Of a stretch of 64,000 bases of DNA, positions 1 through 64,000 are shown one piece after another; within the stretch, counting starts at the first letter, position 1; each line of letters starts with the position of its first letter. The position numbers were made by a program, and so were the translations under genes. The notes under the pieces were generated by a model, which saw only the letters and a program-made list of their open reading frames with translations, was not told the origin of the DNA and searched no databases. Source of the stretch: Deltaproteobacteria bacterium (GTDB taxonomy: Bacteria > JADJOY01); contig JADJOY010000008.1 in the NCBI GenBank assembly GCA_016713535.1, positions 212,580 through 276,579 of the forward strand. Reading direction: 5' to 3'.

Positions 1-501
1 CGCGGGTCACGCGCACCGCCTTGTCGCCGCTCATCACCACCGCGCGCGCGACGGTCACCACCGGCATGCCGAGGAGCTCGCCGAGGAGCGCGGGCACCAC
101 GCCCTGGTCGTCGTCGGAGGCCTGGCGTCCGCACAGGATGAGGTCCGCGCCGCCGGTCTTGGTGACGTAGGCGGCGAGCAGCTTGGCGATCGCGGCGAGG
201 TCGAGCGAGGCCGCGTCGACCTGCACGTGGCCGGTCTCGTCGGCGCCGAGCGCTGCCGCCTGGCGCAGGATGCTCGCCGGGTCGGTGCCGGCCGAGACCA
301 CCGCGAGCTTCGCGGCGAGGCCGCTATCCTTCAGCCGCAGCGCGGCCTCGATGGCCTGCTCGTCGTAGGCGTTCATGAGCCGCGGGATCGCGGTCTGGGT
401 GAGGGTCTTGCCGTCGGCGCCGATCTGCAACCCGCCCGCGAGGGCGTAGTTGTTGACGGCGTCGGGATCGAGGACTTCCTTCGCGCAGACTACGATCCGC
501 A
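1..501 (-). CDS. etfB: Electron transfer flavoprotein beta subunit (EtfB), partial; the C-terminus runs off the window start
   Basis: Reverse translation from the ATG at 499-501 gives MRIVVCAKEVLDPDAVNNYALAGGLQIGADGKTLTQTAIPRLMNAYDEQAIEAALRLKDSG..., a typical EtfB N-terminus. It is absent from the ORF track because the frame leaves the window. Confidence 0.8.
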
Positions 502-513
502 TTCGTTCGCTCC

Positions 514-545
514 TCGGGCGGGGGTGAACCCCGCCCCTACGACAG
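514..545. repeat. REP-like GC palindrome with flanking CTAC(G) (gggcggggg-tgaa-ccccgccc-ctacg)
   Basis: Perfect stem-loop followed by CTACG. It belongs to a family seen at >=9 intergenic sites in this window. Confidence 0.6.
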
Positions 546-562
546 CACTCGATCGGCCGAGG

Positions 563-865
563 TCAGGGACGCCCCGGGACGCGGTTGGGTTCGTCCACCA
601 GGAACACGCTGCCCGACTCGCACCACACGCACTCGTCGGCGTAGTTGTCGGGCTTGCGCTCGAGGTCTTTGAGCAGGTACCAGCGCCACGGTGGGTCGCC
701 GTGGTCGACAAACTCGCCGCTCAGCGTGCCGGTGAACTCCTGGCGGCCCGCGTAGCGAGTGCCCAGGATCGGGCCGCCGCCATCGCACTCGGCGCGCTTG
801 CCGGCAACGCTCGCGTCGAAGCCGGGCACGGCCCGGTCCGTCGTGGGCTTGGACGACTCGTCCAC
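563..865 (-). CDS. Small hypothetical protein (100 aa) with a CVWC motif, immediately downstream of the NMO gene
   Basis: The ORF has a diverse amino-acid composition (W, Y, F, K), unlike the R/A/G-rich antisense ORFs. It is adjacent to, and co-oriented with, the upstream gene. Confidence 0.35.
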   Translation of the reverse strand: MDESSKPTTDRAVPGFDASVAGKRAECDGGGPILGTRYAGRQEFTGTLSGEFVDHGDPPWRWYLLKDLERKPDNYADECVWCESGSVFLVDEPNRVPGRP

Positions 866-867
866 GT

Positions 868-1965
868 TCAGTCGTCGCCGGTCAGGTTCTCGAACGTGGT
901 GAGCGCTTCGTCGACCACGTCCATGACGATCTGGCGAGCGGGCTTCATGGCGGTCACGAAGCTCACGCCCTGGCCGGCCGCCTCGGTCATGAGGTCACCG
1001 CGGCGGTTGTCGTTGGCGCCCTGGATGTATGGCGAGCTGAGCAGCATCTGGTAGGGGGCGGGCAGGGGCGCGGGCGCCTCGGGCTTCTTCCACTCGGTGG
1101 TCCAGGGACACTTGAGCACGCGCATGGTCATGCCGGAGATCGACTTCGAGAAGTCGGTGTCCTCGGCCGTCGAGGCGATGAGGCGCTCCTTGATGATCAT
1201 GTCGACGTCGCTCTCGCGCGACGCGAGCCACAACGTACCCGTCCACACGCCCGCGGCGCCGAGGCAGAGCGCCGCCGCCAGGTGGCGGCCGGTGGTGACG
1301 CCGCCCGCGGCGATGACGGGCTTGCCCTGCGCGATCGACACCACCTCGGGGACGATGCTGAAGGTGCCCATCTCGCCGGTGTGGCCGGCGGCGTCGAAGC
1401 CCTGCGCGATGATGCCGTCCACGCCCGCCTCGATCTCGCGCTTGGCCTGGCGGGTCTTGCCGACCAGCCCGAACACCTTGATGCCGCGCGCGTGCGCCGC
1501 GTCGAGGATGAAGGCCGGGTTGCCGAGGCCCGAGGCCAGGAGCGGCACGCGCTCCTCGAGCAGCACCTCGAGCTGGGCGCGCGCCATCTGCTGGTTGAGG
1601 CCACCCCACTGGTGCAACGCTTCCTTCCCCTTGGGCTCGGGCACGTCGTACTTCTTGTGGATCATGTCAGCGTAGTCGCGGTGACCCTGCGGGATCTTCG
1701 ACTTGAGCTCGTCGAGGCCGCCCGCGGGCGGCACCGAGGCGGGCAGCACCAGGTCCACTCCGAACGGCTTCGTGCCGATGCGATCACGGATCCACTTGAG
1801 GTCGGCCGCGATCTCGTCGGGCGTGTGCATCGCCTCGCCGAGCACCGAGAAGCCACCGGCGTTGGTGACGGCCACCACCACGTCCTTGCAGTGAGTGAAG
1901 GCGATGATCGGGTACTCGATCCCGAACATTTCGCAGAACGGGGTGTGGAGCGGATTCTTCGCCAT
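868..1965 (-). CDS. Nitronate monooxygenase / 2-nitropropane dioxygenase family (NMO, FMN-dependent) oxidoreductase
   Basis: Translation from the internal Met (MAKNPLHTPFCEMFGIEYPIIAF...GGVTTGRHLAAALCLGAAGVWTGTLWLASRES...) matches the NMO/enoyl-reductase-II TIM-barrel family. The upstream 40 codons of the longest ORF are low-complexity and discounted. Confidence 0.8.
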   Translation of the reverse strand: MAKNPLHTPFCEMFGIEYPIIAFTHCKDVVVAVTNAGGFSVLGEAMHTPDEIAADLKWIRDRIGTKPFGVDLVLPASVPPAGGLDELKSKIPQGHRDYADMIHKKYDVPEPKGKEALHQWGGLNQQMARAQLEVLLEERVPLLASGLGNPAFILDAAHARGIKVFGLVGKTRQAKREIEAGVDGIIAQGFDAAGHTGEMGTFSIVPEVVSIAQGKPVIAAGGVTTGRHLAAALCLGAAGVWTGTLWLASRESDVDMIIKERLIASTAEDTDFSKSISGMTMRVLKCPWTTEWKKPEAPAPLPAPYQMLLSSPYIQGANDNRRGDLMTEAAGQGVSFVTAMKPARQIVMDVVDEALTTFENLTGDD

Positions 1966-2077
1966 CGCGGTGGTCTCCGGGCCGGGAACGCGGGTGGGAC
2001 GCCTTCGCTTCAGGGGCGAAAACCGCGCGGATCGAAGCGCCGAGGAGACGCCGAGCCGAGCCGGTTTCCATCCAAAA

Positions 2078-2091
2078 TGAAACATGTTCTA
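2078..2091. promoter_or_regulatory. KstR-type operator TGAAACATGTTCTA (TnnAACnnGTTnnA) in the divergent NMO / P450 intergenic region
   Basis: Exact match to the 14-bp palindromic KstR consensus, recalled from mycobacterial cholesterol-regulon work. It sits between divergently transcribed catabolic genes. Confidence 0.6.
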
Positions 2092-3316
2092 CTTGGGCCG
2101 TCAAGGCGCGAAATCCCCTGGTTTCGCGGCATTCGGAGGGTTCGGCGTGCTCGATTTCGATCCGTTCGACCCCGCCGTGATCCGCGACCCGTACCCCTGG
2201 TACGCGCGCCTGCGCGAGGAGGCGCCGCTTCACCACGTGGCGTCGCGGAACTACTGGGTGCTGACGCGCTACGCGGACGTCCGCGAGGCGTTCCGCGACC
2301 ACGAGACCTTCTCCTCCGCCCACGGAAACAGCCCCGAGCCCGGTTTCCAGCCCGGGCTCATCGCCACCGACCCGCCCAAGCACACACGGCTCCGCCGGAT
2401 CGTGCAGGCGGTGTTCACGCGGCGCGCGATCGAGGAGTCGTGGGGGGCGCGGATCCGGGCGATCTGCGAGGAGCTGATCGCGCCGTTGCTCGACGGCGAG
2501 CCGTTCGAGGCGTTCCGACGCCTCACGCTGCCGCTGCCGGTGCAGGTGGTCGTCGAGATGCTCGGCATCCCCGACGGCGACCTCGCCCAGTTCAAGGCCT
2601 GGTCGGACCACATGGTGGAGGGGGTGAGCCAGCACCTCGACGCCGACGTCCAGCGCCGCACCGCCGAGGCGTTCAAGGGGCTCAACGACTACTTTCACGA
2701 CAAGGTCCGCGAGCGCCGCACCGGCTCGGGCACCGACCTCATCACCCGCGTCGCCCAGGCGGGCGAGGGCGAGGCGCTCACCGACAAGGAAGCCTCGCAC
2801 TTCTGCATCTTGCTGCTCATCGCGGGGAACGAGACCACCACCAATCTGCTCGGCAACGCGCTGCTGGCGCTGATGGAGAATCCGGCCGAGCTGGCGAAGC
2901 TGCGCGAGCGGCGCGCGGAGCTCTTGCCGGGCGCCGTCGAGGAGATGCTGCGCTTCGGGCCGCCGTCGAAGTGCTTTTTCCGCCACACCACGCGCCCCGT
3001 CGAGATCCACGGGCAGACCATCCCCGACGGGGTGCGGGTGATGCTGACGATAGCTGCCGGCAACCGCGATCCGCGCGCGTTCCCCGAGCCGGACGCCTTC
3101 CGCGTCGACCGCGTCACCGACAACGACCACCTGTCGTTCGGCAGCGGCATCCACCACTGCCTGGGCTCGATGCTGGCGCGTCTCGAGACCGTCACCTTCT
3201 TCGACGTGCTGCTGGCGCGCGCGCGGGCGCTCGAGCCGTGCGGCGAGGCGCGGCTGGTCCACAACGTGATCGTCCGCGGTCCCGACCACCTGCCGATGCG
3301 GCTGGTGGTGGCGTGA
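2084..3316 (+). CDS. Cytochrome P450 monooxygenase
   Basis: Carries the FGSGIHHCLG heme-binding Cys loop, AGNETT I-helix and EEMLRF K-helix motifs. The true start may be the downstream GTG (about 2147). Confidence 0.85.
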   Translation: MFYLGRQGAKSPGFAAFGGFGVLDFDPFDPAVIRDPYPWYARLREEAPLHHVASRNYWVLTRYADVREAFRDHETFSSAHGNSPEPGFQPGLIATDPPKHTRLRRIVQAVFTRRAIEESWGARIRAICEELIAPLLDGEPFEAFRRLTLPLPVQVVVEMLGIPDGDLAQFKAWSDHMVEGVSQHLDADVQRRTAEAFKGLNDYFHDKVRERRTGSGTDLITRVAQAGEGEALTDKEASHFCILLLIAGNETTTNLLGNALLALMENPAELAKLRERRAELLPGAVEEMLRFGPPSKCFFRHTTRPVEIHGQTIPDGVRVMLTIAAGNRDPRAFPEPDAFRVDRVTDNDHLSFGSGIHHCLGSMLARLETVTFFDVLLARARALEPCGEARLVHNVIVRGPDHLPMRLVVA

Positions 3317-3337
3317 TGGGGCGTCACGGCCGCAGCG

Positions 3338-3432
3338 CGGGCGGGGATGAACCCCGCCCCTACGGTTCGGCGCGCCGCCGGAACGTCTCCGACCCCGCGA
3401 TCGTAGGGGCGGGCCCTGCGCCCGCCCGAATC
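3338..3432. repeat. REPIN-like doublet: two inverted REP palindromes (ggcgggg-atgaa-ccccgccc-CTACg ... cGTAG-gggcggg-ccctgc-gcccgccc)
   Basis: Two GC palindromes in opposite orientation, each flanked by GTAG/CTAC, lie between the P450 stop and the CMD gene start. Confidence 0.6.
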
Positions 3433-3445
3433 CGAGGAGCATTCG

Positions 3446-3802
3446 ATGCCATCCGAGAAGTTCGAGAAGGGCGCGAAGGTGTTCGAGGAGGTGATCGGCT
3501 TCCGCCCCCCCGAGGAGGGGCCGGCCTTCCTCAAGCTCACGATCGAGAACCTGTTCGCCGACGTGTGGGCGCGCGAAGGGCTGTCGATCCGCGACCGGCG
3601 CCTCATCACCCTCACGATCCTCCTCACGCAGATGAAGGAGGAGTCGCTGGCGCTTCACCTGCGCCAGGCGCTGAAGGGTGACCTGACCAAGAAGGAGCTC
3701 TCCGAGCTCATGATCCACGTGGCGCACTACGCGGGCTGGCCGGTCGGCCAGCTCGGCTTCGATACGTTGATGAAGACCCTCGCCGAGACGAAGAAGCCGT
3801 AG
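3446..3802 (+). CDS. Carboxymuconolactone decarboxylase (CMD/AhpD-like) family protein
   Basis: 118 aa: ...LKLTIENLFADVWAREGLSIRDRRLITLTILLTQ...HVAHYAGWP, which fits the CMD family. Confidence 0.7.
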   Translation: MPSEKFEKGAKVFEEVIGFRPPEEGPAFLKLTIENLFADVWAREGLSIRDRRLITLTILLTQMKEESLALHLRQALKGDLTKKELSELMIHVAHYAGWPVGQLGFDTLMKTLAETKKP

Positions 3803-3857
3803 CGGCGGGGCCTGTCCCCGCCCGAAGCTCCCGCCCACCGCAGAACGGAACCCGAGA

Positions 3858-5975
3858 ATGGAAGCGACTCGACAGATCTACTGGAACATCGCCTTCGGCA
3901 TGGCGATCTACGGTCTCGCCGCGGTCGCGGTGGGCTTCGCGGCTCGCGGAGTCTTCCGGCGCGTCCAGCTCTGGAAGCTCGGCGGCGCCGCGCTCCGCAC
4001 CGACCGCATGGGCGAGCGCGCCCGCGGTCTGGTCGCCGAGATCTTCGGCCATCGCCGGCTGCTGCGCGACCCGGTACCCGGCGTGGCGCACCTCTTTGTC
4101 TTCTACGGCTTCCTGGTCGAGCTGATCGCCACCGGCATGATCGCGGTCCAGGAGTGGACCGGCATCCACTATCTGAAGGGTCCGCTCTACCTCGGCTACT
4201 CGCTGGTGAGCGACGTGTTCGGGCTGCTCGGCCTCGTGGGCTGCGGGATCTTCCTTTGGCGGCGCGGGGTCCAGAAGGTGCCGCGCCTTCACACCGTGAC
4301 CGACGACTGGATCGCCATCGGGCTCTTGGCGCTGGTGTTCGCGCAGGGCTTCGTCGTCGAGGGCTTCCGCATCGCGGCCACCGAGCTGCGCCAGAACCCG
4401 GGGCTCGCGGTGTGGTCGCCGGGCGGCTTCCTGGTGGCGAAGGCGGTCTCCGGCCTGAGCGAGGGTGCGCTGCACGCGGTCCATCGCGGTGTGTGGTGGT
4501 TCCACGCGTTCACCGCGTTCGGGCTGCTCGGCTACATGGCGTACGGCAAGTTCAACCACATCTGGTTCGGCACCGCGAACATCCTGCTCCGCAACCTCGA
4601 GCCGAGCGGCAAGCTCGGCCACTTCGACATCGACAAGGCCCTCGAGAGCGACCCCGACGGCGACGTCGTGCTCGGCACCAGTCAGATCGAGCAGTACCCG
4701 TGGAAGAGTCTCCTGGACCTCGACGCCTGCATGAACTGCGGGCGCTGCGAGGCCGTGTGCCCGGCAAGCCAGAGCGGAGTGCCGCTGTCGCCGCGCAAGC
4801 TCATCCAGGACATGAAGGCTCACCTCACCGAGGTGGGCCCGGCGTCGCTGCTGGCGCGGCTCGCCAAGGGTGAAACGGTCGCTGGAGTCGCCGGTGCCGG
4901 GAACGGTGGGGCCGCCGGCGGGGATGCGGTTGCCGCACGCTCGCCGCTCTTCGGCGACGCGCCCGAGAACGCTACCGACCCGCGCCCCGCGGTCCTCGAG
5001 GTCGAGCTGTGGGGGTGTCGCACCTGCGGTGCCTGCACCCAGGAGTGCCCGGTCTTCATCGAGCACATCCCCAAGATAGTGGACATGCGCCGCCACCTGG
5101 TGATGACCGAGTCCAAGATGAGCGACGCGGCCCAGCTCATGCTCAAGAACATGGACGACCGCATGCACCCGTGGGCGAAGGCGCCCCACAACCGCGACGA
5201 GTGGTACCAGGACCTCGACGTGAAGATCCTCGGCGACGGCGCCACCGCCGAGTACCTCTACTGGGTGGGCTGTACCGGCGCGATGATCGACCGCAACATC
5301 CAGGTGACGCGCGCGATGGTGAAGGTGCTCAAGGCGGCGGGGGTGGACTTCGCGATCCTCGGCTCGGAGGAGGTCTGCACCGGCGACCCGGCGCGGCGCG
5401 TGGGCGGCGAGTTCACGTTCCAGCTCTGCGCCAAGCAGAACATCGAGACGCTCTCGAACTACGGCGTCAAGAAGATCATCACCACCTGCCCGCACTGCTT
5501 CAACAGCTACAAGAACGAGTACCCGGACTTCGGCGGCAACTACGAGGTGGTGCACCACACCCAGCTCATCGAGGAGCTGATCCGCGCCGGCAAGCTCAAG
5601 CTCAAGAGCGGGCTCGAGTCGCTCACCTACCACGACCCCTGCTACCTGGGGCGCCACAACGGTGTGTACGAGGCGCCGCGCGCGGTCCTCGACACCCTCG
5701 CGGCACCCGGCGGGCGGATCGAGATGGAACGCAGCCAGTCGAAGTCGCTCTGTTGTGGTGCGGGCGGCGGTTACGCGTGGATGGACGACGACCCCACCAC
5801 CCGCATCAACCACATGCGGCTCGCCGACGTGAAGGAGTGCGGCGCCAAGACCGCGGCGGTGTCGTGCCCGTTCTGCATGCAGATGTTCGACGACGCGCTC
5901 AAGACGCTCGATCCCGGCAAGACCATCCGCGCCGCGGACATCGCCGAGCTGGTGGCGGAGGCGCTCGAGGCGTGA
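3858..5975 (+). CDS. Membrane-bound Fe-S oxidoreductase, EtfD-like. It has an N-terminal NarI/HdrE-like transmembrane domain, 4Fe-4S ferredoxin motifs and two CCG (Cys-rich) domains
   Basis: N-terminal TM helices; CMNCGRCEAVCP and CRTCGACTQECP ferredoxin motifs; two CCG-type Cys-rich segments (CTGDP...TTCPHCFNS and CYLGRHN...CCGAGGG...SCPFCMQM). The architecture matches mycobacterial Rv0338c (EtfD). Confidence 0.8.
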   Translation: MEATRQIYWNIAFGMAIYGLAAVAVGFAARGVFRRVQLWKLGGAALRTDRMGERARGLVAEIFGHRRLLRDPVPGVAHLFVFYGFLVELIATGMIAVQEWTGIHYLKGPLYLGYSLVSDVFGLLGLVGCGIFLWRRGVQKVPRLHTVTDDWIAIGLLALVFAQGFVVEGFRIAATELRQNPGLAVWSPGGFLVAKAVSGLSEGALHAVHRGVWWFHAFTAFGLLGYMAYGKFNHIWFGTANILLRNLEPSGKLGHFDIDKALESDPDGDVVLGTSQIEQYPWKSLLDLDACMNCGRCEAVCPASQSGVPLSPRKLIQDMKAHLTEVGPASLLARLAKGETVAGVAGAGNGGAAGGDAVAARSPLFGDAPENATDPRPAVLEVELWGCRTCGACTQECPVFIEHIPKIVDMRRHLVMTESKMSDAAQLMLKNMDDRMHPWAKAPHNRDEWYQDLDVKILGDGATAEYLYWVGCTGAMIDRNIQVTRAMVKVLKAAGVDFAILGSEEVCTGDPARRVGGEFTFQLCAKQNIETLSNYGVKKIITTCPHCFNSYKNEYPDFGGNYEVVHHTQLIEELIRAGKLKLKSGLESLTYHDPCYLGRHNGVYEAPRAVLDTLAAPGGRIEMERSQSKSLCCGAGGGYAWMDDDPTTRINHMRLADVKECGAKTAAVSCPFCMQMFDDALKTLDPGKTIRAADIAELVAEALEA

Positions 5976-6394
5976 GCGCCACGGTGGAGGAGCGTCTCGC
6001 GCGGCTCGAGGACCTGGAAGTGATCCGCGACCTCGCGCGCCGCTACGCCGACGCGGTGTGGCGGCGCGACGTCGAGGGCGCGATCGCGCTCTTCACCGAG
6101 GACGGCGTGATGGACACCGGCGATCGCCCGCCCATCCGTGGGCGCGCCGCGCTCGGCGAGGCCTATCGCGCGATGGTGGGCGGCGCGAACGAGTTCCTGC
6201 CGTTCGTGGCCAACCACGTGATCGACCTCGACGGCGATCGCGCTACGGGCCGCTGCTACCTCGACCTGCGCGCCACCGTGGCGGGCGAGCGCCGGATCGG
6301 CGGTGGCCACTACGAAGACGTGTACAGGCGCACGACGGGCGGCTGGCGCTTCGCTGCGCGCAAGCTCGTGCTGCGCTTCCTCGCGCCCTACTGA
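5972..6394 (+). CDS. SnoaL-like / NTF2-like (ketosteroid-isomerase fold) protein
   Basis: The GTG start overlaps the upstream stop (GTGA). The sequence ...IRDLARRYADAVWRRDVEGAIALFTEDGVMDTGD...GGWRFAARKLVLRFL is an NTF2-like pattern. Confidence 0.6.
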   Translation: MSATVEERLARLEDLEVIRDLARRYADAVWRRDVEGAIALFTEDGVMDTGDRPPIRGRAALGEAYRAMVGGANEFLPFVANHVIDLDGDRATGRCYLDLRATVAGERRIGGGHYEDVYRRTTGGWRFAARKLVLRFLAPY

Positions 6395-6447
6395 GCGCGG
6401 GCGAGCTGGCGAGAGCCCCGACACACCCACGCGTCACGTGGAGGACC

Positions 6448-6612
6448 GTGTAGGGGCGGCCGCAAGGCCGCCCGCGATCGGGATCGGGATCGCCGGGGCT
6501 ACGACTGCGGGCGCCGATCAACGCCCGAGAAATCGGGCGGGCGTGAAGCCGCCCCTGCAAACCCATGCGGTTACCCGACGGGAGCGTAGGGGCGGCCGTG
6601 AGCCCGCCCGCG
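6448..6612. repeat. Cluster of three REP-like GC palindromes (tGTAG-gggcggcc-gcaa-ggccgccc; gggcgggc-gtgaa-gccgcccc; cGTAG-gggcgg...cccgccc)
   Basis: It lies in the intergenic region between convergent genes and has the same GTAG + palindrome architecture as the other sites. Confidence 0.55.
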
Positions 6613-6627
6613 GTCCCTCGCGCCGGC

Positions 6628-8303
6628 TCAGGTGAAGTGCCGGGGGAGGTCGCCCAGGGCGTAGCCGACGAAGCGGACGCCGTAGTGGTGGACGAGGTCG
6701 TGGACGGCGGCGAGGTAGGGCAGGCGCTTCTCGATCGCCATCGCGGGTAACCGCTCCGCGAGGCCCCGCGTCAGGGCGAGGGCGCTCTCCGGGCTGGTCG
6801 CCGCGGCGCTCAGGCACGGGTCGAGCGCGGCGCACCAGTGCTCGGATCCCCACGGCTCGACGAGCTCGCTCAGCGCCACCAGCTCGCCCGGCAGCTTCAT
6901 CGCCCAGTGGGTGCGCTCGATCCGATCCTTCGCGAACGCCTCGTTGACTGCCGCGACGTGGTCGCCGCGGCCGAGCTCGGCGGCGGCCGCGCCGAGGGCG
7001 ACGTAGCTTGCGACGGTGCCCGCCTTCGCGGCGCCGAGCTCACCGGCGTGGCGGAGGAACGTCTCGGCCTGCCCGGAAGGCACGAGCGCGTGCGCGGTCT
7101 CGGCGAGACGGTCGAGGTGCTCGCGGCCGAGCGCCGCGAGGATCGGCCCGAGGCGGGCGAGGGTGCCCGCGAAAAGCGGATGGTGCGCTGGCGGCACCCG
7201 TGCCGCCCATTCGCCCACGCCGCTCGTCGCCAGCGCGACCGCCTCCGGGGACCACGCGGCGCAGGTCACGAGCGCGTCGAGCCACGCCGCTGTGGCCTCG
7301 CCATCGCCGAGCAACCGCGCCGTCGAGGCCAGCCCCGCGAGTTGCGGCGCGAGCTCGCCGAGCACGAACGGCACCGCCTCGATCGAGAACTCGCGCACCA
7401 GCCGCGTGAGCTGGGCGACGTAGGCCTCCACGTGGCCGGGGGCGAGCGCGCCGAGCGATGCCACGAGGTTCCCGATCGCCGCGCGGTCGAGGGCGAGCGG
7501 GATCGGCGCGAGCGCGGCGAGGGCCTCGAGGGCCGGGCCGACGAGCAGCGGCTGGCCGCTGGCGAGGGTCGCGAGCGTGTCGGCGAGCGCCACGCTCACC
7601 GACGAGCGGCGTAGCGGCGGCGGCTCGGTGTCGCTGTTCAGGCCGTCGACGAGGGCGCGCGCCAGCTCACCGTGCCCGGCGCCGCACGCGATCTCGACGA
7701 CGCGCACCACGCCCGCGAGCTCGGCGGCGCGCTGCGGAGGGAGCTTCGAGATCGGCCGGTACTCGGCGAGCACCACGAGATCGGCGCCGCCGCCGAGGGC
7801 GCCCCGAACCACCGAGACCGGTGCGTGGTCGGCAAGCTCAGGAGCGACCCAGGTGCGCCCGCGGCGCGGCTCACTCCGCTCGCGTCGGCGCCGCCGACCG
7901 CCGCCGCGGTGCGGGTCAGGCGGCGGCGCTGCGCTCCGTACGGATGATCGAAGGTGAAGAGCTTCCGCTCGAGGACGGCGATCGACTCCACGGCCGCGTC
8001 GGCGCTTTCGCTCGCCGCCAGGACGCGCCCGAGCGCGCGCCACTCGGCGGCGGTCCCGGGGTAGAGCCGGCCGGGCGCCTCGACGATCGCGCGCAGCGCG
8101 TGCAGCACGCGAGATCGACTCGCGGCCTCGGTGAAGCGGCGCTCGAGCTCGCTCACGCACGCGAGCACGGGACCGAGCCGATCGGCGAGAACGGGCTCGA
8201 GCGAGGCGCGATCGATCGTCACGGGCGGGCGCTGGGCGGTCGGAGCCGTCGCGGTGCGTCGCAACGCGCGCGGCCACGTCGGAGGCGGCGCGGAAGATAC
8301 CAC
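6628..8303 (-). CDS. Hypothetical protein (about 555 aa) whose reading frame is broken by an apparent frameshift near 7850-7900
   Basis: The N-terminal 160 aa look protein-like in the frame of ORF 7638..8303 (MVSSAPPPTWPRALRR...LERKLFTFDHPYG...). The remainder looks protein-like in the frame of ORF 6628..8316 (...DLVVLAEYRPISKLPP...VVEIACGAGHGELARAL...HWCAALDPCLSAA...). Each frame degenerates into low-complexity sequence outside its own segment. Confidence 0.4.
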
Positions 8304-8357
8304 GGCACGATCGCACCGCCCGCGCTAGGATCGCGCGCCCCGAGCCGCGGAGCCCCG

Positions 8358-9668
8358 ATGATCGAGATCGACGCAGACGCCGAGCAACGCCCCTCCGACG
8401 AGCCCGGCTGGTACGCGTATTACGTGTTGGGCCTGCTCTGGCTCGTCTACGTCTTCAACTTCGTCGATCGCCAGGTGCTCGCGATCCTCCTCGAGCCGAT
8501 CAAGAAGGACCTCGGCGCCTCCGACACCGCAATGGGGTTCTTGAGCGGCTTCGCGTTCGCACTCTTCTACACCGTTGCGGGGATCCCGATCGCGCGCTGG
8601 GCGGACCGCGGCACGCGCCGCACCATCATCACGATCGGCCTCGCGCTGTGGAGCGGCATGACCGCGCTCTCGGGGATGGCGCGCGGGTTCGTGGAGCTGG
8701 CGGCTGCGCGGGTCGGGGTGGGGGTCGGCGAGGCGGCCGGCAGCCCTCCCGCGCACTCGCTCCTCTCCGACTACTTCCCGCCGCACCGGCGCGCGACCGC
8801 GCTCGGGATCTACGCCGCTGGGGTGTACGTGGGGGTGATGCTCGCGTTCGTGGGCGGCGGCTACGTGGCGACCCACTTCAGCTGGCGCACGGCGTTCCTG
8901 CTGGTGGGGTTGCCGGGGCTTCCGCTCGCGGCGCTGGTGCGGCTCACGGTGCGCGAACCGGCGCGCACCGCGGGACAAGGGGTGGCGGCGAGCGACGACC
9001 GCCCGAGCCTGGGAGAGGTGCTGCGTTTCCTCGCGAGCAAGCGCTCGTTCGTGCTGGTGGTGGTGGCGGCGGCGTTCAACACCCTCGCCGGCTACGCGGT
9101 GCTGACCTGGGGCGCCTCGTTCCTGCGCCGGGTCCACGCGATGCCGATCGGGCAGGTGGGGACCTCGCTCGGGCTGATCGTGGGGATCGGCGGCACGCTC
9201 GGCTCGTGGCTGGGCGGCGTGCTCGCCGATCGGCTCGGTCAGCGCGATCCGCGGTGGTACGGGCTCGTCTCCGCGATCGTGTCGGCGCTCGGCGTGCCGT
9301 TCGCGGTGGCGTTCCTGCTCGCGCCGAGCGCCACGACGGCGCTGGTGGCTTTCACGCCCTATTACGTGCTGGCGCAGATGTACATCGGCGCGATGCTCGC
9401 GGTGACGCAGTGCGTTGTGACGCCGCGGATGCGCGCGACCGCCTCCGCGGTGGTGCTCTTCGTGCTCAACCTGTTCGGCCTCGGGCTCGGCCCGCTCGTG
9501 GTGGGTGCCCTCAACGACGCGCTCAAGGCGCGCCTCGGTGACGTCGCGATCCGCTACTCGCTGCTCGGCGTGGTCGCGGTGAGTGCCCTCTCGGTGCCCT
9601 TTTTCGTCGCGGCAGCCCGGCACATGCGCCGTGATCTGGGGGCGGGACCGGTCACTCGAGGTCGATGA
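8358..9668 (+). CDS. MFS transporter (Spinster-like subfamily)
   Basis: MIEIDADAE...WYAYYVLGLLWLVYVFNFVDRQVLAILLEPIKKDLGASDTAMGFLSGFAFALFYTVAGIPIARWADRG... has a 12-TM MFS signature. The upstream part of the long ORF is Arg-rich junk. Confidence 0.85.
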   Translation: MIEIDADAEQRPSDEPGWYAYYVLGLLWLVYVFNFVDRQVLAILLEPIKKDLGASDTAMGFLSGFAFALFYTVAGIPIARWADRGTRRTIITIGLALWSGMTALSGMARGFVELAAARVGVGVGEAAGSPPAHSLLSDYFPPHRRATALGIYAAGVYVGVMLAFVGGGYVATHFSWRTAFLLVGLPGLPLAALVRLTVREPARTAGQGVAASDDRPSLGEVLRFLASKRSFVLVVVAAAFNTLAGYAVLTWGASFLRRVHAMPIGQVGTSLGLIVGIGGTLGSWLGGVLADRLGQRDPRWYGLVSAIVSALGVPFAVAFLLAPSATTALVAFTPYYVLAQMYIGAMLAVTQCVVTPRMRATASAVVLFVLNLFGLGLGPLVVGALNDALKARLGDVAIRYSLLGVVAVSALSVPFFVAAARHMRRDLGAGPVTRGR

Positions 9669-10566
9669 AGATCGGGCGGTGGTCGGAGACGCGGTAGAGG
9701 TTGGGGACCGCGTGGGGCGGCGTGCTGATGCCGGGGACGATCACGGGCCCTTCGGCGTGCATCCATTCCGGGTCGGCGATGGCGGGGTCGCGATCGAAGG
9801 CGTAGATCCGCGCCTCGCCGCGCACCCGGGACGTGAGGCGTGGCGAGGTGAAGACGTGGTCGATGATCTGGCGGTCGAGGTAGCTCGACCACGGCTCGTC
9901 GTCGCCCGGGCCGGACTCGGCGGGCTCGACGACCGGCTCGTGCCACAACCAACTCGTCATCGCGCCCTCGGTGAGCGGCGTGAGCGAGGCGCGGTGGCGC
10001 GGTTCGTTGAAGTCCCCGATCAGCACCGCGTCGGCGGTGCGCAGACCGACGAACGTTCCGTCGACGTCGAAGCCCTCCACCCACGCGGCGATCGCGTGGG
10101 CCTCGCGGGCGCGCTTGGGCGATCCCGGGTCGTCGCGCTCGGGGTCGGGTGCGTCGCCCGACGACTTGAGGTGGACGCCGATCACCGTGAGCCCTTCGCC
10201 GGTGCCGCGGTCGCGCAGCTCGGCCACCACGCTGCGGCTCGCGGGGCTCGGCAGCTTGTGGCGCTGCACGAGCTGGAAGCGCTCGGAGTCGAAGGCGAGC
10301 GCCACCTTGAGGATCTTGTCGTTGCCGGCGCTGGCGAGGAAGCGCCCCGCGTCGTCCGAGAGCCGGTAGCGGCGGCCGAGGGCGGCGCCGACCTCGGTGA
10401 GCAGCGCATCTAGGGCGGCGAGGTCGAGGACCTCGGGCAGGACCAGCACGTCGGCGTCGAGCTGCGCGAGGACACGCGTGAGGAGCGCGAGGTCGTCGGG
10501 GGTGCGCTCGACGCGGTGCGGCGGGTGGGCCGGGAAGAAGAACAGGTTGAAGCCCGCGACGCGCAT
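9652..10566 (-). CDS. Endonuclease/exonuclease/phosphatase (EEP) family protein, sphingomyelinase-like
   Basis: MRVAGFNLFFFPA...DADVLVLPEV...VIGVHLKS...IGDFNE...SDHRPIFIDLE are the EEP catalytic motifs. The start was chosen at MRVAG; the upstream ORF portion is low-complexity. Confidence 0.8.
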   Translation of the reverse strand: MRVAGFNLFFFPAHPPHRVERTPDDLALLTRVLAQLDADVLVLPEVLDLAALDALLTEVGAALGRRYRLSDDAGRFLASAGNDKILKVALAFDSERFQLVQRHKLPSPASRSVVAELRDRGTGEGLTVIGVHLKSSGDAPDPERDDPGSPKRAREAHAIAAWVEGFDVDGTFVGLRTADAVLIGDFNEPRHRASLTPLTEGAMTSWLWHEPVVEPAESGPGDDEPWSSYLDRQIIDHVFTSPRLTSRVRGEARIYAFDRDPAIADPEWMHAEGPVIVPGISTPPHAVPNLYRVSDHRPIFIDLE

Positions 10567-10734
10567 GCCCGGAGTGTCCGCGCGGGCGGCCTTGGGGGCA
10601 AGCGCCGCTGGCCGGGGGGCACGGTGCTGGAGCGTCGAGCACCACGATCGGCGAGCGGCCGACGGAGCGGCCGCGCTCCAGCCTCTCGCGTCCGCTGGCG
10701 CTGCGTCGCGGTTTCGGGGTAGGAAGACGCGCCC

Positions 10735-12168
10735 ATGAACATCGCGACCCGCCCCAGGCGTTCGATCGCCGCGTGCGCGCTGCTGCTGGTGGTGGCCGCC
10801 TGCGGTGGTGGCGGCGAGGGCGGCTCGTCCGGCTCGACCTCGCCACTTCGGGTCCGGGAGGGCTGGTTCATCGACGGCGCCGGGCGCGTGGTGCTGCTCC
10901 ACGGCGCCAACGTGATCGACAAGCGCCCGCCCTACCTCCCCTCGGAGGAGGAGTTCGGCGCCGCGGACGCCGACGCGATGCGCGACCTGGGCTTCAACGT
11001 GGTCCGCCTCGGTTTCATCTGGGCCGGGCTCGAGCCCGAGCGCGGGGCGCTGGACCGCGACTACCTCGCGCGCCTCACCGCGCTCGTGAAGCTCCTCACC
11101 AGCCGCGGGATCTACGTGCTGGTCGAATCCCACCAGGACCTGTGGAACGAGCGCTTCGGCGGCGAAGGCGCCCCCGACTGGGCGGTGTTCCAGCCGGCGA
11201 AGGAGCCGTTCGCCTTCAACTGGGGGCTCAGCTACTTCGTGAACCCGCCGATCGGGAACGCGTTCGAGGACTTCTGGAACGACCGCGAGGGCACCCAGAC
11301 CCGCTACGTCGAAGCCTGGCGCGAGCTGGCGCGCACCTTCGCGGGCGACCCGGGAGTGCTCGGCTACGACGTGATGAACGAGCCCTGGACCACCGCCACC
11401 TGGTTCGTGCCGCAGGAATCGACCACCACCGAGCCCTTCTACCGCCGCGTCATCCCGGCGATACGCGAGATCGACCCGGACCACACGGTGTTCTGGGCGT
11501 TGGCGCTACCCGGCGTGGTCGGCATCGAGTCCGACCTCGGCGTCCTCGGCTACGACAACCTCTCGCTCAGCTTCCACGTCTACTGCGCGACCAGCATCTT
11601 CCTGCGCGTCTACCTCGACGGCGTGTGCGAGAGCGCCACGGGACCCTCCTTCGACAAGAGCCGCGCCGCCCGCGATCGCCAGGGGAGCGGCTGGCTGCTC
11701 ACGGAGTTCGGCGCCAGCGACTTCCTCCCCGACATCGCGCGCCACGCGGCGGTCGCCGACCAGAACCTGGTGGGCTGGACCCACTGGGCGTGGAAGCTCT
11801 ACGACGACCCGACCGGCGACGTCGACGAGGCGATCGTCGCGAACGACACCGGGCCGATCGCCTTCAAGTCCAAGATGCCGCTGCTGGCGCGCACCTACGC
11901 GCGGGCGATCGCCGGAACTCCTGCCGCGATGTCGTTCGATCCGGAGAGCGGCGCGTTCGAGCTGGGTTACGCGCCCGACCCGTCGGTGTCCGCGCCCACC
12001 GAGATCTGGCTGCCGCTCGCGCAGCACTATCCGGGCGGCTACGCCGTGAGCGTGAGCGGCGGCTCGTGGGCCCCGTCGCGGCGCGACGAGCGGGTCCTCG
12101 AGGTGTCCGCGGCCACCGGCGCGTCCGAGGTGAATGTCACGATTCGTGCGGCTTCTGGAAGCAGATGA
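10735..12168 (+). CDS. GH5 glycoside hydrolase lipoprotein, endoglycoceramidase-like
   Basis: Lipobox LLLVVAACGG. The segment GANVIDKRPPYLP...GFNVVRLGFIWAGLEPERG...IYVLVESHQDLWNERFGGEGAPDWAV...DVMNEPW resembles Rhodococcus endoglycoceramidase II (GH5). Confidence 0.8.
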   Translation: MNIATRPRRSIAACALLLVVAACGGGGEGGSSGSTSPLRVREGWFIDGAGRVVLLHGANVIDKRPPYLPSEEEFGAADADAMRDLGFNVVRLGFIWAGLEPERGALDRDYLARLTALVKLLTSRGIYVLVESHQDLWNERFGGEGAPDWAVFQPAKEPFAFNWGLSYFVNPPIGNAFEDFWNDREGTQTRYVEAWRELARTFAGDPGVLGYDVMNEPWTTATWFVPQESTTTEPFYRRVIPAIREIDPDHTVFWALALPGVVGIESDLGVLGYDNLSLSFHVYCATSIFLRVYLDGVCESATGPSFDKSRAARDRQGSGWLLTEFGASDFLPDIARHAAVADQNLVGWTHWAWKLYDDPTGDVDEAIVANDTGPIAFKSKMPLLARTYARAIAGTPAAMSFDPESGAFELGYAPDPSVSAPTEIWLPLAQHYPGGYAVSVSGGSWAPSRRDERVLEVSAATGASEVNVTIRAASGSR

Positions 12169-12742
12169 TGTAGCCCTGCACCGGGCAGCGCTCGCCGAAC
12201 TGGATCTCGCCGAGGCTCGCCACGGGCTCGAGGCCATGGGCGCGGCCGAGCTCGAGCATGCGGGACATCGGCATCACGTAGCGGCCGGCCGGCAGGCGGA
12301 TCGTCTCGTCGATCGCGTCGCTGAAGCCGGGGCGCTGCTCGACGCACTCGACGAAGAAGAGCCCACCGGGGCGCAGCGCGTCGGCGACGTCGCGCATCAG
12401 CACGGTCTTGGTGAAGTCCGGGCAGTGCGGGAAACACGACACGCTCCACGCCAGGTCCACGGCGCTGGCGGGCAGCTCGGTGCGGATGCCGGCGAGGCGC
12501 AGCGACTCGCGATTCACCTCGCTCACCTCGACCGCGTACTTGGCGATCGAGTCCGGCAGCGAGCGCAGCAGCAACGCACGCCCTGGCCCCACGTCGAGCA
12601 CCGAGCGGGCGCTCGCGAGGCGCTCCGGGAAGCCGTTGCCGAGCCGTGCCAGGTACTCGAGGAAGTAGGAGGGCGGGTGAGGCGCCACCCACTCGGAGCG
12701 GTCGTTGGCGAAGACGTCGTCCCAGAAGTCCTGCATCGACAT
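12137..12742 (-). CDS. Class I SAM-dependent methyltransferase
   Basis: The sequence VLDVGPGRALLLRSLP...ALRPGGLFFVECVE is a Rossmann MT fold. It overlaps the convergent GH5 gene end by about 30 bp. Confidence 0.8.
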   Translation of the reverse strand: MSMQDFWDDVFANDRSEWVAPHPPSYFLEYLARLGNGFPERLASARSVLDVGPGRALLLRSLPDSIAKYAVEVSEVNRESLRLAGIRTELPASAVDLAWSVSCFPHCPDFTKTVLMRDVADALRPGGLFFVECVEQRPGFSDAIDETIRLPAGRYVMPMSRMLELGRAHGLEPVASLGEIQFGERCPVQGYIICFQKPHES

Positions 12743-12787
12743 GGAGCTACCTCCGCGGGCTCGCGCGAAAGCCCGAGCGACGCGCCG

Positions 12788-13480
12788 TCAGGCCGCCTGC
12801 ACGCAGCGCGCGACGTCGAGCGATTCGTCGACCGTGATCGGAACGTAGGCGGGGGCGAGGCGCTCGAGCGCGTCGTGGACCACCCGCGCGCCGAGGAGCT
12901 CGCGGCCGTGGGATGCCGTGACGATCGCTGCGCCGGAATGGCCCACCGCGATCGCGTCGAGCTCGATGGGCTCGCCCGCACCGAGGTCGGGCAGCGGCGC
13001 AGTGGGACGCCACGCGACGAAGCTCGCCGCGTGGTAGGCGGGCTTGAGGTCCTGGCGGCGAAACGACGCCACGCCGGCCCGATCGAGGAGCAGCGTGCCT
13101 TCGCCGCCGGCCTCGACCAGCGAGAGCAGGGGATGATCCTCGGTCCGAGCGAGGCCGAGCTGCAAGCGGTGGTAGCCGCGCGCCAGCCCGTCGACCGAGG
13201 CACTGAGGGTCGCGAGGTCGAGCAGGCACGAGCGGGTGTCGAGCACCACGCGTGCGCGCGCGCCGGCGCGCCACTCGGGGTCACGGCTCAGGGCGCGGGC
13301 GCAGCCGAGCAGGCCGCGCGCGCCGCTCAGCGCGGTGCCGGCGAGGCGGCGCGGGTCGAGGATGCGCGGGTTGGGGTCGCCGAGCAGCATCGCCACGCGT
13401 CGCCCCCAGGCCAGCCAGTCTCCGCGCGGCGAGTCGTCCCACAGGAGCGATGGATCGGGGATCGCCACCGACACCGGCAC
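12788..13480 (-). CDS. Hypothetical protein. The frame stays open and protein-like upstream of the GTG at 13480, so it may be the C-terminal part of the upstream cytidylyltransferase
   Basis: The 230-aa ORF is protein-like. My manual translation of this frame upstream of 13480 gives ...IPIDGHRSIDIDEPTDLAAARAVVDGTPVSRLANL..., which resembles the C-terminal DIDxxxDL region of CMP-sugar synthetases, with no stop up to about 13740. Confidence 0.45.
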   Translation of the reverse strand: MPVSVAIPDPSLLWDDSPRGDWLAWGRRVAMLLGDPNPRILDPRRLAGTALSGARGLLGCARALSRDPEWRAGARARVVLDTRSCLLDLATLSASVDGLARGYHRLQLGLARTEDHPLLSLVEAGGEGTLLLDRAGVASFRRQDLKPAYHAASFVAWRPTAPLPDLGAGEPIELDAIAVGHSGAAIVTASHGRELLGARVVHDALERLAPAYVPITVDESLDVARCVQAA

Positions 13481-13820
13481 GCGCGGCCGGCGGCCGGATT
13501 CAGCAAGGTTCGCGAGCCTCGAGACCGGTGTCCCATCGACGACCGCGCGCGCCGCGGCGAGGTCGGTCGGCTCGTCGATGTCGATGGAGCGGTGGCCGTC
13601 GATCGGAACACCGAGCCAGCCGCCGCGGATCCACGCCGCACGCTGGCAGCGCGGGTTGCGCCACTCGACGTTGACCGAGCCCGACGCGCGGTAGGCGCGC
13701 GCGCGGCCCTCGTGGAGGGCGCCGCGGATGGCGCCGGTGACGATCGGGTAGAGGCCGTCGGCGGCGCGCTCGAGCCACTCCTCGGGGCGGCTGCGCAGCC
13801 GGGTCCAGGTCGAGACCGTG

Positions 13821-14258
13821 TCACCCGCGCGAGCGGATGAGCTTGGCGACGGCGGCGTCGATCAGGCCCGGGTCGCGGAACGGGTAGGTGGGCATCAGGT
13901 TGACGAGGATGTCGATGCGCACACCGAGCTGCTCACGAGCCGTGGCCAGCGTCCAGCGGATCGCGCCCTCGAGCGACGAGACGTCCGCGGCGAGATCGTC
14001 GGGGCGCAGCGCCGGCACGAGCGCGCCGGCGGCGCGCGCCACCGCGGCGATCTCGGCGTCGTCGGTGCTCACCACCACGGTGCGCACGGTGCGCGCGGCG
14101 CGTGCGGCGCGGATCGTGTGCACGATCAGCGGCTCGCCGCCGAGCTCGGCGAGCGCCTTGCGCGGCACACCCTTCGAGCCGCCCCGGGCGGGGATCATGG
14201 CAGCGACGTCGAAGGGGCCTTCCGGTCCTTGCACGAGCGGGAGAGGTTCGGGGGTCAT
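13821..14258 (-). CDS. Acylneuraminate / CMP-sugar cytidylyltransferase (NeuA/KdsB family) N-terminal domain, truncated by an apparent frameshift
   Basis: MTPEPLPLVQGPEGPFDVAAMIPARGGSKGVPRKAL...VVVSTDD...LMPTYPFRDPGLIDAAV shows the IPARxxSKxxPxK motif and the PTxP-R motif. At 145 aa it is too short for the family. The continuation appears in another frame toward 13500. Confidence 0.6.
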   Translation of the reverse strand: MTPEPLPLVQGPEGPFDVAAMIPARGGSKGVPRKALAELGGEPLIVHTIRAARAARTVRTVVVSTDDAEIAAVARAAGALVPALRPDDLAADVSSLEGAIRWTLATAREQLGVRIDILVNLMPTYPFRDPGLIDAAVAKLIRSRG

Positions 14259-14262
14259 GGCG

Positions 14263-14911
14263 TCACATCCGTGTGGGGGCCGTGGCGAAGGTCGCCACGA
14301 TTCGTTCGGGATCGGCGCTCGCGAGCGCGGCGCTGATGTCGCGCTGCACGCCCGCGGGCACGCTGCGGTAGCTCTGACGCAGCAGCACGAAGTAGCTGCC
14401 GCCGTCCAGGTTCCAGACCGGCCACTCGCCTTGCGCCGCGAACGCCTCCTCGCAAAGGCGCGAGGTTGTCGAGGCGGAACACCGCGTCCTTGTCGAAGGT
14501 GAACACGTTGCCATCGGCGCGGCGGGCGTAGTTGATGGTGGCGGCGTCGAGGTCGAAGTAGCCGCGCCTCGCCAGGTGGCACTGGCGCTCGCAGTGGGCG
14601 GCGAACACCTCGCGCTCGTTCTCGAAGTAGCGGAATGGCTCGAGCCCGGGCAGGTAGCGCTCCGCCCAGCCGCGGAAGTGGCCGCGCTCGTCGTGGACGA
14701 GCGCCTCGATCGGGTCGGTGCGCGGAGCCTCGCCCGCGATGAGGAGCCGCTCGACGTAGTAGTCGACGTGCTCGGGAGCGAGGTCGACGAGCTTCACCAG
14801 GAGGTCGTCCACGGTGCGGAAGATCCGGTGCACCTTGGGGTACCAGTCCTCGGTGCGCTGGTGGCGCAGCACCTCGAGCTCGGGCAGCTCGGCGACAGCC
14901 AGGCGTCTCAT
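14263..14911 (-). CDS. Hypothetical protein (about 215 aa) with an apparent frameshift near 14460
   Basis: Frame A reads MRRLAVAELPELEVLRHQRTEDWYPKVHRIFRTVDD...NVFTFDKDAVFRLDNLAP. It then degenerates, while frame B reads ...EEAFAAQGEWPVWNLDGGSYFVLLRQSYRSVPAGVQRDISAALASADPERIVATFATAPTRM up to the stop at 14263. Confidence 0.5.
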
Positions 14912-14949
14912 GGCGGCGGTCGGTGGCGGGCGCGCATGCGCCGGCTGCG

Positions 14950-14985
14950 GCCCTCGACGGGGGACGGAGCCCCCGTCGCTACGAC
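14950..14985. repeat. REP-like palindrome (gacggggg-acggag-cccccgtc-gCTACg)
   Basis: Same family, with the loop sequence acggag shared with the element at 22997. Confidence 0.55.
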
Positions 14986-15086
14986 GATCGATCGCCGCGT
15001 GGTGCTCGTCGCGCGAGGGCCTTCGTGTCCCCCTCCGGCGGCGGGCGGGGATGGATGTCATGGCTGGCGCTCGCGGATCCATCGGT

Positions 15087-15749
15087 TCAGCGGCGCTCGA
15101 AGAGCATCAGGTAGCGGTCGGGGGTGTAGGAGACGGTGGGCACGAAGTCGAGGAGCTGGAAGTGGCGCGCCATCGCGTCGAAGAAGGCGTCGCGGTCGAA
15201 GGCCGCGCGCATCTCGGGCGGGATCGCGGCGAGCATGTCCGCGCACTCCATGCCGACCGGCCCCTCGATCAGCACCAACCCCGTCGCGATCCGAGCGAGC
15301 TTGTCGACCCAGCGCCAGCCGCCTCCGTCCTCGCGGAAGACGTAGTGGTGGACGTTGCCGATCAGGATGCGGTCGAAGTGCTCGTCGGTGACGAGCCGAC
15401 CGAAGCTCGTGTGCCGGAACTCCGCGTTCTCGACGCCCAGATAGGCGGCGATGTGGTGGCAGAGCCATATGCAGTGCTCGTCGGTGTCGAGCCCGAGCAC
15501 CCGCTCGAAGCCGTGCGCGGCGCGAAGCGAGAAGAAGCCCTTGTTGCAGCCGACGTCGAGGAGCCGGCGCCCGGCGCCGAGGAACTGGGGCGCGAGGCGC
15601 TCCATCAGCACGGTGCGCTGGTGCAGCACGTCCGTCGGCTGCAGGGTATCGATGCGATATGTGTGCGTGGGCGGGTACGCCTGCGCGTCGAGCGCGCACT
15701 GCAGCTCGTCGCCGGGACTCGCCGGCATCATCCGGGCGAGCGCGTTCAT
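15087..15749 (-). CDS. Class I SAM-dependent methyltransferase
   Basis: RRLLDVGCNKGFFSLRAA...VLGLDTDEH...ILIGNVHHY shows MT motifs I and II. Confidence 0.8.
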   Translation of the reverse strand: MNALARMMPASPGDELQCALDAQAYPPTHTYRIDTLQPTDVLHQRTVLMERLAPQFLGAGRRLLDVGCNKGFFSLRAAHGFERVLGLDTDEHCIWLCHHIAAYLGVENAEFRHTSFGRLVTDEHFDRILIGNVHHYVFREDGGGWRWVDKLARIATGLVLIEGPVGMECADMLAAIPPEMRAAFDRDAFFDAMARHFQLLDFVPTVSYTPDRYLMLFERR

Positions 15750-16399
15750 GCGGCACCTCGCAGTCCGCGCTGGGGGAGCGCGGCGGGGATCGGGATCGCG
15801 ACGGTCTCGAAGCCACCCTTCCGGTCACTCCAGCGGCTGTGGAAGAGGCGCCCGTCGTGCACGTAGGGGTTGGCGCCATGAACGAGGATCAGCTCGATCT
15901 CGGCCGAGTCGAGGTGGTAGCGCAACACTTGCCAGTCCTTGGCGCTGCCCGGGAACTGGGGGTCGACGCGCTTGGCCTCGAAGTAGAGCCACCGACCGTC
16001 GACGGTGGGGTGGCAGACCTCGTCGTAGCCGTCGAAGCGCCCGATGAGCTTGACGCGGTCGCGCCAGATCTCGCTCTCGTGCGTGTAGAACAGGCCTTCA
16101 TCGGTGGCGTACGGCTGCTCCACGTGGCCCTCGACCGCGCGGGCGCGGGTGCCACTCAACCGGCCGTCATCGCTCAGGACGATGTGACCGTGGTGGACGT
16201 TGCCGAGGCGCAGGTGGGTGCCCGCGCGCACCAGACGCGACGACTCGATCACGACGACCTCGCCTTCGAGGTGGTAGCGGACCTCGCGGAGCTCGGTGTG
16301 GTGCATGTAGTCCACACCGGTCACCACCAGCGCGGTGTCGTCGCTCAGTGGGCAGACGTCCTCAAAGACGTTCAACAACCCAGAGGTCGAACGCTTCAT
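15746..16399 (-). CDS. Hypothetical protein with an internal duplication, bicupin-like
   Basis: Two related halves (LREVRYHLEGEVVVI...LGNVHHGHIVLSDDGRL and WQVLRYHLDSAEIELILVHGANPYVHDGRLFHS). A GGAG RBS precedes the ATG at 16399, and a 4-bp ATGA overlap joins it to the downstream MT. Confidence 0.55.
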   Translation of the reverse strand: MKRSTSGLLNVFEDVCPLSDDTALVVTGVDYMHHTELREVRYHLEGEVVVIESSRLVRAGTHLRLGNVHHGHIVLSDDGRLSGTRARAVEGHVEQPYATDEGLFYTHESEIWRDRVKLIGRFDGYDEVCHPTVDGRWLYFEAKRVDPQFPGSAKDWQVLRYHLDSAEIELILVHGANPYVHDGRLFHSRWSDRKGGFETVAIPIPAALPQRGLRGAA

Positions 16400-16958
16400 C
16401 GATTCTTCTCCGGTCGACTCGCAGGTCATCGAACTCGAACGCGGTGCGCGCGTAGTGGTTCTGATAGAGCGGGCTCGGGATGTAGCCGTGCAGGACGATC
16501 AGCTCGGTGGCGTCGTAGATGGGCGGCGTGTGCCACACCACGATCGCGCGGCGCCCCACGCGCGCCAGCTCGCGGAAGATCCCGACGGCGATCTCCTCGG
16601 ACGGCACATGCTCGAGCACCGACTTGCAGATCGCGAAGTCGAAGGCGCGATCGGCGAACGGCAGGCAGGTGGCGTCGGCGCGCACGAACCGGAAGCCGGG
16701 GTTCTCGACCCGCGCGAGCTCGACGAGGGGGGGGGAAATGTCGAGCCCCAGGTAGGCGCGTGAGTCGAAGAGCTCGCGGATCTCCGCGCCCTTGGCGCAG
16801 CCGACGTCGAGCACCGTACCGCCGCGGGTCATCTGCGCCATGACGGCGCGGATCGGCTGACGGTTCTTCGACGTGACCGGCACACCGGTCACGCGGTTCA
16901 CGTAGCTGCCCATGAAGAGCTGGGCATCCTCCGATGTGAGCGTGAGCCAGGAGTCCAC
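16362..16958 (-). CDS. Class I SAM-dependent methyltransferase
   Basis: The sequence GTVLDVGCAKGAEIREL...YLGLDISPPLV...RADATCLPFADRAFDFAICKSVLEHV carries the MT motifs. The start is either 16958 or the internal Met at 16913. Confidence 0.75.
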   Translation of the reverse strand: MDSWLTLTSEDAQLFMGSYVNRVTGVPVTSKNRQPIRAVMAQMTRGGTVLDVGCAKGAEIRELFDSRAYLGLDISPPLVELARVENPGFRFVRADATCLPFADRAFDFAICKSVLEHVPSEEIAVGIFRELARVGRRAIVVWHTPPIYDATELIVLHGYIPSPLYQNHYARTAFEFDDLRVDRRRIDEAFDLWVVERL

Positions 16959-17319
16959 GACCGTTTTCCCCCCGAATGGTCGACAGTCGTCTGAGCAAGC
17001 CCCGCGCCAGCAGCGCAGGGGCGTCGCACGGGGGCCGGCGCTCGTCCGTCAGGAGGCCGTCATCCCGTCGAATTCACGAGGAAAACGGCGCGACGCAGAG
17101 GCGAGATCGCGAGCGCGATGGCGGGCGCGCGACGGCATCACCCGCGTCGCGACTAGCCAGGTTGAACCGGCCCGAAATGCCTACCGGGACGGAATTTCCC
17201 CGGATTCGAGGGGGCGCCGCGAGCGGATCGGCTCCGCGCGCACCCCGACCGCCGCGGCGGACCTCGCGGGCGACGCGAGCGACCGCGCCGCGTCCGCCGC
17301 GTGAACCCGATGCGGGACG

Positions 17320-18625
17320 TCAGCGGGTCGGGTCCTCGTGGAAGTGGGACGGCTCTTTGTTGGCGAGCCGGGAGCGGGCCTGCGACGCGGCGCGTTTGCC
17401 GCTCAGGTACGCGGCCTCGACGGTCGCGGCGATCGGCGAGCTCTCGGTGGCAGAGCCGGCCCAGAAGAGCGCACCGGTGTCGGGCGCGGCGAGATCGCGC
17501 CGCGCACCGACGCCGCCGGGACGGAGGAACGTGTAGCCGCCGAGCGCGAAGGGGTCGGTCGACCAGTCGATGCGCTTGAAGCCGGTGAGCAGGTCCTTGG
17601 GCTTTGCAGCCGGGAAGTGGCGCACCAGGTCGGTCGCGACCAGCTCGAGCGCCGCCTTGTCGTCGAGAGAGGCGACGTGCGCCGCGCGCGGCCCCGTGAA
17701 GTAGGCAGTCAGCACCGGCCAGCGCCGGGGCGCCCCGTAGAAGACGTTCCAGAACAGCGTCACCGGGCCCACCGCGCAGGCGAGGGTGTTCATGGCGTCG
17801 GGCCAGAACGGCTCGCGGAAGCGCAGCAGGAGCTTGCTGACGGGGCCCATGACGATGCGCTCGAGGGCGCTCCTCTTGGTAGCGGGGAGCTCGGGCTCGA
17901 AGCGGATATTGCCCGACTTGAGCACCCCCACCGGCAGGGTGGTGATCGCCGTACGCGCCTCGATCTCCTCGCCGGAGACGCCGCGGACCGTGACCTGCTC
18001 GCGGCGGAAGCGGATCGACTCGACGACGAAGCCGTGCTGCACGTCGAGGGGTTTGCCCATGTGCTGGATCACCGCGTCGTAGCCCGAGGCGACGCGGTGG
18101 TTCACGCCGCTCTCGAGGTGGACGACGCCGTCGTCGACGAGCCCGAGCAGGCCGACCTCGTCCAGGCTCGCGGGCAGGTGAGCGGTGAGCACCATCGATG
18201 CGAGCGCGCGGCCGCGGCCGCGGTAGCCCTTGCGATCGAGGAACTCGCGGCCCCGAGATGTCGGGCGGACGGACGCGGCGGATCTGGTGGAGGATCGGGA
18301 AGGTCGGCCAGATCTCGGGGTGCAGGAGGATCAGCGGCAACCAGTTGGTCTTGCCGCCGACGTTGAACATGAAGCCCTTCATGTTGGGGGTGGGACGGGT
18401 GGCGACACCCGCGGCGCGGACGTCGGGCCAGGTCGCGGCCCCCACGCCGTGCACGAACTCGGCGCCCGCCTCGACCGGATCCGAGACCAGGTCCCGGATC
18501 GACCACACCCGCCCCCCGACGCGGTCACGCGCTTCCAGCACTCGCACCGAGAGCCCGTGCTGTGCGAGGTCGCGTGCCGCCGCGATCCCGGCCATCCCGG
18601 CGCCAATCACCACCGCATCCAGCAT
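17320..18625 (-). CDS. FAD-dependent amine oxidase (flavin-containing) with an apparent frameshift near 18200-18240
   Basis: The N-terminus in one frame reads MLDAVVIGAGMAGIAAARDLAQHGLSVRVLEARDRVGGRVWS... (GxGxxG plus the amine-oxidase signature). The C-terminus in another frame reads ...TGALFWAGSATES...AATVEAAYLSGKRAA. Neither frame is complete on its own. Confidence 0.7.
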
Positions 18626-18735
18626 TCGTGTCCCTCACGGATCGAAAGCGCAACGCATATCCCACCGGCCCGCCGCGCTTCAACAACATTCGTCTCCGGA
18701 GCGCGCCTAGCTCGAGGTGGGGTTATGTTCCGCAC

Positions 18736-19485
18736 ATGGCCCGGCGAGGCGCGCGCGCGAGGCTCGCGTGGGGGATGGTGGCGGTGCTGGTGACGGCCGA
18801 GATGGGCGCGGCGGCCGGCTCGAGCTCCTCGACGGCGAAGCCGAGCGGCCCGTCGAGCGCCACCCCGGTCCGCAAGCGAGAGCCCGCGAGCACGACCAAG
18901 CCCGCCACGGCGAAGCCGGCTGTGCGCACCGGTGCCTCCCCCTCCGAGCTCAGGGCGGAGTCGGTGGTGGCGACCACCACCGCCGCCGAGCTCGAGCAGC
19001 GCCTCGGGCGCGCCGCGCGCGCCCCGGAGGCGGTCTTCGAGGTGCCGGGAACCGAGTGGCGGCTCAGGATCGCGTCGCTGGCGGTGGCCATCACGAGTGG
19101 GGACGTGGTCATCTCGCTGGTGCCGGATCCCGACGTGGGCACGATCCGGATCCGCGGTCGCCCGAGCCTGGTGGGCCGGAACGCGTGGCGCGCCGAGCGC
19201 CTCCGGATCTCGGTGGATACGCCGATCCTCGCCGAGCAGCTCGAGACCTGGATCGGCCAGCAGATCCGCGGCACCGAGCCGCGCTCGCTGGACGCGATCT
19301 TCGGCCCCAGCGCTACCTTCACGAGCACGCTCGCCGAGGGCGCGGCCCGGCCGCGGGTGCTGCCGCTCGTGAGCGAGATCCGCGCCGGCCGCCTCGAGCC
19401 GCAGTCGCTCTCCGTCGAGGGCGCGGCGATCCGCCTCGCCGCCGAGCTCAAGCCGGATGCGCCGGCTGCCGCGCCCGGGCGCTGA
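18736..19485 (+). CDS. Hypothetical secreted/anchored protein
   Basis: MARRGARARLAWGMVAVLVTAEMGAAAG is a signal-like N-terminus. The remainder is moderately complex with no recognizable domain. It is divergent from the amine oxidase. Confidence 0.45.
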   Translation: MARRGARARLAWGMVAVLVTAEMGAAAGSSSSTAKPSGPSSATPVRKREPASTTKPATAKPAVRTGASPSELRAESVVATTTAAELEQRLGRAARAPEAVFEVPGTEWRLRIASLAVAITSGDVVISLVPDPDVGTIRIRGRPSLVGRNAWRAERLRISVDTPILAEQLETWIGQQIRGTEPRSLDAIFGPSATFTSTLAEGAARPRVLPLVSEIRAGRLEPQSLSVEGAAIRLAAELKPDAPAAAPGR

Positions 19486-19521
19486 GCCCGGCGGCGCCGC
19501 GGGATCGATCGTCCGACCGCG

Positions 19522-20667
19522 TCACACGATGCAGGGTGTCGGCGCGTCCAGGACGGTGCTCGCGACCAGCTCCTCGAGGTAGCGCGTGTCCCACCACGAG
19601 AGCTGCCAGTGCTTGGCGCGCCGGAAGAAGAGCTGGATGTCGTGCTCGATGGTGAAGCCGATGCCGCCGTGGACCTGCTCGGCCTTGGCGGTGACGTCGC
19701 GGAACATCTGGCACGCGAAGAGCTTGGCCATGGGGGCCAGACGCTCGATCGGCCGCCCGGTTGCGCGCGCCCACGCGGCCTCGTAGACCAGCGTACGGCC
19801 GCCGCTCACCAGCGTCGCGCAGTCGGCGAGGTAGTGGGCGATCGCCATGAAGGCACCGATCGGCTTGCCGAACTGCTCGCGGATCTTGGCGTAGTGGTTG
19901 GTCATCTCGAGGGCGCGCTCGGCGCCGCCCGCCGCCTGCGCGGCAAGGTAGATGATTCCCTCGAGGAGCGTGTCGCTCCAGGTCTTCCAGCCGCTGCCGG
20001 CGGCGCCGATGCGGTCCGCGGTGGACACCCGCACGTTGCTGAAGGTGACCTGGTACTGGCAGTCGGAGCCGAGGGTCTTCTGCTGGGTGAGGGTGACGCC
20101 AGGCGCCTTGGGATCGACCAGCACGAGATCGATCGCATCGGGAGCGTCGCCGGTGCGGACGAGCACGAGAAGGCGGGTGGCGGACGACGCGAACTGGACG
20201 TGGCGCTTGGTGCCGTCGAGGACCAGCGAGCCGCCATCGGCCTTCGCGCGCAGCGCGACACCCTTGGGGCCGTAGCCGCGGTCGGGCTCGAGCCAGGCGG
20301 GGGTGAGGATCACCTCGCCGGACGCGATCTTCGGCAGCCACGCCTTCTTCTGCTCGTCCGAGCCCGCGCGCAGGATCGCCCCCGCGCTCGCGACACAGCT
20401 CACGAAGTGGGGCGACGGCGCCAGCGAGCGGCCGAACTCCTCGTACACCACGACACCTTCGATCGCCGACTGGCCGGCGCCTCCGTAGGCCTCGGGCAAG
20501 GTGAGCCCGAGGACGCCGAGCTCGCCGAGCTTCGCCCACAGCTCGGGCGAGTAGCCGGTGGGATCGTCCTCCAGGGTGCGCAGGGTCGCGAGGGTGGCGT
20601 ACTGGTCGCACACGCCGCGCACCATGTCGCGCAGCATGTTCTGCTCGTCGTTGAATTCCAGATCCAT
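19522..20667 (-). CDS. Acyl-CoA dehydrogenase
   Basis: 381 aa: ...YGGAGQSAIEGVVVYEE...VLDGTKRHVQFAS...QVHGGIGFTIEHDIQLFFRRAK shows ACAD family hallmarks. Confidence 0.9.
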   Translation of the reverse strand: MDLEFNDEQNMLRDMVRGVCDQYATLATLRTLEDDPTGYSPELWAKLGELGVLGLTLPEAYGGAGQSAIEGVVVYEEFGRSLAPSPHFVSCVASAGAILRAGSDEQKKAWLPKIASGEVILTPAWLEPDRGYGPKGVALRAKADGGSLVLDGTKRHVQFASSATRLLVLVRTGDAPDAIDLVLVDPKAPGVTLTQQKTLGSDCQYQVTFSNVRVSTADRIGAAGSGWKTWSDTLLEGIIYLAAQAAGGAERALEMTNHYAKIREQFGKPIGAFMAIAHYLADCATLVSGGRTLVYEAAWARATGRPIERLAPMAKLFACQMFRDVTAKAEQVHGGIGFTIEHDIQLFFRRAKHWQLSWWDTRYLEELVASTVLDAPTPCIV

Positions 20668-20766
20668 CCGGTACCTCTCGCGTTGCTCTGGCGCGGCCGG
20701 TCCCTCGGCCGCCGCCGTTTCGTTGGACCGCCGCGAGGGACCGCGGTCGGTCAGCCGGTCAGCGAA

Positions 20767-21249
20767 TCACGGCTTCCACTGGGCTCCCTCGCGGGTCCAG
20801 GGGTTGTCGCTCGCGGTGGCGGGGAGCGCGACCCGCACCTTGCACTCCGTCATGAGCTTCTCGCCGACGCCGAGCTTCACGTCGAGGCTCGCCCAGCCGC
20901 AGCCCACGTCGTCGGTCTCGACCTTCTCGACCGTGGCGCGGAACACCATACGATCGCCCGGGAACACCGAGTCCTTCATGCGGAACTTCATGCGGCCGAT
21001 GCGCCCGTGAGGCCCGGTCCAGTCGGTGACGTAGCGCTCGAACCAGGCGGCCTGGTTGGGCGTGTTGAGGAAGATGTCCTGCACGCCGTTGCGGTTCACC
21101 GCGAAGTCCTTGTCGTGGTGCATGGGGCGGAAGTCGCGGGTGGCGAGGGCGCCGAGGACCACGGTGGTGGCGCTGACGTCGAAGGCGAGCTCGGGGACGA
21201 CGTCGCCGGCCCGGACGCGATCGAGGGTGAGCTTCACGGGCGTGGTCAT
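20767..21249 (-). CDS. MaoC-like (R)-specific enoyl-CoA hydratase, hot-dog fold (ChsH2-like partner)
   Basis: MTTPVKLTLDRVRAGDVVPELAFDVSATTVVLGALATRDFRPMHHDKDFA... is a MaoC dehydratase. A 4-bp overlap with the upstream hot-dog gene. Confidence 0.8.
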   Translation of the reverse strand: MTTPVKLTLDRVRAGDVVPELAFDVSATTVVLGALATRDFRPMHHDKDFAVNRNGVQDIFLNTPNQAAWFERYVTDWTGPHGRIGRMKFRMKDSVFPGDRMVFRATVEKVETDDVGCGWASLDVKLGVGEKLMTECKVRVALPATASDNPWTREGAQWKP

Positions 21250-21761
21250 CGGTTCCCCCGTCGATAGCCGAGGCCGGTGTAGATCTCCTTGCCGACCATC
21301 GTGCCGTCCTGGTTGAAGTACTCGACGTCGATCACCCAGAAGCGCCCGAGGCCGAGCTTGGTCTGCTTCAGGTCGCTCACGGAGCGCAGCACCTGGTGGG
21401 CGCGCAGGTGGTCGCCGGGGCGGATCGGCGCGTAGAAGATGACCTCGTTGTCGGTCATCACCGCCTCGGGCAGCTCGAGCCTCTCCTTGAGGTCGAAGTG
21501 GATCTGCAGCGGCAGGCGCTGCTTGGTGCGTCCGGGCGCCCAGTGGTGAGGGCGGAACCACACCGACATCATGGTGGGCGGAGTCATGAGGCCGCCGGTG
21601 ATCTCGCGGGCCACGGCCTCGTCCCAGAAGAGTGGGTTGCCGTTCTGGGTGGAGGAGCAGCTCGAGTAGACGTAGCCCTTCTCGACCTCGAACTCGGGCT
21701 CTTCCTCGTAGCGGACCTGGTCGATCCAGCCCTTCACTTCGTCGGGTAGCGGCTCGGACAT
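21246..21761 (-). CDS. Hot-dog fold dehydratase N-terminal-type subunit (ChsH1-like partner)
   Basis: 171 aa, ...NPLFWDEAVAREITGGLMTPPTMMSVWFRP...; a hot-dog family protein paired with the downstream MaoC gene. Confidence 0.75.
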   Translation of the reverse strand: MSEPLPDEVKGWIDQVRYEEEPEFEVEKGYVYSSCSSTQNGNPLFWDEAVAREITGGLMTPPTMMSVWFRPHHWAPGRTKQRLPLQIHFDLKERLELPEAVMTDNEVIFYAPIRPGDHLRAHQVLRSVSDLKQTKLGLGRFWVIDVEYFNQDGTMVGKEIYTGLGYRRGNR

Positions 21762-21808
21762 CGTGATCTCCGGTCAGCGGCGGAACGGGTGGGCGAAGGC
21801 TTCGATCG

Positions 21809-22951
21809 TCATTCGACCGCGCCCGCGGCGCGCAGCTCCGCGATGCGCTCGGGCGTGACGCCGGCGGCGGCCAGAAGGGCGTCGGAGTCGGTCTCGGTGG
21901 CGGCGCGAGCGGCGTGCGGCGGGAGCTCCTCGCGCCCGCCGGCGAGGACCTCGCTCACCTGACGGAAGGCGCCGCGCTCGGGGTGCCGGGCCTGGACGAA
22001 GGCGCGACGGGCAACGAACTGATCGTCCTCGGCGACCTCGGGGATGGTGCTCACCGGCGCGACACAGGTGTCCTTGGCGGCGAGCTCGGCGATCCACGCG
22101 TCGCGATCGCGGGTGGCGAAGGCGGCGCGGAACGCGGCGCGGATGTCCTCTTGCTTCGCGTCGTCGAGCTGGTGCGGGATCCACTCGGCGCAGCCGAGGA
22201 GCTTGCAGAGGTTGGCGAAGAACGCGGGCTCGATCGCGCCCACCGAGAGCCAGCGGCCGTCGGCGCAGGCGTAGACGTCGTAGCAGGCGTAGCGGCCGGT
22301 GAGGATGTCGCCGCCGGGGCCGGGCTCCTCGCCGGTGGCGAGGAAGCGATCGACGTGGAGCGACATGAGGTGGAGGACGCCGTCGGCGACCGAGACGTCG
22401 AGCCACGCGCCCGCGCCGCTGCGCTCGCGCTGGAGGAGCGCGGCGAGGATCGCGATGACCGCGTGCATGCCCCCCGCGGCGCTGTCGGCGACGGTGGCGC
22501 CGGGGATCGCGGGGCCACCGTCCTCGCGCCGTCCTGAGCAGTGAAGGAACCCGCCGACGGCGAGATAGTTGATGTCGTGGCCGGCCCAGGTCGCGCGCGG
22601 CCCGTCCTGGCCGTAGCCGCTCGTCGAGCACAGGATCGCGCGCGGGTTCACGGCGCGGAGCGCCTCCCAGCCGATGCCGAGGCGCGCCACCACGCCGGGC
22701 CGGTAGCTCTCGATCACGACGTCGGCCTTCGCGGCCAGCGCGAGGAACGCCTCCTTGCCCTCGGCAGCCTTGAGGTCGATGCGGACGCGCTTCATGCCGC
22801 GCCCGGCGCCGTAGGAGAAGAAGGGAGGTTCGATCTGCACCGAACCCTTCTTCGCGGTCGGGCTCACCTTCACGACGGTCGCGCCGTAGTCGGCGAGGAT
22901 CCGCGAGGCGCGCGCCGCCGGACCGACGCTCGCCAGGTCGAGCACCGTCAC
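21809..22951 (-). CDS. Family III CoA-transferase (CaiB/BaiF/Frc family)
   Basis: MTVLDLASVGPAARASRILADYGATVVKVSP...IESYRPGVVARLG...CSTSGYGQDGP shows the family III motifs. The true start may be slightly upstream. Confidence 0.85.
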   Translation of the reverse strand: MTVLDLASVGPAARASRILADYGATVVKVSPTAKKGSVQIEPPFFSYGAGRGMKRVRIDLKAAEGKEAFLALAAKADVVIESYRPGVVARLGIGWEALRAVNPRAILCSTSGYGQDGPRATWAGHDINYLAVGGFLHCSGRREDGGPAIPGATVADSAAGGMHAVIAILAALLQRERSGAGAWLDVSVADGVLHLMSLHVDRFLATGEEPGPGGDILTGRYACYDVYACADGRWLSVGAIEPAFFANLCKLLGCAEWIPHQLDDAKQEDIRAAFRAAFATRDRDAWIAELAAKDTCVAPVSTIPEVAEDDQFVARRAFVQARHPERGAFRQVSEVLAGGREELPPHAARAATETDSDALLAAAGVTPERIAELRAAGAVE

Positions 22952-22994
22952 GCCCCTCGAGCCGAACCAGCGAGCCGGTCATGGGGCCGCGCCT

Positions 22995-23075
22995 CCCCGG
23001 CGTGAAGGGCGCGACGGTCGGGCTCGCGGGGGGACGGAGCCCCCCGCGCTACGAACGGCGCCGTAGCGACGGGGG
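22995..23075. repeat. REPIN-like doublet (gcgggggg-acggag-cccccgc-gCTACg ... cGTAGc-gacggggg-ttccat-cccccgtc)
   Basis: Two inverted GTAG-anchored palindromes separated by about 10 bp, in the gap between the CoA-transferase start and the ACAD stop. Confidence 0.6.
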
Positions 23076-23140
23076 TTCCATCCCCCGTCGCCTGGTGCAC
23101 GAGGCAGATCGGTCGAAGTCATGGAGGCCGCTCGGTTCAC

Positions 23141-24322
23141 TCAGTAATTCCTCGGAAGCCCCAGCCCGCGCCGCGCGATGATGTTTTTCTGGATCTCCGA
23201 CGCGCCGCCGCCGATGGTGTCGATCACCGTGTAGCGGTAGGTCTTCTCGGCGCGGCCCTTCATGGGGGCCTCCTCGGTGCCGACGCGGAGCTGGCTGCCG
23301 GGACTCGCGAGGTCCATCGAGGCGTCGGCGACGCGCTTCGAGAGCTCGGTGGCGTAGAGCTTGTACGTCGAGGCCTCGACGGTGGGCGGCGCTCCGCCCC
23401 GCATCGCGGCGCTCACGAATTTGAGGCCGAGGACGCGTGCGACCTCGGTCTGGGTGACGAGCTGGGCGATCTGGCTGCGCACCAGCGGATCGGCGCTGAG
23501 CGGTTCGTCGTCGCGGGTGGCGGTACGCGCCCACTCGCACAGCACCTCGACGCGCGCCTGGATCGGCGCGAACGTGAACATCGTGAAGCGCTCGAGGTCG
23601 AGCGCCTCCGAGATGTACTGGAAGCCCTTGCCGAGCTCGCCCACGCGATAGTCGTCTCCCACGTACACGTCGTCGAAGAACACCTGGTTGGTGATCTCGT
23701 CGCCGATGGTGGGCATCGACTGGACGGTGAGGCCCTTGGCCTTCATCGGCAGCAGGAAGAGCGTGATGCCGGCGTGCTTGGGGGCGTCCGGGTTGGTACG
23801 CGCGCCCACCCAGTACCAGTCGGCGAAGTGGGCCGAGGTGGTGAAGATCTTCTGCCCGTTGAGGCGCCAGCCCTCAGCATCGCGCACCGCGCGGAGCTGC
23901 ATGTTGGCGGCGTCGGAGCCCGCCTCCGGCTCGCTGTACCCGATCGCGAACTCGACCTCGTTGCGCAGGATCTTGGGCAGGAACTCGCCCTTGAGCTTGG
24001 CGCTGCCGTGGCGGATCAGGGTCTTGCCGATGATACCGACGCCCTTGCCGATCTGCGGCGCACCGCGCCCCGCGAGACGCTCGTTCAGGAGGTACTCGTA
24101 GACGCCGCTCTGCTCCGAGCCGCCGTGCTCCCTGGGCCAGGTGAGACCGAGCCAGCCGCGGTCGGCGATCTTGCGCATGAACGCGCGCCGCGGCGGCGTG
24201 TCGACGAGCTGCGCCATGTTCTCGCGCGTGACGTCCATGACCTCGGGATCGCGGTTCTCGTCGAGGAACCGGTCCACGTCCGCGAGGAAGTCGTGCTCTG
24301 CGTCGGTGAAGGCGAAGTCCAC
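23141..24322 (-). CDS. Acyl-CoA dehydrogenase
   Basis: 393 aa: ...WLGLTWPREHGGSEQSGVYEYLLNERLA...GYSEPEAGSD...GGGASEIQKNIIARRGLGLP is canonical for ACADs. Confidence 0.9.
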   Translation of the reverse strand: MDFAFTDAEHDFLADVDRFLDENRDPEVMDVTRENMAQLVDTPPRRAFMRKIADRGWLGLTWPREHGGSEQSGVYEYLLNERLAGRGAPQIGKGVGIIGKTLIRHGSAKLKGEFLPKILRNEVEFAIGYSEPEAGSDAANMQLRAVRDAEGWRLNGQKIFTTSAHFADWYWVGARTNPDAPKHAGITLFLLPMKAKGLTVQSMPTIGDEITNQVFFDDVYVGDDYRVGELGKGFQYISEALDLERFTMFTFAPIQARVEVLCEWARTATRDDEPLSADPLVRSQIAQLVTQTEVARVLGLKFVSAAMRGGAPPTVEASTYKLYATELSKRVADASMDLASPGSQLRVGTEEAPMKGRAEKTYRYTVIDTIGGGASEIQKNIIARRGLGLPRNY

Positions 24323-24367
24323 GGCGGCCCCCGGAGATCCTGTGGCAAGCGTCTCTGTTCGACCCGC

Positions 24368-24790
24368 TCAGGGAACGACGAAGCTCATGGCGCCCTCGAC
24401 GGCGACGGCGCCAGCCTGATTGGTGCACACCAGCTCGACGTCCACGCACCGCTCGCCGTTCGCCTCGTACTTGCGGGCGACCTTGCCCGAGCAGGTGATG
24501 AGGTCGCCGGGGAATAGCGGCGTCTTCCAGCGCACCTTGGTGCGACGCACGTTCTCGGGGCCGAGCCAGTTGGTGGCGTAGGTGTTGAGCACGCCGGCCT
24601 GATACATGCCGACCACCAGCGGGCGGGTGAAGCCGGACGCCTGCGCGAAGTCGACGTCGTGGTGGATCGGATTGAAGTCACCCGAGGCGCCCTGATACCG
24701 CACCACGTCGGTCAAGGTGATGGGGCCGACGGTCCAGGGCTCCGGTCCCTGGCCCTCGACGAGGCTCTCCCACGCGATGGCCGACGTCAT
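24368..24790 (-). CDS. MaoC-like enoyl-CoA hydratase, hot-dog fold
   Basis: MTSAIAWESLVEGQGPEPWTVGPITLTDVVRYQGASGDFNPIHHDVDFAQASGF... A 4-bp ATGA overlap with the upstream hot-dog gene. Confidence 0.8.
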   Translation of the reverse strand: MTSAIAWESLVEGQGPEPWTVGPITLTDVVRYQGASGDFNPIHHDVDFAQASGFTRPLVVGMYQAGVLNTYATNWLGPENVRRTKVRWKTPLFPGDLITCSGKVARKYEANGERCVDVELVCTNQAGAVAVEGAMSFVVP

Positions 24791-25245
24791 CAGCCGCCCT
24801 CCTCGGGGTTCTTCGCGGTCTCGACGCCGGTGAGACGCGCCTCGGCCACCAGGTTGCCGGCTTCGTCGCGGTACTCGGTGACCATCACCGCGAACGTCAT
24901 GGTTCCCCCGCGCTTGCCCTGCTTCTCGAAGATCTTCTCGATCCGCGAGGTGCCGATGAGCCGCGTGCCGGCCCGGGGCGGTGGCCCGTGGAACACGAAC
25001 TCCTGCTCGGCGTGCATGCCGCGCTTCGGGTCCATCCGCACCTTTTCCCACGGGTTGCTGCCGGGGACGCGGGTCTCCCAGAAGAACGCGGTGGTGAGAA
25101 AGGTGGGCGGGCAGGCCGGATGGTGGCCCTCGAAGTGAGCGGGGTGCGTCGACTTCGTCGCGGTCGCGAACTCGTGGATCTTGCCGCGCTCGACGTCGAG
25201 CGCGAAGGGAACGCCGGTCTCGCCGAGTGCCGCCTTGTCGACCAT
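24790..25245 (-). CDS. Hot-dog fold dehydratase N-terminal-type subunit
   Basis: 151 aa: MVDKAALGETGVPFALDVERGKIHEFATATKSTHPAHFEG... pairs with the downstream MaoC gene. This is the second copy of the module. Confidence 0.75.
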   Translation of the reverse strand: MVDKAALGETGVPFALDVERGKIHEFATATKSTHPAHFEGHHPACPPTFLTTAFFWETRVPGSNPWEKVRMDPKRGMHAEQEFVFHGPPPRAGTRLIGTSRIEKIFEKQGKRGGTMTFAVMVTEYRDEAGNLVAEARLTGVETAKNPEEGG

Positions 25246-25303
25246 GGATCGCCTCGCTGCCGCCTTCTCGGTCGCGGGTCGCGCGCGCGGCGCGGCCCGA
25301 GCC

Positions 25304-26086
25304 TCAGGGATGCTGACTGCTCACCGCGACGCACTCGCCGGTCATGTAGCTCGACAGGTCGCTGGCCAGGAACATCATCACGTTCGCCACTTCCCAGGGC
25401 TCGGCACCGCGGCCGAACGCTTCCTTCTGCTCGAGCTCCTCGAGCAGCCCGTCGGGCATCACCTTGGTCAGGAACTTGTGGGTGGCGAGGCTCGGCGCGA
25501 CCGCGTTCACACGAACGCCGTGCTCCGCCGCCTCCAGGGCGACGCAGCGGGTGAGCGCCATCACGCCCGCCTTCGCGGCGGCGTAATGGGCCTGGCGCTC
25601 CTGGGCGCGCCAGCCGAGGACGGACGCGTTGTTCACGACGGCTCCGGTGCCGCGCCGGTACATGTGCGGCAACATCGCCCGTAACATGCGGAAGGTGCCG
25701 GTCAACGTGATGCCGATCACCGCGTTCCACTGATCGTCGGTCATCTCGACGATCGGCGCGTTGCCGCCGAGGCCGGCGTTGTTGATCAGTACGTCGACGT
25801 GGCCGAGCTCCGCGACGGCGGCGTCCACCAGGGCTCGCACCTGCGCTTCCTCGGCGACGTTGCAGAGCGCGGTGGGCGGTCGTCGCCCGGTGAGGCGCTC
25901 GAGCTCCGCCGCGGCTTCACCGAGACGGCGCTCGTGGATGTCGCTGATCATCACCGTGGCGCCCTCTTCGGACGCGCGGCGGGCGGCGGCGAAGCCGATC
26001 CCGGTGCCCGCCGCGGCGGTCACCAGGACGTTCTTTCCGGCGAGCAGCGCGTGGCCGGTGGGATAGGGCGGCGGCTTGACGGTCAT
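25304..26086 (-). CDS. SDR family NAD(P)-dependent oxidoreductase
   Basis: The motifs VLVTAAAGTGIGFAAARR, NNAG and YAAAKAG are the SDR signatures. Confidence 0.85.
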   Translation of the reverse strand: MTVKPPPYPTGHALLAGKNVLVTAAAGTGIGFAAARRASEEGATVMISDIHERRLGEAAAELERLTGRRPPTALCNVAEEAQVRALVDAAVAELGHVDVLINNAGLGGNAPIVEMTDDQWNAVIGITLTGTFRMLRAMLPHMYRRGTGAVVNNASVLGWRAQERQAHYAAAKAGVMALTRCVALEAAEHGVRVNAVAPSLATHKFLTKVMPDGLLEELEQKEAFGRGAEPWEVANVMMFLASDLSSYMTGECVAVSSQHP

Positions 26087-26093
26087 GACGAAA

Positions 26094-26107
26094 ATAGAAC
26101 ACGTTTC
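26094..26107. promoter_or_regulatory. KstR-type operator TAGAACACGTTTCA (TnnAACnnGTTnnA) in the divergent SDR / LLM-P450 promoter region
   Basis: Second exact match to the KstR consensus, located between two divergently transcribed catabolic operons. Confidence 0.6.
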
Positions 26108-26195
26108 ACTTCGGCGCCGCGAGTGTAGTGACCGCCCCAGACGGTGTAAAGACGGCGCCTCGCGTGAGCGTCACGCGCATCGAGGAGCAGGGCTC

Positions 26196-27038
26196 ATGAT
26201 GAAGCTCGGGGTCACGATCTTCGCGACCGACCAGTGCATGGACGTGGTCGAGCTCGCCCGCGAGAGCGAGGCGCGCGGCTTCCACTCGCTCTACATCCCC
26301 GAGCACACCCACATCCCGACCAGCCGCCGCACCCCGCCGCCCACCGGCGACGCGGTGCTGGCCGAGGAGTACAAGCGCACCCTCGATCCGTTCGTGGCGC
26401 TCGGCGCGTGCGCGGCGGTGACGCAGAAGCTGGTGCTCGGCACCGGTATCGCGCTGGTGGCGCAGCGCGACCCGATCGTGTTCGCGAAGGAGATCGCCAC
26501 CCTCGACGTGCTGTCGAAGGGCCGCGCCGTGCTCGGCATCGGCTTCGGCTGGAACGAGGACGAGATGGAGGACCACGGCGTCACCTTCAAGGAGCGCCGT
26601 GACGTGGCGCGCGAGAAGATGCTCGCGATGCAAGCGTTGTGGGCGAACGAGGTGGCGAGCTTCGAGGGCCAGTACGTGAAGATCCCGCCGTGCTGGTCGT
26701 GGCCCAAACCTGTGCAGAAGCCGCGGGTGCCGATCCTGATCGGTGGCGGCGGCGGGCCCAAGCTCTTCGCGCACATCGCCGAGTATGCCGACGGCTGGAT
26801 CCCGATCGGCGGTGCGGGCGTGCGCGAGCTGATCCCGCAGCTCCACGCTGCGGTCGAGGCGCGCGGGCGCGACCCCAGGTCGATCCGCGTGATCCCGTTC
26901 GGCACGCTGCCCACGCCCGGGAAGCTCGACTACTACGCCTCGCTCGGCATCGACGAGGTGGTGCTGCGCATTCCGTCGGCTCCGCGCGACACGGTGATGC
27001 CCATGCTCGACGAGTTCCGGAAGCTGCTCCCGAGCTGA
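26196..27038 (+). CDS. LLM-class (luciferase-like) flavin/F420-dependent oxidoreductase
   Basis: MMKLGVTIFATDQCMDVVELARESEARGFHSLYIPEHTHIP...VLGIGFGWNEDE... A GAGGAG RBS sits 8 nt upstream. Confidence 0.85.
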   Translation: MMKLGVTIFATDQCMDVVELARESEARGFHSLYIPEHTHIPTSRRTPPPTGDAVLAEEYKRTLDPFVALGACAAVTQKLVLGTGIALVAQRDPIVFAKEIATLDVLSKGRAVLGIGFGWNEDEMEDHGVTFKERRDVAREKMLAMQALWANEVASFEGQYVKIPPCWSWPKPVQKPRVPILIGGGGGPKLFAHIAEYADGWIPIGGAGVRELIPQLHAAVEARGRDPRSIRVIPFGTLPTPGKLDYYASLGIDEVVLRIPSAPRDTVMPMLDEFRKLLPS

Positions 27039-27055
27039 CGCCGGGACCGAGCGAC

Positions 27056-28305
27056 ATGCGACTCGACGAGATCGACCTTACCGACCTCGATCGATTCCAG
27101 CGCGGCTCCCCCACGAGGCGTTCACGGCGCTGCGCCGCGAGGCTCCGGTGTGGTGGCACCCGCCCACGCCACGCGCGCCGGGTGGCGAGGGCTTCTGGGT
27201 CGTGAGCCGGCACGCCACGGCACGGCGCGTGCTGCTCGACACCCGGACGTTCTCCTCCGAGAGCGGGCCGGGACGCGACGGCGGCGGCACCACGCTCGTG
27301 GACTATCCGCGCGGGCAGGGGCCCGGGCAGATGATCACCATGACCGATCCGCCCGCGCACACGCGCCTCCGGCGGCTGGTGAACCACGGCTTCACGCCGC
27401 GGCGCTTCGCGGCCCTCGAGGCGGGGATCCGCGCCCGCGCGGCGCGCACGCTCGACGCGGTGGTGGCGCGCGGCGAGTGCGACTTCCTCGTCGAGGTCGC
27501 GGCCGAGCTTCCGCTCCAGGTCATCGCCGAGATCCTCGGCGTACCCCAGGACGATCGCCACAAGCTCTTCGCGTGGGCGAACGCCTTCACCGATCAGGAG
27601 GACGGCCAGAACGCGGGCTCGCTCGACGCCGCGCGCGCCGCGGCGATGGAGGCCTTCGGCTACGCTCACGCGTTGATCGAGCGAAAGCGCGCCGAGCCGG
27701 GCGCCGACATCCTGAGGGTGCTGGTCGCCGCCGAGCTGCCCGACGAGGACGGCGGCCATCGCCAGCTTGACACGGTCGAGCTCGACCTCTTCTTCGTGCT
27801 GCTGCTCACCGCCGGCTCCGAGACCACGCGCAACGCCATCGCCGGCGGCCTGCTGGCGCTGATCGAGCGCCCCGACGCCTGGGACAGGCTTCGCGCCGAC
27901 ACCGCGACGCTCCTGCCGATGGCGATCGAGGAGCTGCTGCGCTGGACCTCGCCCACGGCCTACAACCGCCGCACCGCCACGGAAGACCTGGAGCTCGAGG
28001 GAGCGCGGATCCGCGCCGGTGACAAGGTGTCGGTGTGGTACGCGTCGGCGAACCGCGACGAGGCGGTGTTCGCCGAGCCGTTTGCGCTCGATCTCGCGCG
28101 CCAGCCGAACGAGCACCTCGCGTTCGGTCACGGCCCGCATCTCTGCCTGGGTGCCCCGCTCGCGCGGCTCGAGATGCGGGTGATGTTCGAGGAGCTCCTC
28201 GCGCGCGTGGCGCGGGTCGAGCTCACCGCCCCCGTCGCGTGGATGCGCACCAACAAGTTCATCGGCCTGCGCCACATGCCGGTGCGCCTCTCACGCGCGC
28301 GCTGA
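27056..28305 (+). CDS. Cytochrome P450, CYP125/CYP142-like (steroid C26-monooxygenase clan), with a 1-nt frameshift in a C5 run at 27108-27112
   Basis: From the ATG at 27056, MRLDEIDLTDLDRFQRGSP reads in one frame. Adding one C restores HEAFTALRREAPVWWHPPTP...GFWVVSRHA, which parallels the CYP125 N-terminus. VARGECDFLVEVAAELPLQVIAEILGVP parallels CYP142/CYP125. The heme loop is FGHGPHLCLG. Confidence 0.85.
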
Positions 28306-28318
28306 AGAGCCGCGCGCC

Positions 28319-28705
28319 GTGCCAGCGAGGATCCCGATGCCCACGATCGACACGGTTCCCGCCCGCTACATGGAGGCCGTCAACGCCCGGAGCCTCGACG
28401 GTCTGCGCACCCTCTTCCGCGACGACGTGGTGCTCCACCACCCGATGGGGCTCTTCGAGGGGCGAGAGCTGGTGGTCGGCTTCTACGAGAACGCGGTGTT
28501 CCGGGCCAAGACCCAGCTCTCGGGCGACGGGCCGGTCTTGACCGGCGGCAGTACCGTCGCGCAGCAGATGCTCGGCCGCTTCCCCGAGGACAACGGCTTT
28601 GGCATGGCGATCCCGGATCAGCGCGCCATGGACCTCTTCGATTGCGATGCCGACGGCCGCGTCGCCACGATCACGATCTACTACCTGAGCTTCCCGTCGC
28701 GCTGA
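28319..28705 (+). CDS. SnoaL-like / NTF2-like protein
   Basis: 128 aa: ...RYMEAVNARSLDGLRTLFRDDVVLHHPMGLFEGRELVVGFYENAV... It is the last gene of the LLM-P450 operon. Confidence 0.6.
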   Translation: MPARIPMPTIDTVPARYMEAVNARSLDGLRTLFRDDVVLHHPMGLFEGRELVVGFYENAVFRAKTQLSGDGPVLTGGSTVAQQMLGRFPEDNGFGMAIPDQRAMDLFDCDADGRVATITIYYLSFPSR

Positions 28706-28859
28706 GCTGGCCGGCGGCGCGCCGGAAGCGATCCCGGACGCGAGCGGTCGCGCCACTCAGCTAGGACCGTCGGCGTGTTTCGGACGCGAGTCGGCGCTGT
28801 GGTGACGGCTTCCGCCCACAGCCCCGGCGCCCGGAGCGCGCCGTGCTGGATTCGCGGCG

Positions 28860-29141
28860 ATGGCTGCCAGCACCGCCGAAAGCCTTCGCGCACACCTCGC
28901 GCTCGTTGCCCAAGCCAAGTCGAGGGCGCAACGCGACGACATCTCGGAGCACCTCGCAGCCTCGTGCGACGAGCGGCTGGACGCCACGCTGCGCCTGTCG
29001 CAGCGGTGGATCGATGCGCGTGGAGACGTCGATCCGTCCATCGATGACGACGCCGAGACCTGGCGGCGGGTGTGCTGCGGTTGGGGGCGCGCGGCCGTTG
29101 AGCGACGAGCTACGCCGGCTGTTAGCCCGGGTTATTCATGA
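28860..29141 (+). CDS. Possible small helical protein (93 aa), unsupported beyond codon bias
   Basis: GC3 about 75% and a diverse composition. There is no recognizable domain. It ends inside the left inverted repeat of the adjacent element. Confidence 0.3.
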   Translation: MAASTAESLRAHLALVAQAKSRAQRDDISEHLAASCDERLDATLRLSQRWIDARGDVDPSIDDDAETWRRVCCGWGRAAVERRATPAVSPGYS

Positions 29142-29300
29142 AGGTTCGTAGCGAGGCCGCCAAGCGTCGAGCAGATTCGGGCAAACGCAGGATTTCTGAC
29201 CGCAAGCGTACTCAACGATACGTCGAGGACCGGAAATCCGAGTACGCCCGAAGATGCCGGCGATCGGCGGCCGCAGTAGAACGCTCCATGAATAATCCGG
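29127..29300. repeat. Low-GC (about 57%) segment flanked by 15-bp inverted repeats CCCGGGTTATTCATG / CATGAATAATCCGGG. Candidate MITE or structured RNA
   Basis: 14/15 inverted-repeat match separated by about 140 bp. The internal ORFs on both strands have low GC3, atypical for this genome. It sits between convergent gene ends. Confidence 0.4.
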
Positions 29301-29545
29301 GTTGGATGGACCCGAGGCGCTGGCCAGCCACAGCGGGATCCGGTTCGCCGTGATCGGAGGAGTCGCGCGCTGAGCGTGGGTTCGGCCCCGTGCGACGCTC
29401 GGTCTCGACGTGATCGCCGGCACCACCGAGGCGGGGCCGATCGACTCGTCGGCCGGCCGCGCGGGATTCGTCGTGAGGAGCACCGAGGCCGAAGCGGCAA
29501 ACGTCGAGGTCGTGCTCCCGGAGCGCCTGCGTCGGCCACGCTGAT

Positions 29546-30589
29546 TCAATGGACCGCGGCCGCCTCGGCGTCGCGCTCGAAGCGGTCGAGGGCGAAGGGC
29601 GTGACGAGGTGGGCGAGGTAGCGCTCGGGGATGAGCGCGCCCGAGACCCCGACGGTCGTGCCCGGGTGACGGTCGAGCGGCCGGAAGTACGTGCCGAGGA
29701 GCTGGTCCCACAGCATCGTGGTGTTGCCGAAGTTCCGGTTCGACTCGTCGAGCACCACCGAGTGGTGCCAGCGGTGGACCTCGGCGGTCGCCAGGACCCG
29801 GCTCACCGGTCCGTCGACGAACGCGATGTTGGAGTGCTGGAGCAGCCCGTTCACCGCCTTGATCACGGTCCAGTAGGCGAGCACTTCGGGCGTCACGCCG
29901 AGCAGGATGAGCGGACCGTTCTCGACGCTGAAGGTGAGGATCACGTTGAACGGGTGGGAGCGCGCCGACGCCAGGAAGTTGAGGCGCTGCGGTGAGTGGT
30001 GCACCGCGTGGAGGCGCCAGCCGATGCGCGTCGCGTGCATGAAGCGGTGCGCCGAATAGGCACCGAAGTCGGCGAGGACCACCGCCAGCGCCACCTGGAG
30101 TGCCACCGGCCAGCTCGTGGGCCACGGCGCGGCCGCGCCCGGGCCGTGGAGGAGGCGGCTGCCGATCGCCGCCAGCGAGACCGCGAGTGTCGCGCGCACC
30201 GCTGGCGCCACCACGTACGCGGTGGCGAGGGTGTGGGTGAGGTCGACCGCGAAGCTCTTCCGTTCGAGGCGCCATTCGGTGCTGTGGGGCGCGAGCACCT
30301 CGAGCGCGCCGAGCGCGATCGCCGCGACGAACACCACCGTGCCCGTCGCGCTGCCGGCGGCCCAGCCCGCGTGAAGTAGCCCCGCGGTGGCCGCGAGCGC
30401 CGCGACGAGCACGGCCGGATAGGCGAGGGACCGCAGCGCGGGCGCGGCTAGGCGTGGACGACACGGGTACGTTGGTGTTGGGCGGCATGCGATCGAGCCT
30501 ATATCGGAAGCGGAGCCGTCGCGGTGCGCGCCCGGGCGAGTGCGTGGCGTGCCGAATGGCAAACGCCGGCGCCCGGTTGCGGCGACCAC
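29546..30589 (-). CDS. Fatty acid hydroxylase / sterol desaturase superfamily membrane protein
   Basis: Histidine boxes HRFMH, HAVHHSP and HRWHH plus hydrophobic segments. The N-terminal 50 aa of the longest ORF are doubtful, so the start is uncertain. Confidence 0.7.
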   Translation of the reverse strand: MVAATGRRRLPFGTPRTRPGAHRDGSASDIGSIACRPTPTYPCRPRLAAPALRSLAYPAVLVAALAATAGLLHAGWAAGSATGTVVFVAAIALGALEVLAPHSTEWRLERKSFAVDLTHTLATAYVVAPAVRATLAVSLAAIGSRLLHGPGAAAPWPTSWPVALQVALAVVLADFGAYSAHRFMHATRIGWRLHAVHHSPQRLNFLASARSHPFNVILTFSVENGPLILLGVTPEVLAYWTVIKAVNGLLQHSNIAFVDGPVSRVLATAEVHRWHHSVVLDESNRNFGNTTMLWDQLLGTYFRPLDRHPGTTVGVSGALIPERYLAHLVTPFALDRFERDAEAAAVH

Positions 30590-30953
30590 ACCGATCGTCG
30601 CTTGCGGCCCACCGCTTCGTGATTACCCTGGAGGCGGTTCACCGTTGTTGCGGGGGATGACGATGCGACCTGCTTCGCGACTCGTGATCTCGCAGTTCCT
30701 CCCGCCGAGCCCCACTCGGCGCCGCACCAGCGAGCTCCCGTTCGGCCCCGAGCCGTAATCCGACCCACGCGTAGGACCCGCCCGCCGGTCGAGCGCGCGT
30801 AGCCAAGCGCCGCGCACCGTCGACCGGCCGCGACCCGCGCCATGCAGTCGGCGCGCGCACGCGGTCCACGCCACCACCACACGCGCGATACGGCGCCTGG
30901 CTCGCGACCATTCCGGCCGCGCAGCGCGAGCGCCGCGACGGAGGGATCGCACC

Positions 30954-33047
30954 ATGGCTTTGCTCACGTTCGTCATCGCTCACTGGTTCCTGGTTTCGCT
31001 CGGGACCGCGGTGAGCCTCTACCTGCTCGCCGGCATCCGGCTCATCCCGAACACCAAGGTCGGGATCGTCGAGAAGCGCGTGAGCCGCAAGGGCTCGATC
31101 GAGAGCGGCCTGATCGCGCTGCAAGACGAGGCCGGCTTCCAGCCCGCGATCCTGCGCGGTGGCATCCACTACCTGCTGCCCTTCTTCTACGCGGTGCACA
31201 AGATGCCGCTGGTGACCGTGCCGCAGGGCAAGATCGGCTACGTGTTCGCCCGTGACGGGGCACCACTGCCCGCGACGCAGACGCTAGCCAGCAACGAGAA
31301 GGCGAAGGACTTCGACGACGTCGCGACGTTCCTGAAGGCCGGTGGCCAGCGCGGCCCGCAGCGCAGCATCGTCCGCGAAGGGACCTACGCGCTCAACCTC
31401 GCGCAGTTCGTGGTGCTCACCGAGGAGGGGGTCTACGCGCTGCAACTCGAGGACAGCGAGCAGAAGCTCTTCGAGCGCATGGCGACGATCATCAAGGAGC
31501 GCGACGGGTTCCGCCCGGTGGTGATCAAGGGTGCCGACGACGTGATCGGCATCGTCACCGTCCACGACGGCCTGTCGCTGCCGTCGGGCCAGATCATCGC
31601 CCTTACGGTGGGCGACGACTCCAAGGTCGCCGCGACCTACCACAACAACTTCCAGGACATCGGCGCCTTCCTGCACGCCGGCGGTATGCGCGGTCGCCAG
31701 CACCAGGTGCTGGTCGAGGGCACGTACTACATCAACCGCCTGTTCGCGACCGTCGAGATGGTGCCCAAGACCGTGGTCGACGTCGGTAACGTCGGCGTCG
31801 TCGTGTCGTACATCGGCGAGGCCGGCACCGACCTCTCCGGCACCGACTACACCCACGGCGAGCTGGTGAGCGAGGGCCAGAAGGGCGTGTGGAGCCGGGC
31901 GCTGCTGCCCGGCAAGTACGCGTTCAACACCTACGCCGGCAAGGTGCTGTCGGTGCCCACCACCAACTTCATCCTCAAGTGGAACAAGTCCGAGGTGGGG
32001 GCTCACCACTACGACGAGAACCTCGCCGAGGTCTCGCTCATCACCAAGGACGCGTTCGAGCCGTCGCTGCCGCTCTCGGTGGTGGTGCACATCGACTACA
32101 AGAAAGCACCGCTGGTGGTGCAGCGCTTCGGCGACATCAAGCGCCTGGTCGAGCAGACCCTCGACCCGATGGTCTCGGCTTACTTCAAGAACATCGCGCA
32201 GACGCGCACCCTGATCCAGCTCCTCCAGGATCGTAGCGCGATCCAGGATCAGGCCTCGCGGGAGATGAAGTCGAAGTTCGCGAACTACAACCTCGAGCTC
32301 GAGGAGGTGCTGATCGGCACGCCCACCGCGGGCAAGGGCGGTGGCCAGATCGAGCAGATCCTGAACCAGCTTCGCGCCCGCCAGGTCGCGGTCGAGCAAG
32401 TCGAGACCTACAGCCGCCAGGAGGCCGCCGCGGTGAAGGAGCGCGAGCTGCGTGAGGCCGAGGCGCGCGCGAAGCAGCAGACCCCGATCACCGAGTCCGA
32501 GCTCTCGATCGTGGTGCAGACCAACCAGGGCAAGGCCGACCTCGCTCGCGCCCAGCAGCAGGCGGCGCAGATCCAGGCGCTCGCGCAGGCCGAAGCCGAG
32601 AAGATCGCGCGACTCGGCGAGGGCGAGGCGCGCAAGGTGCGCGTCATGGCCGAGTCGGAGGCCGAGCGCGCGGCGCGCGTCGGCGTGGCGCAGGCCCTCG
32701 CCATCGAGGAGCAGGTGCGCGCCTACGGCGGCCCGCGCTTCCAGCTCACCAAGGAGGTCATGAACCGCTTCGCCGAGGCGATCGAGAAGGCGAAGGTGGA
32801 CGTGGTGCCGCGCATCCTGATGGGCGGTGGCGTGGCGGCCGACGGCAAGGGCGGCCTCGGTGGCGGTGGCAACGTCCTGGAGGCGCTGCTGGGGCTGCTC
32901 CTCGCCGACAAGATGGGGCTCGACGTGGGAGCGTCGGCTCCCATGAGCGCGGACGCGGAGGCGATGCGCGCCGAGGTCCGCGCGGCGGTCGCCATGGACC
33001 GCGGCAGTTCGAGGGGACGGAGCGTGGACGGCGCGCCGACCGGGTGA
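30954..33047 (+). CDS. Flotillin / SPFH (band 7) family protein with an extended EA-rich coiled coil and a Gly-rich tail
   Basis: N-terminal TM, an SPFH region, then a flotillin-like coiled coil (AEARAKQQ...QQQAAQIQALAQAEAEKIARLGEGEARKVRV...) and GGGVAADGKGGLGGGG. Confidence 0.75.
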   Translation: MALLTFVIAHWFLVSLGTAVSLYLLAGIRLIPNTKVGIVEKRVSRKGSIESGLIALQDEAGFQPAILRGGIHYLLPFFYAVHKMPLVTVPQGKIGYVFARDGAPLPATQTLASNEKAKDFDDVATFLKAGGQRGPQRSIVREGTYALNLAQFVVLTEEGVYALQLEDSEQKLFERMATIIKERDGFRPVVIKGADDVIGIVTVHDGLSLPSGQIIALTVGDDSKVAATYHNNFQDIGAFLHAGGMRGRQHQVLVEGTYYINRLFATVEMVPKTVVDVGNVGVVVSYIGEAGTDLSGTDYTHGELVSEGQKGVWSRALLPGKYAFNTYAGKVLSVPTTNFILKWNKSEVGAHHYDENLAEVSLITKDAFEPSLPLSVVVHIDYKKAPLVVQRFGDIKRLVEQTLDPMVSAYFKNIAQTRTLIQLLQDRSAIQDQASREMKSKFANYNLELEEVLIGTPTAGKGGGQIEQILNQLRARQVAVEQVETYSRQEAAAVKERELREAEARAKQQTPITESELSIVVQTNQGKADLARAQQQAAQIQALAQAEAEKIARLGEGEARKVRVMAESEAERAARVGVAQALAIEEQVRAYGGPRFQLTKEVMNRFAEAIEKAKVDVVPRILMGGGVAADGKGGLGGGGNVLEALLGLLLADKMGLDVGASAPMSADAEAMRAEVRAAVAMDRGSSRGRSVDGAPTG

Positions 33048-33162
33048 CCGTGGCGCGCTGACCGAGCCGAGAGCGAGCGGCCAGTCGTGGAGCACGAGGC
33101 GTGCTCTGCGGCTGGCCGCGCCGGTTGCGGGGCGCCCGCAGCGCTTTCTACATTGGCCCCAG

Positions 33163-34965
33163 GTGCGCTCCCGCGGAGGCCCCATGGATCGATCGCAGCG
33201 AAGTGAGCACGTCTCGATTCGTCGTACGGTGCTGGCGAGCGTCGTCGCGCTGGCGCTCGGGACCAGTGGATGCCTCACCGTCGGGGCGGTCGCGCCCAAC
33301 CCCGCGCCGCCCGGGGCGCTGATCACGATCCTGGGCCAGGGCTTCGGAGTGCGCGGGCTCCTCGACGGCGTCCTCTACGGCGGCGTCTCGATCCCGGTGC
33401 TCGCGTGGACCGACTCGCAGATCGTCGCGGTGCTGCCCAACCCCAAGCCGAACGGCACCTACCCGGTGCAAGTGAAGCACGGAGGCCAGCTCTCGGCGCC
33501 GGTGTCCCACACCATCGCCGCGGCCACTGGCGCGACGATCTCGGGGCTTCACCTCACCCCCAACCCGAACAACGTCCTCAGCACCGTCGTCGAGTTCGAA
33601 ACCTCGGCATCGGCGACACCGTGGGTGACGGTGTCGTCGAGCGCCGGTGCCTTCCAGGTGCCGGCGAGCGGGATCCTCAGCGCCGCCCCAGGGACGAGCC
33701 ACCGGATCGCGGTGCTCGGGCTCCACACCCAGGTGCCCTACACGATCACGGCTGGCGCCACCGACGGAGCGGGCCGCCCGAGCCAGCCCGGCAGTCTCTT
33801 CTACACGCCCGACCCGCTCCCGGCTGGCTTCCCGCCGCTCGCCCTCACCGTGCGCCAGCAGGGGCAGTTCGCGCCCGGGCTCCTGCTCTTCGGCATGACC
33901 CGCGGGATCATCGCCGCCGACACAGGGATCTACGTGGTCGACGACGGCGGCGAGCCGGTCTGGTACTACCGCAAGCCGGTCACGGTGTTCAGCCACACCG
34001 CTCAGCTTCGCAACGGCGACTACCTCTACCTCGACTACCTGAACGGCGTCGTCGGGCAGGTCGATCTGCTCGGCAACCCGGTCCACACGTGGACCTCGAA
34101 CATCGGCGGCCTCCTCCACCACGACGTCGAGGAGCTTCCGAACGGGAACCTGCTGATGCTCGACGCCGAGGTGCGGGCGATCCCGGGCTTCCCGGGGAAC
34201 CAGACCCTGAACCTGGTGGGGGACGTGGTGGTGGAGCGTGACCGGAACGACGGTCACACGGTGTGGTCGCTCTCGCTCTTCGACGTCCTCGATCCGTACC
34301 GCTACGCCAGCACCGCCATGTTCGACGCGCCGGTCTACGACGCGTACTTCGGCGGGCTCTCCACCCGCGACTGGACCCATGTCAACAACGTCATCTACGA
34401 CGCCAGCGACGACTCGCTGATCCTCACGCCGCGCACCCAGGACGTGATCCTCAAGGTGAGCCGAGCCACCAAGCAGCTCGTGTGGGTGGCGGGTGACGAC
34501 CTGCCGAGCTCGAGCGCCGACGACGCCTGGCCATGGCTCACGTTCGTGGGTGCCGGACGGCTGCCCAACTTCCCGCACGGGCCGTCCATCGCGCCCAACG
34601 GCGATCTCATCCTCTACGACAACGGCAACGAGCTGCCGGTCGAGTACTCGCGGGGCGCCCAGTACGCGATCGACGGCGCGAGCCGCACGATCCGCCAGGT
34701 GTGGGAGTACGTCGATCCGACGTATCACCCGCCGCTCTTCGGGCCGTGGCTCGGCAACGCACTCGCGTTCCCGGGCGGCACCGCGCTGGTGAACGACGCG
34801 GGGATCAACGACCCCAACTTGATCTACCTGCGCATGGCGAAGCTCACCGAGGTGCGCAAGTCCGACAACCAGAAGGTGTGGGAGCTGGTGGTGCGCGACC
34901 CGGCCAACCTCGAGGGCTACAACGGCTTCGACGCCGAGAAGATCCAGAGCCTCTATCCGCCGTGA
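33163..34965 (+). CDS. Arylsulfotransferase (ASST)-like lipoprotein with an N-terminal IPT/TIG domain
   Basis: Lipobox ALALGTSGC, an IPT-like segment (ITILGQGFG...VLPNPKPNGTYPVQV), then an ASST-like beta-propeller region (LYDNGNE...). The start may be the internal MDRSQ. Confidence 0.65.
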   Translation: MRSRGGPMDRSQRSEHVSIRRTVLASVVALALGTSGCLTVGAVAPNPAPPGALITILGQGFGVRGLLDGVLYGGVSIPVLAWTDSQIVAVLPNPKPNGTYPVQVKHGGQLSAPVSHTIAAATGATISGLHLTPNPNNVLSTVVEFETSASATPWVTVSSSAGAFQVPASGILSAAPGTSHRIAVLGLHTQVPYTITAGATDGAGRPSQPGSLFYTPDPLPAGFPPLALTVRQQGQFAPGLLLFGMTRGIIAADTGIYVVDDGGEPVWYYRKPVTVFSHTAQLRNGDYLYLDYLNGVVGQVDLLGNPVHTWTSNIGGLLHHDVEELPNGNLLMLDAEVRAIPGFPGNQTLNLVGDVVVERDRNDGHTVWSLSLFDVLDPYRYASTAMFDAPVYDAYFGGLSTRDWTHVNNVIYDASDDSLILTPRTQDVILKVSRATKQLVWVAGDDLPSSSADDAWPWLTFVGAGRLPNFPHGPSIAPNGDLILYDNGNELPVEYSRGAQYAIDGASRTIRQVWEYVDPTYHPPLFGPWLGNALAFPGGTALVNDAGINDPNLIYLRMAKLTEVRKSDNQKVWELVVRDPANLEGYNGFDAEKIQSLYPP

Positions 34966-34993
34966 GGCGCCCCCTCGCGGCCGCCAGCGGACC

Positions 34994-35659
34994 TCACGCC
35001 GCGACGAGCCCGTAACGCTCGGGCCGGAACTCGGCGAGCGAGTCGAGGAGCTCGTGGACCGTGGGGTAGACGCTGCGCGGAGCGTGTGGACCGGGGACCG
35101 CGATCACGGTCATTCCCGCCGCGAGCGCCGCCTGCGCGCCGTTGGGCGCGTCCTCGAACGCCAGGCATTCGCTCGGCACCGCGCCGAGGCGGCGCGCCGC
35201 CTCCAGGAAGATGTCGGGTGCCGGCTTGCCGCGCTTCACCGCCGGGTCGTCGCCGAGGACGCGGGTGGCGAAGAGCTCGATCCACGCACGGTGCGCGCGG
35301 GTCTTGGCCTCGAACTCGACCTCGTCCGAACCGGTCGCGAGCGCGAGCGGCACGCCCGCGGCGGCGAGCCGCCGCACCAGCGCCTCGGCGCCGGGTAGGG
35401 CGGCGCACTCGGGGAAGCGCTCCATCAGGAGCGGAGCGCGCTCGGAGAGGTAGTCCTCGGGTGCGAGCGGCACGCCGAGGGTCTCGACGAGGATGCGCGC
35501 CGACTCGAGCTTCTTCTGTCCCATCATCCGGCCCTTCAGCACCGGATCGAGGGCCTTGCCGAAGCGCGCGAGGATCGCGTTCGTGACGAGCGTGTAGATG
35601 CTCTCGGTGTCGAGCAGCAGGCCGTCGAGATCGAAGATGCAGGGGCGCCGGGCGGTCAT
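34994..35659 (-). CDS. HAD-family hydrolase (beta-phosphoglucomutase-like phosphatase)
   Basis: CIFDLDGLLLDTE motif I, ATGS motif II and KPAPDIF...FEDAPNG motifs III/IV. Confidence 0.8.
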   Translation of the reverse strand: MTARRPCIFDLDGLLLDTESIYTLVTNAILARFGKALDPVLKGRMMGQKKLESARILVETLGVPLAPEDYLSERAPLLMERFPECAALPGAEALVRRLAAAGVPLALATGSDEVEFEAKTRAHRAWIELFATRVLGDDPAVKRGKPAPDIFLEAARRLGAVPSECLAFEDAPNGAQAALAAGMTVIAVPGPHAPRSVYPTVHELLDSLAEFRPERYGLVAA

Positions 35660-35718
35660 GGGGCGGAAATCTAGCAGCGCGAACGGCCACGGACCGGGCT
35701 GACTCGCGAGCCTCGATG

Positions 35719-35752
35719 TTGACAGCGATCGATGTCACCATTAGTAATGACA
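35719..35752 (+). promoter_or_regulatory. Candidate sigma70-type promoter (-35 TTGACA) with a 20-bp palindrome TGTCACCATTAGTAATGACA in the spacer/-10 region. Likely a MerR-type operator
   Basis: TTGACA at 35719-35724. The imperfect palindrome 35733-35752 overlaps TAGTAAT. It lies about 65 bp upstream of the desaturase-MerR operon. Confidence 0.45.
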
Positions 35753-35815
35753 TTGAACACTGTTACATCTATCGATGCGCCGCTGAGCGGTGGCATCTAA
35801 CGAGGAGCCAAGCCC

Positions 35816-37000
35816 ATGCCGTCCACCGCCCGATCGATCCGACCCACCTCGCGGGTCTCCAACCCGTGCCAGCGTCTCCCCCCCGATGCCCTCAAGCGCT
35901 TCGGCGACGAGATCGAGGCCATTCGCCGCGACGTCGAGGCGAAGCTCGGCAGCGACGACGTGCGCCACGTGAAACGCGTCGACGCGTTCTCGCGCACGAT
36001 GGAGGTGGTCGGCCGCGTCCTGATCCACGTGAGCCCGGAGCCGGTCTCGTTCGTGGCGGGCGTGACCGCGCTGTGGCTGCACAAGCAGCTCCAGGCCACC
36101 GAGGTCGGGCACACCGCGCTCCACGGCGCCTTCGACGGTCTGCCGGGCGCCGAGCGCTTCCAGTCGAAGACCTTCCGCTGGGACACGCCCATCGACGAGG
36201 AGTCGTGGGACCAGGGCCACAACAAACGTCATCACCCGTACACCAACATCGCCGGCAAGGACCCCGACATCCACTTCGGGCCGGTGCGCTTGACCGAGGA
36301 CACCCCGTTTCGCGCGCATCATCGCGGCCAGCTTCCGTTCACGCTGTTCGTGTTGTGGCCGAACTTCGGCTTCCTCATGAACCTCCACTTCAGCGGGCTC
36401 AACGACTTCTACTTCGGCAACGACCGCGGCGAGGGCGGCATGGACTTCCTGCCCGACCGTTCGTGGAAGAGCGCGGTCACCGCGCACAAGCGCGCGCTTC
36501 GGAAGTACGCCCGCCACTACGCCAAGGAGTACGTCTTCTTCCCGGCGCTCGCGGGGCCGTTCTTCTGGAAGGTGATGCTCGGCAACTGGCTCGCGGCGAC
36601 GATGCGCGACGTCTACTCGGCGATCACCATCTACTGCGGCCACGTCGGCGAGGACGTCGCGGCGTACGCGGAGGGGACGCGCCCGCGCGGCCCGGGCGCC
36701 TGGTACGCGATGCAGGTCGAGTCGGCGAACAACTTCGAGGTGAAGCTACCAATCTCGATGCTGTGCGGGGCCCTCGACCTGCAGATCGAGCACCATCTGT
36801 TCCCGCGCTTCCCGACCAACCGCCTGCGCGAGATCGCTCCGCGGGTGCGCGCCGCGTGCGAGCGCCACGGCGTGCGCTACCGCAGCGACACCTGGGGCCG
36901 CACCCTCGGCAAGGCGCTACGCCAGATCGCGCGGCTGAGCCGCCCGCGGCCGGGCGAGGCCGACGCCCCGCTCGGGGTGCCAGGCGCGGTGGCGGCATGA
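35816..37000 (+). CDS. Membrane fatty acid desaturase (acyl-CoA/acyl-lipid desaturase, DesA3-like)
   Basis: His boxes HKQLQATEVGHTALHGA, HNKRHHPYTN and EHHLFPRFP, with hydrophobic stretches. Confidence 0.85.
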   Translation: MPSTARSIRPTSRVSNPCQRLPPDALKRFGDEIEAIRRDVEAKLGSDDVRHVKRVDAFSRTMEVVGRVLIHVSPEPVSFVAGVTALWLHKQLQATEVGHTALHGAFDGLPGAERFQSKTFRWDTPIDEESWDQGHNKRHHPYTNIAGKDPDIHFGPVRLTEDTPFRAHHRGQLPFTLFVLWPNFGFLMNLHFSGLNDFYFGNDRGEGGMDFLPDRSWKSAVTAHKRALRKYARHYAKEYVFFPALAGPFFWKVMLGNWLAATMRDVYSAITIYCGHVGEDVAAYAEGTRPRGPGAWYAMQVESANNFEVKLPISMLCGALDLQIEHHLFPRFPTNRLREIAPRVRAACERHGVRYRSDTWGRTLGKALRQIARLSRPRPGEADAPLGVPGAVAA

Positions 37001-37860
37001 ACGCCGAGGCTGAGATCGACGATAATGCGGCCATGGCGAAGCCGAGAGGACGACGGGCGAGCGAGGGTGGCGGAGTCGAGGAGCAGACGTCCGCGGGTGA
37101 GGCCACCGCGGACGAGAGCGCGGTCGTCGAATACACGATCGACGAGCTCGCCGCGCACACCCGTGTGCCGAGCCGCACGATCCGCTTCTACCAGGCCAAG
37201 GGTGCTTTGCCGCGACCAACGGTGCGCGGTCGCACCGCGTATTACGGAGCGGCCCACATCGAGCGCCTCAAGCTCATCGCCGATCTCCAGGACCGCGGTC
37301 TCACGATCCGCGCGATCCGCGATCTGGTGGCCCGGATCGAGAAGGGCGACCTCGAGCTCGGCGCCTGGCTGGGCGTCGAGGAGCAGCTCTCGCGGCCGTG
37401 GGCGAACGACGCGCCGCGCTTGGTGAACGAGGACGGGCTGCGCGAGCTGGTCGGCAGCGATCGCCCGGGGCTGGTGAGCGAGCTGGTGAGGCTCGGCCTC
37501 GTGAACCGCGAGCACGGCTCGTTCCTGGTGGCGAGCACCGCGCTGCTCAAGCTCGCTCTCGACCTCGAGTCGGCGGGCGTGGATCTCGAGGTCGCGTGGA
37601 AGGCCGGCGAGCTGATCCGCAAGCACGTCGCGCGCGCCGCCCACGATGTCGTCCACTACCTGATCGAGCACGCCGGGCGCGGCTTCGGCCGCGCCGAGAC
37701 TCCCGACGACATCGGCCGCGCCATCGGCGCGATCCGCCCCAAGGCGCTCGAGGCCGCCGGGGTGATCTTCGGCCAGGAAGTGGAGCGCACCCTCACGGGC
37801 CTGATCCAGAGCGGCGAGATCGCGCGCGTCACCGCGCGCAAGCCCGGCTCGCGGAAGTAG
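36997..37860 (+). CDS. MerR-family transcriptional regulator
   Basis: The HTH YTIDELAAHTRVPSRTIRFYQAKGALP is followed by a coiled-coil and effector domain. The ATG overlaps the desaturase stop (ATGA). Confidence 0.8.
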   Translation: MNAEAEIDDNAAMAKPRGRRASEGGGVEEQTSAGEATADESAVVEYTIDELAAHTRVPSRTIRFYQAKGALPRPTVRGRTAYYGAAHIERLKLIADLQDRGLTIRAIRDLVARIEKGDLELGAWLGVEEQLSRPWANDAPRLVNEDGLRELVGSDRPGLVSELVRLGLVNREHGSFLVASTALLKLALDLESAGVDLEVAWKAGELIRKHVARAAHDVVHYLIEHAGRGFGRAETPDDIGRAIGAIRPKALEAAGVIFGQEVERTLTGLIQSGEIARVTARKPGSRK

Positions 37861-37954
37861 GGGTTTGGAGGGCACGGGGCCCTTGGCCCCTCCTCCGTCG
37901 CCGCCTTCCCCCGATCGCGGCGGCGACCGAGCGTGGCCCATGAGCGCGGATGGT

Positions 37955-38727
37955 CTATCTCGGCGCGAGGACGCGGCGCAGGAAGCGCTGGGTGAAGGGG
38001 TGCGCGGGCGCGGTGAAGACCTGGTCGGCGGCCCCTTCCTCCACCTTGCGCCCCGCCTCCAGCACCACCACCCGGTTCGCGACCTCGCGCGCGAAGCCCA
38101 TCTCGTGGGTGACCACGAGCATCGTCATGCGCTCGCGGGCGAGGTCGCGCATGACCTCGAGCACCTCGCCGACCAGCTCGGGGTCGAGGGCGGAGGTGGC
38201 CTCGTCGAAGAGCATGAGCGCCGGTTCCATGGCGAGCGCGCGGGCGATGGCGACGCGCTGCTGCTGACCGCCCGAGAGGCGTGCCGGGTACTCGTCGCGT
38301 TTCTCGGCGAGGCCGACGCGCTCGAGGAGCGCGAGCCCGCGCTCGGTCGCGGCGGGCGGGCTCTCGCCCTTCACCCGCACCGGCGCCTCGATCACGTTCT
38401 CGAGCGCGGTGAAGTGGGGAAGAGGTGAAAGCGCTGGAACACCATGCCGATCCGCGCGCGCTGCGCGTCGACCTCGCGCTCGGGTCGCGCCACCCAGCGG
38501 GTGCCGTCGTGGCGCTCGCCGATCGGCTTACCGTCGAACCACACGTGCCCGCTGGTCGGCGGTGAGAGGTGGTTGATGCAGCGAAGCAACGTCGACTTCC
38601 CCGAGCCGCTCGGGCCAATGACCGCCACCACCTCGCCGCGCGCCACGCCGAGGTCGATGCCGGCGAGCACCTCGGCCTGGCCGAAGCGCTTACCGACACC
38701 TTCGAGGCGAAGCAGCTCGTCGCTCAC
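37955..38727 (-). CDS. Polar amino-acid ABC transporter ATP-binding protein, with an apparent frameshift near 38400-38445
   Basis: The N-terminal half carries Walker A GPSGSGKST in the frame of ORF 38392..39354. The C-terminal half carries LSGGQQQRVAIARAL and Walker B in ORF 37955..38395. A GTG start with a GGAG RBS sits at 38727. Confidence 0.75.
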
Positions 38728-39399
38728 GATTCCCGTGCTCCGAGGCGCGCTTCGAGCCTGGCGGCGACGCCACTCAGGATCAGCACGATCGTCAGGTAGC
38801 CGAGCGCCGCCCAGCCGTAGACCTCCCATGGCCGGAGGTACGTCGCGGCGATGCGCTGGGTCACGTAGAGCGCCTCGCTGAGCGCGATCACCGACACCAG
38901 CGAGGTGTCCTTGGAGAGCGCCGCGAGCTCGTTCACGATCGGCGGGATCAGCCGGCGGTAGGTCTGCGGCAGGATGATCCGGCGCATGGCGAGGCGGTGG
39001 CTCATGCCCAGCGCGCGGGCGGCCTCCATCTGGCCCCGGTCGATGGACTCGATCGCGGCGCGCAGGATCTCCGCGAAATAGGCCCCCGCGTTGAGGCCGA
39101 GCGCGAGCACCCCGGCGGGGAAGGCGTCGAGGCGCACGTCGAGGAGCGGCGGCAACGCGAAGTAGACGAACAGCACCTGGAGCAAGAGCGGCGTGCCGCG
39201 GAAGAGCGCGATGTAGATCCGCGCCGCGTGGCGCAGCACCGCGAAGCGCGACATCCGCCCGAGGGCGATCAAGAGGCCGACCAGCAGCCCGGCGGCGCCG
39301 GAGAGCACCGTCAGCTCGGCGGTGAGCACGAAGCCGGCCGCGAGCCGCGGCCACACCACCTGGGTGGAGAAGGTCCAGAAGTCGGGCTGGTCGGGCATC
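38724..39399 (-). CDS. Polar amino-acid ABC transporter permease
   Basis: MPDQPDFWTFSTQVVWPRL...GAYFAEILRAAIESIDRGQMEAARALGMS carries the EAA-loop permease signature. Confidence 0.8.
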
Positions 39400-39457
39400 G
39401 AACCGAGGGCGGCGAGAACGGGTGCGCGACGAACGGGCGTGGCGGCGGCTCGAGCGA

Positions 39458-40282
39458 TCAGTGCGCGGCGGCGCCGAGCACGGTGCCGAACCACGTCTCG
39501 GAGATGCGCTGGAAGGTGCCGTCGGCCCTGGCGGCCTCGAGCGCCGCGGCGAGCGCCTGCACCAGCTCGCCGCCCGGCTTCTTGACCGCCATGCCCACCG
39601 GCTCGGGCGCCAGCGCCTGACCGGTGACCTGGAAGCTCGCCGCGTCCCGCTTGGCGTAGTAGCGCGCCACCGGCTCGTCGATGACGATCGCCTCGGCCTG
39701 TCCCGCCTTGAGCGCCTGGAACGCCTGGGTGGCGAGCTGGAACGCCTTCACGTCCTTGATCGCCACGCCGTCCGCCTTGGCCTTGAGGACCGCCTGGTGC
39801 GAGGTGGTGTCGGCCTGCACCGCGACCACCTTGCCGGCGAGGTCGGCCGTGGACTTCACGTTGCTGCCGGGCTTGGCGACGACGACCTGCGCCATCTGCA
39901 GATATTCGACGAAGTCCGCGACTGCCTTGCGCTCGGGCGTGACGTTCATGCTCGACACGATCACGTCGTAGCGGCTCGAGGTGAGGCCCGCCAGGATCCC
40001 GTCCCAGTTCATCACCACGAACTCGGCGCGCACGCCGAGCCGCCGCGCGAGGTCGGTGGCGAGGTCGACGTCGAAGCCGGTGGCCTTGCCGTCGGAGCCC
40101 TCGAACTCCATGGGCGGGTACGTCGCGTCGATCGCCACGCGCAGCACGCCGGCCTTGGCGATTCTCTCGGGCGCGCGCAGCGCGGCGGGCGTGGGATCGG
40201 CGGCGAGCGCCGGGAGCGCGGCGACCGCGAGCGTGGCGACGAGCCACGATCCGAGCGCGAGACGGAGGGCAGGACGCTTCAT
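39458..40282 (-). CDS. Amino-acid ABC transporter substrate-binding protein
   Basis: Signal peptide MKRPALRLALGSWLVATLAVAALPALA followed by a type 2 periplasmic binding fold (VLRVAIDATYPPMEF...). Confidence 0.8.
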   Translation of the reverse strand: MKRPALRLALGSWLVATLAVAALPALAADPTPAALRAPERIAKAGVLRVAIDATYPPMEFEGSDGKATGFDVDLATDLARRLGVRAEFVVMNWDGILAGLTSSRYDVIVSSMNVTPERKAVADFVEYLQMAQVVVAKPGSNVKSTADLAGKVVAVQADTTSHQAVLKAKADGVAIKDVKAFQLATQAFQALKAGQAEAIVIDEPVARYYAKRDAASFQVTGQALAPEPVGMAVKKPGGELVQALAAALEAARADGTFQRISETWFGTVLGAAAH

Positions 40283-40320
40283 GGGCGATCTCTCCGGGGC
40301 CGTGCGAGGACGCGCTGACG

Positions 40321-41238
40321 CTAGCTCCGCACGCGCCGCGGCAGCAACGCGACCCACCAGCCCACCAGCGCGGGAAGCGTGAAGCCGAGGGCCTGGAGCG
40401 AGCCGTGGACGGTCCACATGAAGTCGAGGTCGAACGCGAACCCGGGTGCCACGGTGCGCAAGCCGTAGACCAGCGCGAGCGAGGTGCCGAGCGCGAGCGC
40501 GGCGGCGGCCACACCGAAGAGCACCCGGGAGAGCCGCTGCTGCCGGCCATCGCGCGCGAGCGTCAGGTGGATCGCGCCCACCGCGAGCACGGCGCCGCCG
40601 AACGCCACCACCGCCCCGGTCTCGAGCCACGGCGTGAGCCCGGCGTGAGTCGCGGAGATCCCGATCGCGACCGCCGGCACGCCGGCGATCACGCCCGCGC
40701 ACGCGGCGTCGGCGAGCCGGCTCGGCCGCGCCCGCGCGGCGAGGCTCGCGATGATCGGCAGCGCGAAGCCGGCGTAGTGGAAGTGCGCTGCGGTGAGGAT
40801 CACCGTCGTCGTGTCGAAGCCGAACGGCGTGGCGCCGAGCCGGTCGGCGAACATCCACGCGGCGCCGATCGGCACGAAGAGCCGCGCCGCGAGCGCCGCA
40901 CGCTCGGGCCACGCCGAGCCGAGCGGGCGGCGTCGCCAGGCTTCGCGGACGGCGCCGAGTGCCACCGAGAGCGTCACGGCGAGCCAGGGCGTGGCGAGGA
41001 TGCCGGCGCCGCTTCCCGCGTCGAGCCGCGTGGAGAGCCCGAGCAGCGCCGCCGCGACGGCCACGATCTCGACACGTGGCCCCCAGACATACACGAGGGC
41101 GAGACCGAGCGGCACGATCACCAGTGCGGCGAACGCGACCAGCGCTCGCGGCCAGGCGGCGAGCTCGCCCACGCCGACGGCGCTCAGCGCGCCCCACACC
41201 AGCGCGCCGAGCGCCGCGGCGAGAGCGCCGCGCCTCAC
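40321..41238 (-). CDS. YndJ-like integral membrane protein
   Basis: Multi-TM protein with the TAAHFHYAGFALP motif. The GTG start was chosen at 41238; the upstream ORF portion is Arg/Pro-rich junk. Confidence 0.5.
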   Translation of the reverse strand: MRRGALAAALGALVWGALSAVGVGELAAWPRALVAFAALVIVPLGLALVYVWGPRVEIVAVAAALLGLSTRLDAGSGAGILATPWLAVTLSVALGAVREAWRRRPLGSAWPERAALAARLFVPIGAAWMFADRLGATPFGFDTTTVILTAAHFHYAGFALPIIASLAARARPSRLADAACAGVIAGVPAVAIGISATHAGLTPWLETGAVVAFGGAVLAVGAIHLTLARDGRQQRLSRVLFGVAAAALALGTSLALVYGLRTVAPGFAFDLDFMWTVHGSLQALGFTLPALVGWWVALLPRRVRS

Positions 41239-41828
41239 GTCCGATCGGCCACGGCCGCCGCGACCGTCGCCTGCATCGCCGCTTTCGAGTCGCGGACGAA
41301 GCGGCGCTGGAGCGCGCGGGCGATCGGGTAGCCGAGGCGGACCATCCAGTAGCGCGGCCGAGAGAAGGCACGGATGTCGTACCAGACCGAGTCGTCGGCG
41401 AGCCACTCGACGGTGAAGCGCTCCTCGCCCTTCTCGACGTGGCGCGGCAGGGTGCCGTAGGCGAAGCCGAACCGCCGGATGGGGCTCTCCTCGTCCACGA
41501 CGTAGACGATCCGGCAGGTGTTGAGCCACCACAGCCCGAGGCTGTGGGCGAGCATCGCCACCACCGTGCCGGTGGCGATCGGTGCGCCGGGCGGCTCGAT
41601 CGCGGTCCACGGCGCCGGGAACATGCGCCAGGCGCGGAGGGCGTCGCAGGCTGCGCGAAACGCCGGCTCGCCGTGGCCGAGGAGCAGGCGGTTGTGGTCG
41701 AGGTCGAAGCCGGGTGGCGCGTCGCCACCGTCGGAGCGGCCGACCTCGGCGTAGCTCACCGGGCGGGGGCTCTGGTCGCGGATCGCGGCGGCGATTCGAG
41801 CGGCGCTGGGGCGGGTGATCGACCACAT
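41235..41828 (-). CDS. DUF1990-family protein
   Basis: MWSITRPSAARIAAAIRDQSPRPVSYAEVG...WLNTCRIVYVVDE... is DUF1990-like, and this family is commonly coupled to YndJ. A 4-bp overlap with the downstream gene. Confidence 0.5.
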   Translation of the reverse strand: MWSITRPSAARIAAAIRDQSPRPVSYAEVGRSDGGDAPPGFDLDHNRLLLGHGEPAFRAACDALRAWRMFPAPWTAIEPPGAPIATGTVVAMLAHSLGLWWLNTCRIVYVVDEESPIRRFGFAYGTLPRHVEKGEERFTVEWLADDSVWYDIRAFSRPRYWMVRLGYPIARALQRRFVRDSKAAMQATVAAAVADRT

Positions 41829-41860
41829 CGGCGGGGGCTCTCGGGGCGGAACGTAACCGG

Positions 41861-41943
41861 CAACCACTGCTAGTGATCGCTAGCAGGAAATGCGATCAAT
41901 CACTAGCCAAATTTACTACCAACCGCTAGCAAGGCCGTCAATT
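41861..41943. promoter_or_regulatory. AT-richer region with an 18-bp near-palindrome TGCTAGTGATCGCTAGCA, a GCTAG..ATCACTAGC inverted repeat and a CAACCnCTAGC direct repeat
   Basis: It lies between the meaB stop and the DUF1990 start, both on the minus strand. It could be the terminator of the mutAB-meaB operon and/or an operator for the DUF1990-YndJ operon. Confidence 0.35.
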
Positions 41944-41972
41944 TCGGCGCGTTCTTGCCGCGAAAAACCCCT

Positions 41973-42979
41973 TCACACGGCCCCGTCGGGCCCCAGCAGC
42001 CGCTCCACGGCCAGCTCGGGCGCCAGCTCACCGCGCTCGACCCTCGCCTCGAGCTCCGCGAGCTGCTCCGCGACGCCCGCGCGGAGCAGGAACCGGGCGT
42101 GGAGCTGTTCGTCGAGGAGCGCGCGCATCCACTCGCGCGACTGACGGGCGCGCCGTGCCGCGAACGAGCCGCGCTCGAGGCCGTTGGCGCGGTGCGCCTC
42201 GACGGTCCGCCACAGCTCCTCGATGCCGTCGCCGGTCTTCGACGACACCGTCACCACGGGCACCTTCCAGCCGTCCTCGGCGGCGCTCAGGTATTCGAGC
42301 GCGCGCTGGTAGTCGACGCGGCTGCGGCTGGCGCGAGAGAGGTTGTCGCCGTCCGCCTTGGTGATCGCGATCAGGTCGGCGAGCTCGATGATGCCCTTCT
42401 TGATCCCCTGCAGCTCGTCACCGGCTCCGGCGAGGAGCAGCACCAGGAAGCAGTCCACCATCGAGTGGACGGTGGTCTCTGATTGGCCGACGCCGACGGT
42501 CTCGACCAGCACCACGTCGTAGCCGGCCGCCTCGCAGACCAGGATGCTCTCGCGGGTCTTGCGCGCGACACCGCCGAGGGTGCCGGCGGTGGGCGAGGGC
42601 CGGATGAACGCGGCGGCGTCGACCGAGAGCCGGCTCATGCGGGTCTTGTCGCCGAGCAGGCTGCCGCCGGTGCGGCCGCTGGTGGGATCGACGGCGAGCA
42701 CCGCGACGCGGTGGCCGGCGCCGGTGAGGCGGGTGCCGAGAGCATCGATGAGCGTGCTCTTGCCGGCGCCCGGCGGTCCGGTGATGCCGACCCGGCGCGC
42801 GCCGCCGGTGTGGCCGGAGAGCCGCTCGAGGACCTGGTGGGCGAGGCGGGTGTGGGCCGCGGCGGTGCTCTCGACCAGGGTGATCGCGCGCGCCAGCGTC
42901 ACGCGGTCGCCGGCGAGGACGCCGGCGACGTAGTCGTCGAGGGTGAGGGCCCGCTTGGTGGCCGGGCGTGCGCCGTCGC

Positions 42980-42983
<4 letters not shown>
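41973..42983 (-). CDS. meaB: Methylmalonyl-CoA mutase-associated GTPase MeaB
   Basis: P-loop [12 protein letters not shown], plus DxxG and NKAD motifs. A 4-bp overlap with mutB. Confidence 0.9.
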
Positions 42984-45141
<2,158 letters not shown>

Positions 45142-45144
<3 letters not shown>

Positions 45145-47273
45145 TGGCACGGCTCCCATGGCGCGGGCGAGGTTCGTGAGCGCGGCGACCAGGTCGGCGC
45201 CGGCGTAGAGACGAGGCAGCGCATCGATGCGGGCGCGGGTGGCCTCGTTGGTGAGGGTGCGGCCGATGAGCGCGAGCGGCGCGCCCGGCACCGCGGCGGC
45301 GACGCTCGCGACCAGCGCCGCGAGCGGCTCGGCCTCGGTGTCGTCGAGCGGCGAGAGCGCGATCGCGGCGGCGCCCCTCTCGGCCTTCGCGGCGGCGAGC
45401 GCCGCCGGTCCGGCGAGCCCCTCGCGGGTCACCACCTCGAAGCCCGCGACCTCGAGCACCTCGCGCGCGAAGCCGAGCTTGGCCTTGGCGCGCTTGCCGG
45501 TGTCGACCGCGGCGGCGAGCACCCGCGGACGGCGTCCGTCGCGGGCGAGGATCTTCTCGGAGGCGCGGCGGATGCGCTCGAAGCCTTCGGCGGCGCGCAC
45601 CGCCACGAGCGCCTCCACCTTCGGTCCGGCGAGCGCGTCGCCACGCAGCGCGGCGCGCAGCTCGCCGATCGTGGCGCCCGCGTCGGCCGCGGCGATCGCG
45701 GCGTCCACGCGCGCGGACGGCTCGCTCGCGCGCGCCACCCCGGCGAGCGCCTCGTCCCGCTTGGCGGCGTCGGCCGCGGCGCGCTGGCCGGCGAGCTCGG
45801 CGATCCGCTCCTCGCGCAGCGCCTTCAGGTCGCACGCCGGAACCGCGGGGCGCTGCTCGCCCAGGTTCGGGAACTTGGACACACCGATCAGCGGCTCGAC
45901 CCGCTTGCTCGCCGCGGCGCGCCGCTCGGCGCCGCGGGCACCCACCAGCGCCTGCGCCGCGCCACTCGCGAGCGCCGCCGCGAGCCCACCGGCCTTCTCG
46001 ATCTCCTGCAGCACGCTCCACGCGCGCGCGCGAGCGTGTCGGTGAGGCTCTCGACGAAGTACGAGCCGCCCGCGGGATCGTGGACCTTGGCGAGGTGGCT
46101 CTCGTCGCGCAGCAGCACGTGGGTGTTGCGGGCCACGCGCTGCGAGTGGCCGTCGCTCGGGCGCAGGGCGTGGTCGTAGGGCGCGACGGAGACGCTGTCC
46201 GCGCCGCCCACCACCGCCGCGAACGCTTCGACGGTGCCGCGGATCATGTTCACCCACGGATCGAACTGGGTCTCGCAGCGCCGCGACGTGCCGGCGTGGA
46301 TCGTGAGCGCGGCGGCCGCTTCCTCGCAAGCGTAGGCGGCGAGCACCTGTCCCCACACCAGCCGCGCGGCGCGCAGCTTCGCGGCCTCCAGGAACATCCG
46401 CGTGCCGACCGGGAAGGAGAGCCCGATGCGGCGCGCGGCGTCCGCCGCCGCCACGCCGCGGTCGACGAGCGCGCGCAGGTACTCGACCGCGGCGGCGATC
46501 GTGAGCCCGAGCTCCTGGTCCACCGCCGCGCCCGCGTCGTGGTAGGGGGCACCCGAGGCGATCGCGACCTTCAGGCGCGGCGCCTTCGCGCCGGCCCACC
46601 GCGCCAGCGCCGCCAGCTCCGCGTACGCCGCGTCGAGCTCGACGTGGCTGCCGCCGGTAGCGGCGAGGGCGCCGAGGGGGTCGGCGGCGATCGTGAGGCC
46701 GTCGAGCGCGGCGCCGCGCGCGTTGAGGCTCGCGATCGCCAGCGCCGCGAGCGCCAGCGGCGCCGGTCCGGTACCGACCACGAGCGCATGCTTCGTGGGG
46801 TCGAGGGGGGCCACGATCGCGGCCAGGTCGGCACGGCTCGCGAGCGACACGCCGCCGCTGCCGACCCGTCCGGCGCTCCGCGCATCGGCGGGGTCGAGCT
46901 CGGCGCGCGTGGCTTCGTCCGGGACCAGCGCGATCTCGGTGGCGCCGCCGGCGAGCTCGCTCGCGACGTGCGCCGTTGCGGCGGCGGGACGGACGTCCTC
47001 GACGTCGATGCGGACCGCCCACGGCCCGGCGTCGGCCCGAGTGCCGCGCACGTACGGCGCCGCTCCCGGGCGGCTACCGAGGTGCGGCACCGCGCTCTCG
47101 GCGTCGCGGACGTAGATGGGCCGCACCGGGATGCCGTCGAGCTGGCGGCGCCCGAGCTTCTCCTCGATCGGCTTACCGCCGAGCTCGGCGCGCGCGGCGT
47201 CGAGCCAGGCACTCTCGGTCGGCGGCGGGAACTCCTCGAACAGCGGACGCACCTCGGGAAGGGACGGGCTCAC
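45142..47273 (-). CDS. mutA: Methylmalonyl-CoA mutase small (beta) subunit, with an apparent frameshift near 46020-46045 (GC-repeat run)
   Basis: The N-terminal roughly 400 aa are coherent in ORF 45888..47273 up to ...[16 protein letters not shown]. The C-terminal roughly 300 aa are coherent in ORF 45142..47022 (...[18 protein letters not shown]...). The gene order mutA-mutB-meaB is as in mycobacteria. Confidence 0.75.
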
Positions 47274-47418
47274 GGGGTGTTTCTCCTCCGCGGCGAACCG
47301 CAGGAACGTCGGTTGGACGGCTCATAACGCGCCGTGTCGCGAAGCTAGCAGGGACCCCCAGGCGAGACAACGCGGTTCGGTGCCCCGGCGCGCCGCTGCG
47401 CTGCGGTAGTCTGCCGCC

Positions 47419-48273
47419 ATGAGCCAGCCGCCACCGAATCACGAGCAGGAACGTCACTGGAACGAGGAGGCGGGCCCGCGCTGGGTCGAGCACCGGGAGG
47501 AGCTCGACCGCCAGCTCGCACCATTCAGCGAGCGCCTGATCGAGCGGCTCGCGCCCGCGGCCGGCGAGCGCATCGTGGACGTGGGCTGCGGCTGCGGCAC
47601 CACCTCGATCGAGGTAGCGGGCCAGGTCGGAGCGCGCGGCGAGGTGCTCGGCGTCGACATCTCGAAGCCGATGCTCGACCTGGCACGGCAGCGGGGCGCC
47701 GGGATCGCAGAGCTCCGCTTCGAGCTCGCCGACGCCCAGACGTATCCCTATGCCCAGGGCCACTACGACGCCATCTGCTCGCGCTTCGGCGTGATGTTCT
47801 TCGCCGACCCGGCGCACGCGTTCGAGAACTTGGCGCGGGCGCTCGGGCCGGGTGGGCGCTTCGTGTTCCTGGCGTGGCAGGGGCGCGAGGTGAACCCGTG
47901 GTTCGCGCGGCTCATGGCGGCGGTCGCGAGCGTGATCGAGATCCCCAAGCCGCCGTCGCCCGATGCCCCGGGGCCGTTTTCGCTCGGCGCGGGCGAGCGC
48001 GTGGAGCGGCTGCTCACCGGGGCCGGGTTCGCGGCGCCGTCGATCGGTGACCTGCGCATGCCGTTTCGCTTCGGCGGCGGCGGCCGGGTGGAGGACGTGG
48101 TCGACTTCATGGTCGCGGCGGGGCCGATGGCGAAGCTGCTCGCCGACGCGCCCCCCGAGCGTGCCGCGGCGGCGCGTGAGGCGATGCACGCCGCGCTGGC
48201 GCCGTTCGCGTCGCCGGAGGGGGTGGTCGCGCCCTCGGCGTGCTGGCTCGTCGAAGCGCGAAAACCGGGCTGA
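47419..48273 (+). CDS. Class I SAM-dependent methyltransferase
   Basis: VDVGCGCGTTSIEVA...VLGVDISKPML...PGGRFVFLAW. Confidence 0.75.
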   Translation: MSQPPPNHEQERHWNEEAGPRWVEHREELDRQLAPFSERLIERLAPAAGERIVDVGCGCGTTSIEVAGQVGARGEVLGVDISKPMLDLARQRGAGIAELRFELADAQTYPYAQGHYDAICSRFGVMFFADPAHAFENLARALGPGGRFVFLAWQGREVNPWFARLMAAVASVIEIPKPPSPDAPGPFSLGAGERVERLLTGAGFAAPSIGDLRMPFRFGGGGRVEDVVDFMVAAGPMAKLLADAPPERAAAAREAMHAALAPFASPEGVVAPSACWLVEARKPG

Positions 48274-48339
48274 TCCGCGCACCGGGGAGCGGCGCGCCGT
48301 TTCCTTCTCGGGGCCCCGGGCGGCGGACATAATCGAGGC

Positions 48340-51300
48340 ATGAACCCGCCCAAGCCCGCCTCCGATCGTTCGCCCGCGGCCAGCCGTGTCGCGGCGCCCG
48401 CCGCCGAGCGCCCGCGCTTCGTCACCGCCGCGTCGCTCTTCGACGGCCACGACGCGTCCATCAACATCATGCGCCGCATCCTCCAGCAGGAGGGCGCCGA
48501 GGTGATCCACCTCGGTCACAACCGCTCGGTCGAGGAGATCGTGGCGGCGGCGATCCAGGAGGACGCCCACGGCATCGCGGTGTCCTCCTACCAGGGCGGG
48601 CACGTCGAGTTCTTCACCTACATGGTGGAGATGCTGCGCGAGCGCGGCGCAGGCCACGTGCGGGTGTTCGGCGGCGGCGGCGGCGTGATCGTCGACGACG
48701 AGATCGAAGCGCTTCACCGCGCCGGCGTCACGCGCATCTACTCGGTGGAGGACGGCCGCCGGCTCGGCCTGGTGGGCATGATCCGGGACATGCTGGCGCG
48801 TCTCGACCTGCAGCCGCTGCCATGCCCCGATGCGGTCCCCGACGGCGTCGTGCGCCGCGAGCCCGGAGCGCTGGGGCGCTTCATCAGCGCCCTCGAGCAG
48901 GCCGGCACAGACGACGGCGACGGCGCGAACGCCGGGGCGCTGGGCGCCATCCGCGACGCGCTGCGGGCGCGGATGCCGGCGCAGGCGGCGCCGATCGTGG
49001 GCATCACCGGCACCGGCGGCGCGGGCAAGTCGTCGGTCAACGACGAGCTGCTCCGGCGCATCCTCGATCACTTCCCCGAGCGTACGGTCGCGGTGCTGTC
49101 GGTCGACCCGACCCACCGCCGCACCGGCGGCGCCTTGCTCGGCGATCGCATCCGCATGAACGCCGCCCGCGGCGAGCGGGTCTTCATGCGCTCGATGGCG
49201 ACGCGGCGCGCGAACCTGGCCACCTCTGCAGCGGTCAGCGACGCGCTGCTCGCGCTGCGCGCGGCGTCCTTCGACCTGATCCTCCTCGAGACCGCCGGGA
49301 TCGGCCAGGGCGACAGCGAGGTGGTCGACCTCTCCGACCTCTCGCTCTACGTCATGACCCCCGAATACGGCGCGCCCTCGCAGCTCGAGAAGATCGACAT
49401 GCTCGAGCTCGCCGACCTGGTGGTGATCAACAAGGCCGACCGCCGCGGCGCCTCGGACGCGCTGCGCGAGGTACGCCGGCAGCTCCGCCGGGTGCGCGGC
49501 CTCACCAGCCTGGCACCCGAGGACATGCCGGTGTTCTCGACGATCGCGAGCCGCTTCGGCGACGCGGGCGTCGACCGGCTCTTCGCCGCGCTGATGCGCA
49601 AGGTGGGCGAGAAGAGCGGCCAGGACTGGAACCCCGGCGAGCCGCCCGCGCGCACCGGCGTGACCCTCACGGTGGTGCCGGACGCGCGCGTCCGCTATCT
49701 GGCCGAGATCGCCGAGACGTGCCGGTCATACCGCCAGCGGATCGCCGCCCAGGCCGAGCTCGTCGCCCGCGCGCAGGCGCTGGGCGTGGCGCTCGCCGAG
49801 CTCGGCGAGGTGCCACCACCGACATCCCTGGCCGAGCTGCCCGCGGGCGACGGCGACGCGAGCGGGCGCGACCCGGTGGTGGCCGAGCTGGCGCGCCGCT
49901 ACGGCGAGCTGGTCGAGAGCGTCGATCCGCGCCTCAAGCGCGAGCTCGGCGAGTTCCCGGCGTTGCGCGAGAGCTACGCGGCGGACGTCTCGAAGTTCAC
50001 CGTGCGCGGCAAGGAAGTGACGATCCGCAACGACTACCGGACCCTCTCGGGCACGCGGGTACCCAAGGTGTCGCTGCCGAGAGGCGATTCGCTGGGCGAC
50101 CTGACGCGCTGGCTCGGCGTCGAGAACGTCCCCGGCCGCTTCCCGTACACGGCGGGTGTGTTCCCGTTCAAGCGCGCGGAGGAGGACCCGACGCGCATGT
50201 TCGCGGGCGAGGGCACCGCGGAGCGCACCAACCGGCGCTTCCACTACGTGAGCCACGGGCTGCCCGCGGTGCGGCTCTCGACCGCCTTCGACTCGGTCAC
50301 GCTCTACGGCGACGACCCCGCCGAGCGCCCCGACATCTGGGGCAAGATCGGCAACAGCGGCGTCAGCGTGTGCACCCTCGACGATGCCAAGCGGCTCTAC
50401 TCGGGGTTCGACCTGGTGTCGCCCAAGTCGAGCGTGTCGATGACGATCAACGGCCCGGCGCCCGCGATCCTCGCGATGTTCCTGAACACCGCGATCGACC
50501 AGGCCGTGGAGAAGCGACTCCGCGAGAGCGGCCGCCTCGAAGCGGCACTCGCGAAGGCCCGCGCCGAGGCGGGCGGCGAGCTGCCGGTGTATCGCGGCGA
50601 GCTGCCCGCGGGCCACGACGGCGGCGGGATCGCGCTCCTCGGCACCAGCGGCGACCGGCTGCTGCCCGCGGAGGAGTACGCCGCGATCAAGGCGCGGGTG
50701 CTTGCGCAGGTCCGCGGCACCGTCCAGGCCGATATCCTGAAGGAGGACCAGGCCCAGAACACCTGCATCTTCTCGACCGACTTCGCCCTCAAGCTCATGG
50801 GCGACGTGCAGCAGTTCTTCGTCGAGAACGAGGTGCGCAACTTCTACAGCGTCTCGATCAGCGGCTACCACATGGCCGAGGCGGGCGCGAATCCGATCAC
50901 GCAGCTCGCGTTCACCCTCGCCAACGGCTTCACGTTCGTCGAGTACTACCGGGCGCGCGGGCTCGCGGTCGACGACTTCGCGCCGAATCTGTCGTTCTTC
51001 TTCTCGAACGGGCTCGACGCCGAGTACGCGGTGCTGGGGCGCGTGGCGCGCCGCATCTGGGCGGTGGCGATGCGCGAGCGCTACGCGGCCAACGAGCGCT
51101 CGCAGATGCTCAAGTACCACATCCAGACGAGCGGCCGGAGCCTGCACGCGCAGGAGGTCGACTTCAACGACATCCGCACCACGCTGCAGGCGCTGTACGC
51201 GATCTTCGACAACTGCCAGAGCCTGCACACCAACGCCTACGACGAGGCGGTGACCACGCCCACCGAGGAGTCGGTGCGGCGCGCGCTCGCGATCCAGCTC

Positions 51301-51816
51301 ATCATCAATCGCGAGCTCGGCTGGTCGAAGAACGAGAACCCACTTCAGGGCTCGTTCTTCGTCGAGGAGCTGACCGACCTTGTCGAGGACGCGGTGCTCG
51401 CCGAGTTCGAGCGGCTGAGCGACCGCGGCGGCGTGCTGGGTGCCATGGAGGCGATGTACCAGCGCGGCAAGATCCAGGACGAGAGCCTCCACTACGAGAC
51501 ACTCAAGCACTCGGGTGAGCTACCGATCGTGGGCGTCAACACCTTCCTTCACCCTGACCGCGCCGCTGCGGTGGGCGGAGTGCGCGAGCTGATCCGCTCC
51601 TCGGACGAGGAGAAGGCGAGCCAGGTGAGCGAACTGCGCCGCTTCCACGAGCGCAACGCCGAGCGTGCCCCCGCGGCGCTCGAGAAGCTCCGCCGCGTGG
51701 CCCTCGAAGGCGGCAACGTGTTCGCGGAGCTGATGGAGACGGTCAAGTGCGCCAGTCTGGGCCAGATCTCCCGCGTGCTCTACGACGTGGGCGGCCAGTA
51801 CCGGCGCTCGATGTGA
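48340..51816 (+). CDS. icmF: Fused isobutyryl-CoA mutase IcmF (B12-binding domain + MeaB-like GTPase + mutase substrate-binding domain)
   Basis: N-terminal DGHDASINIMRRIL B12-binding motif, central GITGTGGAGKSS P-loop with NKAD, then a C-terminal acyl-CoA mutase TIM barrel. 1158 aa. Confidence 0.9.
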   Translation: MNPPKPASDRSPAASRVAAPAAERPRFVTAASLFDGHDASINIMRRILQQEGAEVIHLGHNRSVEEIVAAAIQEDAHGIAVSSYQGGHVEFFTYMVEMLRERGAGHVRVFGGGGGVIVDDEIEALHRAGVTRIYSVEDGRRLGLVGMIRDMLARLDLQPLPCPDAVPDGVVRREPGALGRFISALEQAGTDDGDGANAGALGAIRDALRARMPAQAAPIVGITGTGGAGKSSVNDELLRRILDHFPERTVAVLSVDPTHRRTGGALLGDRIRMNAARGERVFMRSMATRRANLATSAAVSDALLALRAASFDLILLETAGIGQGDSEVVDLSDLSLYVMTPEYGAPSQLEKIDMLELADLVVINKADRRGASDALREVRRQLRRVRGLTSLAPEDMPVFSTIASRFGDAGVDRLFAALMRKVGEKSGQDWNPGEPPARTGVTLTVVPDARVRYLAEIAETCRSYRQRIAAQAELVARAQALGVALAELGEVPPPTSLAELPAGDGDASGRDPVVAELARRYGELVESVDPRLKRELGEFPALRESYAADVSKFTVRGKEVTIRNDYRTLSGTRVPKVSLPRGDSLGDLTRWLGVENVPGRFPYTAGVFPFKRAEEDPTRMFAGEGTAERTNRRFHYVSHGLPAVRLSTAFDSVTLYGDDPAERPDIWGKIGNSGVSVCTLDDAKRLYSGFDLVSPKSSVSMTINGPAPAILAMFLNTAIDQAVEKRLRESGRLEAALAKARAEAGGELPVYRGELPAGHDGGGIALLGTSGDRLLPAEEYAAIKARVLAQVRGTVQADILKEDQAQNTCIFSTDFALKLMGDVQQFFVENEVRNFYSVSISGYHMAEAGANPITQLAFTLANGFTFVEYYRARGLAVDDFAPNLSFFFSNGLDAEYAVLGRVARRIWAVAMRERYAANERSQMLKYHIQTSGRSLHAQEVDFNDIRTTLQALYAIFDNCQSLHTNAYDEAVTTPTEESVRRALAIQLIINRELGWSKNENPLQGSFFVEELTDLVEDAVLAEFERLSDRGGVLGAMEAMYQRGKIQDESLHYETLKHSGELPIVGVNTFLHPDRAAAVGGVRELIRSSDEEKASQVSELRRFHERNAERAPAALEKLRRVALEGGNVFAELMETVKCASLGQISRVLYDVGGQYRRSM

Positions 51817-51859
51817 GGCGGGCGCTGGCACTCGGTCGCGCTCGCCGCGGGCGCCGTCC

Positions 51860-53089
51860 GTGAAGGTGCTGCTGGTCACCGACTCCTTCCCGCCGCGCTG
51901 CGGCGGCAGTGGTCACAGCGTCCACGCGCTGGCCCGCGCGCTCGGCGACGCGGAGGCGGACGTGCGGGTGCTGCAGCGCGCGGCGGGCGCGCGCCCCGGG
52001 CGACGCGCACTCGAGGTCGGCGGCGTGGCGGGCGTGAGGCTCGTGATGCCGGAGGTGCGAACCCCGATCGTGCGCGACCTGTACCGCGCCGCGGTCCGCG
52101 ATCCGGCGCTCGCGCGCGCCATCCGCGAGGCCATCGACGACGAGCGGCCCGACGTGATCCACGCCCAGCAGGGGTCGAACTTCGCGCCCGCGCTGCGCGC
52201 CGCGCGCGGGGCGGGGGTGGCGGTGGTGGCGACGGTCCGCGACTACGCGCCGATCTGCCTGCGTACCACACGCTTCAGCGGCGGCGCGATCTGCCCTGGC
52301 TGCTCGGCGGCGCGGCTCGCGGCCTGCTTCGCCGATCGCTACGGGGCGCCCGCCTGGGCCTTCGCCCCGATGGTTCCGCTCGTACTGATCGCCACTCGCC
52401 GTCGCACCCGCGTGCTCTCGGCTTTCGATCGCGTGATCGCGGTGAGCGGCTACGTCCGCGACCGGCTCAGCGCGGGCGGCGTGACGGCGCCGATCGAGGT
52501 GGTCTCGAACGTACCGCCCGCGCCGCCCGCGAAGCCACCACGGCCGGCGGCCGCGAGCGGGTTCGAGTACGTACTCTTCGCCGGCAAGCTCAACCGCGAG
52601 AAGGGCGCCGACGGCCTCGCCGCGGTCGCAGCGGCGTTGCCTGCGCACGCTCGCCTCGTGGTGCTCGGCGACGGCCCGCTCGCGCCCGCGCTCGACGAGG
52701 CAGCTTCCGCCGGCGCGCCGATCGTGCGTTGCGGCGACGTCACCAACGACGAGGTGCTCGCATGGATCGCCCACGCCCGCGCGCTGCTCCTGCCGTCGCG
52801 CTGGCCCGAACCGCTGAGCCGGCTGCTCCTCGAGGCGGGCGCGTCCGGAGTACCGGTCGTGGCGCTCGCGACCGGCGGCACTGCGGAGCTGATCCGCGAC
52901 GGTGAGAACGGCCGCCTCGCCGTGGAGGCCGCCGCGCTGCCCGGGCTCGTTGCCGAGCTCGTGACCGATGCCGGGCTGCGCGGCCGCCTGGCCGCGGGTG
53001 CGCGCCGCATCGCCGCCACCCGCCCCGACCGCGTCGCGATCGTGGGCCGGATGCTCGACGTGTACCGGGAAGCGGTCGCGGCAGCGTGA
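51860..53089 (+). CDS. GT4-family glycosyltransferase
   Basis: MKVLLVTDSFPPRCGGSGHSVHAL... GT-B fold with a C-terminal EAGASGVPVVA...GENG motif. Confidence 0.8.
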   Translation: MKVLLVTDSFPPRCGGSGHSVHALARALGDAEADVRVLQRAAGARPGRRALEVGGVAGVRLVMPEVRTPIVRDLYRAAVRDPALARAIREAIDDERPDVIHAQQGSNFAPALRAARGAGVAVVATVRDYAPICLRTTRFSGGAICPGCSAARLAACFADRYGAPAWAFAPMVPLVLIATRRRTRVLSAFDRVIAVSGYVRDRLSAGGVTAPIEVVSNVPPAPPAKPPRPAAASGFEYVLFAGKLNREKGADGLAAVAAALPAHARLVVLGDGPLAPALDEAASAGAPIVRCGDVTNDEVLAWIAHARALLLPSRWPEPLSRLLLEAGASGVPVVALATGGTAELIRDGENGRLAVEAAALPGLVAELVTDAGLRGRLAAGARRIAATRPDRVAIVGRMLDVYREAVAAA

Positions 53090-53173
53090 CGGCTGGTTGC
53101 GGCGCGCCGCGCGGCGGTTGGACTAGTCCGGCGGAGCGGTTAGAAGACCGCCCCACGCCGCGGGGCGTCACCC

Positions 53174-54037
53174 ATGGCCACCGCCAACGTCGATCTCCAC
53201 CTCCACACGACTCTCTCGGACGGCACCCTTCCTCCCGAGGAGGTGATCGCGCTCGCCGCGGAAGAGGGCCTGAGCGCGGTGAGCCTGACCGACCACGACA
53301 CCGTCCGCTCGCTCGCCCGCGGCCAGGCCGCCGCTGCCCGCAAGGGTCTCGACTACCTGCCCGGCACCGAGATCAGCCTGGTCGTCCGTGATCGCTCGGT
53401 GCATCTCCTCGTGTATCTGTTCGACCTCGCGAGCCCGATGACTGCGGCCCTCGAGCGCCTCGAGCGCAGCCGCGCCGATCGGCTGCCGCGGCTGGTCGCC
53501 CGGCTCACCGAGCTCGGCATGCCGCTCGCCGAGGACGAGGTCCGCGCCGAGGCGGGCGGCGAGCTGATCGGACGGCTCCACTTCGCCCACGCCCTGATCC
53601 GTAAGGGCTACGTCGGTTCGGTGAGCGAGGCCTTCGAGCGCTGGCTGAGCCGGGGCCGGCCCGCGCACCTCGAGCGCGACCGGCTGACGCCCGCCGAGGC
53701 AATCGCGCTGGCGCGCGCCTCGGGCGGAGTCACGTCGGTGGCTCATCCGGGCCTGATCGACGAGGACGAGGGGATCGCGCTCGCGGTGATCGAGGACCTC
53801 GTCGCTCTCGGCCTCGACGGGATAGAGGTCTGGCACCCGTCCCACGCCGACGAGGCGCGCCGCCGCTACGCCCACCTGGCGCGGGCGCTCGGCCTGGTCG
53901 CGACCGGTGGCTCGGACTTCCACGGCGACAAGAAGCCAGGGCTCAGGGTGGGACGGGGACGCGGCGACCTCGCGGTGCCGGCCGAGGTCCTCGACGCGCT
54001 CGCCGATCGGCGCCGCTCGCGTGAGGTGCGCTCATGA
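53174..54037 (+). CDS. PHP-domain metal-dependent phosphoesterase
   Basis: VDLHLHTTLSDGTL...SLTDHDT...VAHPG...GIEVWHP...GGSDFHG is the PHP His/Asp motif set. The stop overlaps the ubiA start (ATGA). Confidence 0.75.
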   Translation: MATANVDLHLHTTLSDGTLPPEEVIALAAEEGLSAVSLTDHDTVRSLARGQAAAARKGLDYLPGTEISLVVRDRSVHLLVYLFDLASPMTAALERLERSRADRLPRLVARLTELGMPLAEDEVRAEAGGELIGRLHFAHALIRKGYVGSVSEAFERWLSRGRPAHLERDRLTPAEAIALARASGGVTSVAHPGLIDEDEGIALAVIEDLVALGLDGIEVWHPSHADEARRRYAHLARALGLVATGGSDFHGDKKPGLRVGRGRGDLAVPAEVLDALADRRRSREVRS

Positions 54038-54920
54038 CCCCCGCGGTGTGGGGCCGCTCGCTGTGGGCGTCGATGCGGCCCCACCAGTGGGTCAAGAACG
54101 GGCTGCTCTTCGCGGCGCTCGTGTTCGCGCAGAAGCTCGGCGATCCGGGCCGCGTGGCGACCGTGTGCGTCGCGTTCGCGCTGTGGTGCCTGATGGCGAG
54201 CGCGGTCTACCTGTGGAACGACCTCTTCGACCTCGAGGAGGACCGCCATCACCCCGAGAAGTGCCGGCGGCCGATCGCGAGCGGGGCGTTGCCGCCGGAG
54301 ATCGCGCGCAAGGCCTGCGCGGTGCTCGCCGCGGTGGCGATCCTCGGCGCCTTCCTGCTCGGGCGCGCGTTCGGCGTGGTGCTGGTCGCGTACGCGCTCA
54401 TGAACGTCGCATACACGATCCGTCTCAAGCACGTGGTGATTCTCGACGTCATGACCCTCGCCGCGGGCTTCGTGCTGCGCGCCGTCGGTGGCGGTGTCGT
54501 GATCCACGTCGAGGTCTCACCCTGGCTGGTGATCTGCACCATCCTGCTCGCGCTGTTCCTCGGGTTCGGCAAGCGTCGTCACGAGCTGGTGCTGCTCGAG
54601 GAGCGCGCGTCCGAGCATCGCAAGATCCTCCAGGAATACAGCCCGTATTTCCTCGACCAGATGATCTCGGTCGTGACCGCCTCGACGGTGGTCGCCTATT
54701 GTCTCTACACGCTCTCGCCCGAGGTCGCGAACAAGCTCCACGTCAAGCACCTGCACCTGACGGTGCCGTTCGTGCTCTACGGCATCTTCCGTTACCTCTA
54801 CCTCGTCCACCAGAAGGGGCAGGGGGGAAACCCCTCGCGCGTTCTGTTGACGGACCCACCCCCCTCATCACTACGATTGCGCTCTGGTTGCTGACGGCGA
54901 CGATCATCCTTTATCGCTGA
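54034..54920 (+). CDS. UbiA-family decaprenyl-phosphate phosphoribosyltransferase (DPPR synthase, Rv3806c-like), with an apparent 1-nt frameshift at the C6 run near 54859-54864
   Basis: HQWVKNGLLFAALVFA and NDLFDLEEDRHHPEKCRRPIASG motifs. The C-terminal TM helix (PLITTIALWLLTATIILYR) continues in another frame (ORF 53907..54920) after the homopolymer run. Confidence 0.8.
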
Positions 54921-55004
54921 GCCAACGCGGCTCGGCGCCGCGCGCGGGGCACGCAGTCTCCCCGGACCACCGTCCCACCTCGCGGCCCTCTCGGGTCGAC
55001 CGCC

Positions 55005-55586
55005 ATGGCCGAGCGCACCGAGCGAAGCGCCGCATCCGGCACCAGCCCCGACCCGACTCGCCCGGTCGCCAAGCAGCGTGACCCCGCGAAGGTCGCGAGC
55101 GAGTCGCCGCCGGTCGACGTGGACGCGCTGGTGGCGTCGGTGAAGGCCCGCCTGGACGCCAGCGACGCAGGCCACGACGGCGTGAGCGCGCCAGCGCCCG
55201 CGGTCAAGGCCGAGGTGCCGCTGCCGGACGAAGCGCTGGCACGCACCTTCGAGCTCCTCAGGCGCGCCGGGCCCCTCGATCCTCGCGTGCCCATCCAGTC
55301 GCACCGCGCCGTGGTCGGCCCGGTGGTGGTGCTCTTCAAGTCGCTGCTGCGGCGTGTCCTCGCGCCGGCCTTTTCGGCGCTCTTCGATCACCAAGCCCGC
55401 TTCGACCAGGCCTCGCTCGCGTACGCCGAGGAACTCTACAAGCGGATCGTGGGGATGGAGGGCGACCTGCGCACCCGCCTCGAGCGCATCGAGGCGCGCC
55501 ATGCGCTCGAGCTCGAGACCATCGAGCGCCGGCTCGGGCGGCTCGAGCGGCTGGTCGGCGGATCGTCCTCCGATTCGAGCGCGTGA
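55005..55586 (+). CDS. Hypothetical protein with a C-terminal coiled-coil
   Basis: Moderately complex 193-aa ORF co-oriented within the glycosyltransferase cluster; ...LERIEARHALELETIERRLGRLERLVG. Confidence 0.4.
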   Translation: MAERTERSAASGTSPDPTRPVAKQRDPAKVASESPPVDVDALVASVKARLDASDAGHDGVSAPAPAVKAEVPLPDEALARTFELLRRAGPLDPRVPIQSHRAVVGPVVVLFKSLLRRVLAPAFSALFDHQARFDQASLAYAEELYKRIVGMEGDLRTRLERIEARHALELETIERRLGRLERLVGGSSSDSSA

Positions 55587-55602
55587 CACCGCGGGACCGT
55601 CG

Positions 55603-57894
55603 ATGACTGCGCCGGTTCCGATCCACCAGTTCCTGCCCACGCTCAACCCGGGCGACGCGATCGGGAACGTGACGCGCGCGATGCGCGACGCGATCCGCGC
55701 GATGGGCCATCCGTCCGAGATCTTCGCCGAGAACGTCGATCCCTCGCTCGCCGGCGAGGCGCACCGCTACGCGGAGTACCCGCACTTCGAGGATCCCCGC
55801 AACGTCCTCCTCTACCACTACAGCGTGGCCTCGCCGCTCAGCGAGTTCCTGCGCCTGACCTGGGAGAGGAAGGTCCTGATCTACCACAACGTGACACCGC
55901 CCTCGTTCTACGACGACCTCGAGCCTCACATCCGCGCGGTGCTCGCCCGCAGCGAGGACGAGCTGCGCGCGCTCGCGCCGGTGATCGACGTGGCGGTCGG
56001 TGACTCGGGCTTCAACTGCTCCGAGCTCACCCGCTTCGGCTTCCGCGATCCACAGGTGCTACCGATCCTCCTCGACCTGCACAAGCTCGAGCGCGAGATG
56101 GACGCCGACACCCTGGTCGACGAGTCGGGCGCCGAGCACCGCATCCTGTTCGTCGGCAAGCTCGGTCCCAACAAGCGCTTCGAAGACCTGATGTTGTGCT
56201 TCGAGCACTACCGTCGCACCCGCGATCCCAAGGCGAAGCTGGTGCTGATCGGCGGTTCGTTCAGCCCCATGTACGAGCAGCGGGTACGCGCGCTCCAGCA
56301 ACACCTGGGGCCCGATTCGATCGTGCTGAAGGGCGCAGTTTCGCAAGGCGTGCTCAACGCGTACTACCGCAAGGCTGCGCTCTTCCTGTGCCTGAGCGAT
56401 CACGAGGGCTACTGCGTGCCACTCGTCGAGTGCATGTACCTCGGCTTGCCGGTGGTCGCGTTCCGTCACCCCGGGGTCGAGTGGACGCTCGGCGGCAGCG
56501 GGCTGCTCCTCGACCGCAAGGACCCCGAGACCGTGGCCGCGGCGATGGAGCGCGTGCTCACCGACCCGATGCTGCGCAAGAACGTGGTCGACGGCCAGAA
56601 GAAGCGCCTCGAGGAGCTCTCGCCGACGCGCGTGAAGCAGCGCCTCGCCGAGGTCCTGGGGATGGCGCTCGCGCGCCCGGTGCGCAAGCCCAGGATCGCG
56701 TTCGTGGTGCAGCGCTACGGCGCCGAGGTGAGCGGTGGCAGCGAGGCCCATTGCCGGCTGGTCGCCGAGCACCTGAAGGACAAGGCCGAAGTGCAGGTTC
56801 TCACCACCACCGCGCGCGACTACGAGACCTGGCGTGAGCACTACCCACCCGGAGTCGGCGACGTGAACGGTGTCCGTGTCGAGCGCTTTCCGGTACTGGC
56901 CGAGCGCGACCTGGCCCGGTTCTCGGAGGAGAGCGAAGCCGTGTTCGCGGCGCGCGACCGCAAGCCCGAGGACGAGGCGCGCTGGATCCTCGATCAGGGC
57001 CCGTTCGCACCGGCGCTGGTCGATGCGATCGGCGAGCGCGTCGCCGACGTCGACGCGTTCGTCTTCTTCACCTACCTCTACTATCCGACGGTGATGGGCC
57101 TCCTGAAGGCGGGCGAGAAGGGCCTGCTCGTGCCGACGGCCCACGACGAGGCGCCGTTCCACTTCCGCATCGTACAGAGCGCGATGAAGCGCGCCGCAGG
57201 GATGATCTTCAACACCGAGGAGGAGCGCGCGCTCATCGAGTGCGCGCAGGGCGGGCCACGCGGCATCGGCATCATCACCGGCGTCGGCATCGAGGAGCCC
57301 GAGGACTACTCGGCGGCGCGGTTCCGCGCGCGCACCGGCATCGAGCGGCCCTTCCTGCTTTACGTGGGCCGGATCAGCCCGGCCAAGGGCTGCCTGCAGA
57401 TCCTCGACTTCCACACCGCCATGCGTACCGCATGGCCCGATTGTCCGGACCTGGTGTTCGTCGGCAAGGCCGAGATCGGGCTCGACGGGCGACCGGGGGT
57501 TCACGCGCTCGGTTTCGTCCAGGACGAGCGTGACAAGTTCGACGCGCTCGCCGCGGCGCTCGCGCTGGTCAACCCGTCGCCGATGGAGAGCCTATCGATG
57601 GTGCTCCTCGAGGCGTGGCTCGCCGGCACGCCGACCATCGCGAACGCCGCCTGCGCGGCGCTGGTGGGGCAGAGCCGCCGCTCGAAGGGCGGGGTCTGGT
57701 ACCACTCGTACGAGGAGTTCGAGGCGCTGGTGCGGCTGCTGGCCGGTGATCCCGAGCTGCGCGCGCGCCTCGGCCGCGCGGGACGCGAGTTCGTGCGCGG
57801 CCACTACCACTGGGATCTCATCAACCACAAGTATCTCGTCGCGCTGCGCTACCTCGATCTCGACGCGCGAGCGCGCGCGACGGAGGCTGCCTGA
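55603..57894 (+). CDS. Tandem double GT4-domain glycosyltransferase (763 aa)
   Basis: Two GT-B halves in one polypeptide. The second half (IAFVVQRYGAEVSGGSEAHCR...) is paralogous to the GT at 58676. The ATG lies at 55603. Confidence 0.8.
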   Translation: MTAPVPIHQFLPTLNPGDAIGNVTRAMRDAIRAMGHPSEIFAENVDPSLAGEAHRYAEYPHFEDPRNVLLYHYSVASPLSEFLRLTWERKVLIYHNVTPPSFYDDLEPHIRAVLARSEDELRALAPVIDVAVGDSGFNCSELTRFGFRDPQVLPILLDLHKLEREMDADTLVDESGAEHRILFVGKLGPNKRFEDLMLCFEHYRRTRDPKAKLVLIGGSFSPMYEQRVRALQQHLGPDSIVLKGAVSQGVLNAYYRKAALFLCLSDHEGYCVPLVECMYLGLPVVAFRHPGVEWTLGGSGLLLDRKDPETVAAAMERVLTDPMLRKNVVDGQKKRLEELSPTRVKQRLAEVLGMALARPVRKPRIAFVVQRYGAEVSGGSEAHCRLVAEHLKDKAEVQVLTTTARDYETWREHYPPGVGDVNGVRVERFPVLAERDLARFSEESEAVFAARDRKPEDEARWILDQGPFAPALVDAIGERVADVDAFVFFTYLYYPTVMGLLKAGEKGLLVPTAHDEAPFHFRIVQSAMKRAAGMIFNTEEERALIECAQGGPRGIGIITGVGIEEPEDYSAARFRARTGIERPFLLYVGRISPAKGCLQILDFHTAMRTAWPDCPDLVFVGKAEIGLDGRPGVHALGFVQDERDKFDALAAALALVNPSPMESLSMVLLEAWLAGTPTIANAACAALVGQSRRSKGGVWYHSYEEFEALVRLLAGDPELRARLGRAGREFVRGHYHWDLINHKYLVALRYLDLDARARATEAA

Positions 57895-58679
57895 TGTCCG
57901 ACCGTGAGCCCGTGCGACTGACCTCGCTCGACGAGTCCTTCGACACGGCGCTGAAGGACCTCCTCGGCGGCGTCGACGTGCGCAGCGCGACGGTGGTCCC
58001 GCCGGCGGCGGGGACTGTCGCTGGGCCGACTCGGTCCGACCAGGCGCTCGCGTACCTGAAGGCCACCTACGGGCTCGAGCCGCTCGCGTCCGGGGCGCCC
58101 GTCGCCGTCGAGCGCACCGGCGGGCTCGGCGGCTTCCTGCGACGGCTCGCCCGCAGGCTCTTCGTGTCGCGCACCTACCACGCGACGCTGGTCACGATGG
58201 TCGCCGACGTGGCCGAGCGGCAGGCCGCGCTGGACGCGCGCCTCCAGGCCCTCGCGAGCGCCCAGAGCCTCGCCAACGAGCGTGCGGCGCGAGTCGTGTT
58301 CCGGCTGTGGGGCGACTACAACCACCTCGTGCGGGTGGTCCTCGACCACCACGTCAACGAGGTGTTCGGCGCGTTCGAGCGCCACTTCGGCGCGTTCCAG
58401 GATCACTTCCACGCCTTCGAGCGCCACTTCGGCGCGTTCCAGGAGCACTTCCAGGCTTTCGAGCGCCACTTCGACGCGAACGTCGAGACGGTGCGCGAGG
58501 TCACCGAGGCGTTGCGCAAGCTCGAGCAGGCGGTCCACGAGATCGAGGGGCCCCATGACGAGCTGGTGCGCTCGGTGACCGAGCTTCTCGCGACGCGGGC
58601 TCGCGAGGAGGTACTGGCGCGGCGCGTCGAGGCGCTCGAGGACGTCCGTGCCGGCGCCGCTGAGCCGGCCGCCTCGTGA
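57894..58679 (+). CDS. Hypothetical protein with five tandem His/Phe-rich octapeptide repeats (ERHFGAFQ-like)
   Basis: ...EVFGAFERHFGAFQDHFHAFERHFGAFQEHFQAFERHFDANVE... It is translationally coupled on both sides (ATGA at 57894 and GTGA at 58676). Confidence 0.5.
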   Translation: MSDREPVRLTSLDESFDTALKDLLGGVDVRSATVVPPAAGTVAGPTRSDQALAYLKATYGLEPLASGAPVAVERTGGLGGFLRRLARRLFVSRTYHATLVTMVADVAERQAALDARLQALASAQSLANERAARVVFRLWGDYNHLVRVVLDHHVNEVFGAFERHFGAFQDHFHAFERHFGAFQEHFQAFERHFDANVETVREVTEALRKLEQAVHEIEGPHDELVRSVTELLATRAREEVLARRVEALEDVRAGAAEPAAS

Positions 58680-59875
58680 GGGTCGCCGCGGTCGTGCAGC
58701 GCTACGGCGCCACCGTAGCGGGTGGCGCCGAGCGTCTCGCCCGCGAGGTCTGCACCCGGCTCGCGGCGGGAGGGGACGAGGTCACCGTCCTCACCACCAC
58801 GGCGCGCGACTACGTGACCTGGCGAAACGAGCTGCCCGCCGGCGCGGCGGACGACACCGGTGTCGCGGTGCGGCGCTTCGCGGTCGCGAGCGAACGCGAG
58901 CCGGACGCGTTCCAGGCGCTGAGCGCGCGCGTCTTCCGCGAGGGCGCGATGCCCACGCTCGAGGACGAGCTCGGCTGGATTCGCGCACAGGGACCGGACT
59001 CGCCAGGGCTGCTCGCGGCGCTTTGGCGCGAGCGGACGCTTCACGACGCGTGGCTCTTCTTCACGTACCTCTACGCGCCAACGGCGCTCGGCGTGCCGAT
59101 CGCTCCGCAGCGCGCGGTGCTGGTGCCGCTCGCGCACAACGAGGCGCCGATCTATCTGCGCACCTTCAAGAACCTGTTCCGGCTGCCGCGTGCCTTGCTC
59201 TTCCAGACTCCCGAGGAGCAGGAGCTGGTGGAGCGCGTGGTGCCGCGCAACACCGTGCGTGGCGAGGTCGTGGGCTGCGGCGTGGACCTGGCGCCGGCCT
59301 CGGCGCCCGAGGCCGCGTGGCCCGCGAGCGTGCCGCCCGGAGCGCGCTATCTCCTCTACCTGGGCCGGCTCGACCCGTCGAAGGGCGTGGGCGAGCTGCT
59401 CGATGCGTTCGCGAGCTGGCGCGCGACGCGCGGGGGCGCGCTCGCGCTGGTGCTCGCCGGTGAGGCCGCGATGGAGCTGCACGCGGCGCAGGGCGTGGTG
59501 GTCCCGGGTTTCGTGTCCGAAGACGAGCGCGACCGGCTGCTCGCACACGCGGAGGTGGTGATCCAGCCGTCGCGCTTCGAGAGTCTCTCGCTGGTGGCGC
59601 TCGAAGCGTGGGCGCGTGGCCGAGCGGTGCTGGGGCAGCGTGGCTCGGACGTGCTCGTCGGGCAGATCGGGCGCAGCGGCGGCGGCTTCGTCTGGGGGGA
59701 GCCCGCCGAGCTCCACGCGCTCCTCGACCGGCTCGCCGCGGGCGACGCCGCGTTCGCCGAAGCGGGCCGCGCCGGGCGGCGCTTCGTCGAGGCGACCGGC
59801 TCGTGGGAGCGAGTGATCGAGCGCTATCGAGCGGCGCTGGTGACGGCCGCGAGCGGGGCGCCGCGGGCGGCGTGA
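58676..59875 (+). CDS. GT4-family glycosyltransferase
   Basis: MRVAAVVQRYGATVAGGAERLAREVC... is paralogous to the second half of the double GT. Confidence 0.8.
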   Translation: MRVAAVVQRYGATVAGGAERLAREVCTRLAAGGDEVTVLTTTARDYVTWRNELPAGAADDTGVAVRRFAVASEREPDAFQALSARVFREGAMPTLEDELGWIRAQGPDSPGLLAALWRERTLHDAWLFFTYLYAPTALGVPIAPQRAVLVPLAHNEAPIYLRTFKNLFRLPRALLFQTPEEQELVERVVPRNTVRGEVVGCGVDLAPASAPEAAWPASVPPGARYLLYLGRLDPSKGVGELLDAFASWRATRGGALALVLAGEAAMELHAAQGVVVPGFVSEDERDRLLAHAEVVIQPSRFESLSLVALEAWARGRAVLGQRGSDVLVGQIGRSGGGFVWGEPAELHALLDRLAAGDAAFAEAGRAGRRFVEATGSWERVIERYRAALVTAASGAPRAA

Positions 59876-59894
59876 GCGCCCCTCGCCGACCAAA

Positions 59895-59923
59895 TTGACG
59901 GAGGTGGGGGTGAGTGCTAGATA
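59895..59923 (+). promoter_or_regulatory. Candidate sigma70-type promoter for the pyr operon (-35 TTGACG, 17-bp spacer, -10 TAGATA)
   Basis: Spacing and hexamers are read directly from the sequence, upstream of the pyrR leader. Confidence 0.4.
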
Positions 59924-59987
59924 GCGCGCGGCTCTCACGCAGGGGCACCGCATGAGCGGGTTCGCCGCGCGGGTCTCGACCCGACCT

Positions 59988-60017
59988 CGCCTCCCACCGG
60001 GAGGGAGGTTTTTTTTT
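59988..60017 (+). terminator. Rho-independent terminator / pyrR leader attenuator (cctccc-loop-gggagg followed by T9)
   Basis: GC stem followed by nine T residues, about 40 nt upstream of the pyrR ATG and about 110 nt downstream of the glycosyltransferase stop. Confidence 0.7.
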
Positions 60018-60055
60018 AATCTCGTCTCGTATCGGCCGGACGGAATCGCCTCGTC

Positions 60056-60656
60056 ATGACCACGAAGACCGCGCCTCGGCGGCGGCTGCCGCGAGGGTAC
60101 CGGATCGCCCGGAATCTGCTCGGCCCAGCGGAGCTGGACGCGGCGCTCGGCGCGATGGCGAGCGAGATCCGCTCCCGGAACCCAGAGCCCGACCAGGTGG
60201 CGCTGATCGGCATCCGGCGAGGGGGAGTCCACCTCGCGAACCGGCTGGCGAAGCTCCTCGCGGTCGCCGGACGCGAGCCGCCGGTCGGGATCGTCGACAT
60301 CACCCTCTACCGCGACGACCTCGACCGGGTGGGGCCGAACCCGATCGTCGGCTCGACCGAGATCCCGTTCGAGATCGAGGGCATCACGGTCGTGCTCGTC
60401 GACGACGTGCTCTATACCGGCCGCACCGTCCGCGCCGCGCTGGACGCCTTGCTCGACTACGGTCGGCCGCGCGGCGTCCAGCTCGCGGTGCTCGTCGATC
60501 GCGGCCACCGCGAGCTGCCGATCCAGCCCGACTACGCGGGGCTCCGCGAGGCGACCCGTCCCACCGATCAGGTCGAGGTGCTGCTCGCCGAGGAGGGTGG
60601 CGACGACACCGCGGTGCTGCTCGAGCGTGAGGTCGCCGCGACCCCGGGAGGCGCCC

Positions 60657-60664
<8 letters not shown>
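60056..60664 (+). CDS. pyrR: Bifunctional pyrimidine operon regulator / uracil phosphoribosyltransferase PyrR
   Basis: ...[18 protein letters not shown]...[21 protein letters not shown] carries the PRTase motifs. Operon position before pyrB. Confidence 0.9.
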
Positions 60665-61653
<989 letters not shown>

Positions 61654-61670
<17 letters not shown>

Positions 61671-62952
61671 AGGCGGGCTGGTGATCGACCCGTCGTCGCG
61701 CCTCGAAGAGGCGCGCGACGTGGTGATCGAGGACGGCAAGGTCGTGGCACTCGCGACCCCGGGCGAGGTGCGAGTCGCGGACCAGCGGCTCGACGCCCGC
61801 GGGCGCTGGGTGCTCCCCGGGCTCGTCGACATGCACGTCCACCTGCGCGAGCCGGGCGAGGAGCACAAGGAGACCGTGGCGAGCGGCACCCACGCCGCCG
61901 CAGCGGGCGGCGTCACGACCGTGGCCTGCATGGCCAACACGATCCCGGTCAACGACAACGCGGCGGTCACCGACTACATCCTGCGCAAGGCCAAGAGCGA
62001 AGGCCTGGTCAACGTGCTGCCGATCGGCGCCGTCACACGCGGTCTCAAGGGCGAGGAGCTGGCGGACCTCGGCGAGCTCGCCGAGGCTGGCTGCATCGCG
62101 TATTCGGACGACGGCCAGCCGGTGATGAACTCGCGGCTGGCGCGCAATGCCCTCGAGTACGCGCGCTCGTTCGAGCGCCTGGTGATCTCGCACTGCGAGG
62201 ACCGGAACCTCACCCGTGGCGGCGCGATGAACGAAGGGGATCTCTCGGTGAAGCTCGGCCTGGGCGGCATGCCGTCGGTCGCCGAGGACGTGATGGTGGC
62301 GCGCGACATCGCGCTCGGCGCGTACACGGGTGCGCGCATCCACATTGCGCACCTGTCGACGGCCGGAGCAGTGGAGATGGTGCGGCGCGCCAAGCGCTCC
62401 GGCGTGCAGGTCACCGCCGAGGCCACGCCGCATCACTTCACACTGACCGAGGAGGCGGTGGGCGACTACGACACCCACGCCAAGATGAACCCGCCGCTCA
62501 GGTCGCGGCGCGACCGCGAGGCGCTCCTCGCCGGACTCGCCGACGGAACGATCGACGCGATCGCCACCGACCACGCGCCACACGACGCGACCTGCAAGCA
62601 CATCGAGTTCGGCCTCGCGGCGTTCGGCGTGGTGGGGCTCGAGACCGTGCTCCCCCTCACGCTCGACCTGGTGAGGAAGGGCGTGCTGAGCCGAACCCGC
62701 GCGGTCGAGCTGCTCGGACTGGGTGCCTCGCGAGCGCTCGGCATCGCCAAGGGCACGCTGGCGGTGGGCGCGGACGCGGATCTCGCGATCGTCGATCCGG
62801 ACCTCGAGTGGGTGTTCCAGGTCGATCGAATGCGCAGCAAATCCCGCAACTCGCCCTTCACGGGCTACAAGCTTCGCGGGCGAGCGGTTACCACTGTGGT
62901 GAGCGGACGGGTCGTGCACGACACCGCGCGAACCCAAGCACGGGAAGGGTGA
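61654..62952 (+). CDS. pyrC: Dihydroorotase (allantoinase-type)
   Basis: [12 protein letters not shown] metal ligands and the ATDHAPH motif. Confidence 0.9.
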
Positions 62953-62956
62953 TTCG

Positions 62957-64000
62957 ATGACGCGGGCGAAACGCCCCATGCGGCTGGCGCTCGCCGACGG
63001 CACCGTACTCGACGGCTTCGGCTTCGGCGCGAACGTCGAGTCGGGCGGCGAGCTGGTGTTCAACACCGGCCTCACCGGCTATCAGGAAGTGCTGACCGAT
63101 CCGTCCTATCGCGGGCAGATCGTCTCGATGACGTACCCACACGTCGGCAACGTCGGCGTGAACCCCGAGGACATGGAGTCCGCCAAGGCTCACCTCGCCG
63201 GCTTCGTGGTCCGCGAGCTGAGCCCGGTCGGCAACTGGCGCTCGCGCCAGGACCTGGATACGTGGCTGGCCGAGCAGGGCGTCGCGGGGATCGAGGGCGT
63301 CGACACCCGCTCGCTGACTCGCAAGCTGCGTGAGACCGGCTGCACGATGGCGGTGATCGGCCCCGCCAGCGTGTCGCGCGACGACCTCGTCGATCGCGCC
63401 CGGAGCATGCCGGGCCTCGAGGGTCGCGACCTGGTCGCGGAGGTCACGAGCAGCGTGCCGCGCGCCTGGACGCAGGGTTGCTGGGAGCTCGGCCGGGGAT
63501 ACATCGAGGGCGTGAACGACGCGGCCAGCGCGCCGCACGTCGTCGCCTACGACTTCGGCGTGAAGTGGAACATCCTGCGCCGGCTGGTGACCGAGGGCTG
63601 TCGCGTGACCGTGGTTCCCGCGAGCACTACCGCCGAACAGGTGCTGGCGCTCGAGCCAGACGGGATCTTCCTGTCCAACGGCCCGGGCGATCCCGCGGGC
63701 GTGCCGTACGTGGTGAGCTCGGTGCGGGGCCTGATCGGCAAGAAGCCGATCTTCGGCATCTGCCTCGGCCACCAGATCCTCGGCCTCGCCCTCGGTGGCG
63801 AGACCTACAAGCTGCGCTTCGGGCACCACGGCATCAACCATCCGGTGCGAGACGAGTCCACCCGGAAGGTGGAGATCACGTCGCAGAACCACAACTTCTG
63901 CGTGGACGTGCAGTCGCTCAAGGGCCGAGCCGTGGTCACACACCTCAACCTCAACGACCACACCGTCGAGGGGCTCGAGGTGCCGGACGCGAACCTGTTC
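62957..64000 (+). CDS. carA: Carbamoyl-phosphate synthase small (glutaminase) subunit, partial; it runs off the window end
   Basis: [25 protein letters not shown]...[11 protein letters not shown]...HHG (the GATase Cys-His). There is no stop in the window, so it is not in the ORF track. Confidence 0.9.

Follow-up and report, generated by a model that had tools for sequence, protein, structure and literature searches.

A seven-gene array around a UbiA-family phosphoribosyltransferase gene is more probably a mosaic of separable parts than a single pathway

The seven-gene array at positions 51860–59875 of the DNA analysed here (a 64-kb stretch, referred to as the window) is, with a probability of about 0.6, a mosaic of separable parts and not a single pathway centred on its UbiA-family gene. 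Family assignments, residue conservation and the synteny pattern, all of which were observed, carry this reading.

Both the open reading frames and the Pfam and NCBIfam matches bore out the gene order and the families given in an earlier sequence-only reading of this DNA, with all seven genes on the plus strand. A family 4 (GT-B) glycosyltransferase of 409 aa (GT4a, 51860–53089; Pfam Glyco_transf_4 and Glycos_transf_1) is followed by a 287-aa PHP-domain phosphoesterase of the TrpH/YciV (COG0613) type (PHP, 53174–54037; Pfam PHP), a polyprenyl-phosphate 5-phosphoribosyltransferase of the DPPRS/PPPRS type (UbiA, 54034–54920), a 193-aa protein (hyp193, 55005–55586), a 763-aa protein with two GT4 modules (dGT4, 55603–57894), a 261-aa His/Phe-rich heptad-repeat protein (HFrep, 57894–58679) and another family 4 glycosyltransferase of 399 aa (GT4b, 58676–59875; Pfam). 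The stop/start overlaps were present at all three sites where they had been claimed, as ATGA at 54034–54037, TGATG at 57892–57896 and GTGA at 58676–58679. A scan of positions 51500–60200 found no terminator in the interior of the array and one strong terminator-like site, a plus-strand hairpin with a T-run at 59989–60018 between GT4b and pyrR, which likely closes the array on its 3' side or serves as a pyr leader. The seven co-oriented genes are probably co-transcribed, and they are flanked by acyl-CoA mutase genes (IcmF) on one side and by pyrR-pyrB-pyrC on the other. The host is an uncultured bacterium, and its DNA has a GC content of about 71%.

The claim that UbiA is of the DPPR-synthase kind was upheld. 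UbiA scored 297.7 bits against the NCBIfam DPPR synthase model NF008977 (cut-off 234), and its best and only solved relative was Rv3806c (8j8j, E 4e-37), matched over the full length at an identity that is moderate as judged by eye on the alignment. Every other UbiA subfamily model of NCBIfam gave 48 bits or less, and a quinone or heme O prenyltransferase was rejected on these scores; the match to NF006088 (209 bits, cut-off 351) was restricted to the UbiA part. Of the 11 residues with a demonstrated role in PRPP and Mg binding by Rv3806c (PMC10994848), nine are identical in UbiA (R22, K28, Y70, N73, D77, K87, R90, Y138 and K143) and the other two are replaced (Q135 by Asn, Y157 by Phe); nearly all of the PRPP-, Mg- and 5-phosphate-binding residues are kept. 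Judged by its sequence, UbiA is a member of the PRPP-dependent polyprenyl-phosphate phosphoribosyltransferase family, and its conserved residues suggest that it would move ribose-5-phosphate from PRPP onto polyprenyl phosphate on the inner face of the membrane, the product probably being a lipid-linked ribose phosphate.

The end of UbiA at 54920 held for the intact form of the gene only; the open reading frame in the window stops at 54894, and position 54920 is reached only after a change of frame. At 54859–54864 the window reads six C, where a contig of the same species (L002) has four. Intact read-through to ...LLTDPPLITTIALWLLTATIILYR was found in three related MAGs and in P0121, a 100%-identical intact UbiA protein of 294 aa with five member sequences from other assemblies. 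Splits between frames also affect at least three more genes of the window, which indicates an assembly error, and the 2-bp frameshift is probably such an error. The six C, the stop at 54894 and the replacement of the conserved C-terminal helix LITTIALWLLTATIILYR would also be expected of a true pseudogene, in which a real 2-bp insertion removes the last transmembrane helix and no phosphoribosyl lipid is made, but this is improbable in view of the intact L002 contig and P0121, the homopolymer at the frameshift site and the other split genes.

The mycobacterial decaprenyl-phospho-arabinose pathway consists of the DPPR synthase Rv3806c, the PAP2 protein Rv3807c, DprE1/DprE2 and GT-C arabinosyltransferases. 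The window resembles it in UbiA and differs in the remaining components: Pfam scans of about 60 ORFs across the whole 64 kb detected neither DprE1 nor DprE2, as had been noted for the immediate surroundings, and no GT-C, GtrA, MATE or PAP2 gene. No flippase of any kind and no DUF362 gene were found in the window. Dephosphorylation, epimerisation, flipping and use of the UbiA product would be encoded outside the window. In the three-component pentofuranose systems of Gram-negative bacteria, the same kind of synthase (PPPRS) is fused to a HAD phosphatase (C. youngae ORF15) and acts with a MATE flippase, a GT136 GT-C enzyme and an optional SDR epimerase (PMC11127046). Polyprenyl-phosphoribose was already established as a donor by these systems, and a phosphatase that differs between pentofuranose systems has also been reported; both the ribose-rather-than-arabinose donor and the non-orthologous 5-phosphatase proposed for this array are thus published ideas (PMC11127046). 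Unlike those systems, the window has no HAD domain fused to UbiA and no MATE flippase, GT-C or epimerase gene, and the phosphatase candidate here is PHP, which is not linked to UbiA in a conserved way.

PHP is most likely, as far as its sequence tells, an ordinary TrpH/COG0613 trinuclear-metal phosphoesterase of its lineage, and its substrates would be 5'-phosphorylated nucleotides or short RNA. Its NCBIfam matches include pAp phosphatase, RNase AM and phosphoribosyl cyclic phosphodiesterase, and they exclude a HisB-type histidinol phosphatase, which had been raised as a possible refutation. The scores were 195 bits against the 3',5'-nucleoside bisphosphate phosphatase model NF041577 (cut-off 400) and 150 bits against the RNase RNM model (cut-off 375), and because PHP reaches the cut-off of neither characterised equivalog its substrate assignment is a putative one. 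The best solved relatives are Cv1693 (2yb1) and E. coli RNase AM/YciV (7ug9), with which PHP shares the fold family and the trinuclear-metal ligands (H9, H11, D16, H41, E66, H77, H191, D248 and H250), invariant in 121 subfamily members. Equally invariant, in the window copy as in the others, are R100, R103 and R134, the counterparts of an Arg triad burying the 5'-phosphate in these relatives, and F154, the counterpart of their base-stacking Phe (PMC9410882). The one active-site difference from RNase AM is Leu (L194) at the position of R201, and Leu is found there in most of the subfamily.

These residues bear on the proposal that PHP is a dedicated, non-orthologous 5-phosphatase for polyprenyl-phospho-5-phosphoribose, replacing the PAP2 (Rv3807c) or HAD (PRP) phosphatases, with polyprenyl-phosphoribose serving a glycan to whose synthesis the neighbouring gene products contribute. 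The pairing is chemically suggestive, since a phosphomonoesterase is required for the UbiA product and phosphoribosyl compounds are substrates of COG0613 enzymes; that relatives hydrolyse phosphoribosyl substrates, that PHP falls under the equivalog cut-offs and that the phosphatase is non-orthologous between the known systems (PMC11127046) also speak for the proposal. However, characterised relatives bind the 5'-phosphate without cleaving it (PMC9410882), and the Arg triad and Phe are kept exactly as in the subfamily members that are not linked to UbiA. A PHP protein specialised for a UbiA pathway is unsupported by the sequence, which shows no departure from that widespread subfamily in a comparison of 121 homologues. 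Unlike Rv3807c and the HAD PRP domain, PHP is not fused to UbiA and showed no membrane anchor when its sequence was read by eye. The lack of GT-C and flippase genes in the window counts against the proposal as well, and it is considered doubtful, both for the substrate and donor roles and for the replacement of the known phosphatases.

The distribution of the gene pair also counts against the proposal. The ATGA overlap of PHP and UbiA occurs in the window and in two related genomes (L009 and L010), that is, in three of the four, and the two genes are almost certainly co-expressed; this overlap and the single-strand array with no internal terminator favour a dedicated phosphatase. Against it, the adjacency is missing outside one lineage, whether approached from UbiA or from PHP. 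Beyond the window, the complete array was seen in L005/L011, L009 and L010 only (UbiA 84–94% and PHP 74–91% identical), and the adjacency is likewise restricted to these three closely related MAGs. In the nearest outgroup (L089; UbiA 70%, IcmF 69% and dGT4 63% identical), IcmF is followed by an unrelated membrane protein and then by UbiA, a homologue of hyp193 and dGT4; GT4a and PHP are both missing. No PHP gene was found by tblastn or HMM within 7–10 kb of UbiA at any of 75 further loci (50–63% identity) from Zixibacteria, Ignavibacteria, Binatia, Planctomycetota, Myxococcota and others. Conversely, one of 80 metagenome PHP loci, from the same lineage, had a UbiA gene, and the other 79 had none. 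Conservation of the coupling across genomes, which had been put forward as a check, therefore does not extend beyond one narrow lineage, and with the pairing so limited the proposed new pathway is unsupported. Because the pairing in all four genomes goes back to a single event, it lacks an independent replicate. Nor does PHP stand in place of a usual PAP2 enzyme: the UbiA clade has no regular phosphatase neighbour, PAP2 genes occurring at 10 of 79 UbiA loci and at a distance of about 4.5 kb. A lineage-specific recruitment of PHP may be compatible with the absence of the pairing elsewhere.

GT4a shows the same restriction, being present only in the window and the three closest MAGs. It is very unlikely that GT4a and PHP form a pair unrelated to UbiA, in which the glycosyltransferase acts on a phosphorylated acceptor and PHP removes the phosphate. 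Sucrose-phosphate synthase/phosphatase and MshA/MshA2 are precedents for such a pair, the two genes come and go as a unit (the window, L005, L009 and L010 have both, L089 has neither), and GT4a weakly matches the MshA, BshA and sucrose-phosphate synthase models. All NCBIfam matches of GT4a, these included, are far under cut-off, however; a GT4a homologue lies beside PHP in none of 79 other PHP loci, and 84 nt separate GT4a from PHP, whereas PHP overlaps UbiA.

The remaining genes also point to a mosaic. The suggestion that a polyprenyl-phosphoribose donor feeds the flanking GT4 enzymes conflicts with what is established for this family: GT4 enzymes are cytoplasmic Leloir GT-B enzymes with nucleotide-sugar donors and would not be able to use the lipid, while GT-C enzymes are the ones that take lipid-phospho-sugar donors. 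The protein dGT4, with two Glycos_transf_1 stretches, most likely begins at the ATG at 55603 rather than at the longest-ORF start at 55354, in agreement with the 763-aa length of its orthologues. Its partner hyp193 had no Pfam or NCBIfam match, contains an SHR..VG...K..LRR motif and, at its C terminus, a coiled-coil-like segment, and adjoins dGT4 in the outgroup too. Full-length dGT4 homologues (37–39% identity) adjoin genes for an ABC-2 permease and a Wzt-type ATPase; at two such loci (L170 and L171) the dGT4 homologue precedes a small protein resembling hyp193 (hhalign E 7e-5, probability 63%), after which come the ABC-2 permease and a Wzt_C ATPase, and neither UbiA nor PHP is present. Thus hyp193 and dGT4 are a module separate from UbiA, found elsewhere with an ABC-2 exporter and without UbiA. 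The His/Phe repeat reported for HFrep is real, with the heptad AF(E/Q)xHFx encoded by a 21-nt (7-aa) tandem array at 58365–58478 (TRF periods 21 and 42); HFrep had no Pfam or NCBIfam match above threshold. GT4b is related to the second module of dGT4 and shares about 40% identity with the C-terminal module in dGT4 homologues. In architecture, and not by a sequence-similarity match, dGT4 and its neighbours may be likened to WbdA/WbdD of E. coli O9a, the textbook ABC-transporter-dependent system in which a two-module GT4 polymerase has a coiled-coil partner: dGT4 is flanked by small coiled-coil-like proteins, its L170/L171 homologues have genes for an ABC-2 permease and a Wzt_C ATPase as neighbours, and the heptad copy number of HFrep, which varies among orthologues, is a further likeness. 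The window differs in having no Wzm/Wzt genes and no kinase or methyltransferase terminator domain.

In conclusion, the activities of the array enzymes, and the absence of coupling among them, are predicted from these comparisons. The UbiA clade is very conserved, and its gene is found singly in many phyla with shifting neighbourhoods. PHP and GT4a would have come to lie upstream of UbiA in one narrow lineage, and hyp193, dGT4, HFrep and GT4b would make up a cytoplasmic module for building polysaccharide from nucleotide sugars, of the kind found elsewhere beside an ABC-2 (Wzm/Wzt) exporter.

Seven co-oriented open reading frames, each with the high third-position GC content of real genes, occupy positions 51860-59875 of the forward strand, in a window with about 71% GC throughout. 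The sequence-only reading had correctly assigned all seven to their families, namely a GT4-family glycosyltransferase (GT4a), a PHP-family protein, a UbiA-family protein, a 193-amino-acid protein that matched no family (hyp193), a two-module GT4 glycosyltransferase (dGT4), a His/Phe-rich protein of 261 amino acids (HFrep) and a last GT4 enzyme (GT4b), and the overlaps of stop and start codons that it described were exact (ATGA at 54034, TGATG at 57894 and GTGA at 58676). The start of dGT4 most likely lies at 55603, because its orthologues, like the resulting protein, have 763 amino acids. The HFrep gene contains a true 21-nt tandem array (58365-58478), which encodes the heptad AF(E/Q)xHFx.

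Upstream of the array are the gene for IcmF, a fused isobutyryl-CoA-mutase-like protein (48340-51816), a methyltransferase gene and a divergent methylmalonyl-CoA mutase/MeaB cluster, and downstream are pyrR, pyrB and pyrC. The sole strong terminator-like site in the region was found 3' of GT4b at 59989-60018, which makes a single transcript for the array plausible. This site, a strong hairpin followed by nine T, lies within the spacer of 180 nt ahead of pyrR (59880-60055), and the hairpin may both end the array and act as a pyr attenuator. An Rfam scan of the whole window for the PyrR leader and other RNA detected no family at the gathering score. The nearest metagenome-assembled genomes (MAGs) are labelled 'uncultured bacterium' or 'bacterium STL-UNK1', and metagenomes, some of them from wastewater, contained identical copies of the PHP protein on short contigs.

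The UbiA protein scored above the cut-offs of both NCBIfam equivalog models named decaprenyl-phosphate phosphoribosyltransferase, with 297.7 bits for NF008977 (cut-off 234) and 229.8 bits for NF008978 (cut-off 207). Assignment as a quinone, heme O, chlorophyll or archaeal-lipid prenyltransferase was rejected, with at most 48 bits against 298 bits (the next UbiA model outside the phosphoribosyltransferases scored 48.3). The only solved relatives were two structures of Rv3806c, the mycobacterial decaprenyl-phosphoryl-phosphoribose (DPPR) synthase, which aligned end to end and in which the N-D-x-x-D-x-x-x-D motif YLVNDVRDVEADREHPTKRFRPIAAG corresponds to YLWNDLFDLEEDRHHPEKCRRPIASG of UbiA. According to the residue roles described in the cryo-EM study of Rv3806c (PMC10994848), the Mg/pyrophosphate ligands Asn73 and Asp77, the pyrophosphate Lys/Arg cluster (Arg22, Lys87, Arg90 and Lys143) and Tyr138 are identical in UbiA. 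Among the residues holding the ribose and its 5-phosphate, Lys28 and Tyr70 are identical, Gln135 is replaced by Asn, and Tyr157 is replaced by Phe, as in some mycobacteria (PMC10994848). Since conservation of the phosphoribose-binding residues does not extend to ordinary UbiA prenyltransferases (PMC10994848), their retention in this protein is a specific argument for phosphoribosyl pyrophosphate (PRPP) as the donor. These results support the prediction that UbiA is a PRPP-dependent polyprenyl-phosphate 5-phosphoribosyltransferase, the DPPR-synthase type to which it had been assigned.

The UbiA reading frame as assembled stops at 54894, and the conserved C-terminal helix (...LITTIALWLLTATIILYR) continues in another frame to 54920. 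The C-run at 54859-54864 has six C in the window versus four in the same-species contig, an excess of 2 bp. UbiA is in frame in three related MAGs and in a 100%-identical 294-amino-acid protein from other assemblies, and at least three further genes of the window, encoding an amine oxidase, an ABC ATPase and a cytidylyltransferase, are split between frames (17153-18625, 37955-39354 and 13821-14582, all on the reverse strand), which suggests an error-prone assembly. Because the same-species copies are intact and other genes of the window are also split, the frameshift is likely to have arisen in the assembly of a homopolymer and not to mark a pseudogene.

The overlap of the PHP and UbiA genes had been taken to indicate that PHP is a dedicated 5-phosphatase for the UbiA product, in a PHP-dependent variant pathway. 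Both the co-translation of the two genes and the chemical plausibility of the reaction speak for this proposal; we nevertheless consider it unlikely, since neither the comparative analysis nor the sequence of PHP supports it and its claimed tie to the GT4 genes is contradicted. When one genome per species was scanned, PHP adjoined UbiA in only three of 80 UbiA loci, L005 (identical to L011), L009 and L010, in which UbiA is 84-94% identical to that of the window and the entire 12-kb array, IcmF included, is common. L009 and L010 retain the ATGA overlap of the two genes, which in L005 are separated by a gap of 38 nt. In the nearest outgroup, L089 (UbiA 70%, IcmF 69% and dGT4 63% identical), IcmF is followed by an unrelated multi-pass membrane protein, then by UbiA, a homologue of hyp193 and dGT4, and GT4a and PHP are absent. 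The membrane protein at the GT4a/PHP position of L089 (7509-9913) has about 800 amino acids and no Pfam match, and is apparently split by a frameshift into ORFs of 570 and 244 amino acids.

Within 7-10 kb of the 75 other UbiA genes (50-63% identity), which came from Zixibacteria, Ignavibacteria, Bacteroidota, Chlorobi, Binatia, Planctomycetota, Myxococcota, Gemmatimonadota, Aminicenantes and others, no PHP gene was found by tblastn or with a PHP HMM. A divergent PHP gene hidden beside other UbiA genes was also considered and rejected, as an HMM built from 121 PHP sequences gave no matches beyond L009 and L010. From the PHP side, UbiA was present in just one of 80 metagenome loci (PHP 33-75% identical), which belongs to the same lineage, and an actinobacterial contig carries a 47%-identical PHP among unrelated genes. 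Seen from either side, the coupling is therefore absent beyond one lineage, a lack of conserved synteny that the sequence-only reading had itself named as refuting its proposal, and the pairing traces to a single evolutionary event.

An FtcD-PHP-DUF4159 arrangement, in which FtcD is a formiminotransferase-cyclodeaminase, occurs in 33 of the 80 PHP loci (L093, L094, L096-L098, L101 and about 27 more metagenome contigs). It was discarded as a general context of the PHP subfamily: the FtcD copies checked were 73-83% identical to the cluster representative, and the arrangement thus represents a single related group, not a universal context. Neither the window lineage nor the closest PHP homologues outside it show this arrangement.

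The best NCBIfam matches of the PHP protein included the 3',5'-nucleoside bisphosphate phosphatase model NF041577 (195 bits, cut-off 400), the RNase RNM model NF047791 (150 bits, cut-off 375) and phosphoribosyl cyclic phosphodiesterase, and its best solved relatives were Cv1693 (2yb1) and E. coli RNase AM (7ug9). With scores below the cut-offs, PHP is a COG0613/TrpH-type member of the broader family that belongs to neither characterised equivalog. A HisB/HisK-type histidinol phosphatase, an identity that the sequence-only reading had named as fatal to its own proposal, was rejected, since only the N-terminal residues 6-44 (39 residues) matched NF004981, at 35.5 bits (cut-off 117), and no his genes were detected near PHP in the ORF scans of the window.

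The active-site residues of RNase AM (PMC9410882) were mapped onto an alignment of the window PHP and its 120 best homologues (121 sequences). All nine ligands of the trinuclear metal centre are present in PHP (H9, H11, D16, H41, E66, H77, H191, D248 and H250). The arginines that bury the 5'-phosphate, R100, R103 and R134 (Arg107, Arg110 and Arg141 of RNase AM, with a pairwise register uncertain by one residue for R100 and R103), and the base-stacking F154 (Phe161) are invariant in the 121 sequences. The sole departure from RNase AM, Leu at the Arg201 position, was rejected as a clade-specific change, because the position is L, T, S or I in the whole subfamily and Arg in only 3 of the 121 sequences. 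As the pocket residues are common to the whole subfamily, the UbiA-linked PHP proteins give no sign of an altered substrate pocket, and the pocket that they keep would be one built for a 5'-phosphorylated nucleotide.

The genes on the other side of UbiA have relatives of their own. Full-length homologues of dGT4 (37-39% identity) were found on two unrelated contigs (L170 and L171) with no UbiA or PHP nearby, where their stop codon overlaps the start of a gene for a 148-155-amino-acid protein, and genes for an ABC-2 permease and a Wzt_C-domain ATPase come next. Profile comparison matched the 148-155-amino-acid protein to the hyp193 family (E 7e-5, probability 63%) over 96 columns that include an SHR..G...K motif, and the second module of the double GT4 homologues shares about 40% identity with GT4b. 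This separate kinship indicates that hyp193, dGT4, HFrep and GT4b belong to one module whose evolutionary history is its own, apparently of the type that serves ABC-transporter-dependent polysaccharide synthesis and not organised around UbiA. Homology between hyp193 and HFrep was not supported (hhalign probability 0.8%). Searches of solved structures with GT4a and dGT4 gave weak generic GT4 matches, from which no donor or acceptor could be assigned. The number of HFrep heptads (AF(E/Q)xHFx) varies between the orthologues, with about three more in L010 (4959-5780) than in L005 (9786-10508) or L009 (13489-14142); by analogy, a variable coiled coil beside a polymerising glycosyltransferase may recall chain-length rulers.

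GT4 glycosyltransferases are cytoplasmic GT-B enzymes whose donors are nucleotide sugars, whereas GT-C enzymes use polyprenyl-phospho-sugar donors on the outer face of the membrane. It is therefore mechanistically unlikely that the UbiA product feeds the flanking GT4 enzymes, and the polyprenyl-phosphoribose supply proposed for them is contradicted by their donor type.

In the mycobacterial route, Rv3806c is followed by the PAP2 enzyme Rv3807c, by DprE1/E2 and then by GT-C arabinosyltransferases. A Pfam scan of about 60 ORFs across the 64 kb of the window revealed no MATE, GtrA or SMR flippase, no GT-C transferase and no PAP2, DprE1 or DprE2, and no FAD_binding_4/ALO protein was found in the window, so that the earlier remark that DprE1/DprE2 genes are missing near UbiA holds for the whole 64-kb window. 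DprE1/DprE2 or an SDR epimerase is required only for arabinose or xylose donors, and the single SDR gene of the window (25304-26086) lies 28 kb away among acyl-CoA genes. As for a 5-phosphatase, no PAP2 or HAD gene adjoins UbiA; the overlapping gene is PHP, with a linkage confined to one lineage.

Kelly et al. (2024; PMC11127046) showed that polyprenyl-phosphoribose itself acts as the donor in Gram-negative O-antigen modification. In their work, a HAD phosphoribose phosphatase can be fused to the synthase, the phosphatases vary in structural family from one system to another, and the ribose donor can be turned into xylose by an SDR epimerase; the remaining components are a MATE flippase and a GT-C enzyme (GT136). 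P. aeruginosa uses a PAP2 homologue as the phosphatase, and glycosylation is only lowered when this homologue is lost (bioRxiv 10.1101/2020.04.19.049825). Given the ribose donor and the differing phosphatases of PMC11127046, both conceptual novelties of the sequence-only reading are already published, and the sole new element would be a PHP-fold phosphatase. A full-text literature search combining the DPPR synthase name with 'PHP' found no relevant paper. A more elaborate alternative is that a lineage-specific TrpH-type PHP was recruited as a third, non-orthologous polyprenyl-phospho-ribose-5-phosphate phosphatase, after PAP2 and HAD, and that the lipid-linked ribose serves as the donor for an unlinked GT-C, or as a lipid acceptor or primer, for a glycan whose backbone is made by hyp193, dGT4, HFrep and GT4b; we regard this as quite improbable.

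Other genes recur beside UbiA in its wider clade, the members of which are 50-63% identical and come from many phyla. The commonest neighbour encodes a DUF362 protein of about 370 amino acids, located directly downstream on the same strand in 36 of the 68 loci whose downstream sequence is long enough (L012, L015, L016, L022, L026, L031, L045, L067, L071 and 27 more, with UbiA at about 10001-10860), and an EamA/DMT transporter gene comes next in 18 of these 36. In Binatia- and Thermodesulfobacteriota-type loci (12-15 loci, including L013, L029, L033, L034, L037, L065, L075 and L086), UbiA is followed by genes for a small cupin and a GalE-like NAD-dependent epimerase/dehydratase, the latter paralleled by the SDR epimerase ORF13 of the C. 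youngae O2 system. The conserved partners of the UbiA synthase are the DUF362 and cupin/GalE-like genes, not PHP. Neither DUF362 nor the cupin/GalE-like pair was found in the window lineage. The LarA clan is one of nickel-pincer racemases. DUF362 belongs to this clan (PMC11770544), and by analogy the DUF362 protein could be an epimerase for the lipid-linked pentose and the EamA/DMT transporter its flippase.

Acyl-CoA mutase genes were also observed near UbiA. Of 69 loci, 19 have one directly upstream, and these 19 all come from Bacteroidota, Ignavibacteria or Chlorobi (L028, L031, L036, L038 and others); in the window lineage (41973-51816 in the window) and in L089 (3957-7365), an IcmF-type fused mutase gene precedes UbiA by one or two genes. 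This proximity may be due to chance.

In conclusion, the array is probably a mosaic of separable parts rather than one UbiA-centred pathway (probability about 0.6). From the variant pathway proposed earlier, the gene layout and the assignment of UbiA stand, while the coupling to PHP lacks comparative support and the feeding of the GT4 enzymes is contradicted. If PHP were the 5-phosphatase, it would bring a third enzyme fold to a step already filled by unrelated enzymes and would add an unclassified bacterial lineage to those with lipid-linked pentofuranose glycosylation; the advance would be modest, because the logic of the pathway is already published (PMC11127046). The main lesson at present is that one lineage-specific adjacency can mimic a pathway, and the more useful lead lies outside the window, in the UbiA clade with DUF362, often together with EamA, or with a GalE-like epimerase.
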